Assembly: GCA_943368005.1 (NCBI GenBank)
Contig: CALRKN020000008.1
Span: forward strand, 75,705-139,704
DNA length: 64,000 bases
DNA from: Bradyrhizobium ivorense
GTDB taxonomy: Bacteria > Cyanobacteriota > Cyanobacteriia > PCC-6307 > Cyanobiaceae
Reading direction: 5' to 3'
Below the pieces are notes generated by a model. That model was not told the DNA's origin. It did not search any database and worked only from the letters and a program-made list of their open reading frames with translations. Positions within the stretch are counted from its first letter, which is position 1, and every line of letters starts with the position of its first letter. Below, piece by piece: positions 1 through 64,000 of this stretch. A program made the position numbers and the translations under genes.

Positions 1-570
1 TATCAGCGGCTGCGGGTGGTGTCCTTCCTCGATCCCTGGAAGGACGCCCAGGGCGATGGCTACCAGCTGGTGCAGAGCCTGCTGGCCATCGGCTCCGGCG
101 GGATTTTCGGCGAAGGATTCGGGCTGTCCACCCAGAAGCTGCAGTACTTGCCGATTCAGAGCACGGATTTCATTTTTGCCGTGTTCGCTGAGGAGTTCGG
201 TTTCGTGGGGTCGCTGGTGTTCCTGGGGTTCCTGCTGCTGTTCGGCTTCGTGGGGCTGCGGGTGGCCCTGGCCTGCCGCAGCAACCAGCAGCGCCTGATC
301 GCCATGGGATGCACCACGCTGCTGGTGGGCCAGTCGATCCTCAACATCGCCGTGGCCAGCGGTGCCATGCCCACCACCGGTCTGCCCCTTCCCCTGATCA
401 GCTACGGAGGCAACTCCTTGATGGCGAGTCTGCTGGTGTGTGGTCTGCTCATCCGCTGCTCCCTGGAATCCGGCGGTGAACTCACCAGCAGGGCTGCAGG
501 CCGCCGCCGCGGTCCCTCGGCCGCAGCAGGCAGCCGCGGATCTGCGTCGACCGTTCCGTTCGCCCGATAG
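1..570 (+). CDS. ftsW: SEDS-family cell division/elongation protein (FtsW/RodA), C-terminal part; 5' end is outside the window
   Basis: Frame 1 is open from base 1 (YQRLRVVSFLDPWKD...). SEDS core motifs are present: GYQLVQSLLAIGSGGIFGEGFG, LPIQSTDFIFAVFAEEFGFVG, TTGLPLPLISYGGNS. The ftsW-ccdA-ccs1 order is typical of cyanobacteria. Confidence 0.8.
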   Translation, partial: YQRLRVVSFLDPWKDAQGDGYQLVQSLLAIGSGGIFGEGFGLSTQKLQYLPIQSTDFIFAVFAEEFGFVGSLVFLGFLLLFGFVGLRVALACRSNQQRLIAMGCTTLLVGQSILNIAVASGAMPTTGLPLPLISYGGNSLMASLLVCGLLIRCSLESGGELTSRAAGRRRGPSAAAGSRGSASTVPFAR

Positions 571-579
571 CCTCGGTGC

Positions 580-1326
580 ATGACCAGTCTTGGGGCCTTC
601 TCCGCCAATTGGACACTGGCCCTCAGTGACCTGGCCCACGCCAGCGAGAAACTGCTGCAGCAGTCCCTCTCCCACCCCGGGCCTGCCACCCTGGCCCTGG
701 TCTTCCTGGGAGGATTGCTCACCAGCCTCGGACCCTGCTCCCTTTCCCTGCTGCCGGTGACTCTGGCCTATCTGGCCGGTTTCAGTGCGCAGCGAGGCCA
801 GCGGCCCTGGCTGCGCAGCGCCAGCTTCGCGGCGGGCATCGTGGCCTCCCTGGTGATGCTGGGGCTGTTCAGTGGTCTCCTCGGTCACATCTACGGCCAA
901 ATTCCTGGGCTGATTCCCACCCTGGTGGCCGTGCTGGCCCTGCTGATGGGCCTGAATCTGCTCGGTCTGCTGCGGCTGCCGCTGCCCGCGGGCCCGGACC
1001 CTGAACGCTGGCGCAGGAGGGTGCCGCCACCCCTGGCGCCCATGGCTGCCGGCCTGGCCTTCGGGCTGGCAGCCACGCCGTGCACAACACCGATCCTGGC
1101 GGTGCTGCTGGGCTGGATGGCCCAGACAGGCAGGCCCCTGGTGGGCATGCTCATGCTCACCAGCTTTGGAGCCGGCCAGGTGATGCCCCTGCTGCTGGCC
1201 GGCACCGCTGCAGCCAGCCTGCCGAAGCTGCTCACGCTGCGGCGCATCGGCCAATGGGTCCCCCCGATCAGCGGTGTGGTGCTGGTGACCACGGGCGTTC
1301 TCACGCTGCTCGCCCACTGGACCTGA
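580..1326 (+). CDS. ccdA: Cytochrome c biogenesis thiol-disulfide transporter CcdA (DsbD family)
   Basis: 248-aa polytopic membrane protein. It carries the two CcdA Cys-containing TM motifs, [14 protein letters not shown] and [14 protein letters not shown], and sits directly upstream of ccs1. Confidence 0.85.
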
Positions 1327-1345
1327 GCGTCTCTCCCCCTCGCCG

Positions 1346-2668
1346 ATGCCCGCTACCCCCGCCAGGCTCCTCAATCGCATCGCCGCCTGGATCTCCGATC
1401 TGCGGCTGGCCATCGCTCTGTTGCTGGTGATCGCCATCACCAGTGGAATCGGCACCGCCATCCCCCAGCGGGAGCCGGAGGGGCTGTATCACCAGTTGTA
1501 CGACCAGACCCCCTGGCTGGGGCTGCTCAGGGGCGATGCGGTGCTCGGTCTGCAGCTCGACCACGTGTATTCCAGCGGCTGGTTTCTGGGCCTGCTGGGC
1601 TGGCTGGCCCTCTCCCTGCTGCTCTGCAGCTGGCGCCGCCAGTGGCCCGCCCTGCAGGCGGCCCTGCGTTGGATCGACTACCGCTCCCCACGCCAAATGA
1701 GCAAACTCAGCCTCGCTGAGACCGTGACTTGCGAAGACGCCGATGCCAGCCTGCAGGCCCTGGAACAGCGCCTGCGGCTGCAGGGCTGGCAGATCCGACC
1801 CGAGCAGCACCGACTGGCAGCCCGCAAGGGAGTGCTCGGACGGGTGGGCCCCCTGCTGGTACATGCCGGCCTGGTGGTGCTGATGTTGGGCGCGGCCTGG
1901 GGCGTACTCGGAGGGCGACGGGCTGAACAATTCCTGGCACCGGGGCGCAGCCTCGAACTGATGGACAGCCGCGGCCACAGCGAGCTCACCCTTGCCCTCG
2001 ACAGCTTTGTGGTGGAACGCGATCCCGCCGGTCGACCCGAACAGTTCCGCTCTTCCCTGCGCATCCTGAATGGGGATGGCAGCGGGAACAACAACCTGCT
2101 CCAGCAGTCGGAGATCAGCGTGAACCACCCCCTACGCTTCCGGGGGGTAACCCTCTATCAGGCCGACTGGGGGCTGGCTGCGATCAGTGTGCAACTCGGC
2201 CGCAGCCCTGTGCTGCAATTGCCCCTCCAGACCTTCCCCCAGCTGGGGGAGCAGGTGTGGGGGCTGGTGTTGCCCACCCGACCGGATGGCGGCGACCCGG
2301 TGCTGCTGAGCCTGGGCAGTGAACAGGGTCCCGTGGACGTGTACGGCACCGACGGGATGCTGGTTGCCTCGCTGGCAGTGGGGGGCCCCGCCCAGGAGGT
2401 GAATGAACTGCCCATCCGTGTGGCCAGTGTGCTGCCGGCCAGCGGCATTCTGCTCAAGCGGGATCCGGGCGTGCCCCTGGTGTATGCAGGCTTCGCCATC
2501 GCCCTTCTGGGAGGCGGCCTCAGCCTGCTTGCCACCCGACAGCTCTGGGCCATCGCCGAGCCCGGCAGACTGCATGTGGCCGCCCTCTGCAACCGCAACC
2601 TCACAGCCCTGGCCCGGGAACTGCCGGAGCTGATGGCGGAGCTGCCCCAACAGGCGGAGGCCGCCTGA
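1346..2668 (+). CDS. ccs1: Cytochrome c biogenesis protein Ccs1/CcsB (ResB family)
   Basis: 440 aa. N-terminal TM ([23 protein letters not shown]), a large soluble loop, the conserved [18 protein letters not shown] block and a C-terminal TM. Sits next to ccdA. Confidence 0.85.
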
Positions 2669-2677
2669 ACCGCCGCC

Positions 2678-3118
2678 TCAGCAGGGCTGGCGCACTCCGT
2701 GACTCACCCGCACCACGGTATGCACGTTGCCGCGCGGGTTGAAGTCGGCTTGGAGCTCCATCCACACCGGTTCACAGGCGAGCACAAAGTCGTCGAGCAG
2801 CCGATTGGCCACCTCCTCATGGGAGATCGAACGATCGCGATAGCTGTTCACGTACAGCTTGATCGCCTTCAGCTCCATCACCCGCGGGCCCGGCTGGTAC
2901 AACAGGCGCAGGGTGGCGAAATCGGGATAACCGGAGAACGGACACCGACAGGTGAACTCGGGCAAGGTGATGGCGATCTCGTAGGCACGACCCGGCCGCG
3001 GGTTGTCGAAGCAGATCAGCTGCGCCTCAGCAATCGCCCGCTCGCCGTAGAGGGGCGTCCGGGTCTGCTCAGCGCCTGGCACGGCAGAGCACTCTGCGGA
3101 CTGCGGGGGCGAGGACAT
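2678..3118 (-). CDS. queF: NADPH-dependent 7-cyano-7-deazaguanine reductase (QueF, type I)
   Basis: 146 aa. QueF blocks are EFTCRCPFSGYPDFATLRLLYQP (catalytic Cys context) and ELKAIKLYVNSYRD. Confidence 0.85.
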   Translation of the reverse strand: MSSPPQSAECSAVPGAEQTRTPLYGERAIAEAQLICFDNPRPGRAYEIAITLPEFTCRCPFSGYPDFATLRLLYQPGPRVMELKAIKLYVNSYRDRSISHEEVANRLLDDFVLACEPVWMELQADFNPRGNVHTVVRVSHGVRQPC

Positions 3119-3170
3119 GGATGGCGGGAAAGAGCCGAAGGGGCGATCCTAGGCAGGGCTACCAGGGGCC

Positions 3171-3184
3171 GTAGCAATGGCTAC
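3171..3184. promoter_or_regulatory. Candidate NtcA binding site (GTA-N8-TAC) upstream of glnB
   Basis: Exact palindromic consensus GTAgcaatggcTAC, 104 nt upstream of the glnB ATG, in the queF/glnB divergent intergenic region. glnB is a known NtcA target in cyanobacteria. The motif is short: about 1 chance hit per 4 kb is expected. Confidence 0.45.
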
Positions 3185-3245
3185 GACAACCCCCGATCAG
3201 CTCAGGTCTGATGGGGCCATCCCTTCCTCCGGCAGGGATCCCTGA

Positions 3246-3626
<381 letters not shown>

Positions 3627-3634
3627 CCCCTTTT

Positions 3635-4471
3635 CTACGGGTGGCCCTCCAGCGTGCTGGTCACCCGTTCCACAATCTGCCCATGGCTCAGGTGCTGGCA
3701 GGCTTCTGCGGTGCCTGCCCGCAGCCACACCAGGTACTCGTGATTTCCCGCCGGGCCGGTCAGCGGTGAGGCCACCAGCCCGACTGCGGTCAGCCCCAGC
3801 CCTCCGGCCGCTGCAACCACACCGGCGATGGCATCGATGTGGGCGGCTGGATCGCGCACCACACCCCCTTTGCCGACCTGGGCCCTGCCCACCTCGAACT
3901 GGGGTTTGACCAGCAGCACCAGATCGAGATCAGCCTGGCCCCCAGCCGGCCCCAGCAGCCCGAGCAGCGCCGGCAGCACCAGGGCCAGGGAAATGAACGA
4001 CACATCCGCAACGGCCAGGTCGGCCATGGGATCCTCCGGGCCATAGAGCTCGGCAGCGGTGAGATGGCGCAGGTTGGTTCGCTCCCGCAGGATCACCCTG
4101 GGGTCGCTGCGCAGGCTCCAGGCCGTCTGGCCGTAGCCCACATCAATCCCGTACACCCGGGCGGCCCCCCGCTGCAGCAGGCAGTCGGTGAACCCGCCGG
4201 TGGAGATGCCCCCATCCACACACACCCGGCCGGCGATGGGAATCGGGAACGCCTCCAGCGCCGCCTCCAGCTTTTCGCCGCCACGGGAGACAAAGCGCTG
4301 GGGCAGCTGCACCTCCAGGGGCAGTCCCGGGGTGACGTCCACGCCCGGCTTGTCGAGCACCCGATCGCCACTGCGCACCCGGCCGGCCCGGATCAGCTGC
4401 TGGGCCTGCTGGCGGCTGACCGCCAGCCCCCGCTGCACCAGTTCCAGGTCCAGACGTTGCTTGCGCGCCAT
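3635..4471 (-). CDS. tlyA: TlyA-family rRNA 2'-O-methyltransferase (S4 + FtsJ-like domains)
   Basis: ATG at 4471 gives MARKQRLDLELVQRGLAVSRQQAQQLIRAGRVR (S4 RNA-binding). SAM motif: VCVDGGISTGGFTDCLLQRGAARVYGIDVG. The ORF track's longer start (4504) adds 11 unconserved residues. Confidence 0.85.
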   Translation of the reverse strand: MARKQRLDLELVQRGLAVSRQQAQQLIRAGRVRSGDRVLDKPGVDVTPGLPLEVQLPQRFVSRGGEKLEAALEAFPIPIAGRVCVDGGISTGGFTDCLLQRGAARVYGIDVGYGQTAWSLRSDPRVILRERTNLRHLTAAELYGPEDPMADLAVADVSFISLALVLPALLGLLGPAGGQADLDLVLLVKPQFEVGRAQVGKGGVVRDPAAHIDAIAGVVAAAGGLGLTAVGLVASPLTGPAGNHEYLVWLRAGTAEACQHLSHGQIVERVTSTLEGHP

Positions 4472-4583
4472 GGCTGTGATCATTCCACACAGCAATTGGA
4501 ACAAAGTCCAAGGAAGTGCAGGCCCACCCCCAACTCACCAGAAGATTGCTGCACCGGATCCCCATCCAACCGCTTCAGCTGCA

Positions 4584-4811
4584 ATGGCCTTGCCGAGTTC
4601 CAGCCATGCCGCCTCCCCACCGGGCCACGCTGCCGTGGTGGAGCTGTTGCGGCCGGGCAGCTTCGTGCGGCTGCGCAACCAGCCGGCCGATCTGCCCCCC
4701 TTTCAGCTGATCCAGTGCCGCGGCGGGCGCTGCTGGGTGCGTCAACAGGCCTGGGGAACCCTGGTGCAGTGGGAAGTGGCCCACCAGCACCTCACCAGCG
4801 TCGCAGCCTGA
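4584..4811 (+). CDS. Small hypothetical protein (75 aa) upstream of purB
   Basis: ATG at 4584 inside the 4188..4811 ORF. The region fills the tlyA-purB gap, and the sequence VRLRNQPADLPPFQLIQCRGGRCWVRQQAWGTLVQWEV does not look like a high-GC shadow frame. I recognise no family. Confidence 0.35.
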   Translation: MALPSSSHAASPPGHAAVVELLRPGSFVRLRNQPADLPPFQLIQCRGGRCWVRQQAWGTLVQWEVAHQHLTSVAA

Positions 4812-4861
4812 CCCGGTGCCGACGACCCATACATTGGTCTGGCTGTGAGCCCCCCGCGGCC

Positions 4862-6157
4862 TTGATCGAGCGTTACACCCTGCCCGAGATGGGCAACCTC
4901 TGGAGCGAAGAGGCCAAGTTCCAGAGTTGGCTGGATGTGGAGATCGCCGCCACCGAGGCCAACGCCGAACTCGGCCGGGTGCCCGCCGAGGCCGTGACCA
5001 CGATCAAGGAAAAGGCCCGCTTCTCGGTGCCGCGCATCCTTGAGATCGAGGCGGAGGTGCGCCACGACGTGATCGCCTTCCTCACCAACGTGAACGAGCA
5101 CGTGGGCGAGGCCGGCCGCCACATCCACGTGGGCATGACCAGCTCGGATGTGCTCGACACCGGCCTGGCGCTGCAGATGAAAGCCTCGGTCCGGCTGCTG
5201 CGTGCCGAGCTCGACCAGCTGGCCGAGGCCATCCGCAACCTTGCCTGCGAGCACAAGGCCACCGTGATGATCGGCCGCAGCCATGCCATCCATGGCGAGC
5301 CCATCACCTTCGGCTTCAAGCTGGCCGGCTGGCTGGCGGAGGTGGAACGCAACCGCGAACGGCTCGAGCGACTGGAGCGGGTGGTGAGTGTGGGCCAGAT
5401 CTCCGGCGCCATGGGCACCTACGCCAACACCGATCCCCAGGTGGAGGAGATCGCCTGCCGCAGGCTGGGCCTAGTGCCCGACACCGCCAGCACCCAGGTG
5501 ATCTCCCGCGACCGGCACGCCGAATACGTGCAGACCCTGGCCCTGGTGGGGGCGGCCCTGGAGCGCTTTTCCACCGAAATCCGCAACCTGCAGCGCACCG
5601 ATGTGCTGGAGGTGGAAGAGAACTTCGCCAAGGGCCAGAAGGGCAGCTCCGCCATGCCCCACAAGCGCAATCCGATCCGCAGCGAGCGCATCGGCGGCCT
5701 GGCCCGGGTGCTGCGCAGCTACGTGGTGGCGGCGCTGGAGAACTGCGCCCTCTGGCACGAGCGCGACATCAGCCACAGTTCAGTGGAGCGGATGATGCTG
5801 CCCGATTGCTCGGCCACGCTGCACTTCATGCTGCGCGAGATGACCGAGGTGGTGAAGGGCCTGGGCGTCTACCCCGACAACATGGCCCGCAACATGAACG
5901 TGTACGGCGGCGTGGTGTTCAGCCAGCGGGTGCTGCTGGCCCTGGTGGAGAGCGGCATCAGCCGTGAGGATGCCTACCGGATCGTGCAGCGCAACGCCCA
6001 CAGCGCCTGGAACACCGAGGGCGGTGACTTCCGCGCCAACCTGGAGGCCGATGCGGAGGTGACCTGCCGCCTCAGCCCCGCCCAACTGGCGGAGTGCTTC
6101 TCCACCGAACTGCACCAAGCCCACCTCGATGTGGTCTGGCAGCGGCTGGGGATCTGA
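4862..6157 (+). CDS. purB: Adenylosuccinate lyase
   Basis: An in-frame TTG at 4862 gives a 431-aa protein starting LIERYTLPEMGNLWSEEAKFQSWLDVEIA. Fumarate-lyase signature GSSAMPHKRNP. The upstream part of the 3839..6157 ORF is antisense to tlyA and is not PurB-like. Confidence 0.9.
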   Translation: MIERYTLPEMGNLWSEEAKFQSWLDVEIAATEANAELGRVPAEAVTTIKEKARFSVPRILEIEAEVRHDVIAFLTNVNEHVGEAGRHIHVGMTSSDVLDTGLALQMKASVRLLRAELDQLAEAIRNLACEHKATVMIGRSHAIHGEPITFGFKLAGWLAEVERNRERLERLERVVSVGQISGAMGTYANTDPQVEEIACRRLGLVPDTASTQVISRDRHAEYVQTLALVGAALERFSTEIRNLQRTDVLEVEENFAKGQKGSSAMPHKRNPIRSERIGGLARVLRSYVVAALENCALWHERDISHSSVERMMLPDCSATLHFMLREMTEVVKGLGVYPDNMARNMNVYGGVVFSQRVLLALVESGISREDAYRIVQRNAHSAWNTEGGDFRANLEADAEVTCRLSPAQLAECFSTELHQAHLDVVWQRLGI

Positions 6158-6171
6158 TCCCCACCCGGACG

Positions 6172-6195
6172 GTCCCGGGGCCGCAGCGCCGGGAC
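6172..6195. terminator. GC-rich hairpin between convergent purB and the OPX gene (possible bidirectional terminator)
   Basis: GTCCCGG-(10 nt)-CCGGGAC, a perfect 7-bp stem, 15 nt after the purB stop and 15 nt after the OPX stop. There is no U-tract. Confidence 0.3.
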
Positions 6196-6209
6196 TCAGT
6201 TGCCGGAAC

Positions 6210-7589
6210 TCAGTTACCGGACAGGATCCGGAACAGCGAGGCCGCATTCAGCAGGGGGCCCAAAGGAGCCACCGCCTGGGCCAGGAAGTCGTTGCCGCGT
6301 GTCCAGCCATTGCGCGGCACGATCACCACGTCGCCGTTGTGGAGAGCGGGGTTCGCCGGTGAATCCAGGGGCGCTGCGGGATCGAACACGATGGTGCGCG
6401 CCGACACGCTGCCATCGCTCTCCAGGCGAAGCAGGCGCATGTCCCGGGGGTTGGCCCGCAGCGGATTCACGTCTCCGGCCGCCATCACGGCAGCGACCAA
6501 AGGACTGTTGGAGCGCACCTGCTGCAGGCCTGGGGTCTTCACCTCTCCCACCACGGTCACACCGATGGTGCCGGGAGCAAAGTTGGAGGCGGCGGTTCGG
6601 ATCAGAACCTGGTTGGGCTGGACCCCTTCGGCCCGGTTCACCTGCACCATGTCGCCGTCATAGAGAAGGGGGTTCACCGTGGTACCTCCCTCCATCAACA
6701 CGCGCAGATAGTCGAAGCGGTACTCCACAGGTGGGCCGCCCGGAATCGCGCTGGGGCGCTGCAGCACGACATTCGAGAGGTCGGCCACGGCGGTGATGCC
6801 CCCCGCCCGTTGCACCGCATCGACCAGCGTGGGCCAGCCGGCACTCTGAATCTGGGTACCCCCCGCCGCCGGACCGGCTGCCTGGAGATTGGCGCTACCA
6901 GGGCCCTGGGTAAGGCTGTAGAAGCCAGGCTTCTGCACTTCGCCCACCATGGTGATCCGCACCGGCCTGGGGGCCAGCAGGTCGAGATACACCAGGGGGC
7001 GGCGCAGGTAGCGGTCGTAACCGGCGGTGATGCGTTGGCGGGCCTCATCCATGGTGAGCCCCCAAACCGGCACAGAGCCCAGCCGCGGCAGGTTGATCGT
7101 GCCGTCGCTGAGCACCTCCACTTCGGCCTCGTAGCCCTCCACCTTGAACACCGACATCCGCAGGCGATCTCCGGGGCCGAGTCGGTAGCGGAAACCCCGG
7201 CCGGGGTCGGTGGACGGGGCCATGGCCACCGGGGACCGGACCAGACCGGGTGCGGGCACGGCTGCGGGCCGCGGGGCGGGAACCGCAACCGGTGCGCGGG
7301 GGGGGCTGGAGGGGGCAGAAGGGGACATGCCGGGCTGGGGAGCCGTCGTCTCCTCCTGCGGGAGGGGGAACACCGGGCGCTGGGGCTGGGCGGCTGCGGG
7401 ATCCCAGGGGCCCAGGAGCGTGACGGCAGCCAGCCATCCGGCCAGGGACCCAGGTACGACGGCTCGAGGACGGGAAGTGGGCAAGGCGGTGCGACGGCAG
7501 TGGGACAGGGGACGGGACGGGGGCTGCAGCTCTCGGCGGGGACTGTCCCAGGCTCTGGTCGAGCTAATCTTCCCGCACCTTGCACCCAA
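6210..7589 (-). CDS. Outer-membrane polysaccharide export protein (OPX; Wza/KpsD-like, Poly_export + SLBB domains)
   Basis: Poly_export block: YRLGPGDRLRMSVFKVEGYEAEVEVLSDGTINLPRLGSVPVWGLTMDEARQRITAGY. Repeated SLBB-like blocks: VGEVQKPGFYSL, VVGEVKTPGLQQV. Hydrophobic signal-like segment: GSLAGWLAAVTLLG. The true start is uncertain; an in-frame TTG near 7470 is possible. Confidence 0.8.
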   Translation of the reverse strand: MGARCGKISSTRAWDSPRRELQPPSRPLSHCRRTALPTSRPRAVVPGSLAGWLAAVTLLGPWDPAAAQPQRPVFPLPQEETTAPQPGMSPSAPSSPPRAPVAVPAPRPAAVPAPGLVRSPVAMAPSTDPGRGFRYRLGPGDRLRMSVFKVEGYEAEVEVLSDGTINLPRLGSVPVWGLTMDEARQRITAGYDRYLRRPLVYLDLLAPRPVRITMVGEVQKPGFYSLTQGPGSANLQAAGPAAGGTQIQSAGWPTLVDAVQRAGGITAVADLSNVVLQRPSAIPGGPPVEYRFDYLRVLMEGGTTVNPLLYDGDMVQVNRAEGVQPNQVLIRTAASNFAPGTIGVTVVGEVKTPGLQQVRSNSPLVAAVMAAGDVNPLRANPRDMRLLRLESDGSVSARTIVFDPAAPLDSPANPALHNGDVVIVPRNGWTRGNDFLAQAVAPLGPLLNAASLFRILSGN

Positions 7590-7627
7590 TCGTGAAGGCG
7601 AAGGAAGGGAGCCCTCCCGGCGGAGCC

Positions 7628-8563
7628 ATGCTGAACCCCCCTGGCCCGGTTTCCCTCCCGCTCCAGCTGGTCGAACGGGAACTTTCCAGCTTTCGCCTGT
7701 ACTCGTCCCAGGGCCTCGACCTCTACCTGCTGCCAGGTGAGCGCTTCGCCCCCTACGCCGATGCGGTGGGCATCCTCAGGGAGCTCACCTACCGCCAGCA
7801 GCTCTCAGGTTCAGGCCACAGCCACGACCTCGACAGCCGGGATCCCCACTACGACCACTTCCTCCTAGTGGAGGGCAGCAGTGGCGAACTGGCCGGTTCC
7901 GCCCGCCTGCAATTCGTGCCCCAGTGCCACGAGGCCGAAGCGGAGCTGCGGCTGCCCCAGGGGTCGCAGTCCTATTTGGAACACGTCTATCCCGGCCTGA
8001 AGGCCTCATTGGCCCGCCAGGGCAACCACTTGGAAATCGGCCGGGTCGCCCTCGCCCCCCGCTTCCAGCGGCTTCCCCACACGCTGATGTGCCTGTTCCG
8101 GGGAGGCCTGCAGGTGGCCGTGAGCTCCGGCTACGGCTCCATTCACGGGTTGGTGTCGTACAACCACTTCGCCCATGCCGATGCCGTGAACGAGCGGTTC
8201 CTGAGCAGCCTGATGCGGCCGCCGTTCCTGGATACCCGCCAACCCTGCCCCCAGCCCCGCCACCCCCTGGAAGCCATCCAGGCCAGCACCAGTCCGGGCC
8301 CGACGCACACGATCCAGGAACTGGAGCAGCTGATCCGCGCCGAATTGGCGCCCTCGTTCCGCCTGCCCGTGCTGCTGCGCCAGTACATCAACCTGATGGA
8401 GGCACGGGTGCGCAACCTCTCCCTGGCCCGCGATTTCAACCAGATCACCGAGATCCTGATGGCCGCCGACCTCAAGCGGATACCCAGTCGTCGCCTCAGC
8501 CATTTCATCGACTTTGCCCATGAGCCCGTCTACCGGCGCTTCAGCTGGTACCGCGGTGGCTGA
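7628..8563 (+). CDS. GNAT-type N-acyltransferase of the OlsB/hemolysin-like family (Acetyltransf_5-like)
   Basis: Blocks line up by eye with OlsB-type enzymes: LRELTYRQQ...DSRDPHYDHFLLV, GSARLQF, LEIGRVALAPRFQR, LPVLLRQYINLMEA, FNQITEILMAADL. ATG at 7628; the track's alternative start is 7580. Confidence 0.65.
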   Translation: MLNPPGPVSLPLQLVERELSSFRLYSSQGLDLYLLPGERFAPYADAVGILRELTYRQQLSGSGHSHDLDSRDPHYDHFLLVEGSSGELAGSARLQFVPQCHEAEAELRLPQGSQSYLEHVYPGLKASLARQGNHLEIGRVALAPRFQRLPHTLMCLFRGGLQVAVSSGYGSIHGLVSYNHFAHADAVNERFLSSLMRPPFLDTRQPCPQPRHPLEAIQASTSPGPTHTIQELEQLIRAELAPSFRLPVLLRQYINLMEARVRNLSLARDFNQITEILMAADLKRIPSRRLSHFIDFAHEPVYRRFSWYRGG

Positions 8564-8620
8564 ACAGCCCCATGCGGACTGGTACGTTTTCATGGATCTG
8601 GAGCTCGGGAAGGGGTTTTG

Positions 8621-8977
8621 ATGCGAGTTGGCCCCGAGCACGAGATCTCCGGAGCTGCCGCGTCCCCCTCCCCAGAGACCGGTCTGATCGACCGGGCCCC
8701 TGCCCTTGACAGGCCGGTGGATCAGGAAGAACTTCAACAGCGGCTGCAGGAAATCCTGCAGCGCATCTCGGGCGCCGATCCCCAGCTGATCACCCCGGAC
8801 GCCCGCCTGATCGAAGACATCGGCATCGATTCGCTCGGGTTCTACGAGATCCTGATCGAGGCAGACGAGTGCCTGGGCATCAAGATCCGCGAGGAAGACC
8901 TGCTCAGCTTCCGCACCGTGGGCGATATTCAACAGCATCTGCGGAGCCTGGAGACCCCTGATGCCCAGGCCCACTGA
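8621..8977 (+). CDS. Stand-alone acyl carrier protein (with about 35-aa N-terminal extension)
   Basis: Phosphopantetheine attachment motif IEDIGIDSLGFYEILIEAD (DSL) within a 4-helix ACP-length core. A GGGAAGGGG purine run lies upstream of the ATG. Confidence 0.8.
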   Translation: MRVGPEHEISGAAASPSPETGLIDRAPALDRPVDQEELQQRLQEILQRISGADPQLITPDARLIEDIGIDSLGFYEILIEADECLGIKIREEDLLSFRTVGDIQQHLRSLETPDAQAH

Positions 8978-10211
8978 ACGCCTGGCGGTCACCGGCTGGG
9001 GGTGCATCACGCCCCTGGGGTTGGGCGTAGAGGCCACCTGGGAAGCCAGCCTGGCCGGTCGCTCCGGCATCTCGGCTGTGGGCGATGACTGGGCAACTGA
9101 TCTGCCCGCCCGGATTGCGGGTCGGGTGTCCGGCGAGTTCAACGCCAACCTTGAGCCGTTGCTGCAACGGCGGCTGGACCGCTGCTCCCAGCTGGCACTG
9201 CTGGCGGCGCGTCAGGCCTGGGCGAACGCTGCTGACCATTGCGGCGGCGTTGATCCCCGTCGCGTCGCGGTGGTGATCGGCACCGGAATCGGTGGACTGG
9301 CCACCCTGGAGCGCCAGCACACCAACCTGCTGCAGGCCGGTCCTGGCCGGGTGAACCCGCTCACCGTGCCGATGTTGATTGCCAACGCGGCGGCCGGCCA
9401 GATCGCCATCGACCTGGGGCTGCACGGCGGAGCCCACACCCCCGTGTCCGCCTGTGCCGCCGGAGCCGAGGCCCTGCTGCTCGCCCAGATGCTGCTGCAG
9501 GACGACCGGGCCGACGTGGTGCTGGCCGGAGGCAGCGAAGCGCCCGTGAACCGGCTTGGACTGGTGGGCTTCGCCGCCATGCGCGCCCTTTCCTGTCGCA
9601 ACGCATCTCCCGAGCTTGCCTCCCGGCCCTATGCCCAGGACCGGGATGGCTTTGTGCTCTCCGAAGGGGCGGGTGTGCTGGTGCTGCAGCGCGCCGCGGA
9701 TCTGGCCAGCTCCACCCCGCCTGTGCATGGCTGGCTCCAGGCCTGCGGCAGCAGCAGCGACGGCCACCACATCGTGGCCCCGGAACCGGATGGGCTGCAG
9801 GCCAGCCAGGCGATCACCGATGCGCTGCGCCGTGCCGGGCTGGATGCCAGTGACCTGTCGTTTGTCCAGGCCCACGCCACCGGCACACCCGTGGGCGACC
9901 TGGCCGAGGCCAGGGCCCTGCGACGCGGCCTAGGCAGCGCCCTGGATTCCCTGCCTGTCACCGCGCCCAAAGGCCAGCTGGGCCATCTGCTCGGGGCGGC
10001 GGGAGCCGTGGAAACGATCCTGGCGCTCCAGGCCCTGCGTCAGGGTGTAGTGCCCCGGAGTGTCAATGCAATTCCCCAGGATCCGGCCGTGGATCTGGCG
10101 GTGGTGAAGGATGGTCCCCTCACTCTGGGTGCCCGGGGGAGCGAACGCTTCGGGCTGAAGAACGCCTTTGGCTTCGGTGGCCACAACATCAGTCTGATCC
10201 TGGCTGCATAA
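8961..10211 (+). CDS. Beta-ketoacyl-ACP synthase (KAS I/II, Cys-His-His type)
   Basis: 416 aa. RLAVTGWGCITPLG, active-site PVSACAAGAEAL, HATGTPVGD, GHLLGAAGAVE, FGFGGHN. The start overlaps the ACP stop by 17 nt. Confidence 0.9.
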   Translation: MPRPTERLAVTGWGCITPLGLGVEATWEASLAGRSGISAVGDDWATDLPARIAGRVSGEFNANLEPLLQRRLDRCSQLALLAARQAWANAADHCGGVDPRRVAVVIGTGIGGLATLERQHTNLLQAGPGRVNPLTVPMLIANAAAGQIAIDLGLHGGAHTPVSACAAGAEALLLAQMLLQDDRADVVLAGGSEAPVNRLGLVGFAAMRALSCRNASPELASRPYAQDRDGFVLSEGAGVLVLQRAADLASSTPPVHGWLQACGSSSDGHHIVAPEPDGLQASQAITDALRRAGLDASDLSFVQAHATGTPVGDLAEARALRRGLGSALDSLPVTAPKGQLGHLLGAAGAVETILALQALRQGVVPRSVNAIPQDPAVDLAVVKDGPLTLGARGSERFGLKNAFGFGGHNISLILAA

Positions 10212-12234
10212 ATGCCGTGGTGCGGGCGTAGTACGCCTGCACCGCGCGCGCAAAGGTCTGGCGATCGCATCCCTGTTCAGCGAGGCCCGGGTCGCCGAGG
10301 CCCAAGTCTGCCGCCCGACCACGGCGGCAATGAATGGTGGCCAACGGAGCCTGCAGCCTGGAGAGCAGCAGACGCAGCGGACGGTAGAGATCCTGGGCGG
10401 ACATGGAAAGCCCGTGATAGGTGAACGTCCAGGGCACGATCAGGGCCCGATGCTTCCTCGCCAACAGCAGGGCACTGGCCGAAACGCGCTCACTGATCGG
10501 CGTGACCAGTGATCCATTCGGCGCCAACATCACCAGTCCCAGCTCTGCCAGGGTGCGGGAGGCCCGATACACCGCGGAGGTGCGCGATCGGCCATCGCGA
10601 TGGTCCAGCAAACCATGGCCGGCATTAGCCGCCGAAGCTCCGAACCAGGGCATGATGCGGCTCAGATGCAAGCTGGCCGTGGTGATGCTGGGCAGCTGAA
10701 GCACGCCCTGTACAACCAGAACATCCACGGGATTTTCATGGTTCCAGATATAAACAACAGCACGTCCAGAAGGCTCACTCGGTTGGCTGTCATCCACCAC
10801 AACAGTTACACCCAAGGCACGTAGGCCCACTTGGGCCGTGCATACCAGGAGCTGGGCTGCCAACCTGCGCTGGCCCAGGGCGAGCGCCAGGAGCTGGATG
10901 CCGTAAATCAGAAAATAGGAAACCCCCAGACCCAGTCGCCAGACCATCCGCCAAGGCACAATCCAGCTCCCCGTCACGGGCGGGCGAGGAGCATCGGGCA
11001 ACCGCGGTGCGGGCGCCAGGCGGCGCGCCTCCGGACCGATCGGGAAAGTGATCCGAAAGGGAAAATCACCATCAAAATTGCCATTCACCTGGGTTGTGGT
11101 CACCAGGTGGGCATAGAAGCGGTAGAAGAGGGGCCGCTCACTGGTCTGGGGGTTCAGCCAGAACTGATCCAGCGGATTCTGATCGGTGAGGCCAGAGAGA
11201 TTGTAGAAGGTGCGACCCATCACCTTGGTGGGAACGGCATGGTAAAGAGCCTGCAGTCCCACCGTGCTGTTCACGGTTACTACACCTCGACAGGTTCGCA
11301 GAAATCGACTGAGAGCGCCATCATGAAAATAATGAACTCTCCCATCAACGCCATAACGACTCGCCATCAACTGGATCAGACGACCATAATTGTTATAGCC
11401 TCGGTCCCGAGGGTGGTGCTTGAAAGCGAGATGGTCTGAAGCATGGGCATGCGTGGCAAACGAGCGAATCACATCTTCGATGAATTCATGCATGCCGCGA
11501 TAGGGAGAACCGAGCTGGATCTGGGAGTCGCTGGACACCTGCAGCACCACCAGAAAAAACGACAAGTGCTCCAGCAGCCGGCGCTTCAACCCACGCTCCT
11601 GCCAGCGATACAGCCAGAAGCGCCAGCTACCCCTCAGTTGGCACCATAAAAAGCGCGGCGATGGCTGCAGCTTATGTTCACCTTCAATAATTGGATATCG
11701 GGTGAATGCGTGCTGGATGAAGGTGGGCGCCTTCCAGATCTTGCGCCAGCGCCAGCCGGGATCAAGGCAGCCGCCCGGCAATTGGTTCACGGGTGGAAGG
11801 CCGCGATAGAACTCAACGGGCCGATTGAGATTGGAGCGCGCATTCACCCGATCCCGTTCCAAACTCACATAATTGGGACGGATATACCCCAACTCAAACA
11901 CCCAGGCCTCCACGCCGGCGCTCTGGGCCTCCTCAATGGCAATGCGATGGGGAATAATGAAGTCCCCATACATAAAGATATGGCGGATACCACGCTCTGC
12001 CAACAGTCGGCGCAGAAAGGGCCGCCATTCCTCCATGCTCCCTGAGAAGGGAACCTTCACCTCCGCAGGAAAACCAAACTCCTGGAGGGGAAAAGCAACT
12101 TTGACAACCGGAATTCCGCAGCCCCGCAAATAGCGACAGAACCGCGCAAAAAACAAGCCGATTGGCCCCATCAGCAACAGCACCGGGCCATCGATCCGCA
12201 CCTGAACCAGAGCTGGAGCCCGATCGCCTGCCAC
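10189..12234 (-). CDS. kpsS: KpsS-like capsule beta-Kdo transferase (Capsule_synth) fused to a C-terminal membrane-anchored HX4D acyltransferase (PlsC/OlsA, LPLAT family)
   Basis: aa 15-395 are KpsS-like: VKVAFPLQEF, HIFMYGDFIIPHRIAIEEA, WVFELGYIRPNYVSLERDRVNARSNL, LQVSSDSQI, FKHHPRD, VVTVNSTVGLQAL. A Pro-rich linker and a TM follow (WRMVWRLGLGVSYFLIYGIQLLALAL). Then come IWNHENPVD (HX4D, aa 499-504), APNGSL (FPEGT-equivalent) and LIVPW. Confidence 0.8.
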   Translation of the reverse strand: MAGDRAPALVQVRIDGPVLLLMGPIGLFFARFCRYLRGCGIPVVKVAFPLQEFGFPAEVKVPFSGSMEEWRPFLRRLLAERGIRHIFMYGDFIIPHRIAIEEAQSAGVEAWVFELGYIRPNYVSLERDRVNARSNLNRPVEFYRGLPPVNQLPGGCLDPGWRWRKIWKAPTFIQHAFTRYPIIEGEHKLQPSPRFLWCQLRGSWRFWLYRWQERGLKRRLLEHLSFFLVVLQVSSDSQIQLGSPYRGMHEFIEDVIRSFATHAHASDHLAFKHHPRDRGYNNYGRLIQLMASRYGVDGRVHYFHDGALSRFLRTCRGVVTVNSTVGLQALYHAVPTKVMGRTFYNLSGLTDQNPLDQFWLNPQTSERPLFYRFYAHLVTTTQVNGNFDGDFPFRITFPIGPEARRLAPAPRLPDAPRPPVTGSWIVPWRMVWRLGLGVSYFLIYGIQLLALALGQRRLAAQLLVCTAQVGLRALGVTVVVDDSQPSEPSGRAVVYIWNHENPVDVLVVQGVLQLPSITTASLHLSRIMPWFGASAANAGHGLLDHRDGRSRTSAVYRASRTLAELGLVMLAPNGSLVTPISERVSASALLLARKHRALIVPWTFTYHGLSMSAQDLYRPLRLLLSRLQAPLATIHCRRGRAADLGLGDPGLAEQGCDRQTFARAVQAYYARTTAFMQPGSD

Positions 12235-12286
12235 CGTTCCCTCACCCTTGCTCTGCAGGGCCCAACTTTGCCACGTGGCGCAGGGT

Positions 12287-14257
12287 TCAACGCCGGCGCA
12301 ACCGCCCCCAGTGGCGGAAGATGCGCTGCCGCAGGCTCAGGGGTTCGGGCGGGGCGGACCGCCAGGCCAGCAACTCCTCGATCGCCTGCTCCGGCTCGAT
12401 GAACAGGCCGCTGTGGCGGCTCACATAGCGGGGGTAGTCGATCAGCGCCGCATGCACGAGGGCATCCAACTCCAGGGAGCGACCGCGCCGTTCACAGCGG
12501 AGCCTGTCGTGGCTCAGACCCCAGCCCGCATAGAAGGGCAGTCCCCAGGTGTGCACCTCGAGTCCGCGGAGCAGGGCCTCAAAGCCGGCGATCGAAGTGA
12601 GCACATGCAGGGCATCGATCTGGGTGAAGAGTTGCTGAATCGAGGCTTCGAACAGCACCTCATCGCAGCCCTGGGCCACCTGGGCCTCGCCCACCCCCTG
12701 GCGACACAGGCCTGCCACCACATCGGGATGGGGCTTGTATACGAGATAGGCGTCGGGTTCCGCCTGGCGCACCGCCGCCACCAGCTCCAGGTTGCGGGCG
12801 ACACCCGGTGCCCCCAGCCGGATGGAGGCATCCGACTCCACCTGCCCCACCACCAGCACCACCCGCCCGGCCGCGGCGGGACGCTGCCAGGCGGGAGCCC
12901 GGAGGTTGTATTTGGTAATCGCCTGGCTCACCAGCTGGCGGCGCAGCTCGGCCGCCCGTCGCAGCTGGCCCTCACTCCAGCTGCCATGGGCCAGCAGGTG
13001 CTCCAGGTCACTGGGGGCTGTGGCGTCGTAGTAGATCCCGCGACGGTCCAGCACCCAGGAGATGGGATCGATCAGATCGGCCCCCAGACCCACCGAGCGC
13101 AGGAAGCCGTCCTCCACATGCAGCAGCGCCAGCCGGCGATGTTCCACCTGCCGGAGCAACCGGGTGCTGGCCCGGCGACCCCAGATCGCCACCAGGGCAG
13201 CGGAGCGGCCCGGGCGCTGCCAGGAAAAGCGAAACCGCAGCGGCGGACCCGCCAGGAAACGACGCAGCACCCGCTGCTTCCACGGGGTGAAACCGAAGGC
13301 CTCCACCGGCCCGGGCTGGGCCAGCCGCAGGCGGCGCTGCAGGCCGATGGCGGCGATCAACTGTTCCGGCGTGCAGGGCTGGTGGCGATGGGGATCGATG
13401 TACACCGCCGACTCCACCAGGGCGGCATGCACCAGGTCGGCCAGCTGCGGCGACTCCCCCTGCTGGCGGCGCCGCGGAGCCGCCAGGGCATCCGTCGTGA
13501 GTCCCCAGCCTGCATAGAACGGCAGGCCGAAGCAGTGCACCGGCCGCCCGCAGAGGAGGGCCTCGAAGCCCAGCTGGGACGTGACCACATACACCGCCTC
13601 AGCGCGCTCTAGCAGGGCAATGGGATGGCCGCCGCTGGCCTCAAGCACGATGCGGGGATCCGCCAGCTGCCGGCGGCTGAAGTGGCCGCGCTTGCGGCCG
13701 GCCACCACATCCGGGTGGGTCTTGACCACCACCCGGCAGTGCGGATGGGAGGCCAGCGCCGCCGTGAGCATGGCGCCGAACTGTGGTGCCGAGGCCGCAC
13801 CGAGGCGGATCGAGAGGTCTCCGGCGGTCTGGTCGACCACCAGCACGTAGGGCCCTGACGGAGCGGGCGCCTCCGCCGCCCCGTTGTACTTGCTCACCCG
13901 CTGCTCTCGCCAGAGCTGCTGCAGACCCAGGGCACGCTCCCGCTCGGCGGTGCTGTGGGGTCGGGCAATCCGCTGCTCCAGGCGGCTGGGCACCGAGGCG
14001 TCGTAGTAAACGCCCAAGTCATCGAGCAGCAACCCCAGGGGTGCGCTATCCGGCCCCAGCCCCAGCGATCGCACCAGGGCATCTTCACAGCGCCAGAGGG
14101 GCAGGCCGCGGGTGGCCGCCAACTGTTCAGCTACACGGGCACTGGGCTTGCGGCCCCAGGCCAGCAGGGCATCGAGGGGCTCGCGGCGGCAGCGACGATG
14201 GCCGCACACCAGAGTGTGGGGTGCCAGCAGGGCCGGCAGGGTGCTGTGCCGAAGCAT
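12287..14257 (-). CDS. kpsC: KpsC-like capsule polysaccharide biosynthesis protein (two tandem Capsule_synth domains)
   Basis: Duplicated blocks: WGRKPSA...EDALVRSLGLG...GLLLDDLGVYYDAS and IWGRRAS...VEDGFLRSVGLGADLIDPISWVLDRRGIYYDAT. Each is followed by V(V)DQ..D.SI and KxHPDVVAG. The start is taken at the Met of MLRHSTLP (14257); the track ORF extends to 14494. Confidence 0.8.
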   Translation of the reverse strand: MLRHSTLPALLAPHTLVCGHRRCRREPLDALLAWGRKPSARVAEQLAATRGLPLWRCEDALVRSLGLGPDSAPLGLLLDDLGVYYDASVPSRLEQRIARPHSTAERERALGLQQLWREQRVSKYNGAAEAPAPSGPYVLVVDQTAGDLSIRLGAASAPQFGAMLTAALASHPHCRVVVKTHPDVVAGRKRGHFSRRQLADPRIVLEASGGHPIALLERAEAVYVVTSQLGFEALLCGRPVHCFGLPFYAGWGLTTDALAAPRRRQQGESPQLADLVHAALVESAVYIDPHRHQPCTPEQLIAAIGLQRRLRLAQPGPVEAFGFTPWKQRVLRRFLAGPPLRFRFSWQRPGRSAALVAIWGRRASTRLLRQVEHRRLALLHVEDGFLRSVGLGADLIDPISWVLDRRGIYYDATAPSDLEHLLAHGSWSEGQLRRAAELRRQLVSQAITKYNLRAPAWQRPAAAGRVVLVVGQVESDASIRLGAPGVARNLELVAAVRQAEPDAYLVYKPHPDVVAGLCRQGVGEAQVAQGCDEVLFEASIQQLFTQIDALHVLTSIAGFEALLRGLEVHTWGLPFYAGWGLSHDRLRCERRGRSLELDALVHAALIDYPRYVSRHSGLFIEPEQAIEELLAWRSAPPEPLSLRQRIFRHWGRLRRR

Positions 14258-14634
14258 GCCCACCGCCGGCAGGCCGAGGCGCACGGCGGCGCTGGAGTGG
14301 GCCAAGGCGGGGCAGGGGCCTGCGGCAGAGGCCCAAGTTACCGAAGGCGCGGCACGCCCATGGCTGCTACGTTCGCTCCACCCGATCACGGGCCATTCGC
14401 CCATGCAGCTCGAGGGTTTGACAGGACAGGCACTGGATGCCGTCTGCACAGCCGTGGCCACTGAAACCGGCGTTCCCGCCGGCCGGGTGCGCAAGGTTCT
14501 GCTGGCGGCACAGCGCCTGCACCAGGCCGGCGACCGGACTTCGACCGTTGAAAGGTCGACTGCCCCTCCCCACCCCCTGCGGTTCTATCCCCTTGGTGCA
14601 AACGGACGGATCCAGCCCCAGCCCCAGGCTGACC
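14258..14634. promoter_or_regulatory. Divergent intergenic region between kpsC/kpsS (-) and the neuA operon (+); presumed divergent promoters
   Basis: About 380 bp with no convincing CDS, between the two outward-facing gene sets. I recognised no specific promoter boxes. Confidence 0.3.
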
Positions 14635-15390
14635 ATGCCGCCGACCGGGCCCGTGATTGATCCCAATCTGGGACCGATCGCCCTGATTCCGGCCCGGGGA
14701 GGGTCGAAGGGAATCCCCGCCAAAAATCTGCAACGGGTGGGGGGCGTGCCCCTGGTGGTGCGCAGCGTGCAGGCGGCCCGCAGCGCCAGCAGCCTGCACG
14801 GCGTCTGGGTGAGCAGCGACGATCCGGCGATCGGCGAACACGCCGAAGCGGCCGGTGCCGGCTGGTTGCGCCGCCCTGGCACCCTCTCCGGTGATCAGGC
14901 CTCATCGGAGAGCGCCCTCACCCATGCCCTCGGGCTGTTGGCCGAACGGGGGCCCCTGCCCCCGCTGTTCGTGTTCCTGCAGTGCACCTCCCCGTTCACC
15001 ACCGGAACGGAAATCGATGCAGTGGTGGCGGCTCTACAGGGAAGCGCCGCCAACATGGCCTTCAGTGTGGTTCCCTGGCATGGATTCCTCTGGCGTGCTG
15101 ACGCCCACGGCCATGGCATCGGAGTGAACCACGACGCCCACCAACCCCGGCAGCGCCGTCAGGACCTCTGCCCCACCTATCTGGAGACGGGAGCCATCTA
15201 CGCCATGCGCACCGAAGCGTTTCTGCAGGCCGGCAGCCGCTTCCTCCAGCCCACCCTGCCGGTTCCGCTGGAGGGCTACGCCCCTGAAATCGACACCCCC
15301 GCCGATCTCGCTCTCTGTGAACGGCTGGCACCCCTGCTGGAGGGAGCTGGACAGCCGCCAGCGAAGCAAGCGCGGGCGGATCTGGGTTGA
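14635..15390 (+). CDS. neuA: Acylneuraminate (nonulosonate) cytidylyltransferase, NeuA-type (CTP_transf_3)
   Basis: ATG at 14635. IALIPARGGSKGIPAKNLQRVGGVPLV is the NeuA-type (not KdsB-type) P-loop. Also FVFLQCTSPF and YLETGAIYAM. Confidence 0.8.
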   Translation: MPPTGPVIDPNLGPIALIPARGGSKGIPAKNLQRVGGVPLVVRSVQAARSASSLHGVWVSSDDPAIGEHAEAAGAGWLRRPGTLSGDQASSESALTHALGLLAERGPLPPLFVFLQCTSPFTTGTEIDAVVAALQGSAANMAFSVVPWHGFLWRADAHGHGIGVNHDAHQPRQRRQDLCPTYLETGAIYAMRTEAFLQAGSRFLQPTLPVPLEGYAPEIDTPADLALCERLAPLLEGAGQPPAKQARADLG

Positions 15391-16679
15391 TGGACAGCCT
15401 GCAGGGGCGCCAGGTGGCAGCCCTGGCCTGTTTTGACTCCTTCGGCAAGACCGCGATGAACCTGCTGCAGGTGGCGCGGCTGCAGGGGGCCCATACCAGG
15501 CTGTACCTGCTGGAGCTGCCTGGACGCAAGCTGTCCCGCCGCCAGTCGCTGGAGATACGCCGGATCGATCCCCGCACCAAGATCGTGCAGTGCCCCTGGT
15601 CGCAGCTGCGCCAACTGCGCAGCGAACTGGTGGAACTCGATGCCCTCGTGCTCGGGCTGGACGGCAGGCGCACCCGCGAGACCCACCTGCTCATGCAGTC
15701 CGCCTGGCTGGACCCGCTGCGGCGACCCGTGCTGATCAGCGCCTACCCGGGCATCCTCTTTCGCCATCAACTCGAGGGGATGATGGATCGTTCAGGCGTG
15801 GATCTGCTTTGCCTGAACGCCGAATCCGACGCCCACCTCTACCGCCAGGGCTGCGCGGCCCTGGGCCTCGACTCCGGCAATGCCCTGGTGACCGGCCTGC
15901 CGATTCTCTGGTCGCTGCAACCCCGTCTCCAGGTGCCGGACGGGGCCTCGATCGTGTTCTTCGAACAGCCATCGGTGCCGGACAACCCGATCCAGCGCAA
16001 GTACATCTGCCGGCGGCTGGCCCAGCTGGCCCTGGCCTGGCCTGGGCACCGGGTGATCTTCAAGCCGCGCATCTCCCGGGTGGAGGCCACCCTGCACCGA
16101 CACCACGGGGAGATGGTGAGCCGCATTGAAAAACTGAGCAAGCGGGTGACCAACCTGCAGATCAGCTACAAGCCAAGCCTGAGCCTGCTGAACAGCTGCG
16201 GCTGTGCGATCACCGTGTCATCCACGGCGGCGATGGAAGCCATGGCCCTGGGGGTGAGCACCCGGATCATCAGCGATCTGGGGGTGAACGAGAGCCTGGG
16301 CAACCACTACTTCCTGGAATCGGGCGCCCTGGCCGATTTCGACGCCATCGAGCGTGACCCCTTCACCATCCGGCATGACCGCTCCTGGCTGGAACGCCAG
16401 GGGTACCGCAGCGATGGGGCCCAGCTGCTGGTCAGCACCCTATGCCACCTGCTGGAACAGCCCCTGCAGGCCCCGTCCCAGCTCCAGGCGGGCCCACCGG
16501 GATGGGGCAGCCAGGCCTGGCAGGCCTATGCCCTGGCCAAGGGGGGCCGACGGATGCTCAGTTCAGCGGGGTCCCGATCCAAGCTGAAGGCCAGCCACCA
16601 GGGACTCGAACTGCTGCGGCGCCTGCGCCAGAACCTGGTGGGGTTCTGGCTGCTGGAACGGCTGCTGAAGGGACGATGA
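15390..16679 (+). CDS. Uncharacterised protein, paralog 1 of 3 (putative GT-B-like glycosyl/NulO transferase)
   Basis: ATG overlaps the neuA stop (TGATG). It shares blocks with the next two ORFs: DLLCLNAESDAHLYRQ, IVFFEQPSVPDNPIQRKYICRRLAQLALAWPGHRVIFKPR, NLQISYKPSLSLLNSCGCAITVSSTAAMEAMALG. Confidence 0.65.
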   Translation: MDSLQGRQVAALACFDSFGKTAMNLLQVARLQGAHTRLYLLELPGRKLSRRQSLEIRRIDPRTKIVQCPWSQLRQLRSELVELDALVLGLDGRRTRETHLLMQSAWLDPLRRPVLISAYPGILFRHQLEGMMDRSGVDLLCLNAESDAHLYRQGCAALGLDSGNALVTGLPILWSLQPRLQVPDGASIVFFEQPSVPDNPIQRKYICRRLAQLALAWPGHRVIFKPRISRVEATLHRHHGEMVSRIEKLSKRVTNLQISYKPSLSLLNSCGCAITVSSTAAMEAMALGVSTRIISDLGVNESLGNHYFLESGALADFDAIERDPFTIRHDRSWLERQGYRSDGAQLLVSTLCHLLEQPLQAPSQLQAGPPGWGSQAWQAYALAKGGRRMLSSAGSRSKLKASHQGLELLRRLRQNLVGFWLLERLLKGR

Positions 16680-16689
16680 CACGCTCACG

Positions 16690-17727
16690 ATGAACCTTGG
16701 CCTGGTCTGTCAACGCGAGCCTGGAGTGGGCGCCTGCCACCTGCTCGCCACCGAGCTGCGGCATCTGGGCGTCACCGTGACCCTGATCCCGGCCGACGCC
16801 CCCCTGCCTGGCGGAGCCGCGGACGGACGATCGATTCCGCTGGAGCCCCTGGCCGCGGCCAGCGGTGACCTGCTCTTCGGCCTGGACGCCATCGGCGTGT
16901 TTCTGGAGGGTCCCGAGCTGGTGGCCTTCCGCCAGGTGCACGCCGCGGCAGCCAGGCTGAGGGGCCGGGCCCCGGTGCCCCTGTTCACCGGGCCCATCCG
17001 CCCCCTCTGCGGCGATGCCCTGGCGGCCGACCTGCTGCCCCGGCTTGGCTATGACCTGATCTGCTTGCAAGGCGAAGCCCAGGTGCAGGAGCTGGCCTGG
17101 TTGGTGAGGGGCAGCCGCGATCACCAGCACCAGCAGGTCGCCATCGGGCTGTGGTGCGTCCCCCACCAGCCGATCGGCCACAGTGAGCCTGCCGCCAAGC
17201 TGCTGCTGGTGCTCGACCAGGCGGACATTCCGCCCTCGCCCTTTGCCAATGGGGTGCTCTACCAGCGCCTGCGGACCATCGCCCAGGACAACGCCGGCTG
17301 GCTGGTGCGCATCCAGCCGGATGGGCCGCTGGCCGAGGAGCCCGACACCTGGCCCGACACGAGTCTGGCCTGGCACCACCACCAGGACCGCACTCCCCCC
17401 GCCAATCTGCAGCTGGGGCGGGCCGATGATCTGCCACTGGCCCTGATGCAGGCCAGTGCCTGCCTCGGCATCTCCTCCAGCTGGCTGCTCACCGCCATGG
17501 TGTGGGGCAAGCCCACGGCAGTTCTGGGCGACTACGGCATCCGCACCGAGTTCAACGGGCCGCTGTTCTTTGGCTCCGGGGCCATGCACAGGCTGGCCGA
17601 CTGCCTGCCCCTGGACCGCATGCTCGAGCTGCCCCGCCCCAATCCCCGGTGGCTGGCGGCGCGGGGTTGGGCCATTGCCGACGGCCCCCAGCGGCTGCTG
17701 CAGCGTGTGCGGGAGCTGCAGCGATGA
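16690..17727 (+). CDS. Uncharacterised protein, paralog 2 of 3
   Basis: GYDLICLQGEAQVQELAWL, LLLVLDQADIPPSP...LRTIAQDNAGWLVRIQP, NLQLGRADDLPLALMQASACLGISSSWLLTAMVWG. These are collinear with paralogs 1 and 3. Confidence 0.65.
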   Translation: MNLGLVCQREPGVGACHLLATELRHLGVTVTLIPADAPLPGGAADGRSIPLEPLAAASGDLLFGLDAIGVFLEGPELVAFRQVHAAAARLRGRAPVPLFTGPIRPLCGDALAADLLPRLGYDLICLQGEAQVQELAWLVRGSRDHQHQQVAIGLWCVPHQPIGHSEPAAKLLLVLDQADIPPSPFANGVLYQRLRTIAQDNAGWLVRIQPDGPLAEEPDTWPDTSLAWHHHQDRTPPANLQLGRADDLPLALMQASACLGISSSWLLTAMVWGKPTAVLGDYGIRTEFNGPLFFGSGAMHRLADCLPLDRMLELPRPNPRWLAARGWAIADGPQRLLQRVRELQR

Positions 17728-26586: not shown

Positions 26587-27306
26587 ATGTTTGGCTGGGC
26601 CTCACCACAACCGATTCCCCCCCGCCTGGAGGAGCTGCTGGAACGGGCCGGGGCGCTGCGCAGCGAGTGGTTTGAACGCCGGGGCAGCGACGTGGTGGTC
26701 TTCCTTCCTCCCCACCTGCTGCTCTCCACGGGCAGGCTGCCCCATGCCGCCATCCTCGCCAGCTACCGGATGCTGGACGGCTGCGGCCACGGGCCCGAGG
26801 TCCCAGCCCCCCCCTTGCTGCTCAATGGGGAGCGGCTGCTGAGCCTCAGCGCCGACGAGGTGGCCAGCTGGCAGCCCTGCCAGCCCCTGCCGAGACCCTG
26901 CCCCCTCGGCTCACCGCCGCAGCTGGCTGCTGCCCTGACGGCAGCACTGCTGGCGGCGGATCCGCACCTGGCCCAGACCTACCAGACACTCGACGCCCGT
27001 TCGGAGCGGGGTGGGGCGGCGGCCGATCTCCACTACCGGGACCGGATGGGCTGCCACAACCCAGACGAACTGGTGCAGAGCTGGAACCAGCACCTGGAGC
27101 GCAGCCAGGCAGAACATGATCTTGCCCTGCTGAGGCAACAGCTGCTGGATCTGGAGCGGGAATGCGAGCGGCAGTTCCTCACCTGTCGTGAAGCAGACCG
27201 CAAGCTGGGCTGGCAGCGGCAGGTGAGCCAGAAAACCGGCGCACAGCTGCATCGCTACAGCGATCTGCTGCAGCGGCTGCTGGTGATCCAGGGCCGTGTG
27301 CTGTGA
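26587..27306 (+). CDS. Hypothetical protein with C-terminal coiled coil (family A, copy 1); coupled to the downstream CgeB-like GT
   Basis: 239 aa. The C-terminal heptad-like stretch is LERSQAEHDLALLRQQLLDLERECERQF. The shared block AALLAADPHLAQTYQTLD matches 37643..38467 and 42326..43093. The stop overlaps the next start (GTGA). Confidence 0.55.
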   Translation: MFGWASPQPIPPRLEELLERAGALRSEWFERRGSDVVVFLPPHLLLSTGRLPHAAILASYRMLDGCGHGPEVPAPPLLLNGERLLSLSADEVASWQPCQPLPRPCPLGSPPQLAAALTAALLAADPHLAQTYQTLDARSERGGAAADLHYRDRMGCHNPDELVQSWNQHLERSQAEHDLALLRQQLLDLERECERQFLTCREADRKLGWQRQVSQKTGAQLHRYSDLLQRLLVIQGRVL

Positions 27307-28262
27307 CGCGGATTGTCGTGAGCAGCGGCACCACCGACGCGCACAACACCAACCACCGCCTCAGAATACGGATCAGCCACGGATTCCAGGAACTGGGGCT
27401 CCCCAGCCGCTCCTGCGCAGTAGAGCAGATCCCCACCCTGGTGCGCCGCGAATCCGTTGATCTGCTGCTGATCACGGGCTCGATCGCGGATCCGGCGGTG
27501 GATCTCCCCTGGCTGATTCGGTGCGCGCAGCAGCAGCACTGCCGCGTGGCCTTCTGGCTGCACGACGACCCCTATGAGTTCGATCTGCACTGGCGGCTCG
27601 CCGATCTCGGCTGTCCGGTGTTCAGCAATGAGCCGAATTGCCTCCCCTACTACCCACCCAGCTGTCGAGCCCGGCCCCTGGCCCTGGCCGCCTCTCCCCT
27701 GGATGATCTGCCGGTGGGGCCAGCAGAAGAGGCACCGGAGGTGGACCTGGCCTTCTGCGGAGTCGCTTTCCCCCAGCGCGTTGCCACGCTGCGGCAGCTG
27801 GGGGCTGCGGGCTTCCGCCTGGCCTGCTGGGGGGAAGGCTGGCCGGACGATCTCGAGGGAGGCGTGAACCTGCGGCTGGGTCCCGCCGGGCTGAGGCAGC
27901 TCTACCGCCGCTGCCTGTTCGTGGTGAATCTGGGCCGGGAGCTGGCCATCGCCAACCGGCGCCATCAGATCGCCGCCTCCATGCCTGGTCCACGCACCTT
28001 CGAAGCCGCCCTGTTCGGAGCTGTGCAGCTCTACCTCGGCCAGAGCCCGAGGATCGGCCAGTACTACACCTCCGAGCAGGGGGTGATCCCAGCCGGCAGT
28101 GTGGAGGAGGTAGGAGCATGGCTGGAGCGGGCCAGGCGGGAACCCCAGTGGCACCGGCAGCTCGGCGACGCTGCGGCCCAGCACACCCGGCGCCGGCATC
28201 TCTATCGGCACCGCTGCCACGACCTGCTGGCCGCGCTGCACGGCGACGGTGAATCGGCATGA
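27303..28262 (+). CDS. CgeB-family / Glyco_trans_1_2-like glycosyltransferase
   Basis: RVAFWLHDDPYEFDLHWRLADLGCPVFSNE, DLAFCGVAFPQRV, PGPRTFEAALFGAVQLY (the N/PxRxFE..G motif of CgeB-like proteins). Confidence 0.65.
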   Translation: MTRIVVSSGTTDAHNTNHRLRIRISHGFQELGLPSRSCAVEQIPTLVRRESVDLLLITGSIADPAVDLPWLIRCAQQQHCRVAFWLHDDPYEFDLHWRLADLGCPVFSNEPNCLPYYPPSCRARPLALAASPLDDLPVGPAEEAPEVDLAFCGVAFPQRVATLRQLGAAGFRLACWGEGWPDDLEGGVNLRLGPAGLRQLYRRCLFVVNLGRELAIANRRHQIAASMPGPRTFEAALFGAVQLYLGQSPRIGQYYTSEQGVIPAGSVEEVGAWLERARREPQWHRQLGDAAAQHTRRRHLYRHRCHDLLAALHGDGESA

Positions 28263-30634
28263 GGCTGCTGCTCTACGACACGGAGATGCGGTCGGCCAAC
28301 GGCTATCTGCCACGGGCCATCGCCACCGCTGCCGAGGGGCTGCTGGGCCCGGCCCATGTACGCCTGTGCGACCACGCCACAGTGGTGGGTCTGGCGGCAT
28401 CGGGGGCCTGGGATGGCCTGCTGGCCATCGGCGGGGCCGGCGCCGATCTCCATCTGATCACGGCCCTGATGGAGACACCGATCCGGCGCATTCTCTGGAC
28501 CACGGAGGACCCCTACGAACGGCGCCTGCTGGAACGGGTGGAACCGGCCTTCCACCATGTGTTCAGCAACGAGCAACTCTGTGGCGGGGTGAGCCCGCAC
28601 ACCACGTTCCTGCCCCTCGCGGCGGAACCCTCCCTGCACCAGCGGCCCCTGCGAACCCGTGACAGCGACTACCTGGTCGACCTCACCTTCGTCGGCACGG
28701 CCTGGCCCAACCGGGTGCGCAGTCTCAACCGCCTGCTCCGCCAGCTGCCGGCCGATCTGCGGCTCCACCTCTGCCTGCCCTGGAACCGGCACATCCCCGA
28801 GCCCCAGCTGCCCGGCATCGGCGTGCTGCCCCAGCAGCGCTTGGGCATGGCCGATCTCTGCGACATCTGGAACCGCTCCCGGGTGGTGCTGACGATCGGC
28901 CGGGAGTTCACGGCGGCCGGATCGGCCAGTGCGCAGGCGCGGGGAACCTCACCGCCCCCCCGGGTATACGAAACGGCCCTGGCCGGAGGCTTTCAGGTGG
29001 CCCTGGCCGGGGCGGGCATGGAGCTGGAGGCGGCCTACGGCAACCGGATTCCCATCGCGGCCGATGAAGCTGAGGCGGCCGCCCTGGTCGTGGCCCACCT
29101 GGCAGACCCCGACCAGCGGATCGCCCGGGCCGCGGAAATTCAGGCGCATACCCTGGCACACCACACCTATGGCCATCGGCTCGCCGCGGTGCTCGACCGG
29201 TTTGCAAGCCTGTCCGCCAGCCGGGACCAGCCGGCGATCCAGCTGCCCCGCAGAGAGCCAGCCGTACTGCACCTCGCCCACAACCTGGTGGGACTGGGCC
29301 TGCGGCGCCCCGGAGGCACGGAGGCGTACGTGCAGGAGATTGCCCTGCAGCAGCAGCGGAGCAGACCGAACCGAAGGGTGCTGGCCCTGGCACCGAAGGA
29401 TGCGATCCGGCTGGCTCTGCTGGACTACGGGCCGGATCGGGCCCAGTTGCTGGACACGATCCGGTTGGGGCGGGTCAGTCGGCTGTCGGGCAGCAATCAG
29501 ACCTATGAACGGGCCTTTGCCCAGGTGATCAGCAGCCAGGGCATCGGTCTGGTGCACGTGCATCACCTGATCGGCCTGCCCCTGAGCCTGCCGATCGTGG
29601 CCCGGGCCCTGGGTTGCCGCGTGGTGCTGACCCTGCACGACTTTCACTTCGTCTGCCACCGCTACACCCTGCTGACTCCGCAGGGGCAGTTCTGTCGCAT
29701 CGATGCGCAGGACAACCCCGCCATCAGCTGCCGCCTCTGCCTGCAGGCCAGCGGCATGCGGGGCGACGAGCGCCAGCGGCGGCTGGCCCTCACGCGCCGC
29801 AGCATTGCCGCTGCGGACACGATCTTGGCCAGTACCGCCAGCAGCGCGGAGCTCGTGGCGGCGATCTACCCAGAGGTGGCCGATCGCATCCAGGTGCTGG
29901 AGATGCTCACTCCCGGCCTGGAGGAGCTGGACCGCGCCCGGCGCAAGCGCACCTGGAGCCGACACCCAGGCCCCCTTCAGGTGGGTGTGATCGGCAATGC
30001 CGTGCCCCACAAGGGCCTCGCCACCCTGGTGCAGGTGATCCGGGCAAGCCACGACCTGCCCATCGATCTGCACATCCTGGGGGCGACGCCCGAACTGCAC
30101 GAGGCGCTGCGGGAGGCAGGCCTGTCGAGCGGAGATCCCCCGATCATGAGCTACCAGGGAAGCTACGGTCGCCCCGAGCTGATCGCCCGACTGCTGCAGC
30201 TGGATGTGGCCCTGTTCCTCTCCACCTGGCCGGAGACCTACAACATCTGCCTGGGCGAGGCGATGCGACTGGGGGTGGTGCCGGTGGCCACCGACCTGGG
30301 GGCTCACCGCGACAGGGTGAGGGATGGGGAGACCGGCATCCTGGTCAAGGCCGACAACCCACTGGAGGTGATCCAGGCTCTGCTGACGCTGCAGGGCGAC
30401 CGGCAACTGCATGCCCGGCTTGCCGCTGCTGCCGCCGCTGTACCCCTGCAGAGCAGCGCCTGCCACGGGGAGCAACTCGAGGCGATCTACGCCCGGCTGG
30501 CCCCCTGGCGAGGCCAGCACAGAATTGAGCCACCGCTTCGCCTGGATTCCCAGCTCGAACTCGAGGCCCTCGGCCTGCGCCTGGCCCAGAACCGCTGGGG
30601 TGAGCCGGGCGTGAGCTGGGACGAACCAGCCTGA
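28259..30634 (+). CDS. 791-aa bifunctional glycosyltransferase: CgeB-like N-terminal domain + GT4 (GT-B) C-terminal domain
   Basis: The N-terminal domain is paralogous to the previous ORF: RRILWTTEDPYERRLLERVEPAFHHVFSNE, DLTFVGTAWPNRV, PPRVYETALAGGFQV. The C-terminal domain is GT4: HVHHLIGL, GNAVPHKG, FLSTWPETYNICLGEAMRLGVVPVATDLG. ATGA overlap with the upstream gene. Confidence 0.8.
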   Translation: MRLLLYDTEMRSANGYLPRAIATAAEGLLGPAHVRLCDHATVVGLAASGAWDGLLAIGGAGADLHLITALMETPIRRILWTTEDPYERRLLERVEPAFHHVFSNEQLCGGVSPHTTFLPLAAEPSLHQRPLRTRDSDYLVDLTFVGTAWPNRVRSLNRLLRQLPADLRLHLCLPWNRHIPEPQLPGIGVLPQQRLGMADLCDIWNRSRVVLTIGREFTAAGSASAQARGTSPPPRVYETALAGGFQVALAGAGMELEAAYGNRIPIAADEAEAAALVVAHLADPDQRIARAAEIQAHTLAHHTYGHRLAAVLDRFASLSASRDQPAIQLPRREPAVLHLAHNLVGLGLRRPGGTEAYVQEIALQQQRSRPNRRVLALAPKDAIRLALLDYGPDRAQLLDTIRLGRVSRLSGSNQTYERAFAQVISSQGIGLVHVHHLIGLPLSLPIVARALGCRVVLTLHDFHFVCHRYTLLTPQGQFCRIDAQDNPAISCRLCLQASGMRGDERQRRLALTRRSIAAADTILASTASSAELVAAIYPEVADRIQVLEMLTPGLEELDRARRKRTWSRHPGPLQVGVIGNAVPHKGLATLVQVIRASHDLPIDLHILGATPELHEALREAGLSSGDPPIMSYQGSYGRPELIARLLQLDVALFLSTWPETYNICLGEAMRLGVVPVATDLGAHRDRVRDGETGILVKADNPLEVIQALLTLQGDRQLHARLAAAAAAVPLQSSACHGEQLEAIYARLAPWRGQHRIEPPLRLDSQLELEALGLRLAQNRWGEPGVSWDEPA

Positions 30635-30846
30635 GGGCGTCCATCCAGCCCGGCGGGATGGCAGCCGCTCAGATAGGAGCCCAGAGCCCTTCATTCCTGC
30701 AGTCTCTTTGCTGGGAAAATCCCGAAGGCAAACGGAAGTGAATCGAACGATTCACACCTTCAGCGGCGTGGTTGGAGGGATGCACCGCTGCCGCTCAGAC
30801 GTCAATCAACGGCAGGCCCCGATCCTGACCAAGCCCAGTTCAAGGG

Positions 30847-31041
30847 CTATTCACCCTCATCAAGGGCCGGGGTGGAAGCCTGCCCATCCCGCAGATCTTC
30901 CACCGTAATCGAATAGCCGAGCTCCCTGGCCAGCTCCACGGCAGCACGGTAGCGGGCATGGCGCAGACGAAGCCGCAACAAGCGGTCGTGACGCAGACGG
31001 AAACGAAAATCGCGGTAATCCGGAGAAGGTTGATTCGTCAC
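30847..31041 (-). CDS. Small hypothetical protein (64 aa), Arg-rich, with a Nif11-like helix segment
   Basis: The ORF lies in a lower-GC intergenic-like stretch. AAVELARELGYSITVEDLRD resembles the Nif11-domain core. Weak call. Confidence 0.3.
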   Translation of the reverse strand: MTNQPSPDYRDFRFRLRHDRLLRLRLRHARYRAAVELARELGYSITVEDLRDGQASTPALDEGE

Positions 31042-31094
31042 GGACTGGCCAGCAGAGAGCAGATGATCATCACCGAAGATCTTGGATAAACGGC

Positions 31095-32039
31095 TCAGAA
31101 TGCCGAGTGGGCTTCCGGAGAAAATGCCAAAGCCATAGCGAATTCATCGCCAAGATTATAAGCACGAACCCTGGTCGAGGCAGGGAGATAACCGAGGGCT
31201 ATCAGGCTCTTGATTACTTGCCTTAAGCTTTCACTCGTGAACTTCCAACAATGAACATCAACATATGGATTATCTTGAAATTCATGGCAAGCATGCTCCA
31301 ATCTGTCACGAAGATTCATGGGCAGCTGGATAGCTGGGTCGGGGGCAGTTCGCCAATCTGAAACCGTGAAGCAACGGTGCTCAAGGATGGATTCAAGAGC
31401 CGGCTTGGTTCGACCTTCCAGATGGGCCGCCAGAACATTCACAAGGCGGGAGGGAGCCAGGTACCGGTCAAAACAGCGGCGTCGATCCGGGATCGAGCAC
31501 AGATAGAGACCGTGGGGATTGAGCAACCTGGCAACCTCTTGTAGATGGGCCACCAAATCAGGCTGGTGCTCCAAACAGTGCTGGGAAACGACAGCATCAT
31601 ATCTTTGATTGATTTGCCCATAACCCCCATCGGAGAGCACAAACCGAATCGGCGGCACGGTATCGGGATTACGCCCTGGAATGTCCCTGGCCCTTGCCAC
31701 GAGCTCAGCAGTGCCCAGATAGTCTGCGTAATCAATAGCAACCGCGGATCCACGCAAAAACTCCACCGCAGGTCGGTCGAAAGGCCCGATCTCCAACACG
31801 GAGCGACACGGCTGCAGACAGTGGAGCAGGTTGGCCCAGTTGCTCACCGTGGAGGCATTCTCACCACCGCGTCGGCCAGCTTTGTGCCAATGCTGCCGTA
31901 GCTCGGAACGGCGTAATCCTTCCAGCTCCGAATAGCGCTCCCTGTAACTACAGGGATCGAATGCTGGCGGGAGGGTAAACACGCAGATGCGAAATGCTTG
32001 CACCACCTTAGCCGACTGACCATCAGCCGAGACCCACAA
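31095..32039 (-). CDS. Class I SAM-dependent methyltransferase
   Basis: Motif I-like VLEIGPFDRPAVEF. Post-I/II blocks: YDAVVSQHCLEHQPDLVAHLQEVARLLNPHGLYLCSIPD. TTG start at 32039, uncertain. Confidence 0.7.
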   Translation of the reverse strand: MWVSADGQSAKVVQAFRICVFTLPPAFDPCSYRERYSELEGLRRSELRQHWHKAGRRGGENASTVSNWANLLHCLQPCRSVLEIGPFDRPAVEFLRGSAVAIDYADYLGTAELVARARDIPGRNPDTVPPIRFVLSDGGYGQINQRYDAVVSQHCLEHQPDLVAHLQEVARLLNPHGLYLCSIPDRRRCFDRYLAPSRLVNVLAAHLEGRTKPALESILEHRCFTVSDWRTAPDPAIQLPMNLRDRLEHACHEFQDNPYVDVHCWKFTSESLRQVIKSLIALGYLPASTRVRAYNLGDEFAMALAFSPEAHSAF

Positions 32040-32127
32040 GAAGGACGCTGGAAAACCAGTGATAATGCTGAGACCAGAAGTGGAAGCCTCGCGATTCAGG
32101 CATGAAAACTTACGCTAAACTGAACAG

Positions 32128-33588
32128 ATGATCGACGAATCGCTGGAACCGCTGGCGGATGCCTGGCGCGCCTTTTTTGCCACCCAGGCCGCCGAGCTCC
32201 CCCAGGAAAGGCTGGAGGCCATCAGCCAGCTGGCTCTCGGGCGGGTCCAATCATTCGACCTCAACTCACCGCCGGATCCTCTGCGTGGGTTCTGCGGGCG
32301 CGCAACCTGTCAGGAGCTGGTGATCGAAGCTGCTGGATTGCGCTCTCAAGGCCTCTTCCCCCCCGTCCTGTCCAGCCAGCCAGGAGAGATTCTCGCCAGT
32401 CGCCTCGTTCTGAACTGGAATGTACTTCTGATTCGAGAAGAAAATCAATTAATCCTGATCTTTCAAGGTGTAACCAGTTGCGATGCAGTTCTAATCCCAG
32501 GGCTGAATACTCTTCTTTTCATTTGCCACATTAACTTCCAACGCGTGGCGGCATGCGTAGCAATTCTGAGTCGAACTCCAGACTTCTTCAGTCCTGAGTT
32601 GAAACCCAGCTTTGGTGGCTACCTGGTTGGGCACTCCAGGCCCTACCACTGTTTTTATGATGGGTTGCTGGCTCTGGAATGCATCCGACAAGCAGGTCAA
32701 CTTAGCAGCGAGGATTGCATTTTTTCCAAGTCTGACGAGGCTTTCCTTGATCTCGGCAGCTGCCTGGCCTTGGATCAGGTTCATCAGCGCCTGGACAGAG
32801 ATGCTCTCAACCAGTACTGCTCGAGCCATCATGTCTATCTCCTGCAACTCGGATTTTGGTTCAACACCCGGGCGCAGAACCAGGAGCTCAGGCAGCTCGC
32901 TGCGGCGGTGGATGAGCCGATTCGGCAAGCAGCCCTCCAGCATTCAATGATCAATGAAATCGGCGCCATTGAACCGCTGAAGCAATTTCAGCCCCTGCTC
33001 TGGATAGGAATCACCGGCCAGAAGCGCTGCTGGATCGAGCAGGTGAATGGGACGGCCGAGCTGCTGAACAACCTATATCAGCTTTACCCCAGGCTTGGCA
33101 TCGTCTTCGATGGCTGGACGCCTCCCCTGATCAGCTCAGATTATCACCGCAAAGAAATACGCAATGACAACAAGATTATTCAAAAAATAATTCGCAAGCT
33201 CAATTTCAAGACCCGTAAAAACATAAGTATTGTCGCCGGACTGCCATTGCTGGAAAAGGTTCGAATTGGCCTCGAAACAGATGCATTTGTAGCAAATTAC
33301 ACTACGGGCTCCCTTGCCATTGCACGCATCTGTGGCAAGCCAGGAGTGGGACACATGGGCCGCCGGATGATGGCGTCAAAGCACCAGCACATCCACCACT
33401 TAACCCGAGAACCTGATCCAGATTGTGTACGAGATGCCAGCGATGAAAGCATCCCAACAGGCTATGTGAACTACAGCATTCCCTGGCAGGCTGTCTACAA
33501 TGAACTCATAGACATTCTAGATCATATTCCCATCACTGCCAAGCAGAAGTCCTCCCACCTGGCTATTCCGCAACAGGGGGATGGGTGA
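32128..33588 (+). CDS. Hypothetical protein (486 aa), possible glycosyltransferase-like
   Basis: Long ORF with non-shadow composition at intermediate GC. GHSRPYHCFYDGL is reminiscent of the GH..YH motif of DUF563/GT61-like proteins. I recognise no firm family. Confidence 0.55.
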   Translation: MIDESLEPLADAWRAFFATQAAELPQERLEAISQLALGRVQSFDLNSPPDPLRGFCGRATCQELVIEAAGLRSQGLFPPVLSSQPGEILASRLVLNWNVLLIREENQLILIFQGVTSCDAVLIPGLNTLLFICHINFQRVAACVAILSRTPDFFSPELKPSFGGYLVGHSRPYHCFYDGLLALECIRQAGQLSSEDCIFSKSDEAFLDLGSCLALDQVHQRLDRDALNQYCSSHHVYLLQLGFWFNTRAQNQELRQLAAAVDEPIRQAALQHSMINEIGAIEPLKQFQPLLWIGITGQKRCWIEQVNGTAELLNNLYQLYPRLGIVFDGWTPPLISSDYHRKEIRNDNKIIQKIIRKLNFKTRKNISIVAGLPLLEKVRIGLETDAFVANYTTGSLAIARICGKPGVGHMGRRMMASKHQHIHHLTREPDPDCVRDASDESIPTGYVNYSIPWQAVYNELIDILDHIPITAKQKSSHLAIPQQGDG

Positions 33589-33951
33589 TGGCTGTGCTGA
33601 TCAACCCGGTCCATCAAGTCCAACGGGTCTCTTCAGGGCCTGCCTGGCTCGGCGGTAGCCGCTTCCCATGGATGGCGATCCCTATGCTTGCCGACAGTTT
33701 CCAGCCCTCGCCCGCCTCCGACTCGATCGCCATTCCGTCCCCAGTGGCATCGATGCCAAGGGAGTGGGATTCATCGTCTCGTCAGTGGCGAGGGTGGGGC
33801 ACCCAGCATGGCTCGGCCAGGGGAACGCTTGAAGTGACCTGATGGACAGAGGAAGTCCGCCGATGTCAACGCTGCCAACCCCGTTGCCCGGGCCCATGGA
33901 TGGCCCGGGGTTCCGTCACCCAGGTGCCATGGACAGGACCGTGAATGGGGC

Positions 33952-36615
33952 TTGGTGCCATGCCTGGCGGCACAGCATGGGACTGGAGACTTGAACACGA
34001 ACCAGTCCGTCACCCTGTCCGTGCCGCTGCTCTGCCGAGGGGATGCGGAACAGCTGGATCTCTCCCTAAGCAGCATCGCGGTGGCCGCCAAGGCCACGGG
34101 ACTCTGGCTCGAGGTGCAGGTGGTGCCGTGGCAGCTCACGCCGTCTGGACTGGAGCGCGTCACCGCTGCCCTCGCGTCCCATGGGCACCTGATCTGGCTG
34201 GAGCACGACGCCCCCAGCGAAGCGGCCGCCCTGAATCAGGCCTGGCGCCAGGCGCGGGGAGCGTGGATCTGGTGGCTGGAAGCGGGCGACCAGCTCGTGG
34301 CGGGAGCCCTGGGCACCTGGCTGGACATCGTCAGCCAGCAGCCAGATCTGTTGCTGGTGGCCGGCGAAGGAGAACATCTCGATGGGGACGGCCAGGTGCT
34401 CAGGCGCCATCGCGCCCTGCCCACCAGCACCTGGGTGCCGCAACTGACGATCCAGGGGCTGTATTGCCCGGGAGCGATCGTGTGGCGGCACAGCCTGCTG
34501 GCCCTCTCCGGTCCGCTGCGGGAACAGCACGATGCGTCCCACCTGCAGCTCAGCCTGATGGAAACCCTCAGAGCACACAGCCCGCGGTGCCTGGCGGTGC
34601 CCGAGCTGTGGGTACGCACCCGCAGCGCCAGCGATTGGCAGGCCCCGGGACGGTGCCGCGGCCAGGCGCTGAGCCTCACCCAGTGCCTGGCCGGACAGCT
34701 CGGCGACTCGCCCGGCGACATGCTGCACAACTATGGGCTGCAGCTCCAGCGTGGGGAGGCCCTGCCCCCTCCCGGCCGCACCTGGCTGGAGGAACTGGCG
34801 GATGCCATCACCACGGCCGAACCGCTGCTCAGCGCAGCCACCCTGCTGCGGCTGCGGCAGGGCTGGGGCCTGGATCTGGAGGTGCAGCCGTGGCAGGAGC
34901 TGCTAGAAACCCACTTGGCCGAGGCCCGGCTGGAAAACCTGTGGTGCGTGACGCTGCTGCGCAGCCTGCTGCATCCCGAACTGGGAGCCCTGCAGCTGGG
35001 CTCGCCCTGGGGCCCGAACCTGCGACTGGCCGGGCGACTGCTCAGTGCCGAGCTGTGGGGGCAGTACCGCCTGTTGCGCCAGGACGCTGGGGTCCTGGAG
35101 GTGCTCAACCGGCCGGTGCGGGGATTGCCACTGATCGGCCTGCTGCACTGGCTGGAACAGCCCCAGCTGCAACAGCGGTTTCCCCTGCCGGAGGCACTGC
35201 ATCCCTATGGCCGCTGGTGGGCCGACCACGCCCAGGCCGAGCTTAGCCATATCCGTTTTGGTGCAAGTGGCCTGATCGAGGCAGAGCCTTTCGAGGAATA
35301 CTCCGGGTTGGCGCAGGGTGAGCGACCCTTCGGGGTGAATCTGATCGGCCATGCCTTCGAAGTGTTCGGCATCGGCGAAGACGTGCGGATGGCCGCCCTG
35401 GCCCTGAGGAGTGCGGCAGTGCCCTTCTGCGTTGTGAATGTGCCTGCCAACAACGGCGCCTCCAGAGGCGACCGGAGCCTCGAACCCCAGACCCTGCCAC
35501 CGGGAAAACTCGGTCCCTACCGGTTCAACCTGGTGTGCCTGGCCGCCCCGAGCCATGGGGCCTGGATCGCCCGGGAGGGGATGGCCCAGCAACGGGGACG
35601 CACCACGATTGTGGCCTGGCCCTGGGAAACCCAGACCTGGCCCAGGGCGTGGGAATGCCTGATCCCCCTGGCTGATGTCTTCTGGCCTTCCAGCACCTTC
35701 ACCGCCCAGGCACTCAAGCCCTTCAGCGATCCCTGCCGGCGACCCATGCAGGTGATGCCCATGGCCGTTCACATTGACAGTCCGGAGCAATACCGCCAAA
35801 CAGAACGCCGCCAGGCAACCCGGGAGCGATGGGGCCTGGATCCGGCTGCAAAATTGGTGTTGTTTGTCTTTGATGTCAAGTCGTCGCTGGCGCGCAAAAA
35901 CCCCTGGGGCGCTATTGACGCCTTTCAACATGCATTCAGCGAGAGAAAATCAAATCAGGTGCAACTGGTCATCAAGGCCTTGCGGCCCATAGGTCCCAAT
36001 GCCGAATGGGAAAAATTGCAAAGACAAGCAAGCGAAGACCCCCGCCTCATGCTCATCGACAAAGACCTTGAGCGACAGGAATTGCTCGAGCTGATGGGTT
36101 GCTGTGATGTATTCCTTTCCATGCATCGCAGCGAAGGGTTTGGCAGAGGAATTGCCGAAGCGGGGATCCTCGGACTTGAGGTTGTCACCAGCAGCTTCGG
36201 TGGAAATGCTGACTTTTGCCTGGGCAGCTCCTTTTACCTGGTGACCTGCAGTCCCTCGGCCATCACCGCCAACGCCTACCCCCAGGCGGAGGGGCACATC
36301 TGGGGAGAGCCGAATCGTGAAGAGGCCATCCAACACCTTCAGCGAGCCACAAGGAGCCAGCCCCCCGTGCCTGCGGTGCAGAACTCCAATCCGATCCTCG
36401 ATCAACTGACCAAGGAAGCCTGCGGCCAGCGCTACGTCGAAGAACTGAACAAGCTTCTGCACCTCCTGACTCTCCGCCTGGACAACCAACCGTTTCCAAC
36501 GGCCGTCCCGGAGAGACCCGCGCCGGGCCCGGAGGCACGTGACTATCCAGAACCCTTTGCCGACCTGGCCTATGCCGGAAAAACGGCAAGAGACAGCAAC
36601 AAATCCAACCATTGA
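33952..36615 (+). CDS. 887-aa bifunctional glycosyltransferase (GT2-like N-terminal + GT4 C-terminal)
   Basis: N-terminal: VTLSVPLLCRGDAEQLDLSLSSIAVA, WIWWLEAGDQL. C-terminal GT4: FGVNLIGHAFEVFGIGED, LVLFVFDVKSSLARKNP, DVFLSMHRSEGFGRGIAEAGILGLEVVTSSFGGNADF. The start is uncertain (TTG at 33952 or TTG at 33991). The 3' end overlaps the convergent gene by 46 nt. Confidence 0.75.
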   Translation: MVPCLAAQHGTGDLNTNQSVTLSVPLLCRGDAEQLDLSLSSIAVAAKATGLWLEVQVVPWQLTPSGLERVTAALASHGHLIWLEHDAPSEAAALNQAWRQARGAWIWWLEAGDQLVAGALGTWLDIVSQQPDLLLVAGEGEHLDGDGQVLRRHRALPTSTWVPQLTIQGLYCPGAIVWRHSLLALSGPLREQHDASHLQLSLMETLRAHSPRCLAVPELWVRTRSASDWQAPGRCRGQALSLTQCLAGQLGDSPGDMLHNYGLQLQRGEALPPPGRTWLEELADAITTAEPLLSAATLLRLRQGWGLDLEVQPWQELLETHLAEARLENLWCVTLLRSLLHPELGALQLGSPWGPNLRLAGRLLSAELWGQYRLLRQDAGVLEVLNRPVRGLPLIGLLHWLEQPQLQQRFPLPEALHPYGRWWADHAQAELSHIRFGASGLIEAEPFEEYSGLAQGERPFGVNLIGHAFEVFGIGEDVRMAALALRSAAVPFCVVNVPANNGASRGDRSLEPQTLPPGKLGPYRFNLVCLAAPSHGAWIAREGMAQQRGRTTIVAWPWETQTWPRAWECLIPLADVFWPSSTFTAQALKPFSDPCRRPMQVMPMAVHIDSPEQYRQTERRQATRERWGLDPAAKLVLFVFDVKSSLARKNPWGAIDAFQHAFSERKSNQVQLVIKALRPIGPNAEWEKLQRQASEDPRLMLIDKDLERQELLELMGCCDVFLSMHRSEGFGRGIAEAGILGLEVVTSSFGGNADFCLGSSFYLVTCSPSAITANAYPQAEGHIWGEPNREEAIQHLQRATRSQPPVPAVQNSNPILDQLTKEACGQRYVEELNKLLHLLTLRLDNQPFPTAVPERPAPGPEARDYPEPFADLAYAGKTARDSNKSNH

Positions 36616-37646
36616 GAAGCCAAGGAATCACCACTGCGGTGCTCCCAGAGATAGAGGTGGATGGCCCGGGCTTTTCGCCGTAATCGGCGTCGATGATGGT
36701 GGGCCCAAAGAATCTGTTCAGCCCACTGGCCAGGTTCCGCCGCGAAGGCCAGACCGGCATCGAGCAGGTCCTGATAGGCCGGCCCCGGCGAACAGAGAGT
36801 GGGCACTCCCATCGCCGCATAGTCGAGCAGCTTGAGATCGCTCTTGGCACCATTGAAGGCGTTCCTCACCAAGGGAGCTAAGCCCAGGTCGTGGCGGGAC
36901 AGCCGGCGCAACCAGCGCACAAAGCGGGGGTAGCGACGGGCCTCGGGGGGAACGTCCACCACATCCAACCAGGACCGCTGCAGCGGCTGGCTGAGGCCAC
37001 CTACCAGCGTGAGGCGAAAGGCACGGGAATCGCGGGCTGCCAAGGCATCAAGCTCCGGCAGGATCAGGGCCAGATCCGCATCATGGGTGCGGCTGCCCAT
37101 GTAGAGCAGCTGCAGCGGGCCCTCTGCCTCAGCGCGGGGGAAGCGCTCCATCCCTTCCCAGAGCCCCGAATCCAGAGCATTGGCCAACACGGCATCGGCA
37201 CCGGGGGCCTGGCCAAGGGACATGATCCGTTCACGGCACCGCTGGGCCAGGGACGGCGTGGAGAACACACGTAAGTCTGCCTGGCCGATTAACAGATCCA
37301 GCGCAGGCAGGGCAGGAGCGTAGCGCTGCTGCTCGGGGTGCTCGGCGGGCAGGGCAAACAGGGCATCGTCCAGGTCCAGGATCAGGGGTAAGCGCTGCTG
37401 GCGGCAGGTCTGCACCAGGTCATGGGCAAGGTCGCCGCTTGGGCAGGCGGCCCGCTGCACGATCAGCCGATCCAGGCCCGCTGCGGAGATGTCCGGGACT
37501 GCCTGCCGTGCCGAGGGTTCCAGCTGCACCACCTCGCAGCTGCCTTGCTGCTGGAGTCGCTGCAAGGGCAGCAGCAGCCGAATCCAGGCAGAACTGGTGA
37601 GAGGTCCACCGGGTGCCTGGGCCAGCAGGCCGACCCGCAGAGTCAT
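36570..37646 (-). CDS. Glycosyltransferase (GT-B-like), 358 aa
   Basis: RVGLLAQAP...SAWIRLLLPL, LILDLDDALF, LLYMGSRTHDADL, GLAPLVRNAFNGAKSDLKLLDYAAMGVPTLCS. ATGA overlap with the upstream coiled-coil ORF. Confidence 0.65.
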   Translation of the reverse strand: MTLRVGLLAQAPGGPLTSSAWIRLLLPLQRLQQQGSCEVVQLEPSARQAVPDISAAGLDRLIVQRAACPSGDLAHDLVQTCRQQRLPLILDLDDALFALPAEHPEQQRYAPALPALDLLIGQADLRVFSTPSLAQRCRERIMSLGQAPGADAVLANALDSGLWEGMERFPRAEAEGPLQLLYMGSRTHDADLALILPELDALAARDSRAFRLTLVGGLSQPLQRSWLDVVDVPPEARRYPRFVRWLRRLSRHDLGLAPLVRNAFNGAKSDLKLLDYAAMGVPTLCSPGPAYQDLLDAGLAFAAEPGQWAEQILWAHHHRRRLRRKARAIHLYLWEHRSGDSLASQWLDLLLSLAVFPA

Positions 37647-38467
37647 GCCAGAACCTGGGCCATGCGGGCCTGGACCCGAAGGCTGGCGTCGCTACCGGTG
37701 GCAACCAGCTGCTCCAGCAGAGCCAGGCGACGGGCCAGGTGCTCCAGGTCCTGCTGTTGGGCCAGCACCGTGAGCTGCAGTTCGCTGGAGCGCAGCTGGA
37801 GCGCATCGACTTGCTTCAGCTCGGTCTTCACCAGGGCGAGCTGCTCCCCCAGCGCGAAAGCCTCACCTTGCTGGTGCCGCAGTGGTTCCAGCTGGCTGGC
37901 CAGCTCCATGAAGTCGGATTCCAGGAGCCTGAGCTGCTGGCGGAGCTGGAACAAGGCATCCCATCGGGAAGCCCGGCGATAGCGGTCCAGGCAATGGAGG
38001 TCGGGAGGGCGCTGATCCAGGGCAGCGGCCAGGGGATGAGTTTCCAGCGACCGATAGATCTCCAGCTGCTCGGGGTGCTCCTCCAGCAATGCAATCGCCA
38101 GCAGAGCATCCAATGGGTCGGCCTCGACAAAGCGGGGCTGGGACGCCAACGGCGGGGGCGACGACGGATCGACGCACCATGCCACCAGCGCCGGCACCTG
38201 AACACAGCTGAGATTCAACAAACGACAGCGCTGGCCCGCAGCGACCAGCTCGGGGAGGGCAGCCAGCACCTCGGAGCCGTCGGAGCCGGGTGCTGGCAGC
38301 TCCGGCGCCTGAACCCGAACCAGAGGATCGGCGTAACCAAGCAACAGCGGCACATCGGGCTGAATGCCCGTGCACTCGGGCACGCTGAGCACCGAAAGCT
38401 GGGCCCTCTTCAAGTCCTCCGCTATCCAGGACGCATCCAGCCCCGGCGACCAGATCTGGATCCTCAC
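37643..38467 (-). CDS. Hypothetical coiled-coil protein (family A, copy 2); coupled to the downstream GT
   Basis: 274 aa. AIALLEEHPEQLEIYRSLE block, then a long heptad-like C-terminus (LRQQLRLLESDFMELASQLEPLRHQQGEAFALGEQLALVKTELKQVDALQLRSSELQLTVLAQQQDLEHLARRLALLEQL). Confidence 0.55.
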   Translation of the reverse strand: MRIQIWSPGLDASWIAEDLKRAQLSVLSVPECTGIQPDVPLLLGYADPLVRVQAPELPAPGSDGSEVLAALPELVAAGQRCRLLNLSCVQVPALVAWCVDPSSPPPLASQPRFVEADPLDALLAIALLEEHPEQLEIYRSLETHPLAAALDQRPPDLHCLDRYRRASRWDALFQLRQQLRLLESDFMELASQLEPLRHQQGEAFALGEQLALVKTELKQVDALQLRSSELQLTVLAQQQDLEHLARRLALLEQLVATGSDASLRVQARMAQVLA

Positions 38468-38912
38468 GTCAACGCCAGGCCGAGCTGCTCCTTACTCTCG
38501 CAGCAATGAGGTCTGGCGGAGCGGAACGACCTCCAGACAGAGGCCCCGGTGAACCAGCAGCCAGAGGGATGCGCCCGCCCCAGGCCCTGAACATATCCAC
38601 CGCCAGATCGGTTTCACCCGGCACTCCCTCATCCCACAGACGCTTCCGCGGCTGCCACGGGAATTGACGGCTGCTCGTGCCGCCATCAATCCTTGTCTGG
38701 CGGAGCCGCCAGCCGATCTACTGGCAAAACTGCGGAAATGTGTTGATGGCGGGAGTGAGCCCTCATGAATGCAGGAGAAGGTAGGCTGCCACCGAAGAGG
38801 TCGCCTGGGGGAGGCCAGATCAGCCGCCGCCAACTGGTCCGATGGGCAGCAGACATAATCCTGGGTAATCGATCAAAAGATGAATACCACTTCTGGAGAA
38901 ACAAGAAGTCAC

Positions 38913-40931
38913 CTACCGAAGACCCAGCAGGGAAAACCCCAGACAGGAGTGCCAATTATAGAAACGAAGCAGCAGATCGGTGGCATACCCACCGAGCCCA
39001 CCGCGGGGGTCCCTCAGAAATGAACATGCCTCAATCTTGGCAGAGGTGCAATTGGAAAAGCGCACCCACTGATCAAAGGAATCATCGTCCAGCTTGCCTT
39101 GCATAATCAAATTAACAAGTGGCGACAACATCTCAGCGAAGAGCATGGAAAACACAACCGGCAAACCGATCACAAGCTTCTCCCTGCGGTCACCCACTCG
39201 CTGAGTCAACAGTCGAATACTGCGCTCAAACTCCTGCAAAGCAAACGTACTGGCATCATCAAAAAAGCAATACGGATTCAACTGTGAACGCAGACAAAGG
39301 TGGGGCATGGGCTCTGGAAAGTTCACCTGCATACCATTGGGCGTCAAAAGATGATCAGCAAAGATATCAACAAATAACGACAAACGAGAGGGAAGCAGGC
39401 CATCCAACTTGTCCCGACAACCAGGATAAACGACTATAGGGAAAATGGAAAGACAGGAATACGGAAGGAAGTCGGGCGGAATGGGCATGTGCGCCAGAGA
39501 CCTGCGAACAAGACCAGGGAACTCATTGGCAATTGCACAACACGAGTCGGCATCGATCTTAACCTCCTGCTTCTGAATCTCAAAAGGCAATGAATAGCGA
39601 AAACCAAGAAGATAGTTACCAATCGGCTCATAGAGATCCTTGGCACGGGATCCCCCCAAGGGAAGAGCCCCATGCACACGCGACAAAGGAGAGCTACCAC
39701 TCAGAACTTGCAGTATGGATTCTACATAGGAACGAGGAGAATGATGCTTAACGATATACTCTTGGCGTACTGAACGCTGAAGCAGGGAAGAACCATGGCT
39801 CAAAGAGGCAATATCAATTCCATCAAAAGACTGAAGCCCGGGCGGATAAACTGCCACAAGGGAAGGTGGGAGCTCAAGGTAAGCACCATGTCCCGCCACA
39901 ATTGGACACGCTCCGCAGGACAGAGCCCGCAAAACAGTGCCGCTTGACTCTCCAGACGCCGCATCCCGATAGGCCCAAACATAATCAACCCCACTCAGGA
40001 TCTCCACCAAGGAAGACTCAGAGACAAATCCTTGATCATCAACAGTGACCGAATCACAAAGAATAGAGAGCTCGTTGAGCGAAGCCAATGCATACTCGTT
40101 ATTCCTGCCTGCAACCGTTAGACGAACATGGCACGAACGAGAAAGCTGCTCCACAAAAGAGAGCAACAATCCAATATTGACACTGGTGTCAACGCTAAGG
40201 CCGTACAAAGCAATTCGTACGGTCTCCTGGAGCACGAAGGAGTCCGCACCAAGAGAGGCCTCACTGGGGGAGGCAGCATCAGGAAAACTTACGGGAGTGT
40301 CATGGGGGAGGGGCAGCACATGAATATCCTTAGTGCAATCAACTAAATCAAGTGATCGACGAATAAGTTTCTTTGCAGCCTGCGAATGACACACCACGAC
40401 GTCGTAATAGCCAAGAATAGATCCAAGAAGATACTCACTTTGGCGCACAACATCCATCGAGAGAAACGTCCTCCTATCCGAGGCGGGCAAGACCTCAGTC
40501 ACCAGAAGAATTGAACAATACCTCAACAAGTCATCGCTAGATGAATCTGATAACGGAGGCAAAGAACCATGCGAAAACTGATGATAAACTTGGAGCAGGT
40601 GTCCTGTGACATTGCGAATAGATGGATCGTGGACAATCCCAACCAAAGTCGGACGGGAAAATCCAGCCTGAGAAATACGGAGAGCAGCGAAAATGGCCGC
40701 GATGTGATTGAATGCAATATTTTTATTATTGACAATATTCGCGCAGATTCCTCCATTTCCTGAAGGAAAGAGCGAAGTCAAGGAATCCGAGAATAAATTT
40801 CGAAAAGAAGGACTTAGATGCTCAATCTGTAGCCCATTTGAAGACGCAACCAAGCGCTGACAGAAGTTGCCTACATCACTATGGGTGACTGGATCGCCAA
40901 ACAGAACAAGCGCAGATATATCATTACTCAT
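38913..40931 (-). CDS. 672-aa protein: GT4-like glycosyltransferase N-terminal ~400 aa + unknown C-terminal domain
   Basis: Low-GC ORF. GT-B C-terminal motif: VDYVWAYRDAASGESSGTVLRALSCGACPIVAGHG. The start overlaps the upstream stop by 8 nt. Confidence 0.65.
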   Translation of the reverse strand: MSNDISALVLFGDPVTHSDVGNFCQRLVASSNGLQIEHLSPSFRNLFSDSLTSLFPSGNGGICANIVNNKNIAFNHIAAIFAALRISQAGFSRPTLVGIVHDPSIRNVTGHLLQVYHQFSHGSLPPLSDSSSDDLLRYCSILLVTEVLPASDRRTFLSMDVVRQSEYLLGSILGYYDVVVCHSQAAKKLIRRSLDLVDCTKDIHVLPLPHDTPVSFPDAASPSEASLGADSFVLQETVRIALYGLSVDTSVNIGLLLSFVEQLSRSCHVRLTVAGRNNEYALASLNELSILCDSVTVDDQGFVSESSLVEILSGVDYVWAYRDAASGESSGTVLRALSCGACPIVAGHGAYLELPPSLVAVYPPGLQSFDGIDIASLSHGSSLLQRSVRQEYIVKHHSPRSYVESILQVLSGSSPLSRVHGALPLGGSRAKDLYEPIGNYLLGFRYSLPFEIQKQEVKIDADSCCAIANEFPGLVRRSLAHMPIPPDFLPYSCLSIFPIVVYPGCRDKLDGLLPSRLSLFVDIFADHLLTPNGMQVNFPEPMPHLCLRSQLNPYCFFDDASTFALQEFERSIRLLTQRVGDRREKLVIGLPVVFSMLFAEMLSPLVNLIMQGKLDDDSFDQWVRFSNCTSAKIEACSFLRDPRGGLGGYATDLLLRFYNWHSCLGFSLLGLR

Positions 40932-42342
40932 GGATAGCTCTCATCGAAGATTCAGCAGCACATAGCACAGCCGCGTCAAACTCAGAGATCCACTTACTGT
41001 ATACAGAAGCATAGGCATCCGTAAGACCTTCAACATAACCAGGGTTCTCGAGCCGAGTTTTCAGCCTCAAGATTGCCGCCAAGAATGTATCACTCGAATC
41101 AAAGATATAAACATAATCATCAAGACCATCTAGGGATACACCTTCAATGCCCTTTGCCGTTGACAAGATAGGTTTTCTTCGGTAAATCGCCTCAAAAGCC
41201 TTCAAGCGACTACCTCCGCCATGCAAAAGAGGAATCAACATGGCATTGGCTTGAGAATAGACTTCATCCAAATCGCTGGCATAGCCTAAATAATGAACAG
41301 CACCTTGCTCATCATAGGTAGGCATAAGCAGCTCCGAACCCTTACCATAAATATTCACAGCAACTAATGCACTGAGCTTTGAAAGATTTGGGATGTATAC
41401 TTGGTCATGAAACCACTGAACACCAAGCGAGTTGGGGAGGTATGAGCAATCTCCAACAAATGAAATGTTTAGCGGCTCATTACTATTCATGCCAGCTAAA
41501 AATAGGGCTGGCAAAGTAGCTGAGTCTTGATCTCTTGATATCACGTTGGGAGCCACGGATATAAGTGCATCTGGGTTAACTGCTGCAGCCCGCACCATGT
41601 CCTGATCTGTCGTTACAAGGATATTCGAGAACTGGGAGATGATCTTCTCCTCGATTAACCTCATATACCGCCAATCCCCGTGAACTGATCGGGCTTCAAC
41701 TGCAGCACCAATCTGCAGCTCACGGAGAATCATCCACTCGACATTATGCATGGATAGCAGGGAAGGGATGCCATGCATCGTGGCAATCCATTCGTACATC
41801 CCCATGTAGGAAAACTCTGCCCAGAATAAATCGGGCCTATATCTTTGAATCACCAAGGATAACAACGCCGAGAGCTCTGGGGTTAGATATCCAGCATAAT
41901 GATGATCAATCTTAGAATGGTGCCCCGCAGGAAACACAGCATGCAAGCACTTTACATGGATCCAATCATCATCAATCAAAGAGATCTTATACGGGTCCCT
42001 GGAAATAAAGTGTGGACATAGCTCAAGGGTGATTAAATTATAGTGCTGTCGCAGGCACGAACAAATATTTTGAGTTCGGATTGCGCCTCCCTGGCTACGA
42101 CCAAAAAACAAATACGGTGATAGAAGGAGAATTGTTTTCCGAGACCTCTGGAATGAAAATGCAGCTAGACCTTGGCGCAATCCCGAGGAATGCAAGTGAT
42201 TCAATATACTTAATCGCTGATTGTTCTCAATCCCTAGCTTTGGATTGGGGTTAAACTTGCTATTCTGATGGAAGTCACAGAGTTGCAGATAGTAGTGGTC
42301 ATGGGGCGAGGGAGAAAACTCATGCTTATCCATGAAGGTCAT
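40924..42342 (-). CDS. Glycosyltransferase family 4 (GT-B)
   Basis: ANAMLIPLLHGGGSRLKAFEAIYRRKPILSTAKGIEG (EX7E-type region). The N-terminal LLLSPYLFFGRSQGGAIR is typical of the GT4 acceptor domain. Confidence 0.75.
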   Translation of the reverse strand: MTFMDKHEFSPSPHDHYYLQLCDFHQNSKFNPNPKLGIENNQRLSILNHLHSSGLRQGLAAFSFQRSRKTILLLSPYLFFGRSQGGAIRTQNICSCLRQHYNLITLELCPHFISRDPYKISLIDDDWIHVKCLHAVFPAGHHSKIDHHYAGYLTPELSALLSLVIQRYRPDLFWAEFSYMGMYEWIATMHGIPSLLSMHNVEWMILRELQIGAAVEARSVHGDWRYMRLIEEKIISQFSNILVTTDQDMVRAAAVNPDALISVAPNVISRDQDSATLPALFLAGMNSNEPLNISFVGDCSYLPNSLGVQWFHDQVYIPNLSKLSALVAVNIYGKGSELLMPTYDEQGAVHYLGYASDLDEVYSQANAMLIPLLHGGGSRLKAFEAIYRRKPILSTAKGIEGVSLDGLDDYVYIFDSSDTFLAAILRLKTRLENPGYVEGLTDAYASVYSKWISEFDAAVLCAAESSMRAIHE

Positions 42343-43093
42343 CGACAGGCCGACCTGGAGACTGATGCTTGTTCGCTGAAAAAAGGGCAGATATGAGCTG
42401 AATAAATCTATACTGACTATGTCGATACTGCTGAATCAGCCCCAATGCCTTTGACTCTTTGAGTGTCATCTGAGAATGAGAACCGAGAAGCATTGAATCA
42501 AGCTTTGCACAGTGCTCATCAGATTCTCTCAAATGCCCTAAAGCAATAGCAAGCTTTCTGCGAAGACGATTTGAGCTATCATGATAGTCGCGCGACCAAC
42601 AATCCAAGACTGAGTTTACGGTGATATTCAGTGCTAATCTGTCGACGCAATCAAAGTCAGGTTCAGATCCAAATCTGATACTCTTATCTTCTAGAAAGCG
42701 GTATGCAGCTGCAAGTTGTGGCGAAAGCCTGAGAATCTCTTTCGTAAGGATTGACAGAACAGGATCTGAAGAATTAGGGAGGCCAATTGATTCGTGCCTA
42801 TAATCGGACGACTGAGTATCGATCAGATTCCTTACTGCTGCCAGCGGAATTTTTTCAAATCTCCAAAGAGCGCATATGAAATATCCTCGCTCGGCAAGCG
42901 CATATGCATTCATTATGTCTTCCACTGATTTAGCGCTTTCCGTGAATATACTCTCCAGGCCAGGATAGAGTACTAGTGTATGATTTCTATCGCTTTGATT
43001 TATAGAAACTTTCTTAAGCCCAGCTTGGTGAAGCAGATCCAAACCGGCTTGAGAAACCGCATGAGGCCCAATCCAGCTCAACAGTCTTGCCAT
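42326..43093 (-). CDS. Hypothetical protein (family A, copy 3); coupled to the downstream GT4
   Basis: 255 aa, low GC. The N-terminus LSWIGPHAVSQAGLDLLHQAGL and the block ILTKEILRLSPQLAAAYRFLED are collinear with copies 1 and 2. Overlaps the next gene by 17 nt. Confidence 0.55.
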   Translation of the reverse strand: MARLLSWIGPHAVSQAGLDLLHQAGLKKVSINQSDRNHTLVLYPGLESIFTESAKSVEDIMNAYALAERGYFICALWRFEKIPLAAVRNLIDTQSSDYRHESIGLPNSSDPVLSILTKEILRLSPQLAAAYRFLEDKSIRFGSEPDFDCVDRLALNITVNSVLDCWSRDYHDSSNRLRRKLAIALGHLRESDEHCAKLDSMLLGSHSQMTLKESKALGLIQQYRHSQYRFIQLISALFSANKHQSPGRPVDDLHG

Positions 43094-43220
43094 GGGAGTG
43101 AATAGCTATCCGACCAAAGAGAGAAGATGATCGCGCAGGCAATTGGTATCGAATAAAGTGACTGAAGACATCCAATTCAAAGATCATCCATGCGTGCACT
43201 TCAATACTTAGTACTGATGG

Positions 43221-43976
43221 TTAAGAGCCATATTGAAACAACATCTCAAGAAAAGACATCAGGTCGTCTTCGCGGCACTCATGAAGCAATTCTTTTCGAT
43301 GAACACAAAACCAATCATAGCCACAATTGCCTAAACATGTGATCGAGTTAATCAGGGTGTCTGTATCAAGACTACTGGAGTAAGGCGGCAAATACTTGTT
43401 CAAAAGCTTGCGGGAAAGAATCCTGGAGTTCCATACAATGGTTTGTGGATTACCATCGCCCACAATAGTTGCATAATCTAAATATGGATGAAAAAGCTTA
43501 ATGAGGAGCAAAGCTTTATAGGTATCGCCATGCCACGCCAAAAGATCAGGGCTTCTCTCCTCTGACGTAGCCCTACTGCGCGCTTCTACGCATGCTGTGG
43601 CGTCTCGCATCGCCGAAAATCGATCGCATGGAATCGTATCGTCTAGAACGATAATTGACTTTCTTTTGGCATGGTTCAGGCAATGACAAAAGTCTCGATA
43701 GGCCTGATCGAAAGTGTGGAGGCCATCAATGAACGCTAGATCAAATTTAACCTTAGGCTCCAGTCGCGAAAAGAAGATATCGCTTGATTCTTCATAAAAT
43801 AATACTCCATCTTTGGCAAAGTTGGAAGTGTTAAACCGGAATGACGGATCAACAGCAGTCTTTTCCTCAAAGGTCAGAGAGTTAAACGTCGCACCTGTTT
43901 CGACCCCGATTTCGAGATAACTTTTAACGTTAGCGATACCACCGATTCTTTGCAGTCTTCTCGCGGAGTGGCTCAT
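43221..43976 (-). CDS. Class I SAM-dependent methyltransferase (Methyltransf_24-like)
   Basis: SYLEIGVETGATF (motif I), FDLAFIDGLHTFDQAYRDF, IIVLDDT. Confidence 0.75.
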   Translation of the reverse strand: MSHSARRLQRIGGIANVKSYLEIGVETGATFNSLTFEEKTAVDPSFRFNTSNFAKDGVLFYEESSDIFFSRLEPKVKFDLAFIDGLHTFDQAYRDFCHCLNHAKRKSIIVLDDTIPCDRFSAMRDATACVEARSRATSEERSPDLLAWHGDTYKALLLIKLFHPYLDYATIVGDGNPQTIVWNSRILSRKLLNKYLPPYSSSLDTDTLINSITCLGNCGYDWFCVHRKELLHECREDDLMSFLEMLFQYGS

Positions 43977-45020
43977 AAAGAATGAATTCCTGTACAGGGA
44001 TTATGGCACATTGTGTTGTCCAACAGATTCCCCTCACTCCACAGCCAGAGGGTCTCGGCCAGCTTGGGAGCGAGCTCTGGTTGTCGTCCAAGGAACACCA
44101 AGAGCTCGTGGCAGGCAAGGATCCCGAGTCACCCCATCGGCTTCAGCTTTCTCTTTCCAATCAACTATCCATCAAATCCCACTTGAATACCACCACAATC
44201 CCGGATTAAGCATCATTCAATTCTGAGTAAATCAACATTGGCCACTCAACTAATAATGCCTTATCGTGCACCGAGAGTAGTTCAATGCGACTCGGCAGGG
44301 TTGTAATTGCATCGACTACGCAATGAATGGGCCTGCCTTGGCCTGCAAGACAAGGCGCATGGGATGCCCATGAAGATCGAAAGGAATTTCTCCCCAAGAA
44401 ATCAGGAGATTTAGTATAATTTATTCATTGCACAACAACTAACTTTTGGCCGTTCTCGTGCAGTCACACACAGATTGTATCGGCTGGCATTAGGAGCAGA
44501 GACGAACTCTGCCCTGTTCAGTCATTGATCCAAAGCAAAATATACCATTCTTGAATGCCAACGCTGCCAAGAGCATTCTTCTTACCTCAAGATTGGGGCC
44601 ATCTGTGGCAGAAACTGTGGCGCAGGCTGTGATCAATGAGTGCCCCGCACCCCGCAGCCTTTTGGCATGGGAATCGCTAAGTCTGCCGAGAACCCACGCC
44701 GGCACCCTTCCTACCGCCACCGTTTAGTTGGGCGATTCAACCAAGCGGGAGGGCGGACCGCCCACGCGTAAACTATCCTCAAACAGGAGAGAATCTCAAC
44801 CATGCTGAAGAGTATGCCCGCGGCTCCAATCGCAAGATTTACAAACTATAATTACAATCCCATGGGTCATTATTACGGTTTATGCAACGAAGCCGCATGC
44901 TCAGCGACTAGCGTGACTTCGATTACGTGCCTAGAGGGAAACAATACGGAACGGATGCCTGAATCACACCTACATAATTCTATTGGTCGACTGAAGAGTT
45001 CTGCGGCCTAAGCAATTGAT

Positions 45021-46310
45021 ATGATTTCAATCAACATCGGCAAGTTTCTCCGGTCCGGCAAAGCAAACCCAGTGCATAATAATAAATTGTCCCGAGCCAA
45101 GTCTATTCATTGTGATGAAGATGTATTGGTTTACCCGTTTGAAAGTCTTTTGCAGGCACCTAATGGCAAGCCTGAGTATCAGGGAGGACCGAGTTGGAAA
45201 GATTGGAGTGAAAATAACCAAGGAAGATTTTTCAGGCAAGGCCGCGCTATTGACGTGGTTCCTTCATCCAGATCATCTCCTAAGCATCATTTCAAAGAAG
45301 GCTTTTGGTGTGGGCCAATATGCAATCATTTCGGTCATCAAATTGCCGATTTTTCAACTCGCATAGTTTGGTATGCCGATGCGATTCGATCTGGAAAGAT
45401 TGCGGCCATTCCTTTTGTATTTGCCAGAAGCCCTCATGATGCAGGCTCCCCATTGCCATCTTTCTTTGTAGAAGTTTGCGAGTGGTTCGGCGTTGACCAG
45501 ACCAGCTTGATGATCGTTGATGAGCATCCGGTCCATTTTGACCGGTTATACTATGCTCCCCAAGGCGAACAAGTTGGTGGACCTGGGCCAAGCAAAAAGT
45601 ACTTAAAAAAGCTTCTAAGCAATCAGCAAGTTGCTTCTGGACATGAGAGCAAAGAACAAGATTTACCTGTATCGGGCAGCAAACTCTTTCTCTCCAGAGC
45701 TGCTATGCGTACAGGCAAAATTGCTGGAGAGTCTGCAGTTGAGGCCATTCTAACCGCCAGTGAGTTCACGATTGTACGTCCAGAACTTCTTTCCTTGCGG
45801 GAACAGCTTTCTTTATATGCTAAAGCTTCGTCTATCTTCGCTTTTGAAGGAAGCGCAGTCCATGCATTGCAACTCTTTGGCGGCATACCAGCAAAACTCT
45901 GTATTGTTCCTCGAATCAGAGGCAATCGAATAGCAGAGCAACATCTTCGTCCTAGAGTCTCTAGCCTTCGATATACAGAGTCTGTTGGACACTCAATCGT
46001 CCCCATGAACAAAGAAGGATCATCCTTAACATGGGAGGGAATTTCCTTCTTGGATCTCGATTTGTTTTTTAACTTGCTTCATGATGAATATCAGCTCGAT
46101 TCTCTGAAGAGTGGTTTATATCCACAGTTGTTTCATCTATCTGAGGCGTTAGACCTGCAGAGTTGGTTTAACGATATGATCGCAGCCGAGCGGATACTGA
46201 CCAATCAAACCCTAGACAGTCTTGCCGATTATCTAAGGACGTCCAACCGCGTTCAATGCATGGAAGTGCTTGCTCAACATACCAAACTTTATCCTTCAAT
46301 CCAACCATGA
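45021..46310 (+). CDS. Glycosyltransferase family 61 / DUF563-like protein
   Basis: GFWCGPICNHFGHQIADFSTRIV matches the GT61/DUF563 HFGH motif context. Also FAFEGSAVHAL. Low GC. Confidence 0.7.
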   Translation: MISINIGKFLRSGKANPVHNNKLSRAKSIHCDEDVLVYPFESLLQAPNGKPEYQGGPSWKDWSENNQGRFFRQGRAIDVVPSSRSSPKHHFKEGFWCGPICNHFGHQIADFSTRIVWYADAIRSGKIAAIPFVFARSPHDAGSPLPSFFVEVCEWFGVDQTSLMIVDEHPVHFDRLYYAPQGEQVGGPGPSKKYLKKLLSNQQVASGHESKEQDLPVSGSKLFLSRAAMRTGKIAGESAVEAILTASEFTIVRPELLSLREQLSLYAKASSIFAFEGSAVHALQLFGGIPAKLCIVPRIRGNRIAEQHLRPRVSSLRYTESVGHSIVPMNKEGSSLTWEGISFLDLDLFFNLLHDEYQLDSLKSGLYPQLFHLSEALDLQSWFNDMIAAERILTNQTLDSLADYLRTSNRVQCMEVLAQHTKLYPSIQP

Positions 46311-46927
46311 GTTGACTCCAGGAATACCAGATAAACGTACTCACGACTCGCCATGACGACACCATGCCAGCATGATTTCCATCATCGATCCTTGCCATGG
46401 CCATTCATTCAACAAGCAAGCGATTGGCGCAAAGTTGACATATCGCGCCATTCATATAATCCTGGACAGAATCAATCGCCGCCCAAAGAGCTCATCGGGT
46501 TCTCGAACACCGCTGGTCCCCGCTCAAATCCTTGAGGCAAACAGGAGTTGTTTGCTCTGTTCCTAAGGATTGTAGGAAGGGGGGTCTCCTCACCATTCGA
46601 GAATCGAATCCTTGGCCAGTTTTCGTTCCACCAGCAGGAGTGTGCATTCGCAGCCTGAGCCGCCCCACCACTGGCGCCATTTCCTTGGGAGCTGGTCTGG
46701 ATTCACGCCTGTTCCACCACCTGTTGGGATCTTCCAGCCAGAGATGAACAGCTCACACCTTGGGTTCACCCAGGGTGCGCATGGCGCGCTGATGCTGCGG
46801 CTGCGCCCCTGGCTGGATCCCATACCCGCCAGCCAGGGGCAATCGACTCAGGCACAGTGTCAACTGGTGAAGCATGGGTGCGGAAACCAGTTGGAGCAGC
46901 GCGAGGACCTCCTTCAGCAAACCCTTG

Positions 46928-47878
46928 CTACCCGTCCTTGGGGCAGGCTTCCATCCCAGAAAAGCCCTCGCCACCGATCTGCTGCTGCAGAAACACCAGA
47001 CAGCTCTGCAAAACGGCGTCATTCCCCCCCCGCTTGTTGATCGAGAGGAACAGCGTCTGACCAATTGCCTGGCCGGGTACCCCCCGCTTGAGGACAACAC
47101 CCTGGCTGCTGAGCTCACTGAACTGCTGGGTCATGCTGTGGTGCAGCAGCACCGAGGGCGTATCGGTGAGCAGGGTGTGGGTCTTGAACCAGAGGTCGTC
47201 GGCGTGGCCGGCGATGGCCAGGGCCCGCTCCACATCGCGCACGCGCCAATCGAGCTGACTCAGGCGGTAGCAGATACCGTCCTTTCCCGTGGGCACCGTG
47301 AGCAGGCTGGGTTGCAGCAGCCGCTCATCGTTCACCCGCCAGTCGCGGTAAGGCAGCACCTCACCCTCCTCCAGCACCATCTGCCGGCCCCGGAACGCCA
47401 CCACGCAGCCGAAGCGCTCCTGGGCCTCCACCAACCGTCGCAGCCAGTCGCGCGGATACAAGGTGTCGTCGTCGGCGGTGACCAGCAGCGGATCGAGCGA
47501 CTGCTGTTCCGGCGTAAGCCGCTCCAGCAGTGGCAGCAGTTTGCGGTAGGGCCCGCAGTTCGCGGTCCAGTGCACCTGCAGCCCCAGTCCCGGGCTGAGG
47601 CGGGAGCGCCAGATGCGCCGGCGCAGGAAACCGGGCAGCGCCGCGAAGCCCCGATCCAACAGGTAGGGCTCCCGCGATAGAAACAGGTGCAGCTCCACAG
47701 CCCGCCCATCAGCCGGCAGCCGCTGGGCCAGCAGCGAATCGAGGGTGCGCTGCAACGCTTGCTCCCGGCCGCGAATCGAGGTGAGGCCGATGAACACCGG
47801 CGCCAGCCTGGCGGTGGCTCCGCCGCCGGCAACAGCCCTGTTCAAGGCAGCACCCCCTGGCGCATCAGCCGCCGCCAA
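46928..47878 (-). CDS. Putative glycosyltransferase (316 aa)
   Basis: VFIGLTSIRGREQALQRTLDSLLAQ is a GT-A-like opening strand/helix. LLVTADDDTLYPRDW is DxD-like. Contains a G8/C8 homopolymer at 47024-47031. Confidence 0.5.
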   Translation of the reverse strand: MAAADAPGGAALNRAVAGGGATARLAPVFIGLTSIRGREQALQRTLDSLLAQRLPADGRAVELHLFLSREPYLLDRGFAALPGFLRRRIWRSRLSPGLGLQVHWTANCGPYRKLLPLLERLTPEQQSLDPLLVTADDDTLYPRDWLRRLVEAQERFGCVVAFRGRQMVLEEGEVLPYRDWRVNDERLLQPSLLTVPTGKDGICYRLSQLDWRVRDVERALAIAGHADDLWFKTHTLLTDTPSVLLHHSMTQQFSELSSQGVVLKRGVPGQAIGQTLFLSINKRGGNDAVLQSCLVFLQQQIGGEGFSGMEACPKDG

Positions 47879-50304
47879 CTGGGCAAGCCCAGGCTGCAGC
47901 CGTATTCATAGGCCGAAGACACGGTGGCCGCCGAACCGCGCATCAGGTAAATCGGGGCTTCCAGTCGGACCACGTTCGCTTTGCCATAGCGCAGCTCCAG
48001 CCGGCGGCGAAAATCCACATCCCCCCGGCTGCGCACCTGGTAGAACCCCCCGAGTTCGAGAGCGGTGCTGCGCCGCAGCAGCAGGGTGGTGATGCCATCA
48101 CCAAAGAACGCACCGCCATCGCCATCGGTCTGGGGGGCACCGCTGGCCCCATCCAGGCGTACATGCCGGCCATACACCGCCGCCGCCCCCTGCTGCAGCG
48201 CCTGCCACTGCAGCTCCAGCCGCAGCGGATGGGACAGGTCGTCGTCGTCGTGGATGGCGAGGGCTTCACCGGCCATCTGCGCGATCGCCAGATTGCGGCA
48301 GGCGTACTGGCCCTGGTTGCTCGGCTGGCGCAGCAACCGCAGCGGCAGGGCCAGCTCCCCTGCCGCCGCCTCCAGCAGGGAAGCCAGAGCGGTGGCTTCG
48401 GGCTCGGGGGAACCGTCGTCCACCACCAGCACCTCCGCCACCGCCACGCTCTGCAGGGCGATCGAGTCCAGCGCCAGCCGCAGCAACGGCCACTGGGGCC
48501 GATGGCAGGTGATCAGCACCGTGACCGGCAGGGTGGACCGCTGCGGTGACGGCGGCAGCAGCTCACGCCACCGGGCCAGGCAAGCAGCGAACACGGCCTG
48601 CAGGCCGCCGCATGTGGGGAGCAGCGGCGGCAGCAACTCCGGCACCCCAGCCCGCTCCGCCGCCAGGCGCACCAGGCCCGCCGCCCGACTGGGCATGCCG
48701 GCCGCCACCGCCAGCGCCAGCGCCTCCTCGTCGTCGCCATCCAACAGGCGGAGCAGCGGCCACTTACCAGCGCCGCTGGCAAGACGCAGCAGGGCGCCCC
48801 GCTCCTCCTCGCCGTGCGCGAGCCGCAACAGCAGGGTGAGCTGCAGCCGCAGCAACCGGCGGGGATCCTCCGGCTCACCCGGCAATTCCTCCGGGGCCAG
48901 GGGGCGCAACCGCAGGGGCTCAGGGCCGGTATCGGGCGGGGGCGGGGCGACACCCCGGCAGTGCAGCAGCACCAGCGCCGGCAGCAGGGCGGCGTCATCC
49001 TCCAGGAGCCAGCGGGTGTGCAGCGGAAAACGGCGCAGGTCGTGCAGGAGCTTCGCCAGCAGCTCCGGTTGCCACCAGAGCCGCGGCAGCCCCCGCTCCA
49101 GCAAGGCCAACAGGGCTCGCCGCCGGGGCCGGTTGAGCGCCGCCACCAGGGGATCCCCCAGCAGCAACACTCCTTTCACGAGCACCAGGCAGGTGGAGGG
49201 AGGCAGCAGGGTGGCCAGGCGATAGCCACTCTCGGGCTCCAGCGCCGGTAGCACCATCTGCAGCAGCGGCAGGTTGGTGCTACCGCTCTGCACGACCGCC
49301 CCCAACTGGCGCTGCAGGGCCCGCTTCCGCTCCCGCTCGCCGGCTGCCGCGGACGCCCCGATGGCCGCCATCAGGGCATCGATGTCTCCGGCCAGGTTCT
49401 CCAGATAGGCGGGCCGGGCCTCAGCCAGGGGAGCCTGCAGCAGGCGCATCAGCACCAGGGCCCGATCCCCCGGATCCGTCAAGGCCAGGCCCCGCTCCAG
49501 GCCGGCCCTGCGCAGGGCCTCGGCCGCAGTCGTCAGCTCGGCCTGGCGACTGTTCAGCCCCCCCACCAGGGCCTCCAGCAGCCGCAGCCAGGGCAGCGGC
49601 TCGGCCTGCTCCAATCCCGCCAGCAGCAGGACCTGGAGAGCCGCCACATAGGCGGGCTGCTCCCCTTCCGGCAACAGGTGCAGCAGGGCCACCAGCTGGT
49701 CGGCCAGGCGCTGCAGGGCAGCTGGATGGGCGAGAAGCTCGGCCAGCCACAGGGCGAGGGGGAAAGGGCGGCGCAGCTCCGGGGGATCCGGCCAGCAGGC
49801 CGGCGCCAGCTGCCGGCGCAGCCGCCGCTCAGCCTGGAGCAGCTGCACCGCCTCCTCCGGCGTCAGGGGGTCGACGCAGGCCAGCAGCGCCTGATAGCCC
49901 GCCAGCAACTGGGCGAGGCGCGAAGGACCCATCCCGCCTGGCCATTCTTCGATGGAGAGGGGCGTGGCCTCGGCCAACAGCGCCGCCAGCGGCGGCACCT
50001 GATCGGTCTGCACCAGCCCACGGCACCAGGCCAGGGGCAGAACCAGCACCAGGTCGTCTGCCCCGACCTGCCCCTCCAACTCGATCAGGGAGTCCCCGAA
50101 GACGCGGCTGCAGAGGGCAGGGTGGGCGCGCAGCAGCAGGGCCTGATCCAGGTTCTCAACGAATCCGTAGCGACGAACTCCAGCCAAGCCATAGCGCTGC
50201 CGCACCAGCTGGCGCCGGTTCAGAAGCCGATGGATCGGCAGCCCGGCGGGCGGCTCGGGCTGCAACGGCTCGGGCTGCAACGGCTCGGGCTGCAACGGTG
50301 GCAA
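47842..50304 (-). CDS. 820-aa protein: Leu/Ala-rich helical N-terminal ~570 aa + C-terminal GT2 domain
   Basis: GT2: VTVLITCHRPQWPLLRLALDSIALQ...VLVVDDGSPEPE and AIHDDDDLSHP. The N-terminus carries (PEPLQ)x3, encoded by a 15-bp tandem repeat. Confidence 0.75.
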   Translation of the reverse strand: MPPLQPEPLQPEPLQPEPPAGLPIHRLLNRRQLVRQRYGLAGVRRYGFVENLDQALLLRAHPALCSRVFGDSLIELEGQVGADDLVLVLPLAWCRGLVQTDQVPPLAALLAEATPLSIEEWPGGMGPSRLAQLLAGYQALLACVDPLTPEEAVQLLQAERRLRRQLAPACWPDPPELRRPFPLALWLAELLAHPAALQRLADQLVALLHLLPEGEQPAYVAALQVLLLAGLEQAEPLPWLRLLEALVGGLNSRQAELTTAAEALRRAGLERGLALTDPGDRALVLMRLLQAPLAEARPAYLENLAGDIDALMAAIGASAAAGERERKRALQRQLGAVVQSGSTNLPLLQMVLPALEPESGYRLATLLPPSTCLVLVKGVLLLGDPLVAALNRPRRRALLALLERGLPRLWWQPELLAKLLHDLRRFPLHTRWLLEDDAALLPALVLLHCRGVAPPPPDTGPEPLRLRPLAPEELPGEPEDPRRLLRLQLTLLLRLAHGEEERGALLRLASGAGKWPLLRLLDGDDEEALALAVAAGMPSRAAGLVRLAAERAGVPELLPPLLPTCGGLQAVFAACLARWRELLPPSPQRSTLPVTVLITCHRPQWPLLRLALDSIALQSVAVAEVLVVDDGSPEPEATALASLLEAAAGELALPLRLLRQPSNQGQYACRNLAIAQMAGEALAIHDDDDLSHPLRLELQWQALQQGAAAVYGRHVRLDGASGAPQTDGDGGAFFGDGITTLLLRRSTALELGGFYQVRSRGDVDFRRRLELRYGKANVVRLEAPIYLMRGSAATVSSAYEYGCSLGLPSWRRLMRQGVLP
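50251..50300. repeat. 15-bp tandem repeat x3.3 (cggctcgggctgcaa)
   Basis: Three perfect copies at 50251-50295 plus a partial fourth. They encode PEPLQPEPLQPEPLQ at the N-terminus of the 820-aa ORF on the minus strand. Confidence 0.9.
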
Positions 50305-50372
50305 GGGCGCGGGAATCAGCAGGTGGAGCCGGGCCAGGCTGGAGAATAAGCCGGCTCCAGCTCCGCGTGTCC

Positions 50373-51080
50373 ATGGCCCGACCGATCCCGATCTTCATCG
50401 GCTACGACCCCCACGAACGGGCCGCCGTGAACGTGCTGGCCGACAGCCTGGTGCAGCACAGCAGCCAGCCCCTGGCCATCACCCCGGTGCTGCTGCGCCA
50501 GCTCGAAGGGGTTTTTCAGCGCGAACGCAACCCGAAACAGAGCACGGAATTCTCCTTTTCCCGTTTTCTGGTGCCCTATCTGATGGACTATCAGGGTTGG
50601 GCCATCTTCCTCGACTGCGACATGCTCGCCCGGGGCGACATCGCCGAACTGTGGTCCCTGCGCAACGACGACTACGCCCTGATGTGTGTGCAGCACGAGC
50701 ACATTCCCAACGAGACGGTGAAATTTCTCGGCACGGTGCAGACCCGCTACGAGAAGAAAAACTGGAGCTCCCTGATGTTGTTCAACTGCAATGCCTGCAC
50801 CGCCCTCACCCCCGACTATGTGAACACCGCCACCGGTCTGGAGCTGCATCGGTTTGAGTGGCTAGGGGACGACAGCCGCATCGGCACCCTGCCGATGGGC
50901 CGCTGGAATCACCTGATCGACGTCCAGGCGGCCGACTGCCGACCGGCCAGCGAGGGCGGACCGGCCCTGGTGCACTGGACCCTGGGCGGCCCCTGGTTTG
51001 CCCAGTACCGCACCGGCGGCGGCGTACTCGCCGCGGAGTGGTTCGCCAGCCGGGATGCCGCCTTCCGGCTCTGGGATTGA
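50373..51080 (+). CDS. GT8-like nucleotide-diphospho-sugar transferase (235 aa)
   Basis: ATG at 50373. IPIFIGYDPHERAAVNVLADSL, FSFSRFLVPYLMDYQGWAIFLDCDMLARGDIAELW (DxD = DCD). Confidence 0.65.
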   Translation: MARPIPIFIGYDPHERAAVNVLADSLVQHSSQPLAITPVLLRQLEGVFQRERNPKQSTEFSFSRFLVPYLMDYQGWAIFLDCDMLARGDIAELWSLRNDDYALMCVQHEHIPNETVKFLGTVQTRYEKKNWSSLMLFNCNACTALTPDYVNTATGLELHRFEWLGDDSRIGTLPMGRWNHLIDVQAADCRPASEGGPALVHWTLGGPWFAQYRTGGGVLAAEWFASRDAAFRLWD

Positions 51081-51093
51081 GCCCGGTCCCCCG

Positions 51094-51996
51094 ATGCGGC
51101 ATCTCGACCTCCTGATCGCCGCCCCATCGGATCCGGCGGCGCAAGCCAACTGGGGAGATGTGCACTTCGCGCGCGGGCTGCAGCTCGGGCTGCGCGGGCT
51201 GGGCGTGAGTTCTCGGTTGCTCTACCGGGACACCCATCAGAACAGTCCGCCTCCCCCTCCCGACAGCGGGCTGCTGGTGCTGAGGGGCAAGTACGCGCCC
51301 TCTCCCGTCTGGCTGGCCCGCCAGCCCCATCGACCCAAGGCCCTCTGGCTGATCAGCTGGCCCCTGGATCCCACCCCGGGGGAACTGGCCGCCTACGACC
51401 ACCTGTTCGTGGCCAGTGCGCAGGACCGGCCCCGCATTGCCCGGCTCAGCGGTCGGCCGACCACCACCCTGCTGCAGGCCACGGGCTTCCAGCACTACGG
51501 CAAGCCCGAACCGGCCCGCGGCGGCCTGCTCTTCGTGGGAAACACCCGTGGCATGAGCCGGCCGATCGTGCAGGCCTTCACCGCTGCCGGTGTGCCCCTG
51601 GAACTGATCGGCGCCGGCTGGCAGGAGCTGGGACTGCATCCCGAAGCCGACAGCATTGCCAACCAGCATCTGCCCCAGCGCTACCGCCGCGCCCTGGCCG
51701 TGTTGAACGACCACCACAGGGCGATGGCCGACTACGGCTATCTCAACAACCGCGTCTTCGACGTGCTGGCCTGCGGCGTACCGGTGATCACGGACGTGGC
51801 CCCAGGCTGTCCACCGGAGCTGGAGCCAGCCGTGGTTTGCCATCCAGCGGGCGGCAGCGCACAACGATGCCTCGACCAGGTGCGCGCCCTACGCGCCAAC
51901 CCCCTGCTGCTGGCCGATGTGGCCCGCCGGGTGAGGACCGGGCACAGCTTTACAGCGAGGGCAGGCCAACTGCTCAGGGAGCTTGGCGACACCTGA
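51094..51996 (+). CDS. CgeB-family / Glyco_trans_1_2-like glycosyltransferase
   Basis: ATG at 51094. LLFVGNTRG, YLNNRVFDVLACGVPVITD (the NxRxFE..ACG motif). Confidence 0.7.
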   Translation: MRHLDLLIAAPSDPAAQANWGDVHFARGLQLGLRGLGVSSRLLYRDTHQNSPPPPPDSGLLVLRGKYAPSPVWLARQPHRPKALWLISWPLDPTPGELAAYDHLFVASAQDRPRIARLSGRPTTTLLQATGFQHYGKPEPARGGLLFVGNTRGMSRPIVQAFTAAGVPLELIGAGWQELGLHPEADSIANQHLPQRYRRALAVLNDHHRAMADYGYLNNRVFDVLACGVPVITDVAPGCPPELEPAVVCHPAGGSAQRCLDQVRALRANPLLLADVARRVRTGHSFTARAGQLLRELGDT

Positions 51997-52009
51997 ACCG
52001 GGGGAACGC

Positions 52010-52546
52010 TCAAGCCTTGGCCGTGGTGCGCTTGCGCTTCTGGGCCTTCTGACCATTGGACTGGTCGGGAGGAGGGGGGGCACTCAGCGGGGGAATACCA
52101 CTCTTGTCGAACAGCTGCTCCACTTCCTCCACATAGGCGCTGAAGGCCTCCAGTTGCAGGGCTTCCTGTTTGAGGTCCTTGGGGAGCTCCGCCCAAGGAT
52201 CCGCTTCACCCGCCTTGAGGCGGCGCTGCCGGCGCTGCTCCACCGCTTTGCGGAGCAGTTCGTGATAGGCCGGATGCTGGGGATCCTCCAGCAGGGCTCG
52301 GGTGAGTTTCTTGATCGCGGGCACGGGCTGTTGTTCAGCCAGAAGGGCCTTCACCTCGGCGGTGATCGTCCGGCGCAGCTCTTTCCACTGGGCAAAGGTG
52401 CGCTTCTGGCCCAGGCCTTGCAAAAGCTTGGGCCGCTGCCGCTGCTGGACCGCCGCTTTCTGACCCAGCCAACGCCGGAACCGGGCCACAAGACGGGACC
52501 AGATGCCGGAACGGCGACGCTTGACAGGCCGCTTGTCTTTGCCCAT
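52010..52546 (-). CDS. Hypothetical highly basic protein (178 aa)
   Basis: Start taken at MGKDKRPVKRRRSG. It is Lys/Arg-rich at both ends (…QKAQKRKRTTAKA) with a helical middle. The longer track ORF (to 52681) would overlap the upstream GT8 gene. Confidence 0.45.
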   Translation of the reverse strand: MGKDKRPVKRRRSGIWSRLVARFRRWLGQKAAVQQRQRPKLLQGLGQKRTFAQWKELRRTITAEVKALLAEQQPVPAIKKLTRALLEDPQHPAYHELLRKAVEQRRQRRLKAGEADPWAELPKDLKQEALQLEAFSAYVEEVEQLFDKSGIPPLSAPPPPDQSNGQKAQKRKRTTAKA

Positions 52547-52571
52547 GCCGACGGGTGTGAAGGCCCCAACT

Positions 52572-54059
52572 CTATGGGGCCAGCCATGGGGCCAGGCCAG
52601 CCAGATCGGAGCGAGGCTCAGCCCCGGCAGCCCGCAGACGCCGCAGGACCGCCCGCTCCAGTGCCACCAGGGGAGGATCACTCCAGGGCTCGAATCCGCC
52701 GGACCAAAGACCCTCTTCGGCGATCAGATCGGCGCCCTGATCCAGGGGTGGGCTGAAGGGAGCCTCAACCAGCAGCCACTGCCACTGCACACCCTCTGGC
52801 AGGGGCAGTTCCCGCACGGCGGGCTCCCACTCCAACGGCGCCCACAGCTGGAGGGGGGCGGCCGCCTGCAGGACCTCCAGCCAACCGGGCGGCCACTGGG
52901 GCGCGTTGGGCCAGCCCGGGCCGAACACGTCGGGATCGGCCAGCAGCAGGTGGCGGCTCTCCAGTCGCTCCGGGGCCGCGACCGCAAACCGCCCCGGGTC
53001 GGCCACCAACAGGGCGGGCCCCACTGGCAACGGTGACGCCGCAGCCTGGGTCTGCCGATGCAGCGCCAGACGCCAGACCCGCAACTGTTCGCGGTAAATG
53101 CGATTCCAGAGAAGGGGGTCAGCCACGGCCGTGCTGCGCTGCTCGCCCGGTTCGGGCTCCAGCCAGGGCCAGGTGAGCCAGGGTTTGGGGCCGGCAAAAT
53201 GAATCACCGACAAGCCTTCGGCGCAACCCCCGAGGAACTTCACCAGATACTTCACATTGCAATTGAAGTTCAATGGCATCAAGTCAACGGGTTGATCTAC
53301 GAGGAAAAGATTCCACACTTTCTGATCAGCAAAGCGATCCAACAGGGGGCATACCGGCTCAGCTGCCCGCTCGATCAGCCGTTCAAAACGGTGCTGCTCG
53401 GCATCGCACAGCGACCAGCCGGGCACGGAGAGCACACCGGAATTCAGCACGGGGCGCTGGGTGAACGGCGAGATAGCTGCCCAAGGCCGATCTCCGCAAT
53501 CCGGCACCGCGCGGAACTGCTCACCCTCAGCCCAGAGCGGATCGAGGGCAGCGGTGATCAACAGATCCGCGTCCAGCACCACCACCCGCCGATACCCCCG
53601 CAGCGCGAAGGCCTGGCCATTGAGATAACCGAGCATGCCGATCCGCTGGCGATTGCGCGAATCGGTGGGCACCTGCGCAGCCCAGTCTGGCTGGGGCTGA
53701 ACAAAGTGAATCGCTGGGTGAATGGTTTCCAGCCTGCGCTGGAGAAAGGAACCCAGGCTGCCGTCGTGCACCACCCACACCGGAGCGGTGAGCTGGGGAT
53801 ACGTCGCCCGCAGACTCAGAAGCATGGCCTCCAGTCCCCGGTAGAAGCGATCGTTGGCAACCGTGAGGAATGCCACGTTCGGCCCAGGGTCTAGGGGGTC
53901 GAAGCAACGGTGGTGGCGACTGGGCCAGTGCAAGTCCCCCAGGAGCTCCTGTTCACTGCGACGCAGCGGCCCCCCCCGCAAACGCAACTGCTCAGCCTGT
54001 TGCCGGGCAGCCTGCTCCAGCTCCCGACGACAGAGCCAGCCGTAGGCATCTTCACTCAA
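52572..54059 (-). CDS. Glycosyltransferase family 8 domain protein (495 aa)
   Basis: NVAFLTVANDRFYRGLEAMLLSLRATYP, VVVLDADLLITAALDPLW (DxD), VIHFAGPKPW. The TTG start overlaps the kpsE stop by 4 nt. Confidence 0.75.
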   Translation of the reverse strand: MSEDAYGWLCRRELEQAARQQAEQLRLRGGPLRRSEQELLGDLHWPSRHHRCFDPLDPGPNVAFLTVANDRFYRGLEAMLLSLRATYPQLTAPVWVVHDGSLGSFLQRRLETIHPAIHFVQPQPDWAAQVPTDSRNRQRIGMLGYLNGQAFALRGYRRVVVLDADLLITAALDPLWAEGEQFRAVPDCGDRPWAAISPFTQRPVLNSGVLSVPGWSLCDAEQHRFERLIERAAEPVCPLLDRFADQKVWNLFLVDQPVDLMPLNFNCNVKYLVKFLGGCAEGLSVIHFAGPKPWLTWPWLEPEPGEQRSTAVADPLLWNRIYREQLRVWRLALHRQTQAAASPLPVGPALLVADPGRFAVAAPERLESRHLLLADPDVFGPGWPNAPQWPPGWLEVLQAAAPLQLWAPLEWEPAVRELPLPEGVQWQWLLVEAPFSPPLDQGADLIAEEGLWSGGFEPWSDPPLVALERAVLRRLRAAGAEPRSDLAGLAPWLAP

Positions 54060-55375
54060 CGGCGATCAACAATCCCAAGAACAAACGAACTGAGTCCCCA
54101 GACCACAACCAATCCCCCCAGGCTGGCCAGAAAACCCTGCCAGCGCCAGTCGATGTACTGCAGTTCGGGCAAGACCGGCTCAGCCAGCCGCACCAAGAAC
54201 TTCACCTGCTTCTGGCTGTTCTGACGACTGTTGTTTGCCGCTGTGATCGCTGATTTGAGCGCTTCGGTGGCCAGCACCACCTCCGTCTCCAGTTTGGAGC
54301 CCTCGGCCACCACCCGGTTCAGGTCCCGGCCTTCCGGATTCACCAGCTCGGCACGCTCCTCCTGAATCAGACGCTCCAATTCACGGACCTGATCGGTGAT
54401 GTAGGCAACTTCAGGCGTGGAGTGGTCCTTGAACTGACGCTTGAGGCTGGCTTCCTGAACCCTCAGATCCACCAACTGGCTTTCCAGAGCCGTGATGTAG
54501 CTGGTAGTGCCGGCGGCTGACTGGGCTGGGTCCAGCTCACCGTACTGATTCTTGAACGCATTGAACGCCAGCAGGGCCCCATCCAGGCGCTGACGGGACC
54601 GTTGCACTTCCTGCTCGGCAAACCGCTGCTGGGTGGTACTGATGCTCTGGTTCACACGGTTGAGAAAGACTTCGGCCTCCTCAAGCAACAATTGGTTGAG
54701 ACGAAAAGCAGGTTCGGGAGCCAGGCCAATGGTGGAGAGATTGATCACCCCCGTGAGGTCCTGGGGAACCACGAACACCTGGCGCCGAAAGAACGCGATC
54801 TGCTGGTCGAGATTGGCGTCCTGACGCAGGCCAGCAAAGGGGTCCCGGCTATCGCGAGCCCAGGTCTTCTCCGGGTTGAGGCGGAGAAACACCCGCTTCA
54901 TCACCTCCGGGGAAGTGAGATACACCGCCAGGAATCTGCCATCTTCCAGGGAACCGAGCATGGTGGGGCCGGCCAGGGTAGTGCCCAGCAAACTGGAACC
55001 CGTGCTCGCCGGCGCCTCCGGCAGCCGCACAATGAAACTGGACTCAACCTGAAAACGGTTCCGGCCGATCGAAAAGAAATAAACCGCCGAACCAACGGCT
55101 ACGAGGCCCGCCATGATCAGGGGCCAGGGCAGGCGGATCACAGGCTCCAGCGGAGCTTTCAAACGCTGCCGCAAACTGAGGCCCGTCACTGAAGGGTTTC
55201 GCACGATGGGAGTGGCTTCAGTTTCCGGGTCAGAGCCACGTCTAGACCGCATGGAGTGCGAGCCCATGGCGGCGATCCAGCGCTGCAGAGGATGGATCAC
55301 GATGCGAGATGCGCGGCGATGGAGAGAAGGCAACGGGTTGCGGGAAATGCGGGAACGAAACGACTGGATCACCAT
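54056..55375 (-). CDS. kpsE: Capsule polysaccharide export inner-membrane protein KpsE (PCP-3)
   Basis: N-terminal TM (WPLIMAGLVAVGSAVYFF), FQVESSFIVR block, a long coiled periplasmic region, and a C-terminal TM (GFLASLGGLVVVWGLSSFVLGIV). Located next to kpsM. Confidence 0.8.
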   Translation of the reverse strand: MVIQSFRSRISRNPLPSLHRRASRIVIHPLQRWIAAMGSHSMRSRRGSDPETEATPIVRNPSVTGLSLRQRLKAPLEPVIRLPWPLIMAGLVAVGSAVYFFSIGRNRFQVESSFIVRLPEAPASTGSSLLGTTLAGPTMLGSLEDGRFLAVYLTSPEVMKRVFLRLNPEKTWARDSRDPFAGLRQDANLDQQIAFFRRQVFVVPQDLTGVINLSTIGLAPEPAFRLNQLLLEEAEVFLNRVNQSISTTQQRFAEQEVQRSRQRLDGALLAFNAFKNQYGELDPAQSAAGTTSYITALESQLVDLRVQEASLKRQFKDHSTPEVAYITDQVRELERLIQEERAELVNPEGRDLNRVVAEGSKLETEVVLATEALKSAITAANNSRQNSQKQVKFLVRLAEPVLPELQYIDWRWQGFLASLGGLVVVWGLSSFVLGIVDRR

Positions 55376-55494
55376 GTCACCACCACACCGAATAGCACTT
55401 CATGGTAACAGTTGATACCAAGAGAGAAGAACCCATAACCAGGAGAGAAGCTTTATACACCTGGATCAGACTTGTCCACCGGGACACATCACAC

Positions 55495-56337
55495 TCACAC
55501 ATCATCAGCATCATCCGAATCAGACTGGGCCTTGTCCACAGCAAACAACAATTCCTCGTTGTTGCCATAGATAAACAAACCTAGCCCTACGGAGCCGACC
55601 ACCCAGGCCCAGAAGTAAGGCGCGCTGACTCCTGGAGCGGGGTAGGAAGGGCTAGCGGCGATTCTCATCAATTCAATCCCGTGGGCGATCGGATTCCACA
55701 GAATCCAGGGCCGCACCACATCAGGCACGAAGCTGATGGAGAAAAAAACGCAGGAAGTCCAGAGCAAGATGCGCCTCAGGAACATCTTTACAACCCAAGC
55801 GACGAAGGGCAAGCGATGGCCAATGATCAACGTAACCAGACCAACTCCAAATCCGAGCATGGAGATACCGATGAACAAGAACACAGCATGGCCAATGTCT
55901 TGCACGGCAAATTGCCACTCCCACAGAGAAACTCCAAACACAAAAGCGAGCACAAGCAAGCCAAAGATTTGAGACAAAAGCAGCGTATTGCCCAGCAAAG
56001 AGTCCAAGGGCTTTAAGCGGCGATAAAAATAGAGTTCGCTATTCTTTTCAACGCCACTGATTGCCTTAATTGCAATATCTGAAAACATGAAAAAAGGAAC
56101 GAACCCCAGCGCCATCCAAAGCACCGCGTTCATGTAGTGGTCATCTCCGGACCCTCCCAGAAAAATCCGCAGGGCGAGAAAAGTGGCGATCAAAGCAAGA
56201 GGCTCAATAAAAACCCCCACCAGGCCGAAGGTACCCTTCTTGGCCCGCAATTGCATTTCCCGACGCGCCACCGCGCCAACCACCCGCAGCTGCAGCAACA
56301 ACTGGGACAACACAAGCCTGGGGGTGACGCGCCGCAT
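55495..56337 (-). CDS. kpsM: Capsule polysaccharide ABC-2 type transporter permease KpsM
   Basis: The start at MRRVTPRLVLSQLL overlaps the upstream stop by 1 nt (TGATG). Six hydrophobic spans give ABC-2 topology: FGLVGVFIEPLALIATFLALRIF, FGLLVLAFVFGVSLW, GISMLGFGVGLVTLIIG. GC is lower than in the neighbours. Confidence 0.85.
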   Translation of the reverse strand: MRRVTPRLVLSQLLLQLRVVGAVARREMQLRAKKGTFGLVGVFIEPLALIATFLALRIFLGGSGDDHYMNAVLWMALGFVPFFMFSDIAIKAISGVEKNSELYFYRRLKPLDSLLGNTLLLSQIFGLLVLAFVFGVSLWEWQFAVQDIGHAVFLFIGISMLGFGVGLVTLIIGHRLPFVAWVVKMFLRRILLWTSCVFFSISFVPDVVRPWILWNPIAHGIELMRIAASPSYPAPGVSAPYFWAWVVGSVGLGLFIYGNNEELLFAVDKAQSDSDDADDV

Positions 56338-57407
56338 CAGGGAACTGACCCTGCCTGAACAGCCATCGTAGGGGTGCTGCGCTGCAGCGCCCGGGCCAGG
56401 TGCCGGTTCTGGCTGGCCAGATCCAACAGAGCACTTCGCACCAGCTCCTCCAGCCTCTGGCGCTCCGTACCATCCGCCGGAGGCTCGAACACACGCCGGT
56501 AAAAGGGCAGCTCCGGCATCCGCTGCCGCCAGGGGCAGCCCCACACCTGCAGGGCAAAGGCATCGTTCGCGCTGGCGTAGTGGGCCGCAACCGCAGCGGC
56601 GGCCGGGGCATCAAAGCCGCAATAGCGATCCTGCTGCCAGCCCTCCCGCTCGGCAATCCGCCGCACCGGATCTCTCGCATTGGCCAGGGAGCGCCCCTCG
56701 ATCCCCAGCTCATCGAGCTGCTCACCAATCCGCTGGGCCAGCCACACGCCCCCCGAACCAGGCTGCACGTTCCCCTTGTCCGGGTCGGCCGGACGCCAGC
56801 CGCCCTCAGGTGGAAGGTGCCCCAGGGTGGTCAGGAGGCGATCGAACGGATCTCCCCAGGAACTCCCGTAGGGCAGGAAGGTGCAACGGATGCGCGAATC
56901 ATCAATTAAAGCAGAAAAGAGATGGTTGTAGTCGTAGATATGGCGACGCTCGACCAACTGACATTCAACATAGGCATCAAAAGATTGATGGTGGTAAAGC
57001 CGACGAGTGGAATGGACAAAGCGTGCGTTGATGTAATCCGGCTGATCCCTCAGAAACAACAGCACGTGCAGCCCGAAGCCCTCCGCCTCGAGCAGATCCG
57101 TCAGGGCTCGATGACGACGGCGGTTAGCCAGTGGTTGGGTGAACTGCTCCCCGCTCACGAGCACCAGCTCTCCCGTGGGGGGCAAACCGCGCAGATACCG
57201 GATCCACTCGGGCCAGGCACGCTTGGCCAGGGCGGCGGCTAGGGGCTTATGTTTCTGTGCTGGGGTGCCTGGGTAGCGAAGCAGTACCCCGGCACGCTCC
57301 AGCTCGGCACCGTTGGCCGCCATGCGGCTCTGGATGTAGGAACTGGCGGTTTTGTGGGTGCCGGCATGGATCACCAACCAGCGTTTCTGAGCTGCCATCG
57401 GGGTCAA
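56337..57407 (-). CDS. Hypothetical protein, sulfotransferase-fold-like (family B, copy 1)
   Basis: 356 aa. WLVIHAGTHKTASSYIQ resembles a PAPS 5'-PSB loop (K-x-G/A-S/T-S/T). LFLRDQPDYINARFVHS resembles a 3'-PB motif. Paralog of 59526..60557. ATGA overlap with kpsT-like upstream and TGATG overlap with kpsM downstream. Confidence 0.6.
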   Translation of the reverse strand: MTPMAAQKRWLVIHAGTHKTASSYIQSRMAANGAELERAGVLLRYPGTPAQKHKPLAAALAKRAWPEWIRYLRGLPPTGELVLVSGEQFTQPLANRRRHRALTDLLEAEGFGLHVLLFLRDQPDYINARFVHSTRRLYHHQSFDAYVECQLVERRHIYDYNHLFSALIDDSRIRCTFLPYGSSWGDPFDRLLTTLGHLPPEGGWRPADPDKGNVQPGSGGVWLAQRIGEQLDELGIEGRSLANARDPVRRIAEREGWQQDRYCGFDAPAAAAVAAHYASANDAFALQVWGCPWRQRMPELPFYRRVFEPPADGTERQRLEELVRSALLDLASQNRHLARALQRSTPTMAVQAGSVP

Positions 57408-58264
57408 GCGCGGGATGCCGCCAAAAGTTCGTCTTCAGCTTCGTCCTCATCTTCCGCAGGATCAGCGCCACTTTGATCCACCATTTCGGAGATGCGTCGA
57501 CTCAGCATCTCCCGTCTCTCCAGCTTCTGCCGCCGCGACTCCTCCTTCACCAGTTGAAGACAGACTTCCGGATCTCCCCGGTAAACCAGTTGACCATCCA
57601 CCAGGGCCAGTCCTTCATCGCAGTAGTCGAGAGCGAGATTGGCCTGGCCATTGGCGCTGACAAGCAACGCGCGGCCAGCAATGCGACGCTCAAAACAGTC
57701 ACGGATGCGCACGGACTTCGGGTGAAGGCTGCGATGATCCCAACCTTTGAGGCGACCAACGGCGATCACGTCAAAATCAAAGGCAAGAGAAACGGCAAAC
57801 TTAAGTGCATCTTTCTGGGCATTGGGCCAATCTCCAAAAGGCTCGTGATAGATTCGATCAGAAACCCCAGACAATTCTTGAATCAGCCGGAGATCGGATT
57901 CAACCTGGCCCGGGGCGCTATACACTTCTGCCGCAAAACGAGCGTTCACATAGCCACTCAACTTGCCCGAGAAAGCCTCATTAGTGCCCAGGGGCCAGGA
58001 TACGGAACAGGAATGCTCCAGCGTGCCTGAATCGAGAGCCTCCACGCCACTGAGACAACCCACCAGCGCCCTGGATTCGGGACCATTTACAGCAAAAATC
58101 CCGAGTTTTTGACCTGGGAAAATATCCAGAGAAAGGTTGGTAAACGCGGGGTAGGTTTGATTGACCCCCTCCACAACCTTTTTTGAGGCGTCGCGCAACT
58201 GAACAATGGCGGTCGGCTGCACGGGGAGCGACCCTTGGGGCATGGATGCGGGCAGGCGGTGCAA
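57404..58264 (-). CDS. kpsT: KpsT-like ABC transporter nucleotide-binding-domain homolog with degenerate catalytic motifs
   Basis: Collinear with KpsT: FTNLSLDIFPGQKLGIFAVNG..., SWPLGTNEAFSGKLSGYVNARFAAEVY, LKFAVSLAFDFD. However, Walker A reads NGPESRA, the signature region reads WPNAQKD, Walker B/Glu reads FDVIAVGR, and the H-loop reads LVSANG. An alternative ATG start is at 58243. Confidence 0.75.
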   Translation of the reverse strand: MHRLPASMPQGSLPVQPTAIVQLRDASKKVVEGVNQTYPAFTNLSLDIFPGQKLGIFAVNGPESRALVGCLSGVEALDSGTLEHSCSVSWPLGTNEAFSGKLSGYVNARFAAEVYSAPGQVESDLRLIQELSGVSDRIYHEPFGDWPNAQKDALKFAVSLAFDFDVIAVGRLKGWDHRSLHPKSVRIRDCFERRIAGRALLVSANGQANLALDYCDEGLALVDGQLVYRGDPEVCLQLVKEESRRQKLERREMLSRRISEMVDQSGADPAEDEDEAEDELLAASRA

Positions 58265-58320
58265 GGCAGTGGAGCAACCCTAGCCTGGGTGCCCAACCCC
58301 ACTTGCCCAGCGGCACGCCC

Positions 58321-59535
58321 GTGACCCTTCTCCGTCGCCGCCAGCTGCTGATCGGGCTTGCCAGCGCCGGGCTGGCCGGCTCCCTGGCCAGGCAGCAATC
58401 GGCCCTGGGCCGTCCGTCGAATCTGGATGGGCGCCTGCTCAGCCTGCCGTTCGTTTCGGGCGAGGGCGGCTACAGCTGTTACCGCACCCCTGGGCTGGCG
58501 GTGAGCGCCCAGGACACGGTGCTGGCCTTCTGCGGCGGCCGGGTAGATGACTGCGGGGACGAGGGCAATATCGATGTGCTGCTGCGGCGCTCCAGCGATG
58601 GCGGCCGCAGCTGGGGCCCGCTGCAGGTGATCGCCAACGACGGGCCCAACCCCTGCAAGATTCCGCTGCCGGTGGTGTTGCCCGGGGGGCGGATTCTGCT
58701 GCTCTGGCTCTGGAATGCCTCGGTGGCGCGGGAGGCCGATCGGGGCACACGGTATGTACGCATCACCCATTCCGACGATGACGGCCGCAGCTGGGTTCCC
58801 TCCCGCGACATCACCGACCAGGTGCGACTACCTGGCTGGAAGTCCTGGTACGGGATCGGCCCGGGCCATGGAATCGTGAAACTGCTGGAACCGGCTGCCG
58901 GCCGGATCGTGGTGCCAGCGCGCCACAGCGTTCCCGGCCTGGGCGGGGCCTCCCACCTGCTGCTCTCCGACAACGGCGGCCTGAGCTGGCGGGTGGGCGC
59001 CGTGGCAGGTTTCCGGCCGTCCAGCGAATGCGCAGTGGCGGAACTGGGCGATGGCAGCTTGATGCTGAACAGCCGCAGCGGTGGCCAGCGGGTGGTGAGC
59101 ATCAGCCGGGACGGCGGCGAGACCATGGCCAGCAGCGGGCCGGAGCCCCAGCTGATCGAGCCAGCCAATGGCTGTCAGGCCAGCTTGCTCACCTACGCCT
59201 TTACGGCCAACCGTCAGGCCCTGCTGCTGTTCGCCAATCCGGCCGATGCGCAGCACCGCACCAACGGCCGACTGCGCCTCAGCCGTGACAACGGCCGGCG
59301 CTGGAGCCGGGGCTTCGCCTATGACCAGGGGCCGGGCAGCTTCAGCGGCTACAGCGACCTGGCCCGCTTCGCCAATGGCGACGTGGCCCTGCTAGCGGAA
59401 TCCGGAGCCAGCTTCGCCAAGGTCCGCGGCGCAGACAAGCGGCGCAACCGCCAGCTCCTGGACGGCCGGGGCGATCGGCGCCACGACGGCATCGCCTTTC
59501 AGCGGATTCCCTTTGCGCTGGTGGCTCAGGCCTGA
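58321..59535 (+). CDS. Exo-alpha-sialidase (GH33, BNR/Asp-box beta-propeller) with Tat signal peptide
   Basis: GTG at 58321 gives (M)TLLRRRQLLIGLASAGLAGSLA, a twin-arginine signal. RIP-like motif: CYRTPGL. Five Asp-boxes: SSDGGRSW, SDDDGRSW, SDNGGLSW, SRDGGETM, SRDNGRRW. The track ORF begins at 58183 and would overlap kpsT. Confidence 0.85.
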   Translation: MTLLRRRQLLIGLASAGLAGSLARQQSALGRPSNLDGRLLSLPFVSGEGGYSCYRTPGLAVSAQDTVLAFCGGRVDDCGDEGNIDVLLRRSSDGGRSWGPLQVIANDGPNPCKIPLPVVLPGGRILLLWLWNASVAREADRGTRYVRITHSDDDGRSWVPSRDITDQVRLPGWKSWYGIGPGHGIVKLLEPAAGRIVVPARHSVPGLGGASHLLLSDNGGLSWRVGAVAGFRPSSECAVAELGDGSLMLNSRSGGQRVVSISRDGGETMASSGPEPQLIEPANGCQASLLTYAFTANRQALLLFANPADAQHRTNGRLRLSRDNGRRWSRGFAYDQGPGSFSGYSDLARFANGDVALLAESGASFAKVRGADKRRNRQLLDGRGDRRHDGIAFQRIPFALVAQA

Positions 59536-60557
59536 TCGGCCAGCGGGGCCTCCTGCAGGCCAGCGGCGAGCAATTGGTCGACCAGGGCGAGCATCTGGCG
59601 GCGCTCCTCAGGGCTGCGGGGCCGCACGGGGCTGGCCTGGGGGGTGGGCCGGGGAAACAGCTCCCGCCAGTCGCAGCCCCAGACGCGGCGGGCAAAGCGG
59701 TCGTTGCTGGCGCCATAGCGGCGCTCGATGCGGGCAAGCAAAGGCTCATGGAGCCCCTGGAAAGGCTCGGCCGGCCAGCCCTGCTCAACGGCCAGCCGCT
59801 CCAGCTGCTCCCGGATCCGGGCCTTGCAGGAACTGCTGTTCCAGGCCATCGGGTACTGCTCAGCCAGCCGGCGGGCGATGCGCTGGGCAATCCAGACGGC
59901 CTGCCAGCCCGGTTGCACATTGGTCCCTTCGCTCAGGTGCCGCAGACCTTCGAGATCCGACACGCCCACCGCCTGCAGCAGCCGCTCACAGGGGTCCGCC
60001 TCGCCGGTGCGGAAGGGCAGGAAGCGGCACTGCACCTCGGGGCGATCCAGCACGTCCGCGAACAGCTCCAGGTAATCGCAGTTGCTCTCCCCACCTGTGC
60101 GCATGGTTTGCATCACATAGCGGGGGAAGGAAACAGCCAGATAGAAGCGCTTGAGCAGCTGGGTATAGCGGGAATTGAGGTAGGTGGGCTGATCCCGCAC
60201 GAAGGCCACCAGCTCCAGGCCCATGCCGGAGCGGTTGAGCAGGTGCAGCAGGTCGCCAAGCAGGCTGCCTTCACCGCCGCACCCCGGTTCCGTGAGCACG
60301 AGGGAAAGGATCTCCGCCGACACCAGCGGGCGACAGCCCTGGCGTTGGGCCTTGTGCAGCAGCTGCTCCCAGGGCTGGAGATCCCCCTGCCGCAGGGCCT
60401 TCACCAGCTCGAGGTGGTCGCAGCGGCGCTTGGGGTAGAGCAGTCGCTGCTGGCGCAGAAACGGCTGATTGCTCTTCAGCCGGTGCTGGATGTAGGTGGA
60501 CGCCGTCTTGTGGATGCCCACATGCAGGATCAGGGAGCGTGCGTCCACCCGTTGCAC
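59526..60557 (-). CDS. Hypothetical protein, sulfotransferase-fold-like (family B, copy 2)
   Basis: 343 aa. LILHVGIHKTASTYIQHRL and AFVRDQPTYLNSRYTQ. Collinear with 56337..57407, including C-terminal ASNDRFARRVWGCDWRELFP versus ASANDAFALQVWGCPWRQRMP. Confidence 0.6.
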   Translation of the reverse strand: MQRVDARSLILHVGIHKTASTYIQHRLKSNQPFLRQQRLLYPKRRCDHLELVKALRQGDLQPWEQLLHKAQRQGCRPLVSAEILSLVLTEPGCGGEGSLLGDLLHLLNRSGMGLELVAFVRDQPTYLNSRYTQLLKRFYLAVSFPRYVMQTMRTGGESNCDYLELFADVLDRPEVQCRFLPFRTGEADPCERLLQAVGVSDLEGLRHLSEGTNVQPGWQAVWIAQRIARRLAEQYPMAWNSSSCKARIREQLERLAVEQGWPAEPFQGLHEPLLARIERRYGASNDRFARRVWGCDWRELFPRPTPQASPVRPRSPEERRQMLALVDQLLAAGLQEAPLADQA

Positions 60558-60579
60558 AAGATGCAGCAGATGGTGAAGC

Positions 60580-64000: not shown

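What the first reader, a model, noticed from the sequence alone, without database searches (positions are those of the whole stretch)
57404..58264. KpsT homolog with every ATPase catalytic motif apparently degenerate (pseudo-NBD)
The ORF is collinear with KpsT-type NBDs, in the right position for a kpsMT pair, and of the right length. At each catalytic position, however, the consensus is missing.
- Walker A (G-x-N-G-x-G-K-S-T) reads A-V-N-G-P-E-S-R-A (aa ~58-66), so the Lys is absent.
- The ABC signature (KpsT YSSGM, general LSGGQ) reads WPNAQKD (aa ~146-152).
- Walker B plus catalytic Glu (hhhhDE) reads FDVIAVGR (aa ~163-171).
- The H-loop (SH) reads LVSANG (aa ~200-205).

It also has a ~60-aa charged, acidic C-terminal tail (…RRQKLERREMLSRR…AEDEDEAEDE). 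No other ABC ATPase is in the window.

Several explanations are possible. A second, catalytic NBD may be encoded elsewhere, giving a heterodimer with one dead site. The exporter may be energised differently. Or the locus may be decaying, although the ORF is intact and translationally coupled to the next gene. The alignment was done by eye against remembered KpsT and ABC consensus.
Basis: partly seen in the sequence, partly recalled or inferred. Interest (0 to 1): 0.75.

Follow-up and report, generated by a model that had tools for sequence, protein, structure and literature searches.

The report
Catalytically dead KpsT subunit of capsule exporter
A picocyanobacterial capsule-export operon encodes, in place of its ATP-burning motor subunit KpsT, a well-folded and strongly conserved KpsT relative that has lost every ATP-binding and ATP-hydrolysing motif, so how this ABC-type polysaccharide exporter is powered is an open question.

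Summary
ORF 57404..58264(-), probable start ATG 58243 (279 aa), is a KpsT-type ABC nucleotide-binding domain. The AF2 model has pLDDT 91.7 and TM 0.82 to KpsT 8TSH. Profile alignment puts AVNGPESRA at Walker A, WPNAQ at the signature, GR at the Walker-B Asp and catalytic Glu, and NG at the H-loop.

It is neither decay nor sequencing error:
- dN/dS is about 0.10.
- About 94 protein clusters and 20 GTDB species of Cyanobium/Prochlorococcaceae carry it, and deeper lineages (marine TARA, Vulcanococcus) are equally dead.
- The dead forms separate from all canonical KpsT in 198 of 200 bootstraps.
- The KpsM-docking region is the best-conserved part. The former ATP motifs are the least conserved.

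It always sits with KpsM and KpsE. No other NBD lies in the 64-kb kps island or within ±10 kb of about 25 related loci. The same helicase–DUF1997 site holds a canonical KpsM–KpsT–KpsE in other picocyanobacteria.

Best reading: a non-catalytic structural subunit of a KpsM–KpsE exporter. The energy source is unknown, and a canonical kpsT elsewhere in the genome could not be excluded. I found no description in the literature searched. Databases annotate it as an ATP-binding protein.

The parts
57404..58243 (-). Pseudo-KpsT coding sequence. It is 279 aa from ATG 58243. Residue numbers in this report use the 286-aa numbering.
   Evidence: ORF listing. Start and stop read directly from the sequence. 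Homologues P0001 and P0003 are annotated at 279 aa. AF2 gives pLDDT 91.7 and Foldseek gives TM 0.82 to KpsT 8tsh. dN/dS is 0.10-0.11.
58067..58093 (-). Former Walker A / P-loop, aa 58-66, reading AVNGPESRA. The second Gly is replaced by Glu63 and the Lys by Ser64.
   Evidence: Aligned to GRNGAGKST of StKpsT and to all canonical KpsT sequences. Mean entropy in the family is 1.65 bits, against 0.07 in canonical KpsT.
57914..58009 (-). Q-loop region and first helix of the helical subdomain, aa 86-117 (CSVSWPLGTNEAFSGKLSGYVNARFAAEVYSA). I infer that this is the KpsM-docking face.
   Evidence: This is the most conserved part of the family, at 0.77-0.83 bits. Invariant residues are S89 W90 P91 G93 L102 N107 F110 Y115. 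The SWPxG...L..N.F..Y pattern is shared with canonical KpsT. Its role as the TMD-coupling face is inferred from general ABC-transporter architecture.
57815..57829 (-). Former ABC signature, aa 146-150, reading WPNAQ where KpsT has YSSGM.
   Evidence: Alignments. It is the least conserved part of the core, at 2.11 bits against 0.12 in canonical KpsT.
57752..57778 (-). Former Walker B plus catalytic position, aa 163-171, reading DFDVIAVGR. Gly170 replaces the Walker-B Asp and Arg171 replaces the catalytic Glu (E151 of StKpsT).
   Evidence: Alignment. Arg or Lys at or next to this position is conserved in the Cyanobium, Vulcanococcus and marine lineages. The E151Q mutation abolishes secretion in StKpsMT (PMC11041684).
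57728..57751 (-). Former D-loop region, aa 172-179, reading LKGWDHRS, with the invariant Trp175.
   Evidence: W175 is invariant in 80 sequences. Canonical KpsT has [SA][VA]GD here.
57644..57670 (-). Former H-loop region, aa 199-207, reading ALLVSANGQ. The His is replaced by Gly204, and Gln207 is invariant.
57407..57571 (-). C-terminal extension absent from canonical KpsT. It comprises a conserved helix at aa 232-265 (PEVCLxLVKEE..R.K.ERR) and a disordered acidic tail at aa 266-286.
   Evidence: AF2 secondary structure and pLDDT. Family consensus. Marine relatives also end in acidic tails.
56337..57398 (-). Gene X, 353 aa, with the invariant HxGxHKTAS.YIQ motif and unknown function. It lies between pseudo-kpsT and kpsM here but not in all relatives. 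A paralogue, X2, lies at 59526..60557(-).
   Evidence: No Pfam or NCBIfam hit. No PDB sequence hit. hhalign against the window's sulfotransferases is negative. The gene is absent or located elsewhere in L018, L021, L023, L025-L028, L054 and L056. The AF2 model is unusable, at pLDDT 51.
55495..56337 (-). KpsM, the ABC-2 permease, 280 aa with 6 TM-like segments. Its ATG overlaps the stop of X (TGATG).
   Evidence: NCBIfam KpsM at E 7.6e-26 and Pfam ABC2_membrane at E 2.5e-5. Junction read. The TM2-TM3 loop ELYFYRRLKPLDSLLG is conserved in KpsM of both pseudo-type and canonical loci. It is the only polytopic membrane protein in the capsule island.
54056..55375 (-). KpsE, the PCP-3 polysaccharide co-polymerase.
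   Evidence: TIGR01010 BexC/CtrB/KpsE at E 2.4e-43. It follows KpsM in every related locus.
52572..54059 (-). GT8-like glycosyltransferase, with a 4-nt overlap onto the end of kpsE.
   Evidence: Pfam Glyco_transf_8 at E 4.7e-5. Conserved downstream of kpsE in most Cyanobium-type loci.
6210..7775 (-). KpsD-like outer-membrane polysaccharide export protein (coordinates are stop to stop).
   Evidence: Pfam Poly_export plus SLBB.
10189..14584 (-). KpsS-like gene (10189-12336, with a fused acyltransferase domain) and KpsC-like gene (12287-14584).
   Evidence: Pfam Capsule_synth at E 6e-57 and 5e-79. Both are 57% identical to the KpsS and KpsC next to a canonical kpsMTE in L004.
60580..63857 (-). 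DUF1997 gene plus DEAD/DSHCT helicase. Together they are the conserved chromosomal anchor of the module.
   Evidence: Pfam assignment for DUF1997; the helicase domains are taken from the ortholog tables, since the window's own helicase ORF was never scanned against Pfam. The same anchor precedes the pseudo-type module in L001, L009-L027 and L054/55, and precedes a canonical KpsM-KpsT-KpsE in L058-L060. The helicases are 79-92% identical.

Best explanation
The gene encodes a pseudo-NBD. It is a KpsT-derived ABC cassette that still folds like KpsT and still carries the surface that docks on the permease KpsM, but it can neither bind nor hydrolyse ATP.

It is the resident cytoplasmic subunit of an old, divergent KpsM-KpsE export module of picocyanobacteria. 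That module occupies the same chromosomal site where other picocyanobacteria keep a canonical KpsM-KpsT-KpsE.

**Shown**
- Homology and fold.
- Loss of all motifs.
- Purifying selection.
- Family-wide, monophyletic distribution.
- Constant pairing with kpsM and kpsE.
- Absence of any other NBD in the kps island.
- KpsM is the only polytopic membrane protein of that island.

**Inferred**
- The protein sits under KpsM as a non-catalytic clamp or scaffold. New invariant residues at the former dimer interface (Trp175 in the D-loop, Gln207 in the H-loop) and an added C-terminal helix may hold the dimer together without nucleotide.
- A Glu63/Arg171 pair may fill the former Mg-ATP pocket.
- Translocation of the strongly anionic (sulfated, nonulosonate-type) glycolipid through KpsM would then be driven by something other than ATP hydrolysis at this subunit, such as membrane potential, polymer synthesis or an unidentified partner.
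For: **Homology and fold**
- phmmer gives KpsT 8tsh at E 1e-16 and the family profile gives E 1e-26.
- AF2 pLDDT is 91.7, with TM 0.79-0.82 to KpsT.

**Motif loss**
- Every motif is replaced in all family members, while 23 canonical KpsT sequences in the same table keep them.
- PF00005 is silent.
- The residue aligned with StKpsT E151 is Arg. E151Q abolishes secretion.

**Selection**
- dN/dS is 0.10-0.11 against homologues of 84%, 76% and 68% identity.
- There are 21 invariant and more than 40 near-invariant columns in 80 sequences.

**Where the constraint lies**
- The Q-loop region and helical subdomain score 0.77-0.83 bits.
- The ex-Walker A scores 1.65 and the ex-signature 2.11, against a core mean of 1.29.
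- The KpsM TM2-TM3 loop is conserved in both module types.

**Reversal of subunit conservation**

| Comparison | T | M | E |
|---|---|---|---|
| Among canonical modules (median % identity) | 51 | 34 | 29 |
| Within the pseudo clade (median % identity) | 56 | 70 | 69 |
| Window versus nearest canonical module L058 (% identity) | 27 | 35 | 41 |

**Distribution**
- 94 clusters and 20 GTDB species carry it.
- Deeper dead lineages exist, P0268-P0280, including a marine TARA locus.
- The pseudo versus canonical split has 198 of 200 bootstraps.

**Context**
- No second NBD lies in the 64-kb window or within ±10 kb in about 25 pseudo-type loci.
- The window holds KpsD, KpsS, KpsC, KpsM and KpsE.
- KpsM is the only polytopic membrane protein of the island.
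- A canonical KpsM-KpsT-KpsE sits at the same helicase-DUF1997 site in L058-L060.
- A canonical kpsMTE sits next to FabF-KpsS-KpsC in L004. Both sites are inside this window, and neither has a canonical kpsT.
Against: - No whole genome could be searched, so a canonical kpsT or another ABC-2-type NBD elsewhere in the chromosome is not excluded. Canonical KpsT does exist in high-GC picocyanobacteria.
- No biochemical data exist. ATP binding through non-canonical residues cannot be formally ruled out from sequence.
- Docking on KpsM, constitutive dimerisation and the Glu63-Arg171 pair are inferences. No complex model or coordinates were available.
- Canonical KpsMT needs ATP hydrolysis for export, and no ATP-independent ABC-fold polysaccharide exporter is known to me.
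- Monophyly in a distance tree may be inflated by long-branch attraction.
- pseudo-kpsT and kpsM have lower GC3 (0.56, 0.64) than neighbouring genes (0.82-0.87). This fits exchange of the module between lineages and complicates a simple vertical history.
Confidence: 0.62

Rival explanations
1. Mixed NBD dimer. The pseudo-KpsT pairs on KpsM with a catalytically competent NBD encoded elsewhere (a canonical KpsT or another ABC-2-type ATPase), and that partner supplies the power stroke.
For: - Canonical KpsT genes exist in related high-GC picocyanobacteria.
- The KpsM coupling loop is similar in both module types, so a canonical KpsT could in principle dock.
- Asymmetric ABC exporters with one degenerate site are well known (for the literature; otherwise general knowledge).
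- The whole genome could not be searched.
Against: - The pseudo-NBD has lost both its Walker A/B/H half and its signature/D-loop half. A mixed dimer would therefore have no intact composite site, unlike known asymmetric exporters.
- The ex-signature is the least constrained segment of the core.
- No NBD lies in the 64-kb island or in about 25 related loci.
- Canonical and pseudo-type modules occupy the same site in different genomes, so they look like alternatives rather than partners.
Confidence: 0.15
2. Non-exporting or regulatory module. The pseudo-NBD locks KpsM-KpsE in an inactive or gated state, or makes it a scaffold for the biosynthetic enzymes, while export proceeds by an unlinked route.
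For: - Dead NBDs cannot cycle.
- An acidic C-terminal tail on both the pseudo-KpsT and KpsM could mimic the polyanionic substrate.
- Gene X and glycosyltransferase genes are interleaved in the operon.
Against: - KpsM is the only polytopic membrane protein in the island. No Wzx, Wzy or synthase-type translocase is present.
- KpsD, KpsE, KpsS and KpsC are all kept.
- KpsM and KpsE are more strongly conserved within this clade (about 70% identity) than among canonical systems. This suggests a working machine.
Confidence: 0.12
3. Cryptic nucleotide-dependent NBD. The protein still binds or hydrolyses a nucleotide, or another phosphorylated ligand, with a re-invented site.
For: - The fold is intact.
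- Some ex-motif positions carry new conserved residues: Asn60-Gly61, Glu63, Arg/Lys171 and Gln207.
Against: - The P-loop Lys and the Gly-rich loop are gone, and an acidic residue sits in the loop.
- The Walker-B Asp, the catalytic Glu, the H-loop His and the signature Ser-Gly are all absent.
- The ex-P-loop and ex-signature are more variable than the rest of the core.
- The deeper lineages differ from one another at these positions.
Confidence: 0.07
4. Decaying duplicate or pseudogene, or a sequencing or assembly artefact.
For: None beyond the loss of motifs.
Against: - The ORF is intact.
- dN/dS is about 0.10.
- The same substitutions appear in about 94 independent clusters and 20 species genomes.
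- The AF2 model has pLDDT 91.7.
- Operon spacing is tight.
Confidence: 0.01

Closest known systems
KpsT of the KpsMT-KpsE capsule exporter (S. thermodepolymerans, PDB 8TSH/8TSI/8TSL; E. coli group 2 capsule KpsT)
   Same: - It is the best sequence and structure match.
- It has the same fold and the same SWPxG / helical-subdomain region.
- It is encoded with kpsM and kpsE in a locus that also has KpsC, KpsS and KpsD.
   Different: - Walker A, signature, Walker B Asp and Glu, and H-loop His are all absent, and the D-loop is altered.
- Identity to any canonical KpsT is only 27-30%, although canonical KpsT proteins are about 50-63% identical to each other.
- Gene order is T-(X)-M-E instead of M-T-E.
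- It has a C-terminal helix and acidic tail of about 55 aa.
- PF00005 does not match.
ABC exporters with one degenerate nucleotide-binding site (TM287/288, TmrAB, TAP1/2, CFTR, ABCB11, Pdr5/Cdr1, ABCG5/G8)
   Same: NBDs in which the catalytic Glu, the H-loop or the signature are replaced but the protein remains functional and under selection (general knowledge; literature listed).
   Different: - In those systems the degenerate residues of the two NBDs converge on one composite site. The other site stays canonical, and the degenerate site still binds ATP through an intact Walker A.
- Here a single polypeptide has lost both halves, including the P-loop Lys. A homodimer has no site at all, and a mixed dimer has no intact site.
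Wzt / TagH (TarH) NBDs of O-antigen and teichoic-acid ABC-2 exporters
   Same: Related type-V exporter NBDs with structural matches at TM about 0.75. Wzt also carries a C-terminal extension.
   Different: - They score lower than KpsT against the family profile, at 6e-18 versus 1e-26.
- They are active ATPases with canonical motifs.
- The Wzt extension is a carbohydrate-binding beta-domain, not a charged helix.
Pseudoenzymes in general (pseudokinases, inactive ATPase-like subunits used as scaffolds)
   Same: A conserved fold, loss of catalytic residues, purifying selection and retention of partner-binding surfaces.
   Different: I know of no described case of a stand-alone ABC-transporter NBD that is fully dead and is the only NBD encoded with its permease. 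Literature searches found none.

Membership tests
ABC transporter nucleotide-binding domain (Pfam PF00005 ABC_tran) | Significant match to the family profile | tested here: not met
   No Pfam hit at E<=0.1. None of the 94 family clusters carries a precomputed PF00005 hit, while the next hits (P0095-P0101) do.
ABC transporter nucleotide-binding domain | RecA-like core plus helical subdomain fold | tested here: met
   AF2 pLDDT 91.7 and pTM 0.84. Foldseek finds more than 1000 ABC NBD matches, with KpsT at TM 0.79-0.82.
ABC transporter nucleotide-binding domain | Walker A GxxGxGK[ST] | tested here: not met
   AVNGPESRA aligns to GRNGAGKST. No family member has GK[ST].
ABC transporter nucleotide-binding domain | ABC signature (LSGGQ; YSSGM in KpsT) | tested here: not met
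   The position reads WPNAQ, and it is the most variable core segment of the family.
ABC transporter nucleotide-binding domain | Walker B hhhhD followed by the catalytic Glu | tested here: not met
   VIAVGR: Gly170 and Arg171 stand in place of Asp and Glu151.
ABC transporter nucleotide-binding domain | H-loop histidine | tested here: not met
   Gly204 aligns with the His of LVSH.
ABC transporter nucleotide-binding domain | ATP binding and hydrolysis | not testable with these tools
   This needs purified protein. Sequence predicts neither activity.
KpsT (capsule ABC exporter NBD; NCBIfam/KEGG K09689) | Closest relatives are KpsT rather than other NBD subfamilies | tested here: met
   8tsh KpsT is the best PDB hit for the single sequence and for the profile. 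A canonical-KpsT HMM scores it at E 1.4e-29. It scores 79-124 bits, against 260-370 bits for true KpsT.
KpsT | Encoded with kpsM and kpsE in a locus with kpsC, kpsS and kpsD | tested here: met
   The T/M/E trio is constant in all related loci.
KpsT | Retains the permease-coupling surface | tested here: inconclusive
   The Q-loop and helical-subdomain region is the most conserved segment and is shared with canonical KpsT. The KpsM TM2-TM3 loop is conserved. No complex model could be built.
ABC exporters with one degenerate site | A second, consensus ATP site is formed with a partner NBD | tested here: inconclusive
   No partner lies in the 64-kb window or within ±10 kb in about 25 loci. The whole genome was not searchable. 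Loss of both site halves argues against this arrangement.

The most novel reading that the evidence does not exclude
Picocyanobacteria export a capsule-like, highly anionic glycolipid through an ABC-fold machine (KpsM2-pseudoKpsT2-KpsE-KpsD) that uses no ATP at all. The dead NBDs act as a permanent clamp that keeps the electropositive KpsM canyon in a conducting conformation. Transport would then be driven by the membrane potential acting on the polyanion, by polymer synthesis, or by both. This would be the first ABC exporter converted into an ATP-independent conduit, and it would be widespread in some of the most abundant phototrophs on Earth.
Probability: 0.3. Interest if true: 0.9.

Novelty: new variant of a known kind. 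Interest (0 to 1): 0.72.

Why it matters
**For ABC-transporter biology.** ABC transporters are defined by ATP-driven NBD dimerisation, and KpsMT export is abolished by a single Walker-B mutation. A KpsT lineage that has lost every ATP motif, stays under strong selection and is the only NBD encoded with its permease is therefore unexpected. It implies one of three things:
- an unrecognised way of energising or gating an ABC-2 exporter;
- an unusual trans-acting ATPase partner;
- conversion of a transporter into a passive conduit or scaffold.

**A natural experiment.** Canonical and dead modules sit at the same chromosomal site in related genomes. That makes the question directly testable by swaps.

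**Annotation.** IMG/KEGG and, in at least one genome, NCBI call these proteins 'ATP-binding protein' or 'ATPase subunit'. That label is probably wrong.

**Ecology.** The module belongs to the cell-surface glycan islands of Cyanobium and Synechococcus-type picocyanobacteria. These surface glycans are thought to bear on grazing, phage adsorption and aggregation (general knowledge).

Tried and rejected
**1. Whole-genome test for a canonical kpsT in a carrier genome. Not achieved.**
- A protein search with the picocyanobacterial canonical KpsT P0111 returned 7971 hits, of which only 120 are listed. None shared a contig length with a pseudo-kpsT contig, for example the 3,180,296-bp genome of Cyanobium sp. 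M30B3.
- A search with the marine pseudo form found only 13 unnamed clusters.

**2. Gene X as a substitute ATPase. Rejected.**
- X has no Pfam, NCBIfam or PDB similarity.
- hhalign against the window's sulfotransferases is negative.
- X is missing or displaced in many loci that keep pseudoT-M-E.

**3. Structure of X. No result.**
- The two-sequence job gave pLDDT 51, so no fold search was run on it.

**4. Decay or sequencing error. Rejected**.

**5. An alternative translocase in the island (Wzx, Wzy or a synthase). None found**.

**6. Literature searches.** Searches for a described dead KpsT or a fully degenerate ABC NBD found nothing relevant.

**7. Technical failures.** The first attempts at pairwise identities and at a Biopython NJ tree timed out. 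Both were redone.


Full report
**1. The observation**

The ORF 57404..58264(-) exists. Pfam finds nothing in it, not even PF00005 at E<=0.1. NCBIfam gives only weak TagH and VexC matches. It is nevertheless an ABC cassette of the KpsT kind:
- phmmer against PDB gives KpsT of the S. thermodepolymerans KpsMT-KpsE complex (8tsh/8tsi) as best hit, at E 1.1e-16 over residues 37-234.
- A profile of 80 family members gives 8tsh at E 1.1e-26, ahead of Wzt at 6e-18.
- An HMM built from seven canonical KpsT sequences scores it at E 1.4e-29.
- An AlphaFold2 model built on the family alignment has pLDDT 91.7 and pTM 0.84. It superposes on KpsT with TM 0.79-0.82, and on TagH and Wzt with TM about 0.75.

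| Motif | Canonical KpsT | This protein |
|---|---|---|
| Walker A | GRNGAGKST | AVNGPESRA |
| Signature | YSSGM | WPNAQ |
| Walker B + catalytic Glu | DFDYYLIDE | DFDVIAVGR |
| H-loop | SH | NG |
| D-loop | VGD | GWD |

Arg171 aligns with E151 of StKpsT. The E151Q mutant abolishes capsule secretion (PMC11041684).

The probable start is ATG 58243, giving 279 aa as annotated for the nearest homologues. The stop is followed by 5 nt and then the ATG of the next gene. That gene's stop overlaps the kpsM start as TGATG.

**2. Not decay and not an error**

A search of 5.8 billion proteins found 94 clusters at 41-94% identity. None has a Pfam ABC_tran hit, and those that are named come from Cyanobium or Prochlorococcaceae. 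A gap then separates them from canonical PF00005 proteins at about 28% identity.

A scan of GTDB species genomes found the gene in 19 Cyanobium/Prochlorococcaceae genomes, plus a deeper Vulcanococcus form at 31% identity that is also fully degenerate.

Nei-Gojobori dN/dS against homologues of 84%, 76% and 68% identity is 0.11, 0.10 and 0.10. In 80 sequences, 21 columns are invariant.

**3. Where the constraint lies**

Within the family the former Walker A loop (1.65 bits) and the former signature (2.11 bits) are less conserved than the core average (1.29 bits). In canonical KpsT they are nearly invariant (0.07 and 0.12 bits).

The best-conserved stretch is SVSWPLGTN.AF..KLSGY.NARFAAE.YS, at 0.77-0.83 bits. 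It covers the Q-loop region and the first helix of the helical subdomain, and its key residues are shared with canonical KpsT. By general ABC architecture this is the face that receives the permease coupling helix.

The matching KpsM loop between TM2 and TM3 (ELYFYRRLKPLDSLLG) is conserved in KpsM of both pseudo-type and canonical loci.

New invariant or conserved residues appear at former catalytic or dimer-interface positions:
- Arg or Lys at the ex-catalytic Glu;
- Glu or Asp in the ex-P-loop;
- Trp175 in the ex-D-loop;
- Gln207 after the ex-H-loop.

A conserved C-terminal helix (232-265) and an acidic tail are additions.

**4. Surroundings**

The window is one large kps-type capsule island.

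| Coordinates | Feature |
|---|---|
| 6210-7775(-) | KpsD-like OPX |
| 8856-10211(+) | FabF-like ketoacyl synthase |
| 10189-12336(-) | KpsS |
| 12287-14584(-) | KpsC |
| between KpsC and 52572 | many glycosyltransferases, a NeuB-containing ORF, two sulfotransferases |
| 52572-58243(-) | GT8-like <- KpsE <- KpsM <- X <- pseudo-KpsT |
| 58183-63857 | BNR protein, X2, DUF1997, DEAD/DSHCT helicase |

No other NBD exists in the 64 kb. KpsM is the only polytopic membrane protein of the island, so there is no Wzx, Wzy or synthase route encoded here.

In about 25 related loci, each with ±10 kb of flank, the only NBD-like ORF is the degenerate one. It scores 79-124 bits, against 260-370 bits for canonical KpsT.

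Gene X lies between pseudo-kpsT and kpsM here. It is displaced or missing in L018, L021, L023, L025-L028, L054 and L056, so it is not an obligate partner or a substitute motor.

**5. A wider and older family**

A profile search of 1.84 billion representatives revealed further lineages, P0268-P0280 and P0282. All lack GK[ST] and the catalytic Glu, and they differ from each other at the ex-motif positions.

One of these lineages is marine. In TARA contigs L054/L055 the order is helicase - fumarase - DUF1997 - pseudoT - KpsM - KpsE. Another, L056, again shows pseudoT-KpsM-KpsE.

In a bootstrapped NJ tree the degenerate proteins separate from all canonical KpsT plus a Wzt-type outgroup in 198 of 200 replicates. 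This fits a single ancient loss, with the caveat of long-branch attraction.

**6. Relation to canonical modules**

Picocyanobacteria also have canonical KpsT, at two sites:
- In L004-L008 the order is FabF-KpsS-KpsC-...-KpsM-KpsT-KpsE. The window's KpsS and KpsC are 57% identical to these.
- In L058-L060 a canonical KpsM-KpsT-KpsE sits directly after the same DEAD/DSHCT helicase and DUF1997 genes that precede the pseudo-type module in the window. The helicases are 79-82% identical.

The two module types are therefore positional alternatives. The window contains both sites known here to hold canonical kpsMTE, and neither has a canonical kpsT.

The identities show that T specifically was released from its usual constraint.

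| Comparison | T | M | E | Source |
|---|---|---|---|---|
| Among canonical modules (median % identity) | 51 | 34 | 29 | |
| Within the pseudo clade (median % identity) | 56 | 70 | 69 | |
| Window versus L058 (% identity) | 27 | 35 | 41 | |
| L058 versus L004 (% identity) | 63 | 43 | 31 | |

**7. Mechanism**

*Shown:* a folded, selected, KpsT-derived subunit without any ATP motif. It is always encoded with KpsM and KpsE, in an island that has all other Kps parts and no other NBD or translocase.

*Inferred:* it docks on KpsM through the conserved coupling face and acts as a non-catalytic clamp or scaffold. Export of the probably sulfated, acidic polymer would be powered otherwise.

This protein lacks both halves of the composite site, so no dimer could contain an intact site, and its ex-signature is not under selection. 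It remains the main rival because I could not search a whole genome.

**8. Novelty**

Degenerate single sites in asymmetric ABC exporters are well known. I found no report of a fully dead stand-alone NBD that is the only one encoded with its permease, nor of degenerate KpsT in cyanobacteria. The phylum-wide EPS survey identified KpsT through PF00005, which these proteins do not match. IMG, and NCBI for one genome, annotate them as ATP-binding or ATPase subunits.

I rate this a new variant of a known kind, with interest 0.72.

Noticed in passing
L058:5715-12042 (also L059, L060): A canonical KpsM(285)-KpsT(277, PF00005, all motifs intact)-KpsE(403) module sits directly after the same helicase-DUF1997 pair that precedes the pseudo-type module in the window. 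Its KpsE is closer to the pseudo-clade KpsE (39-42%) than to the other canonical picocyanobacterial KpsE (31%).
   Followed up: yes
window 56337-57398(-) and 59526-60557(-): Two paralogous genes, X and X2 (35% identical), flank pseudo-kpsT. They belong to a family with the invariant N-terminal motif HxGxHKTAS.YIQ in a strand-loop-helix (P-loop or sulfotransferase-PSB-like) arrangement. The family has no Pfam, NCBIfam or PDB sequence match. AF2 with two sequences was poor (pLDDT 51).
   Followed up: partly
window 38900-46400: A low-GC islet (GC 0.44-0.49, GC3 0.40-0.48) lies inside a roughly 68% GC region. It carries a GT4, an unknown 672-aa ORF, a methyltransferase and a GT61. It looks like recently acquired DNA within the glycan island.
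   Followed up: no
window 57404-58243 and 55495-56337: pseudo-kpsT (GC3 0.56) and kpsM (GC3 0.64) have much lower third-position GC than flanking genes (0.82-0.87). This suggests exchange of the export module between lineages or a distinct codon regime.
   Followed up: partly
window 58183-59535(+): A BNR/sialidase-like protein with a twin-arginine-like N-terminus (RRRQLLIGLASAGLAGSLA) is transcribed divergently from pseudo-kpsT. It is a conserved neighbour in most Cyanobium-type loci. The island also encodes NeuB, so a nonulosonic-acid polymer and a periplasmic enzyme acting on it seem possible.
   Followed up: no
window 18140-21364(+): A 1074-aa stop-to-stop ORF combines CBS, NeuB, SAF and xylose-isomerase-like TIM-barrel domains. 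It also carries the only GxxxxGKS string among the window's long (>150 aa) ORFs (GAAAAGKS at 18764). It may be a fusion or several genes read through.
   Followed up: no
window 10189-12336(-): The KpsS-like Capsule_synth protein carries a C-terminal acyltransferase (PF01553) domain.
   Followed up: no
P0271, P0272, P0273 (marine pseudo-KpsT lineages): Their acidic C-terminal tails all end in a terminal Trp (...DNIW, ...VQLW, ...DDLW), which resembles a short docking motif. The window protein has an acidic tail without the terminal Trp. KpsM of the window also ends in an acidic tail (SDSDDADDV).
   Followed up: no
P0102 / P0126 (JGI metagenomes): This KpsT-like protein keeps a Walker A-like GGEQSGKS and the Walker B IDE, but has no signature motif (RRLQLRDR). 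It groups with canonical KpsT in the tree and may be a separately, partially degenerate form.
   Followed up: no
window pseudo-KpsT residues C70, C215, C235: Three cysteines are invariant in 80 family members. C70 and C235 are not conserved in canonical KpsT. They could form a redox or metal site.
   Followed up: no
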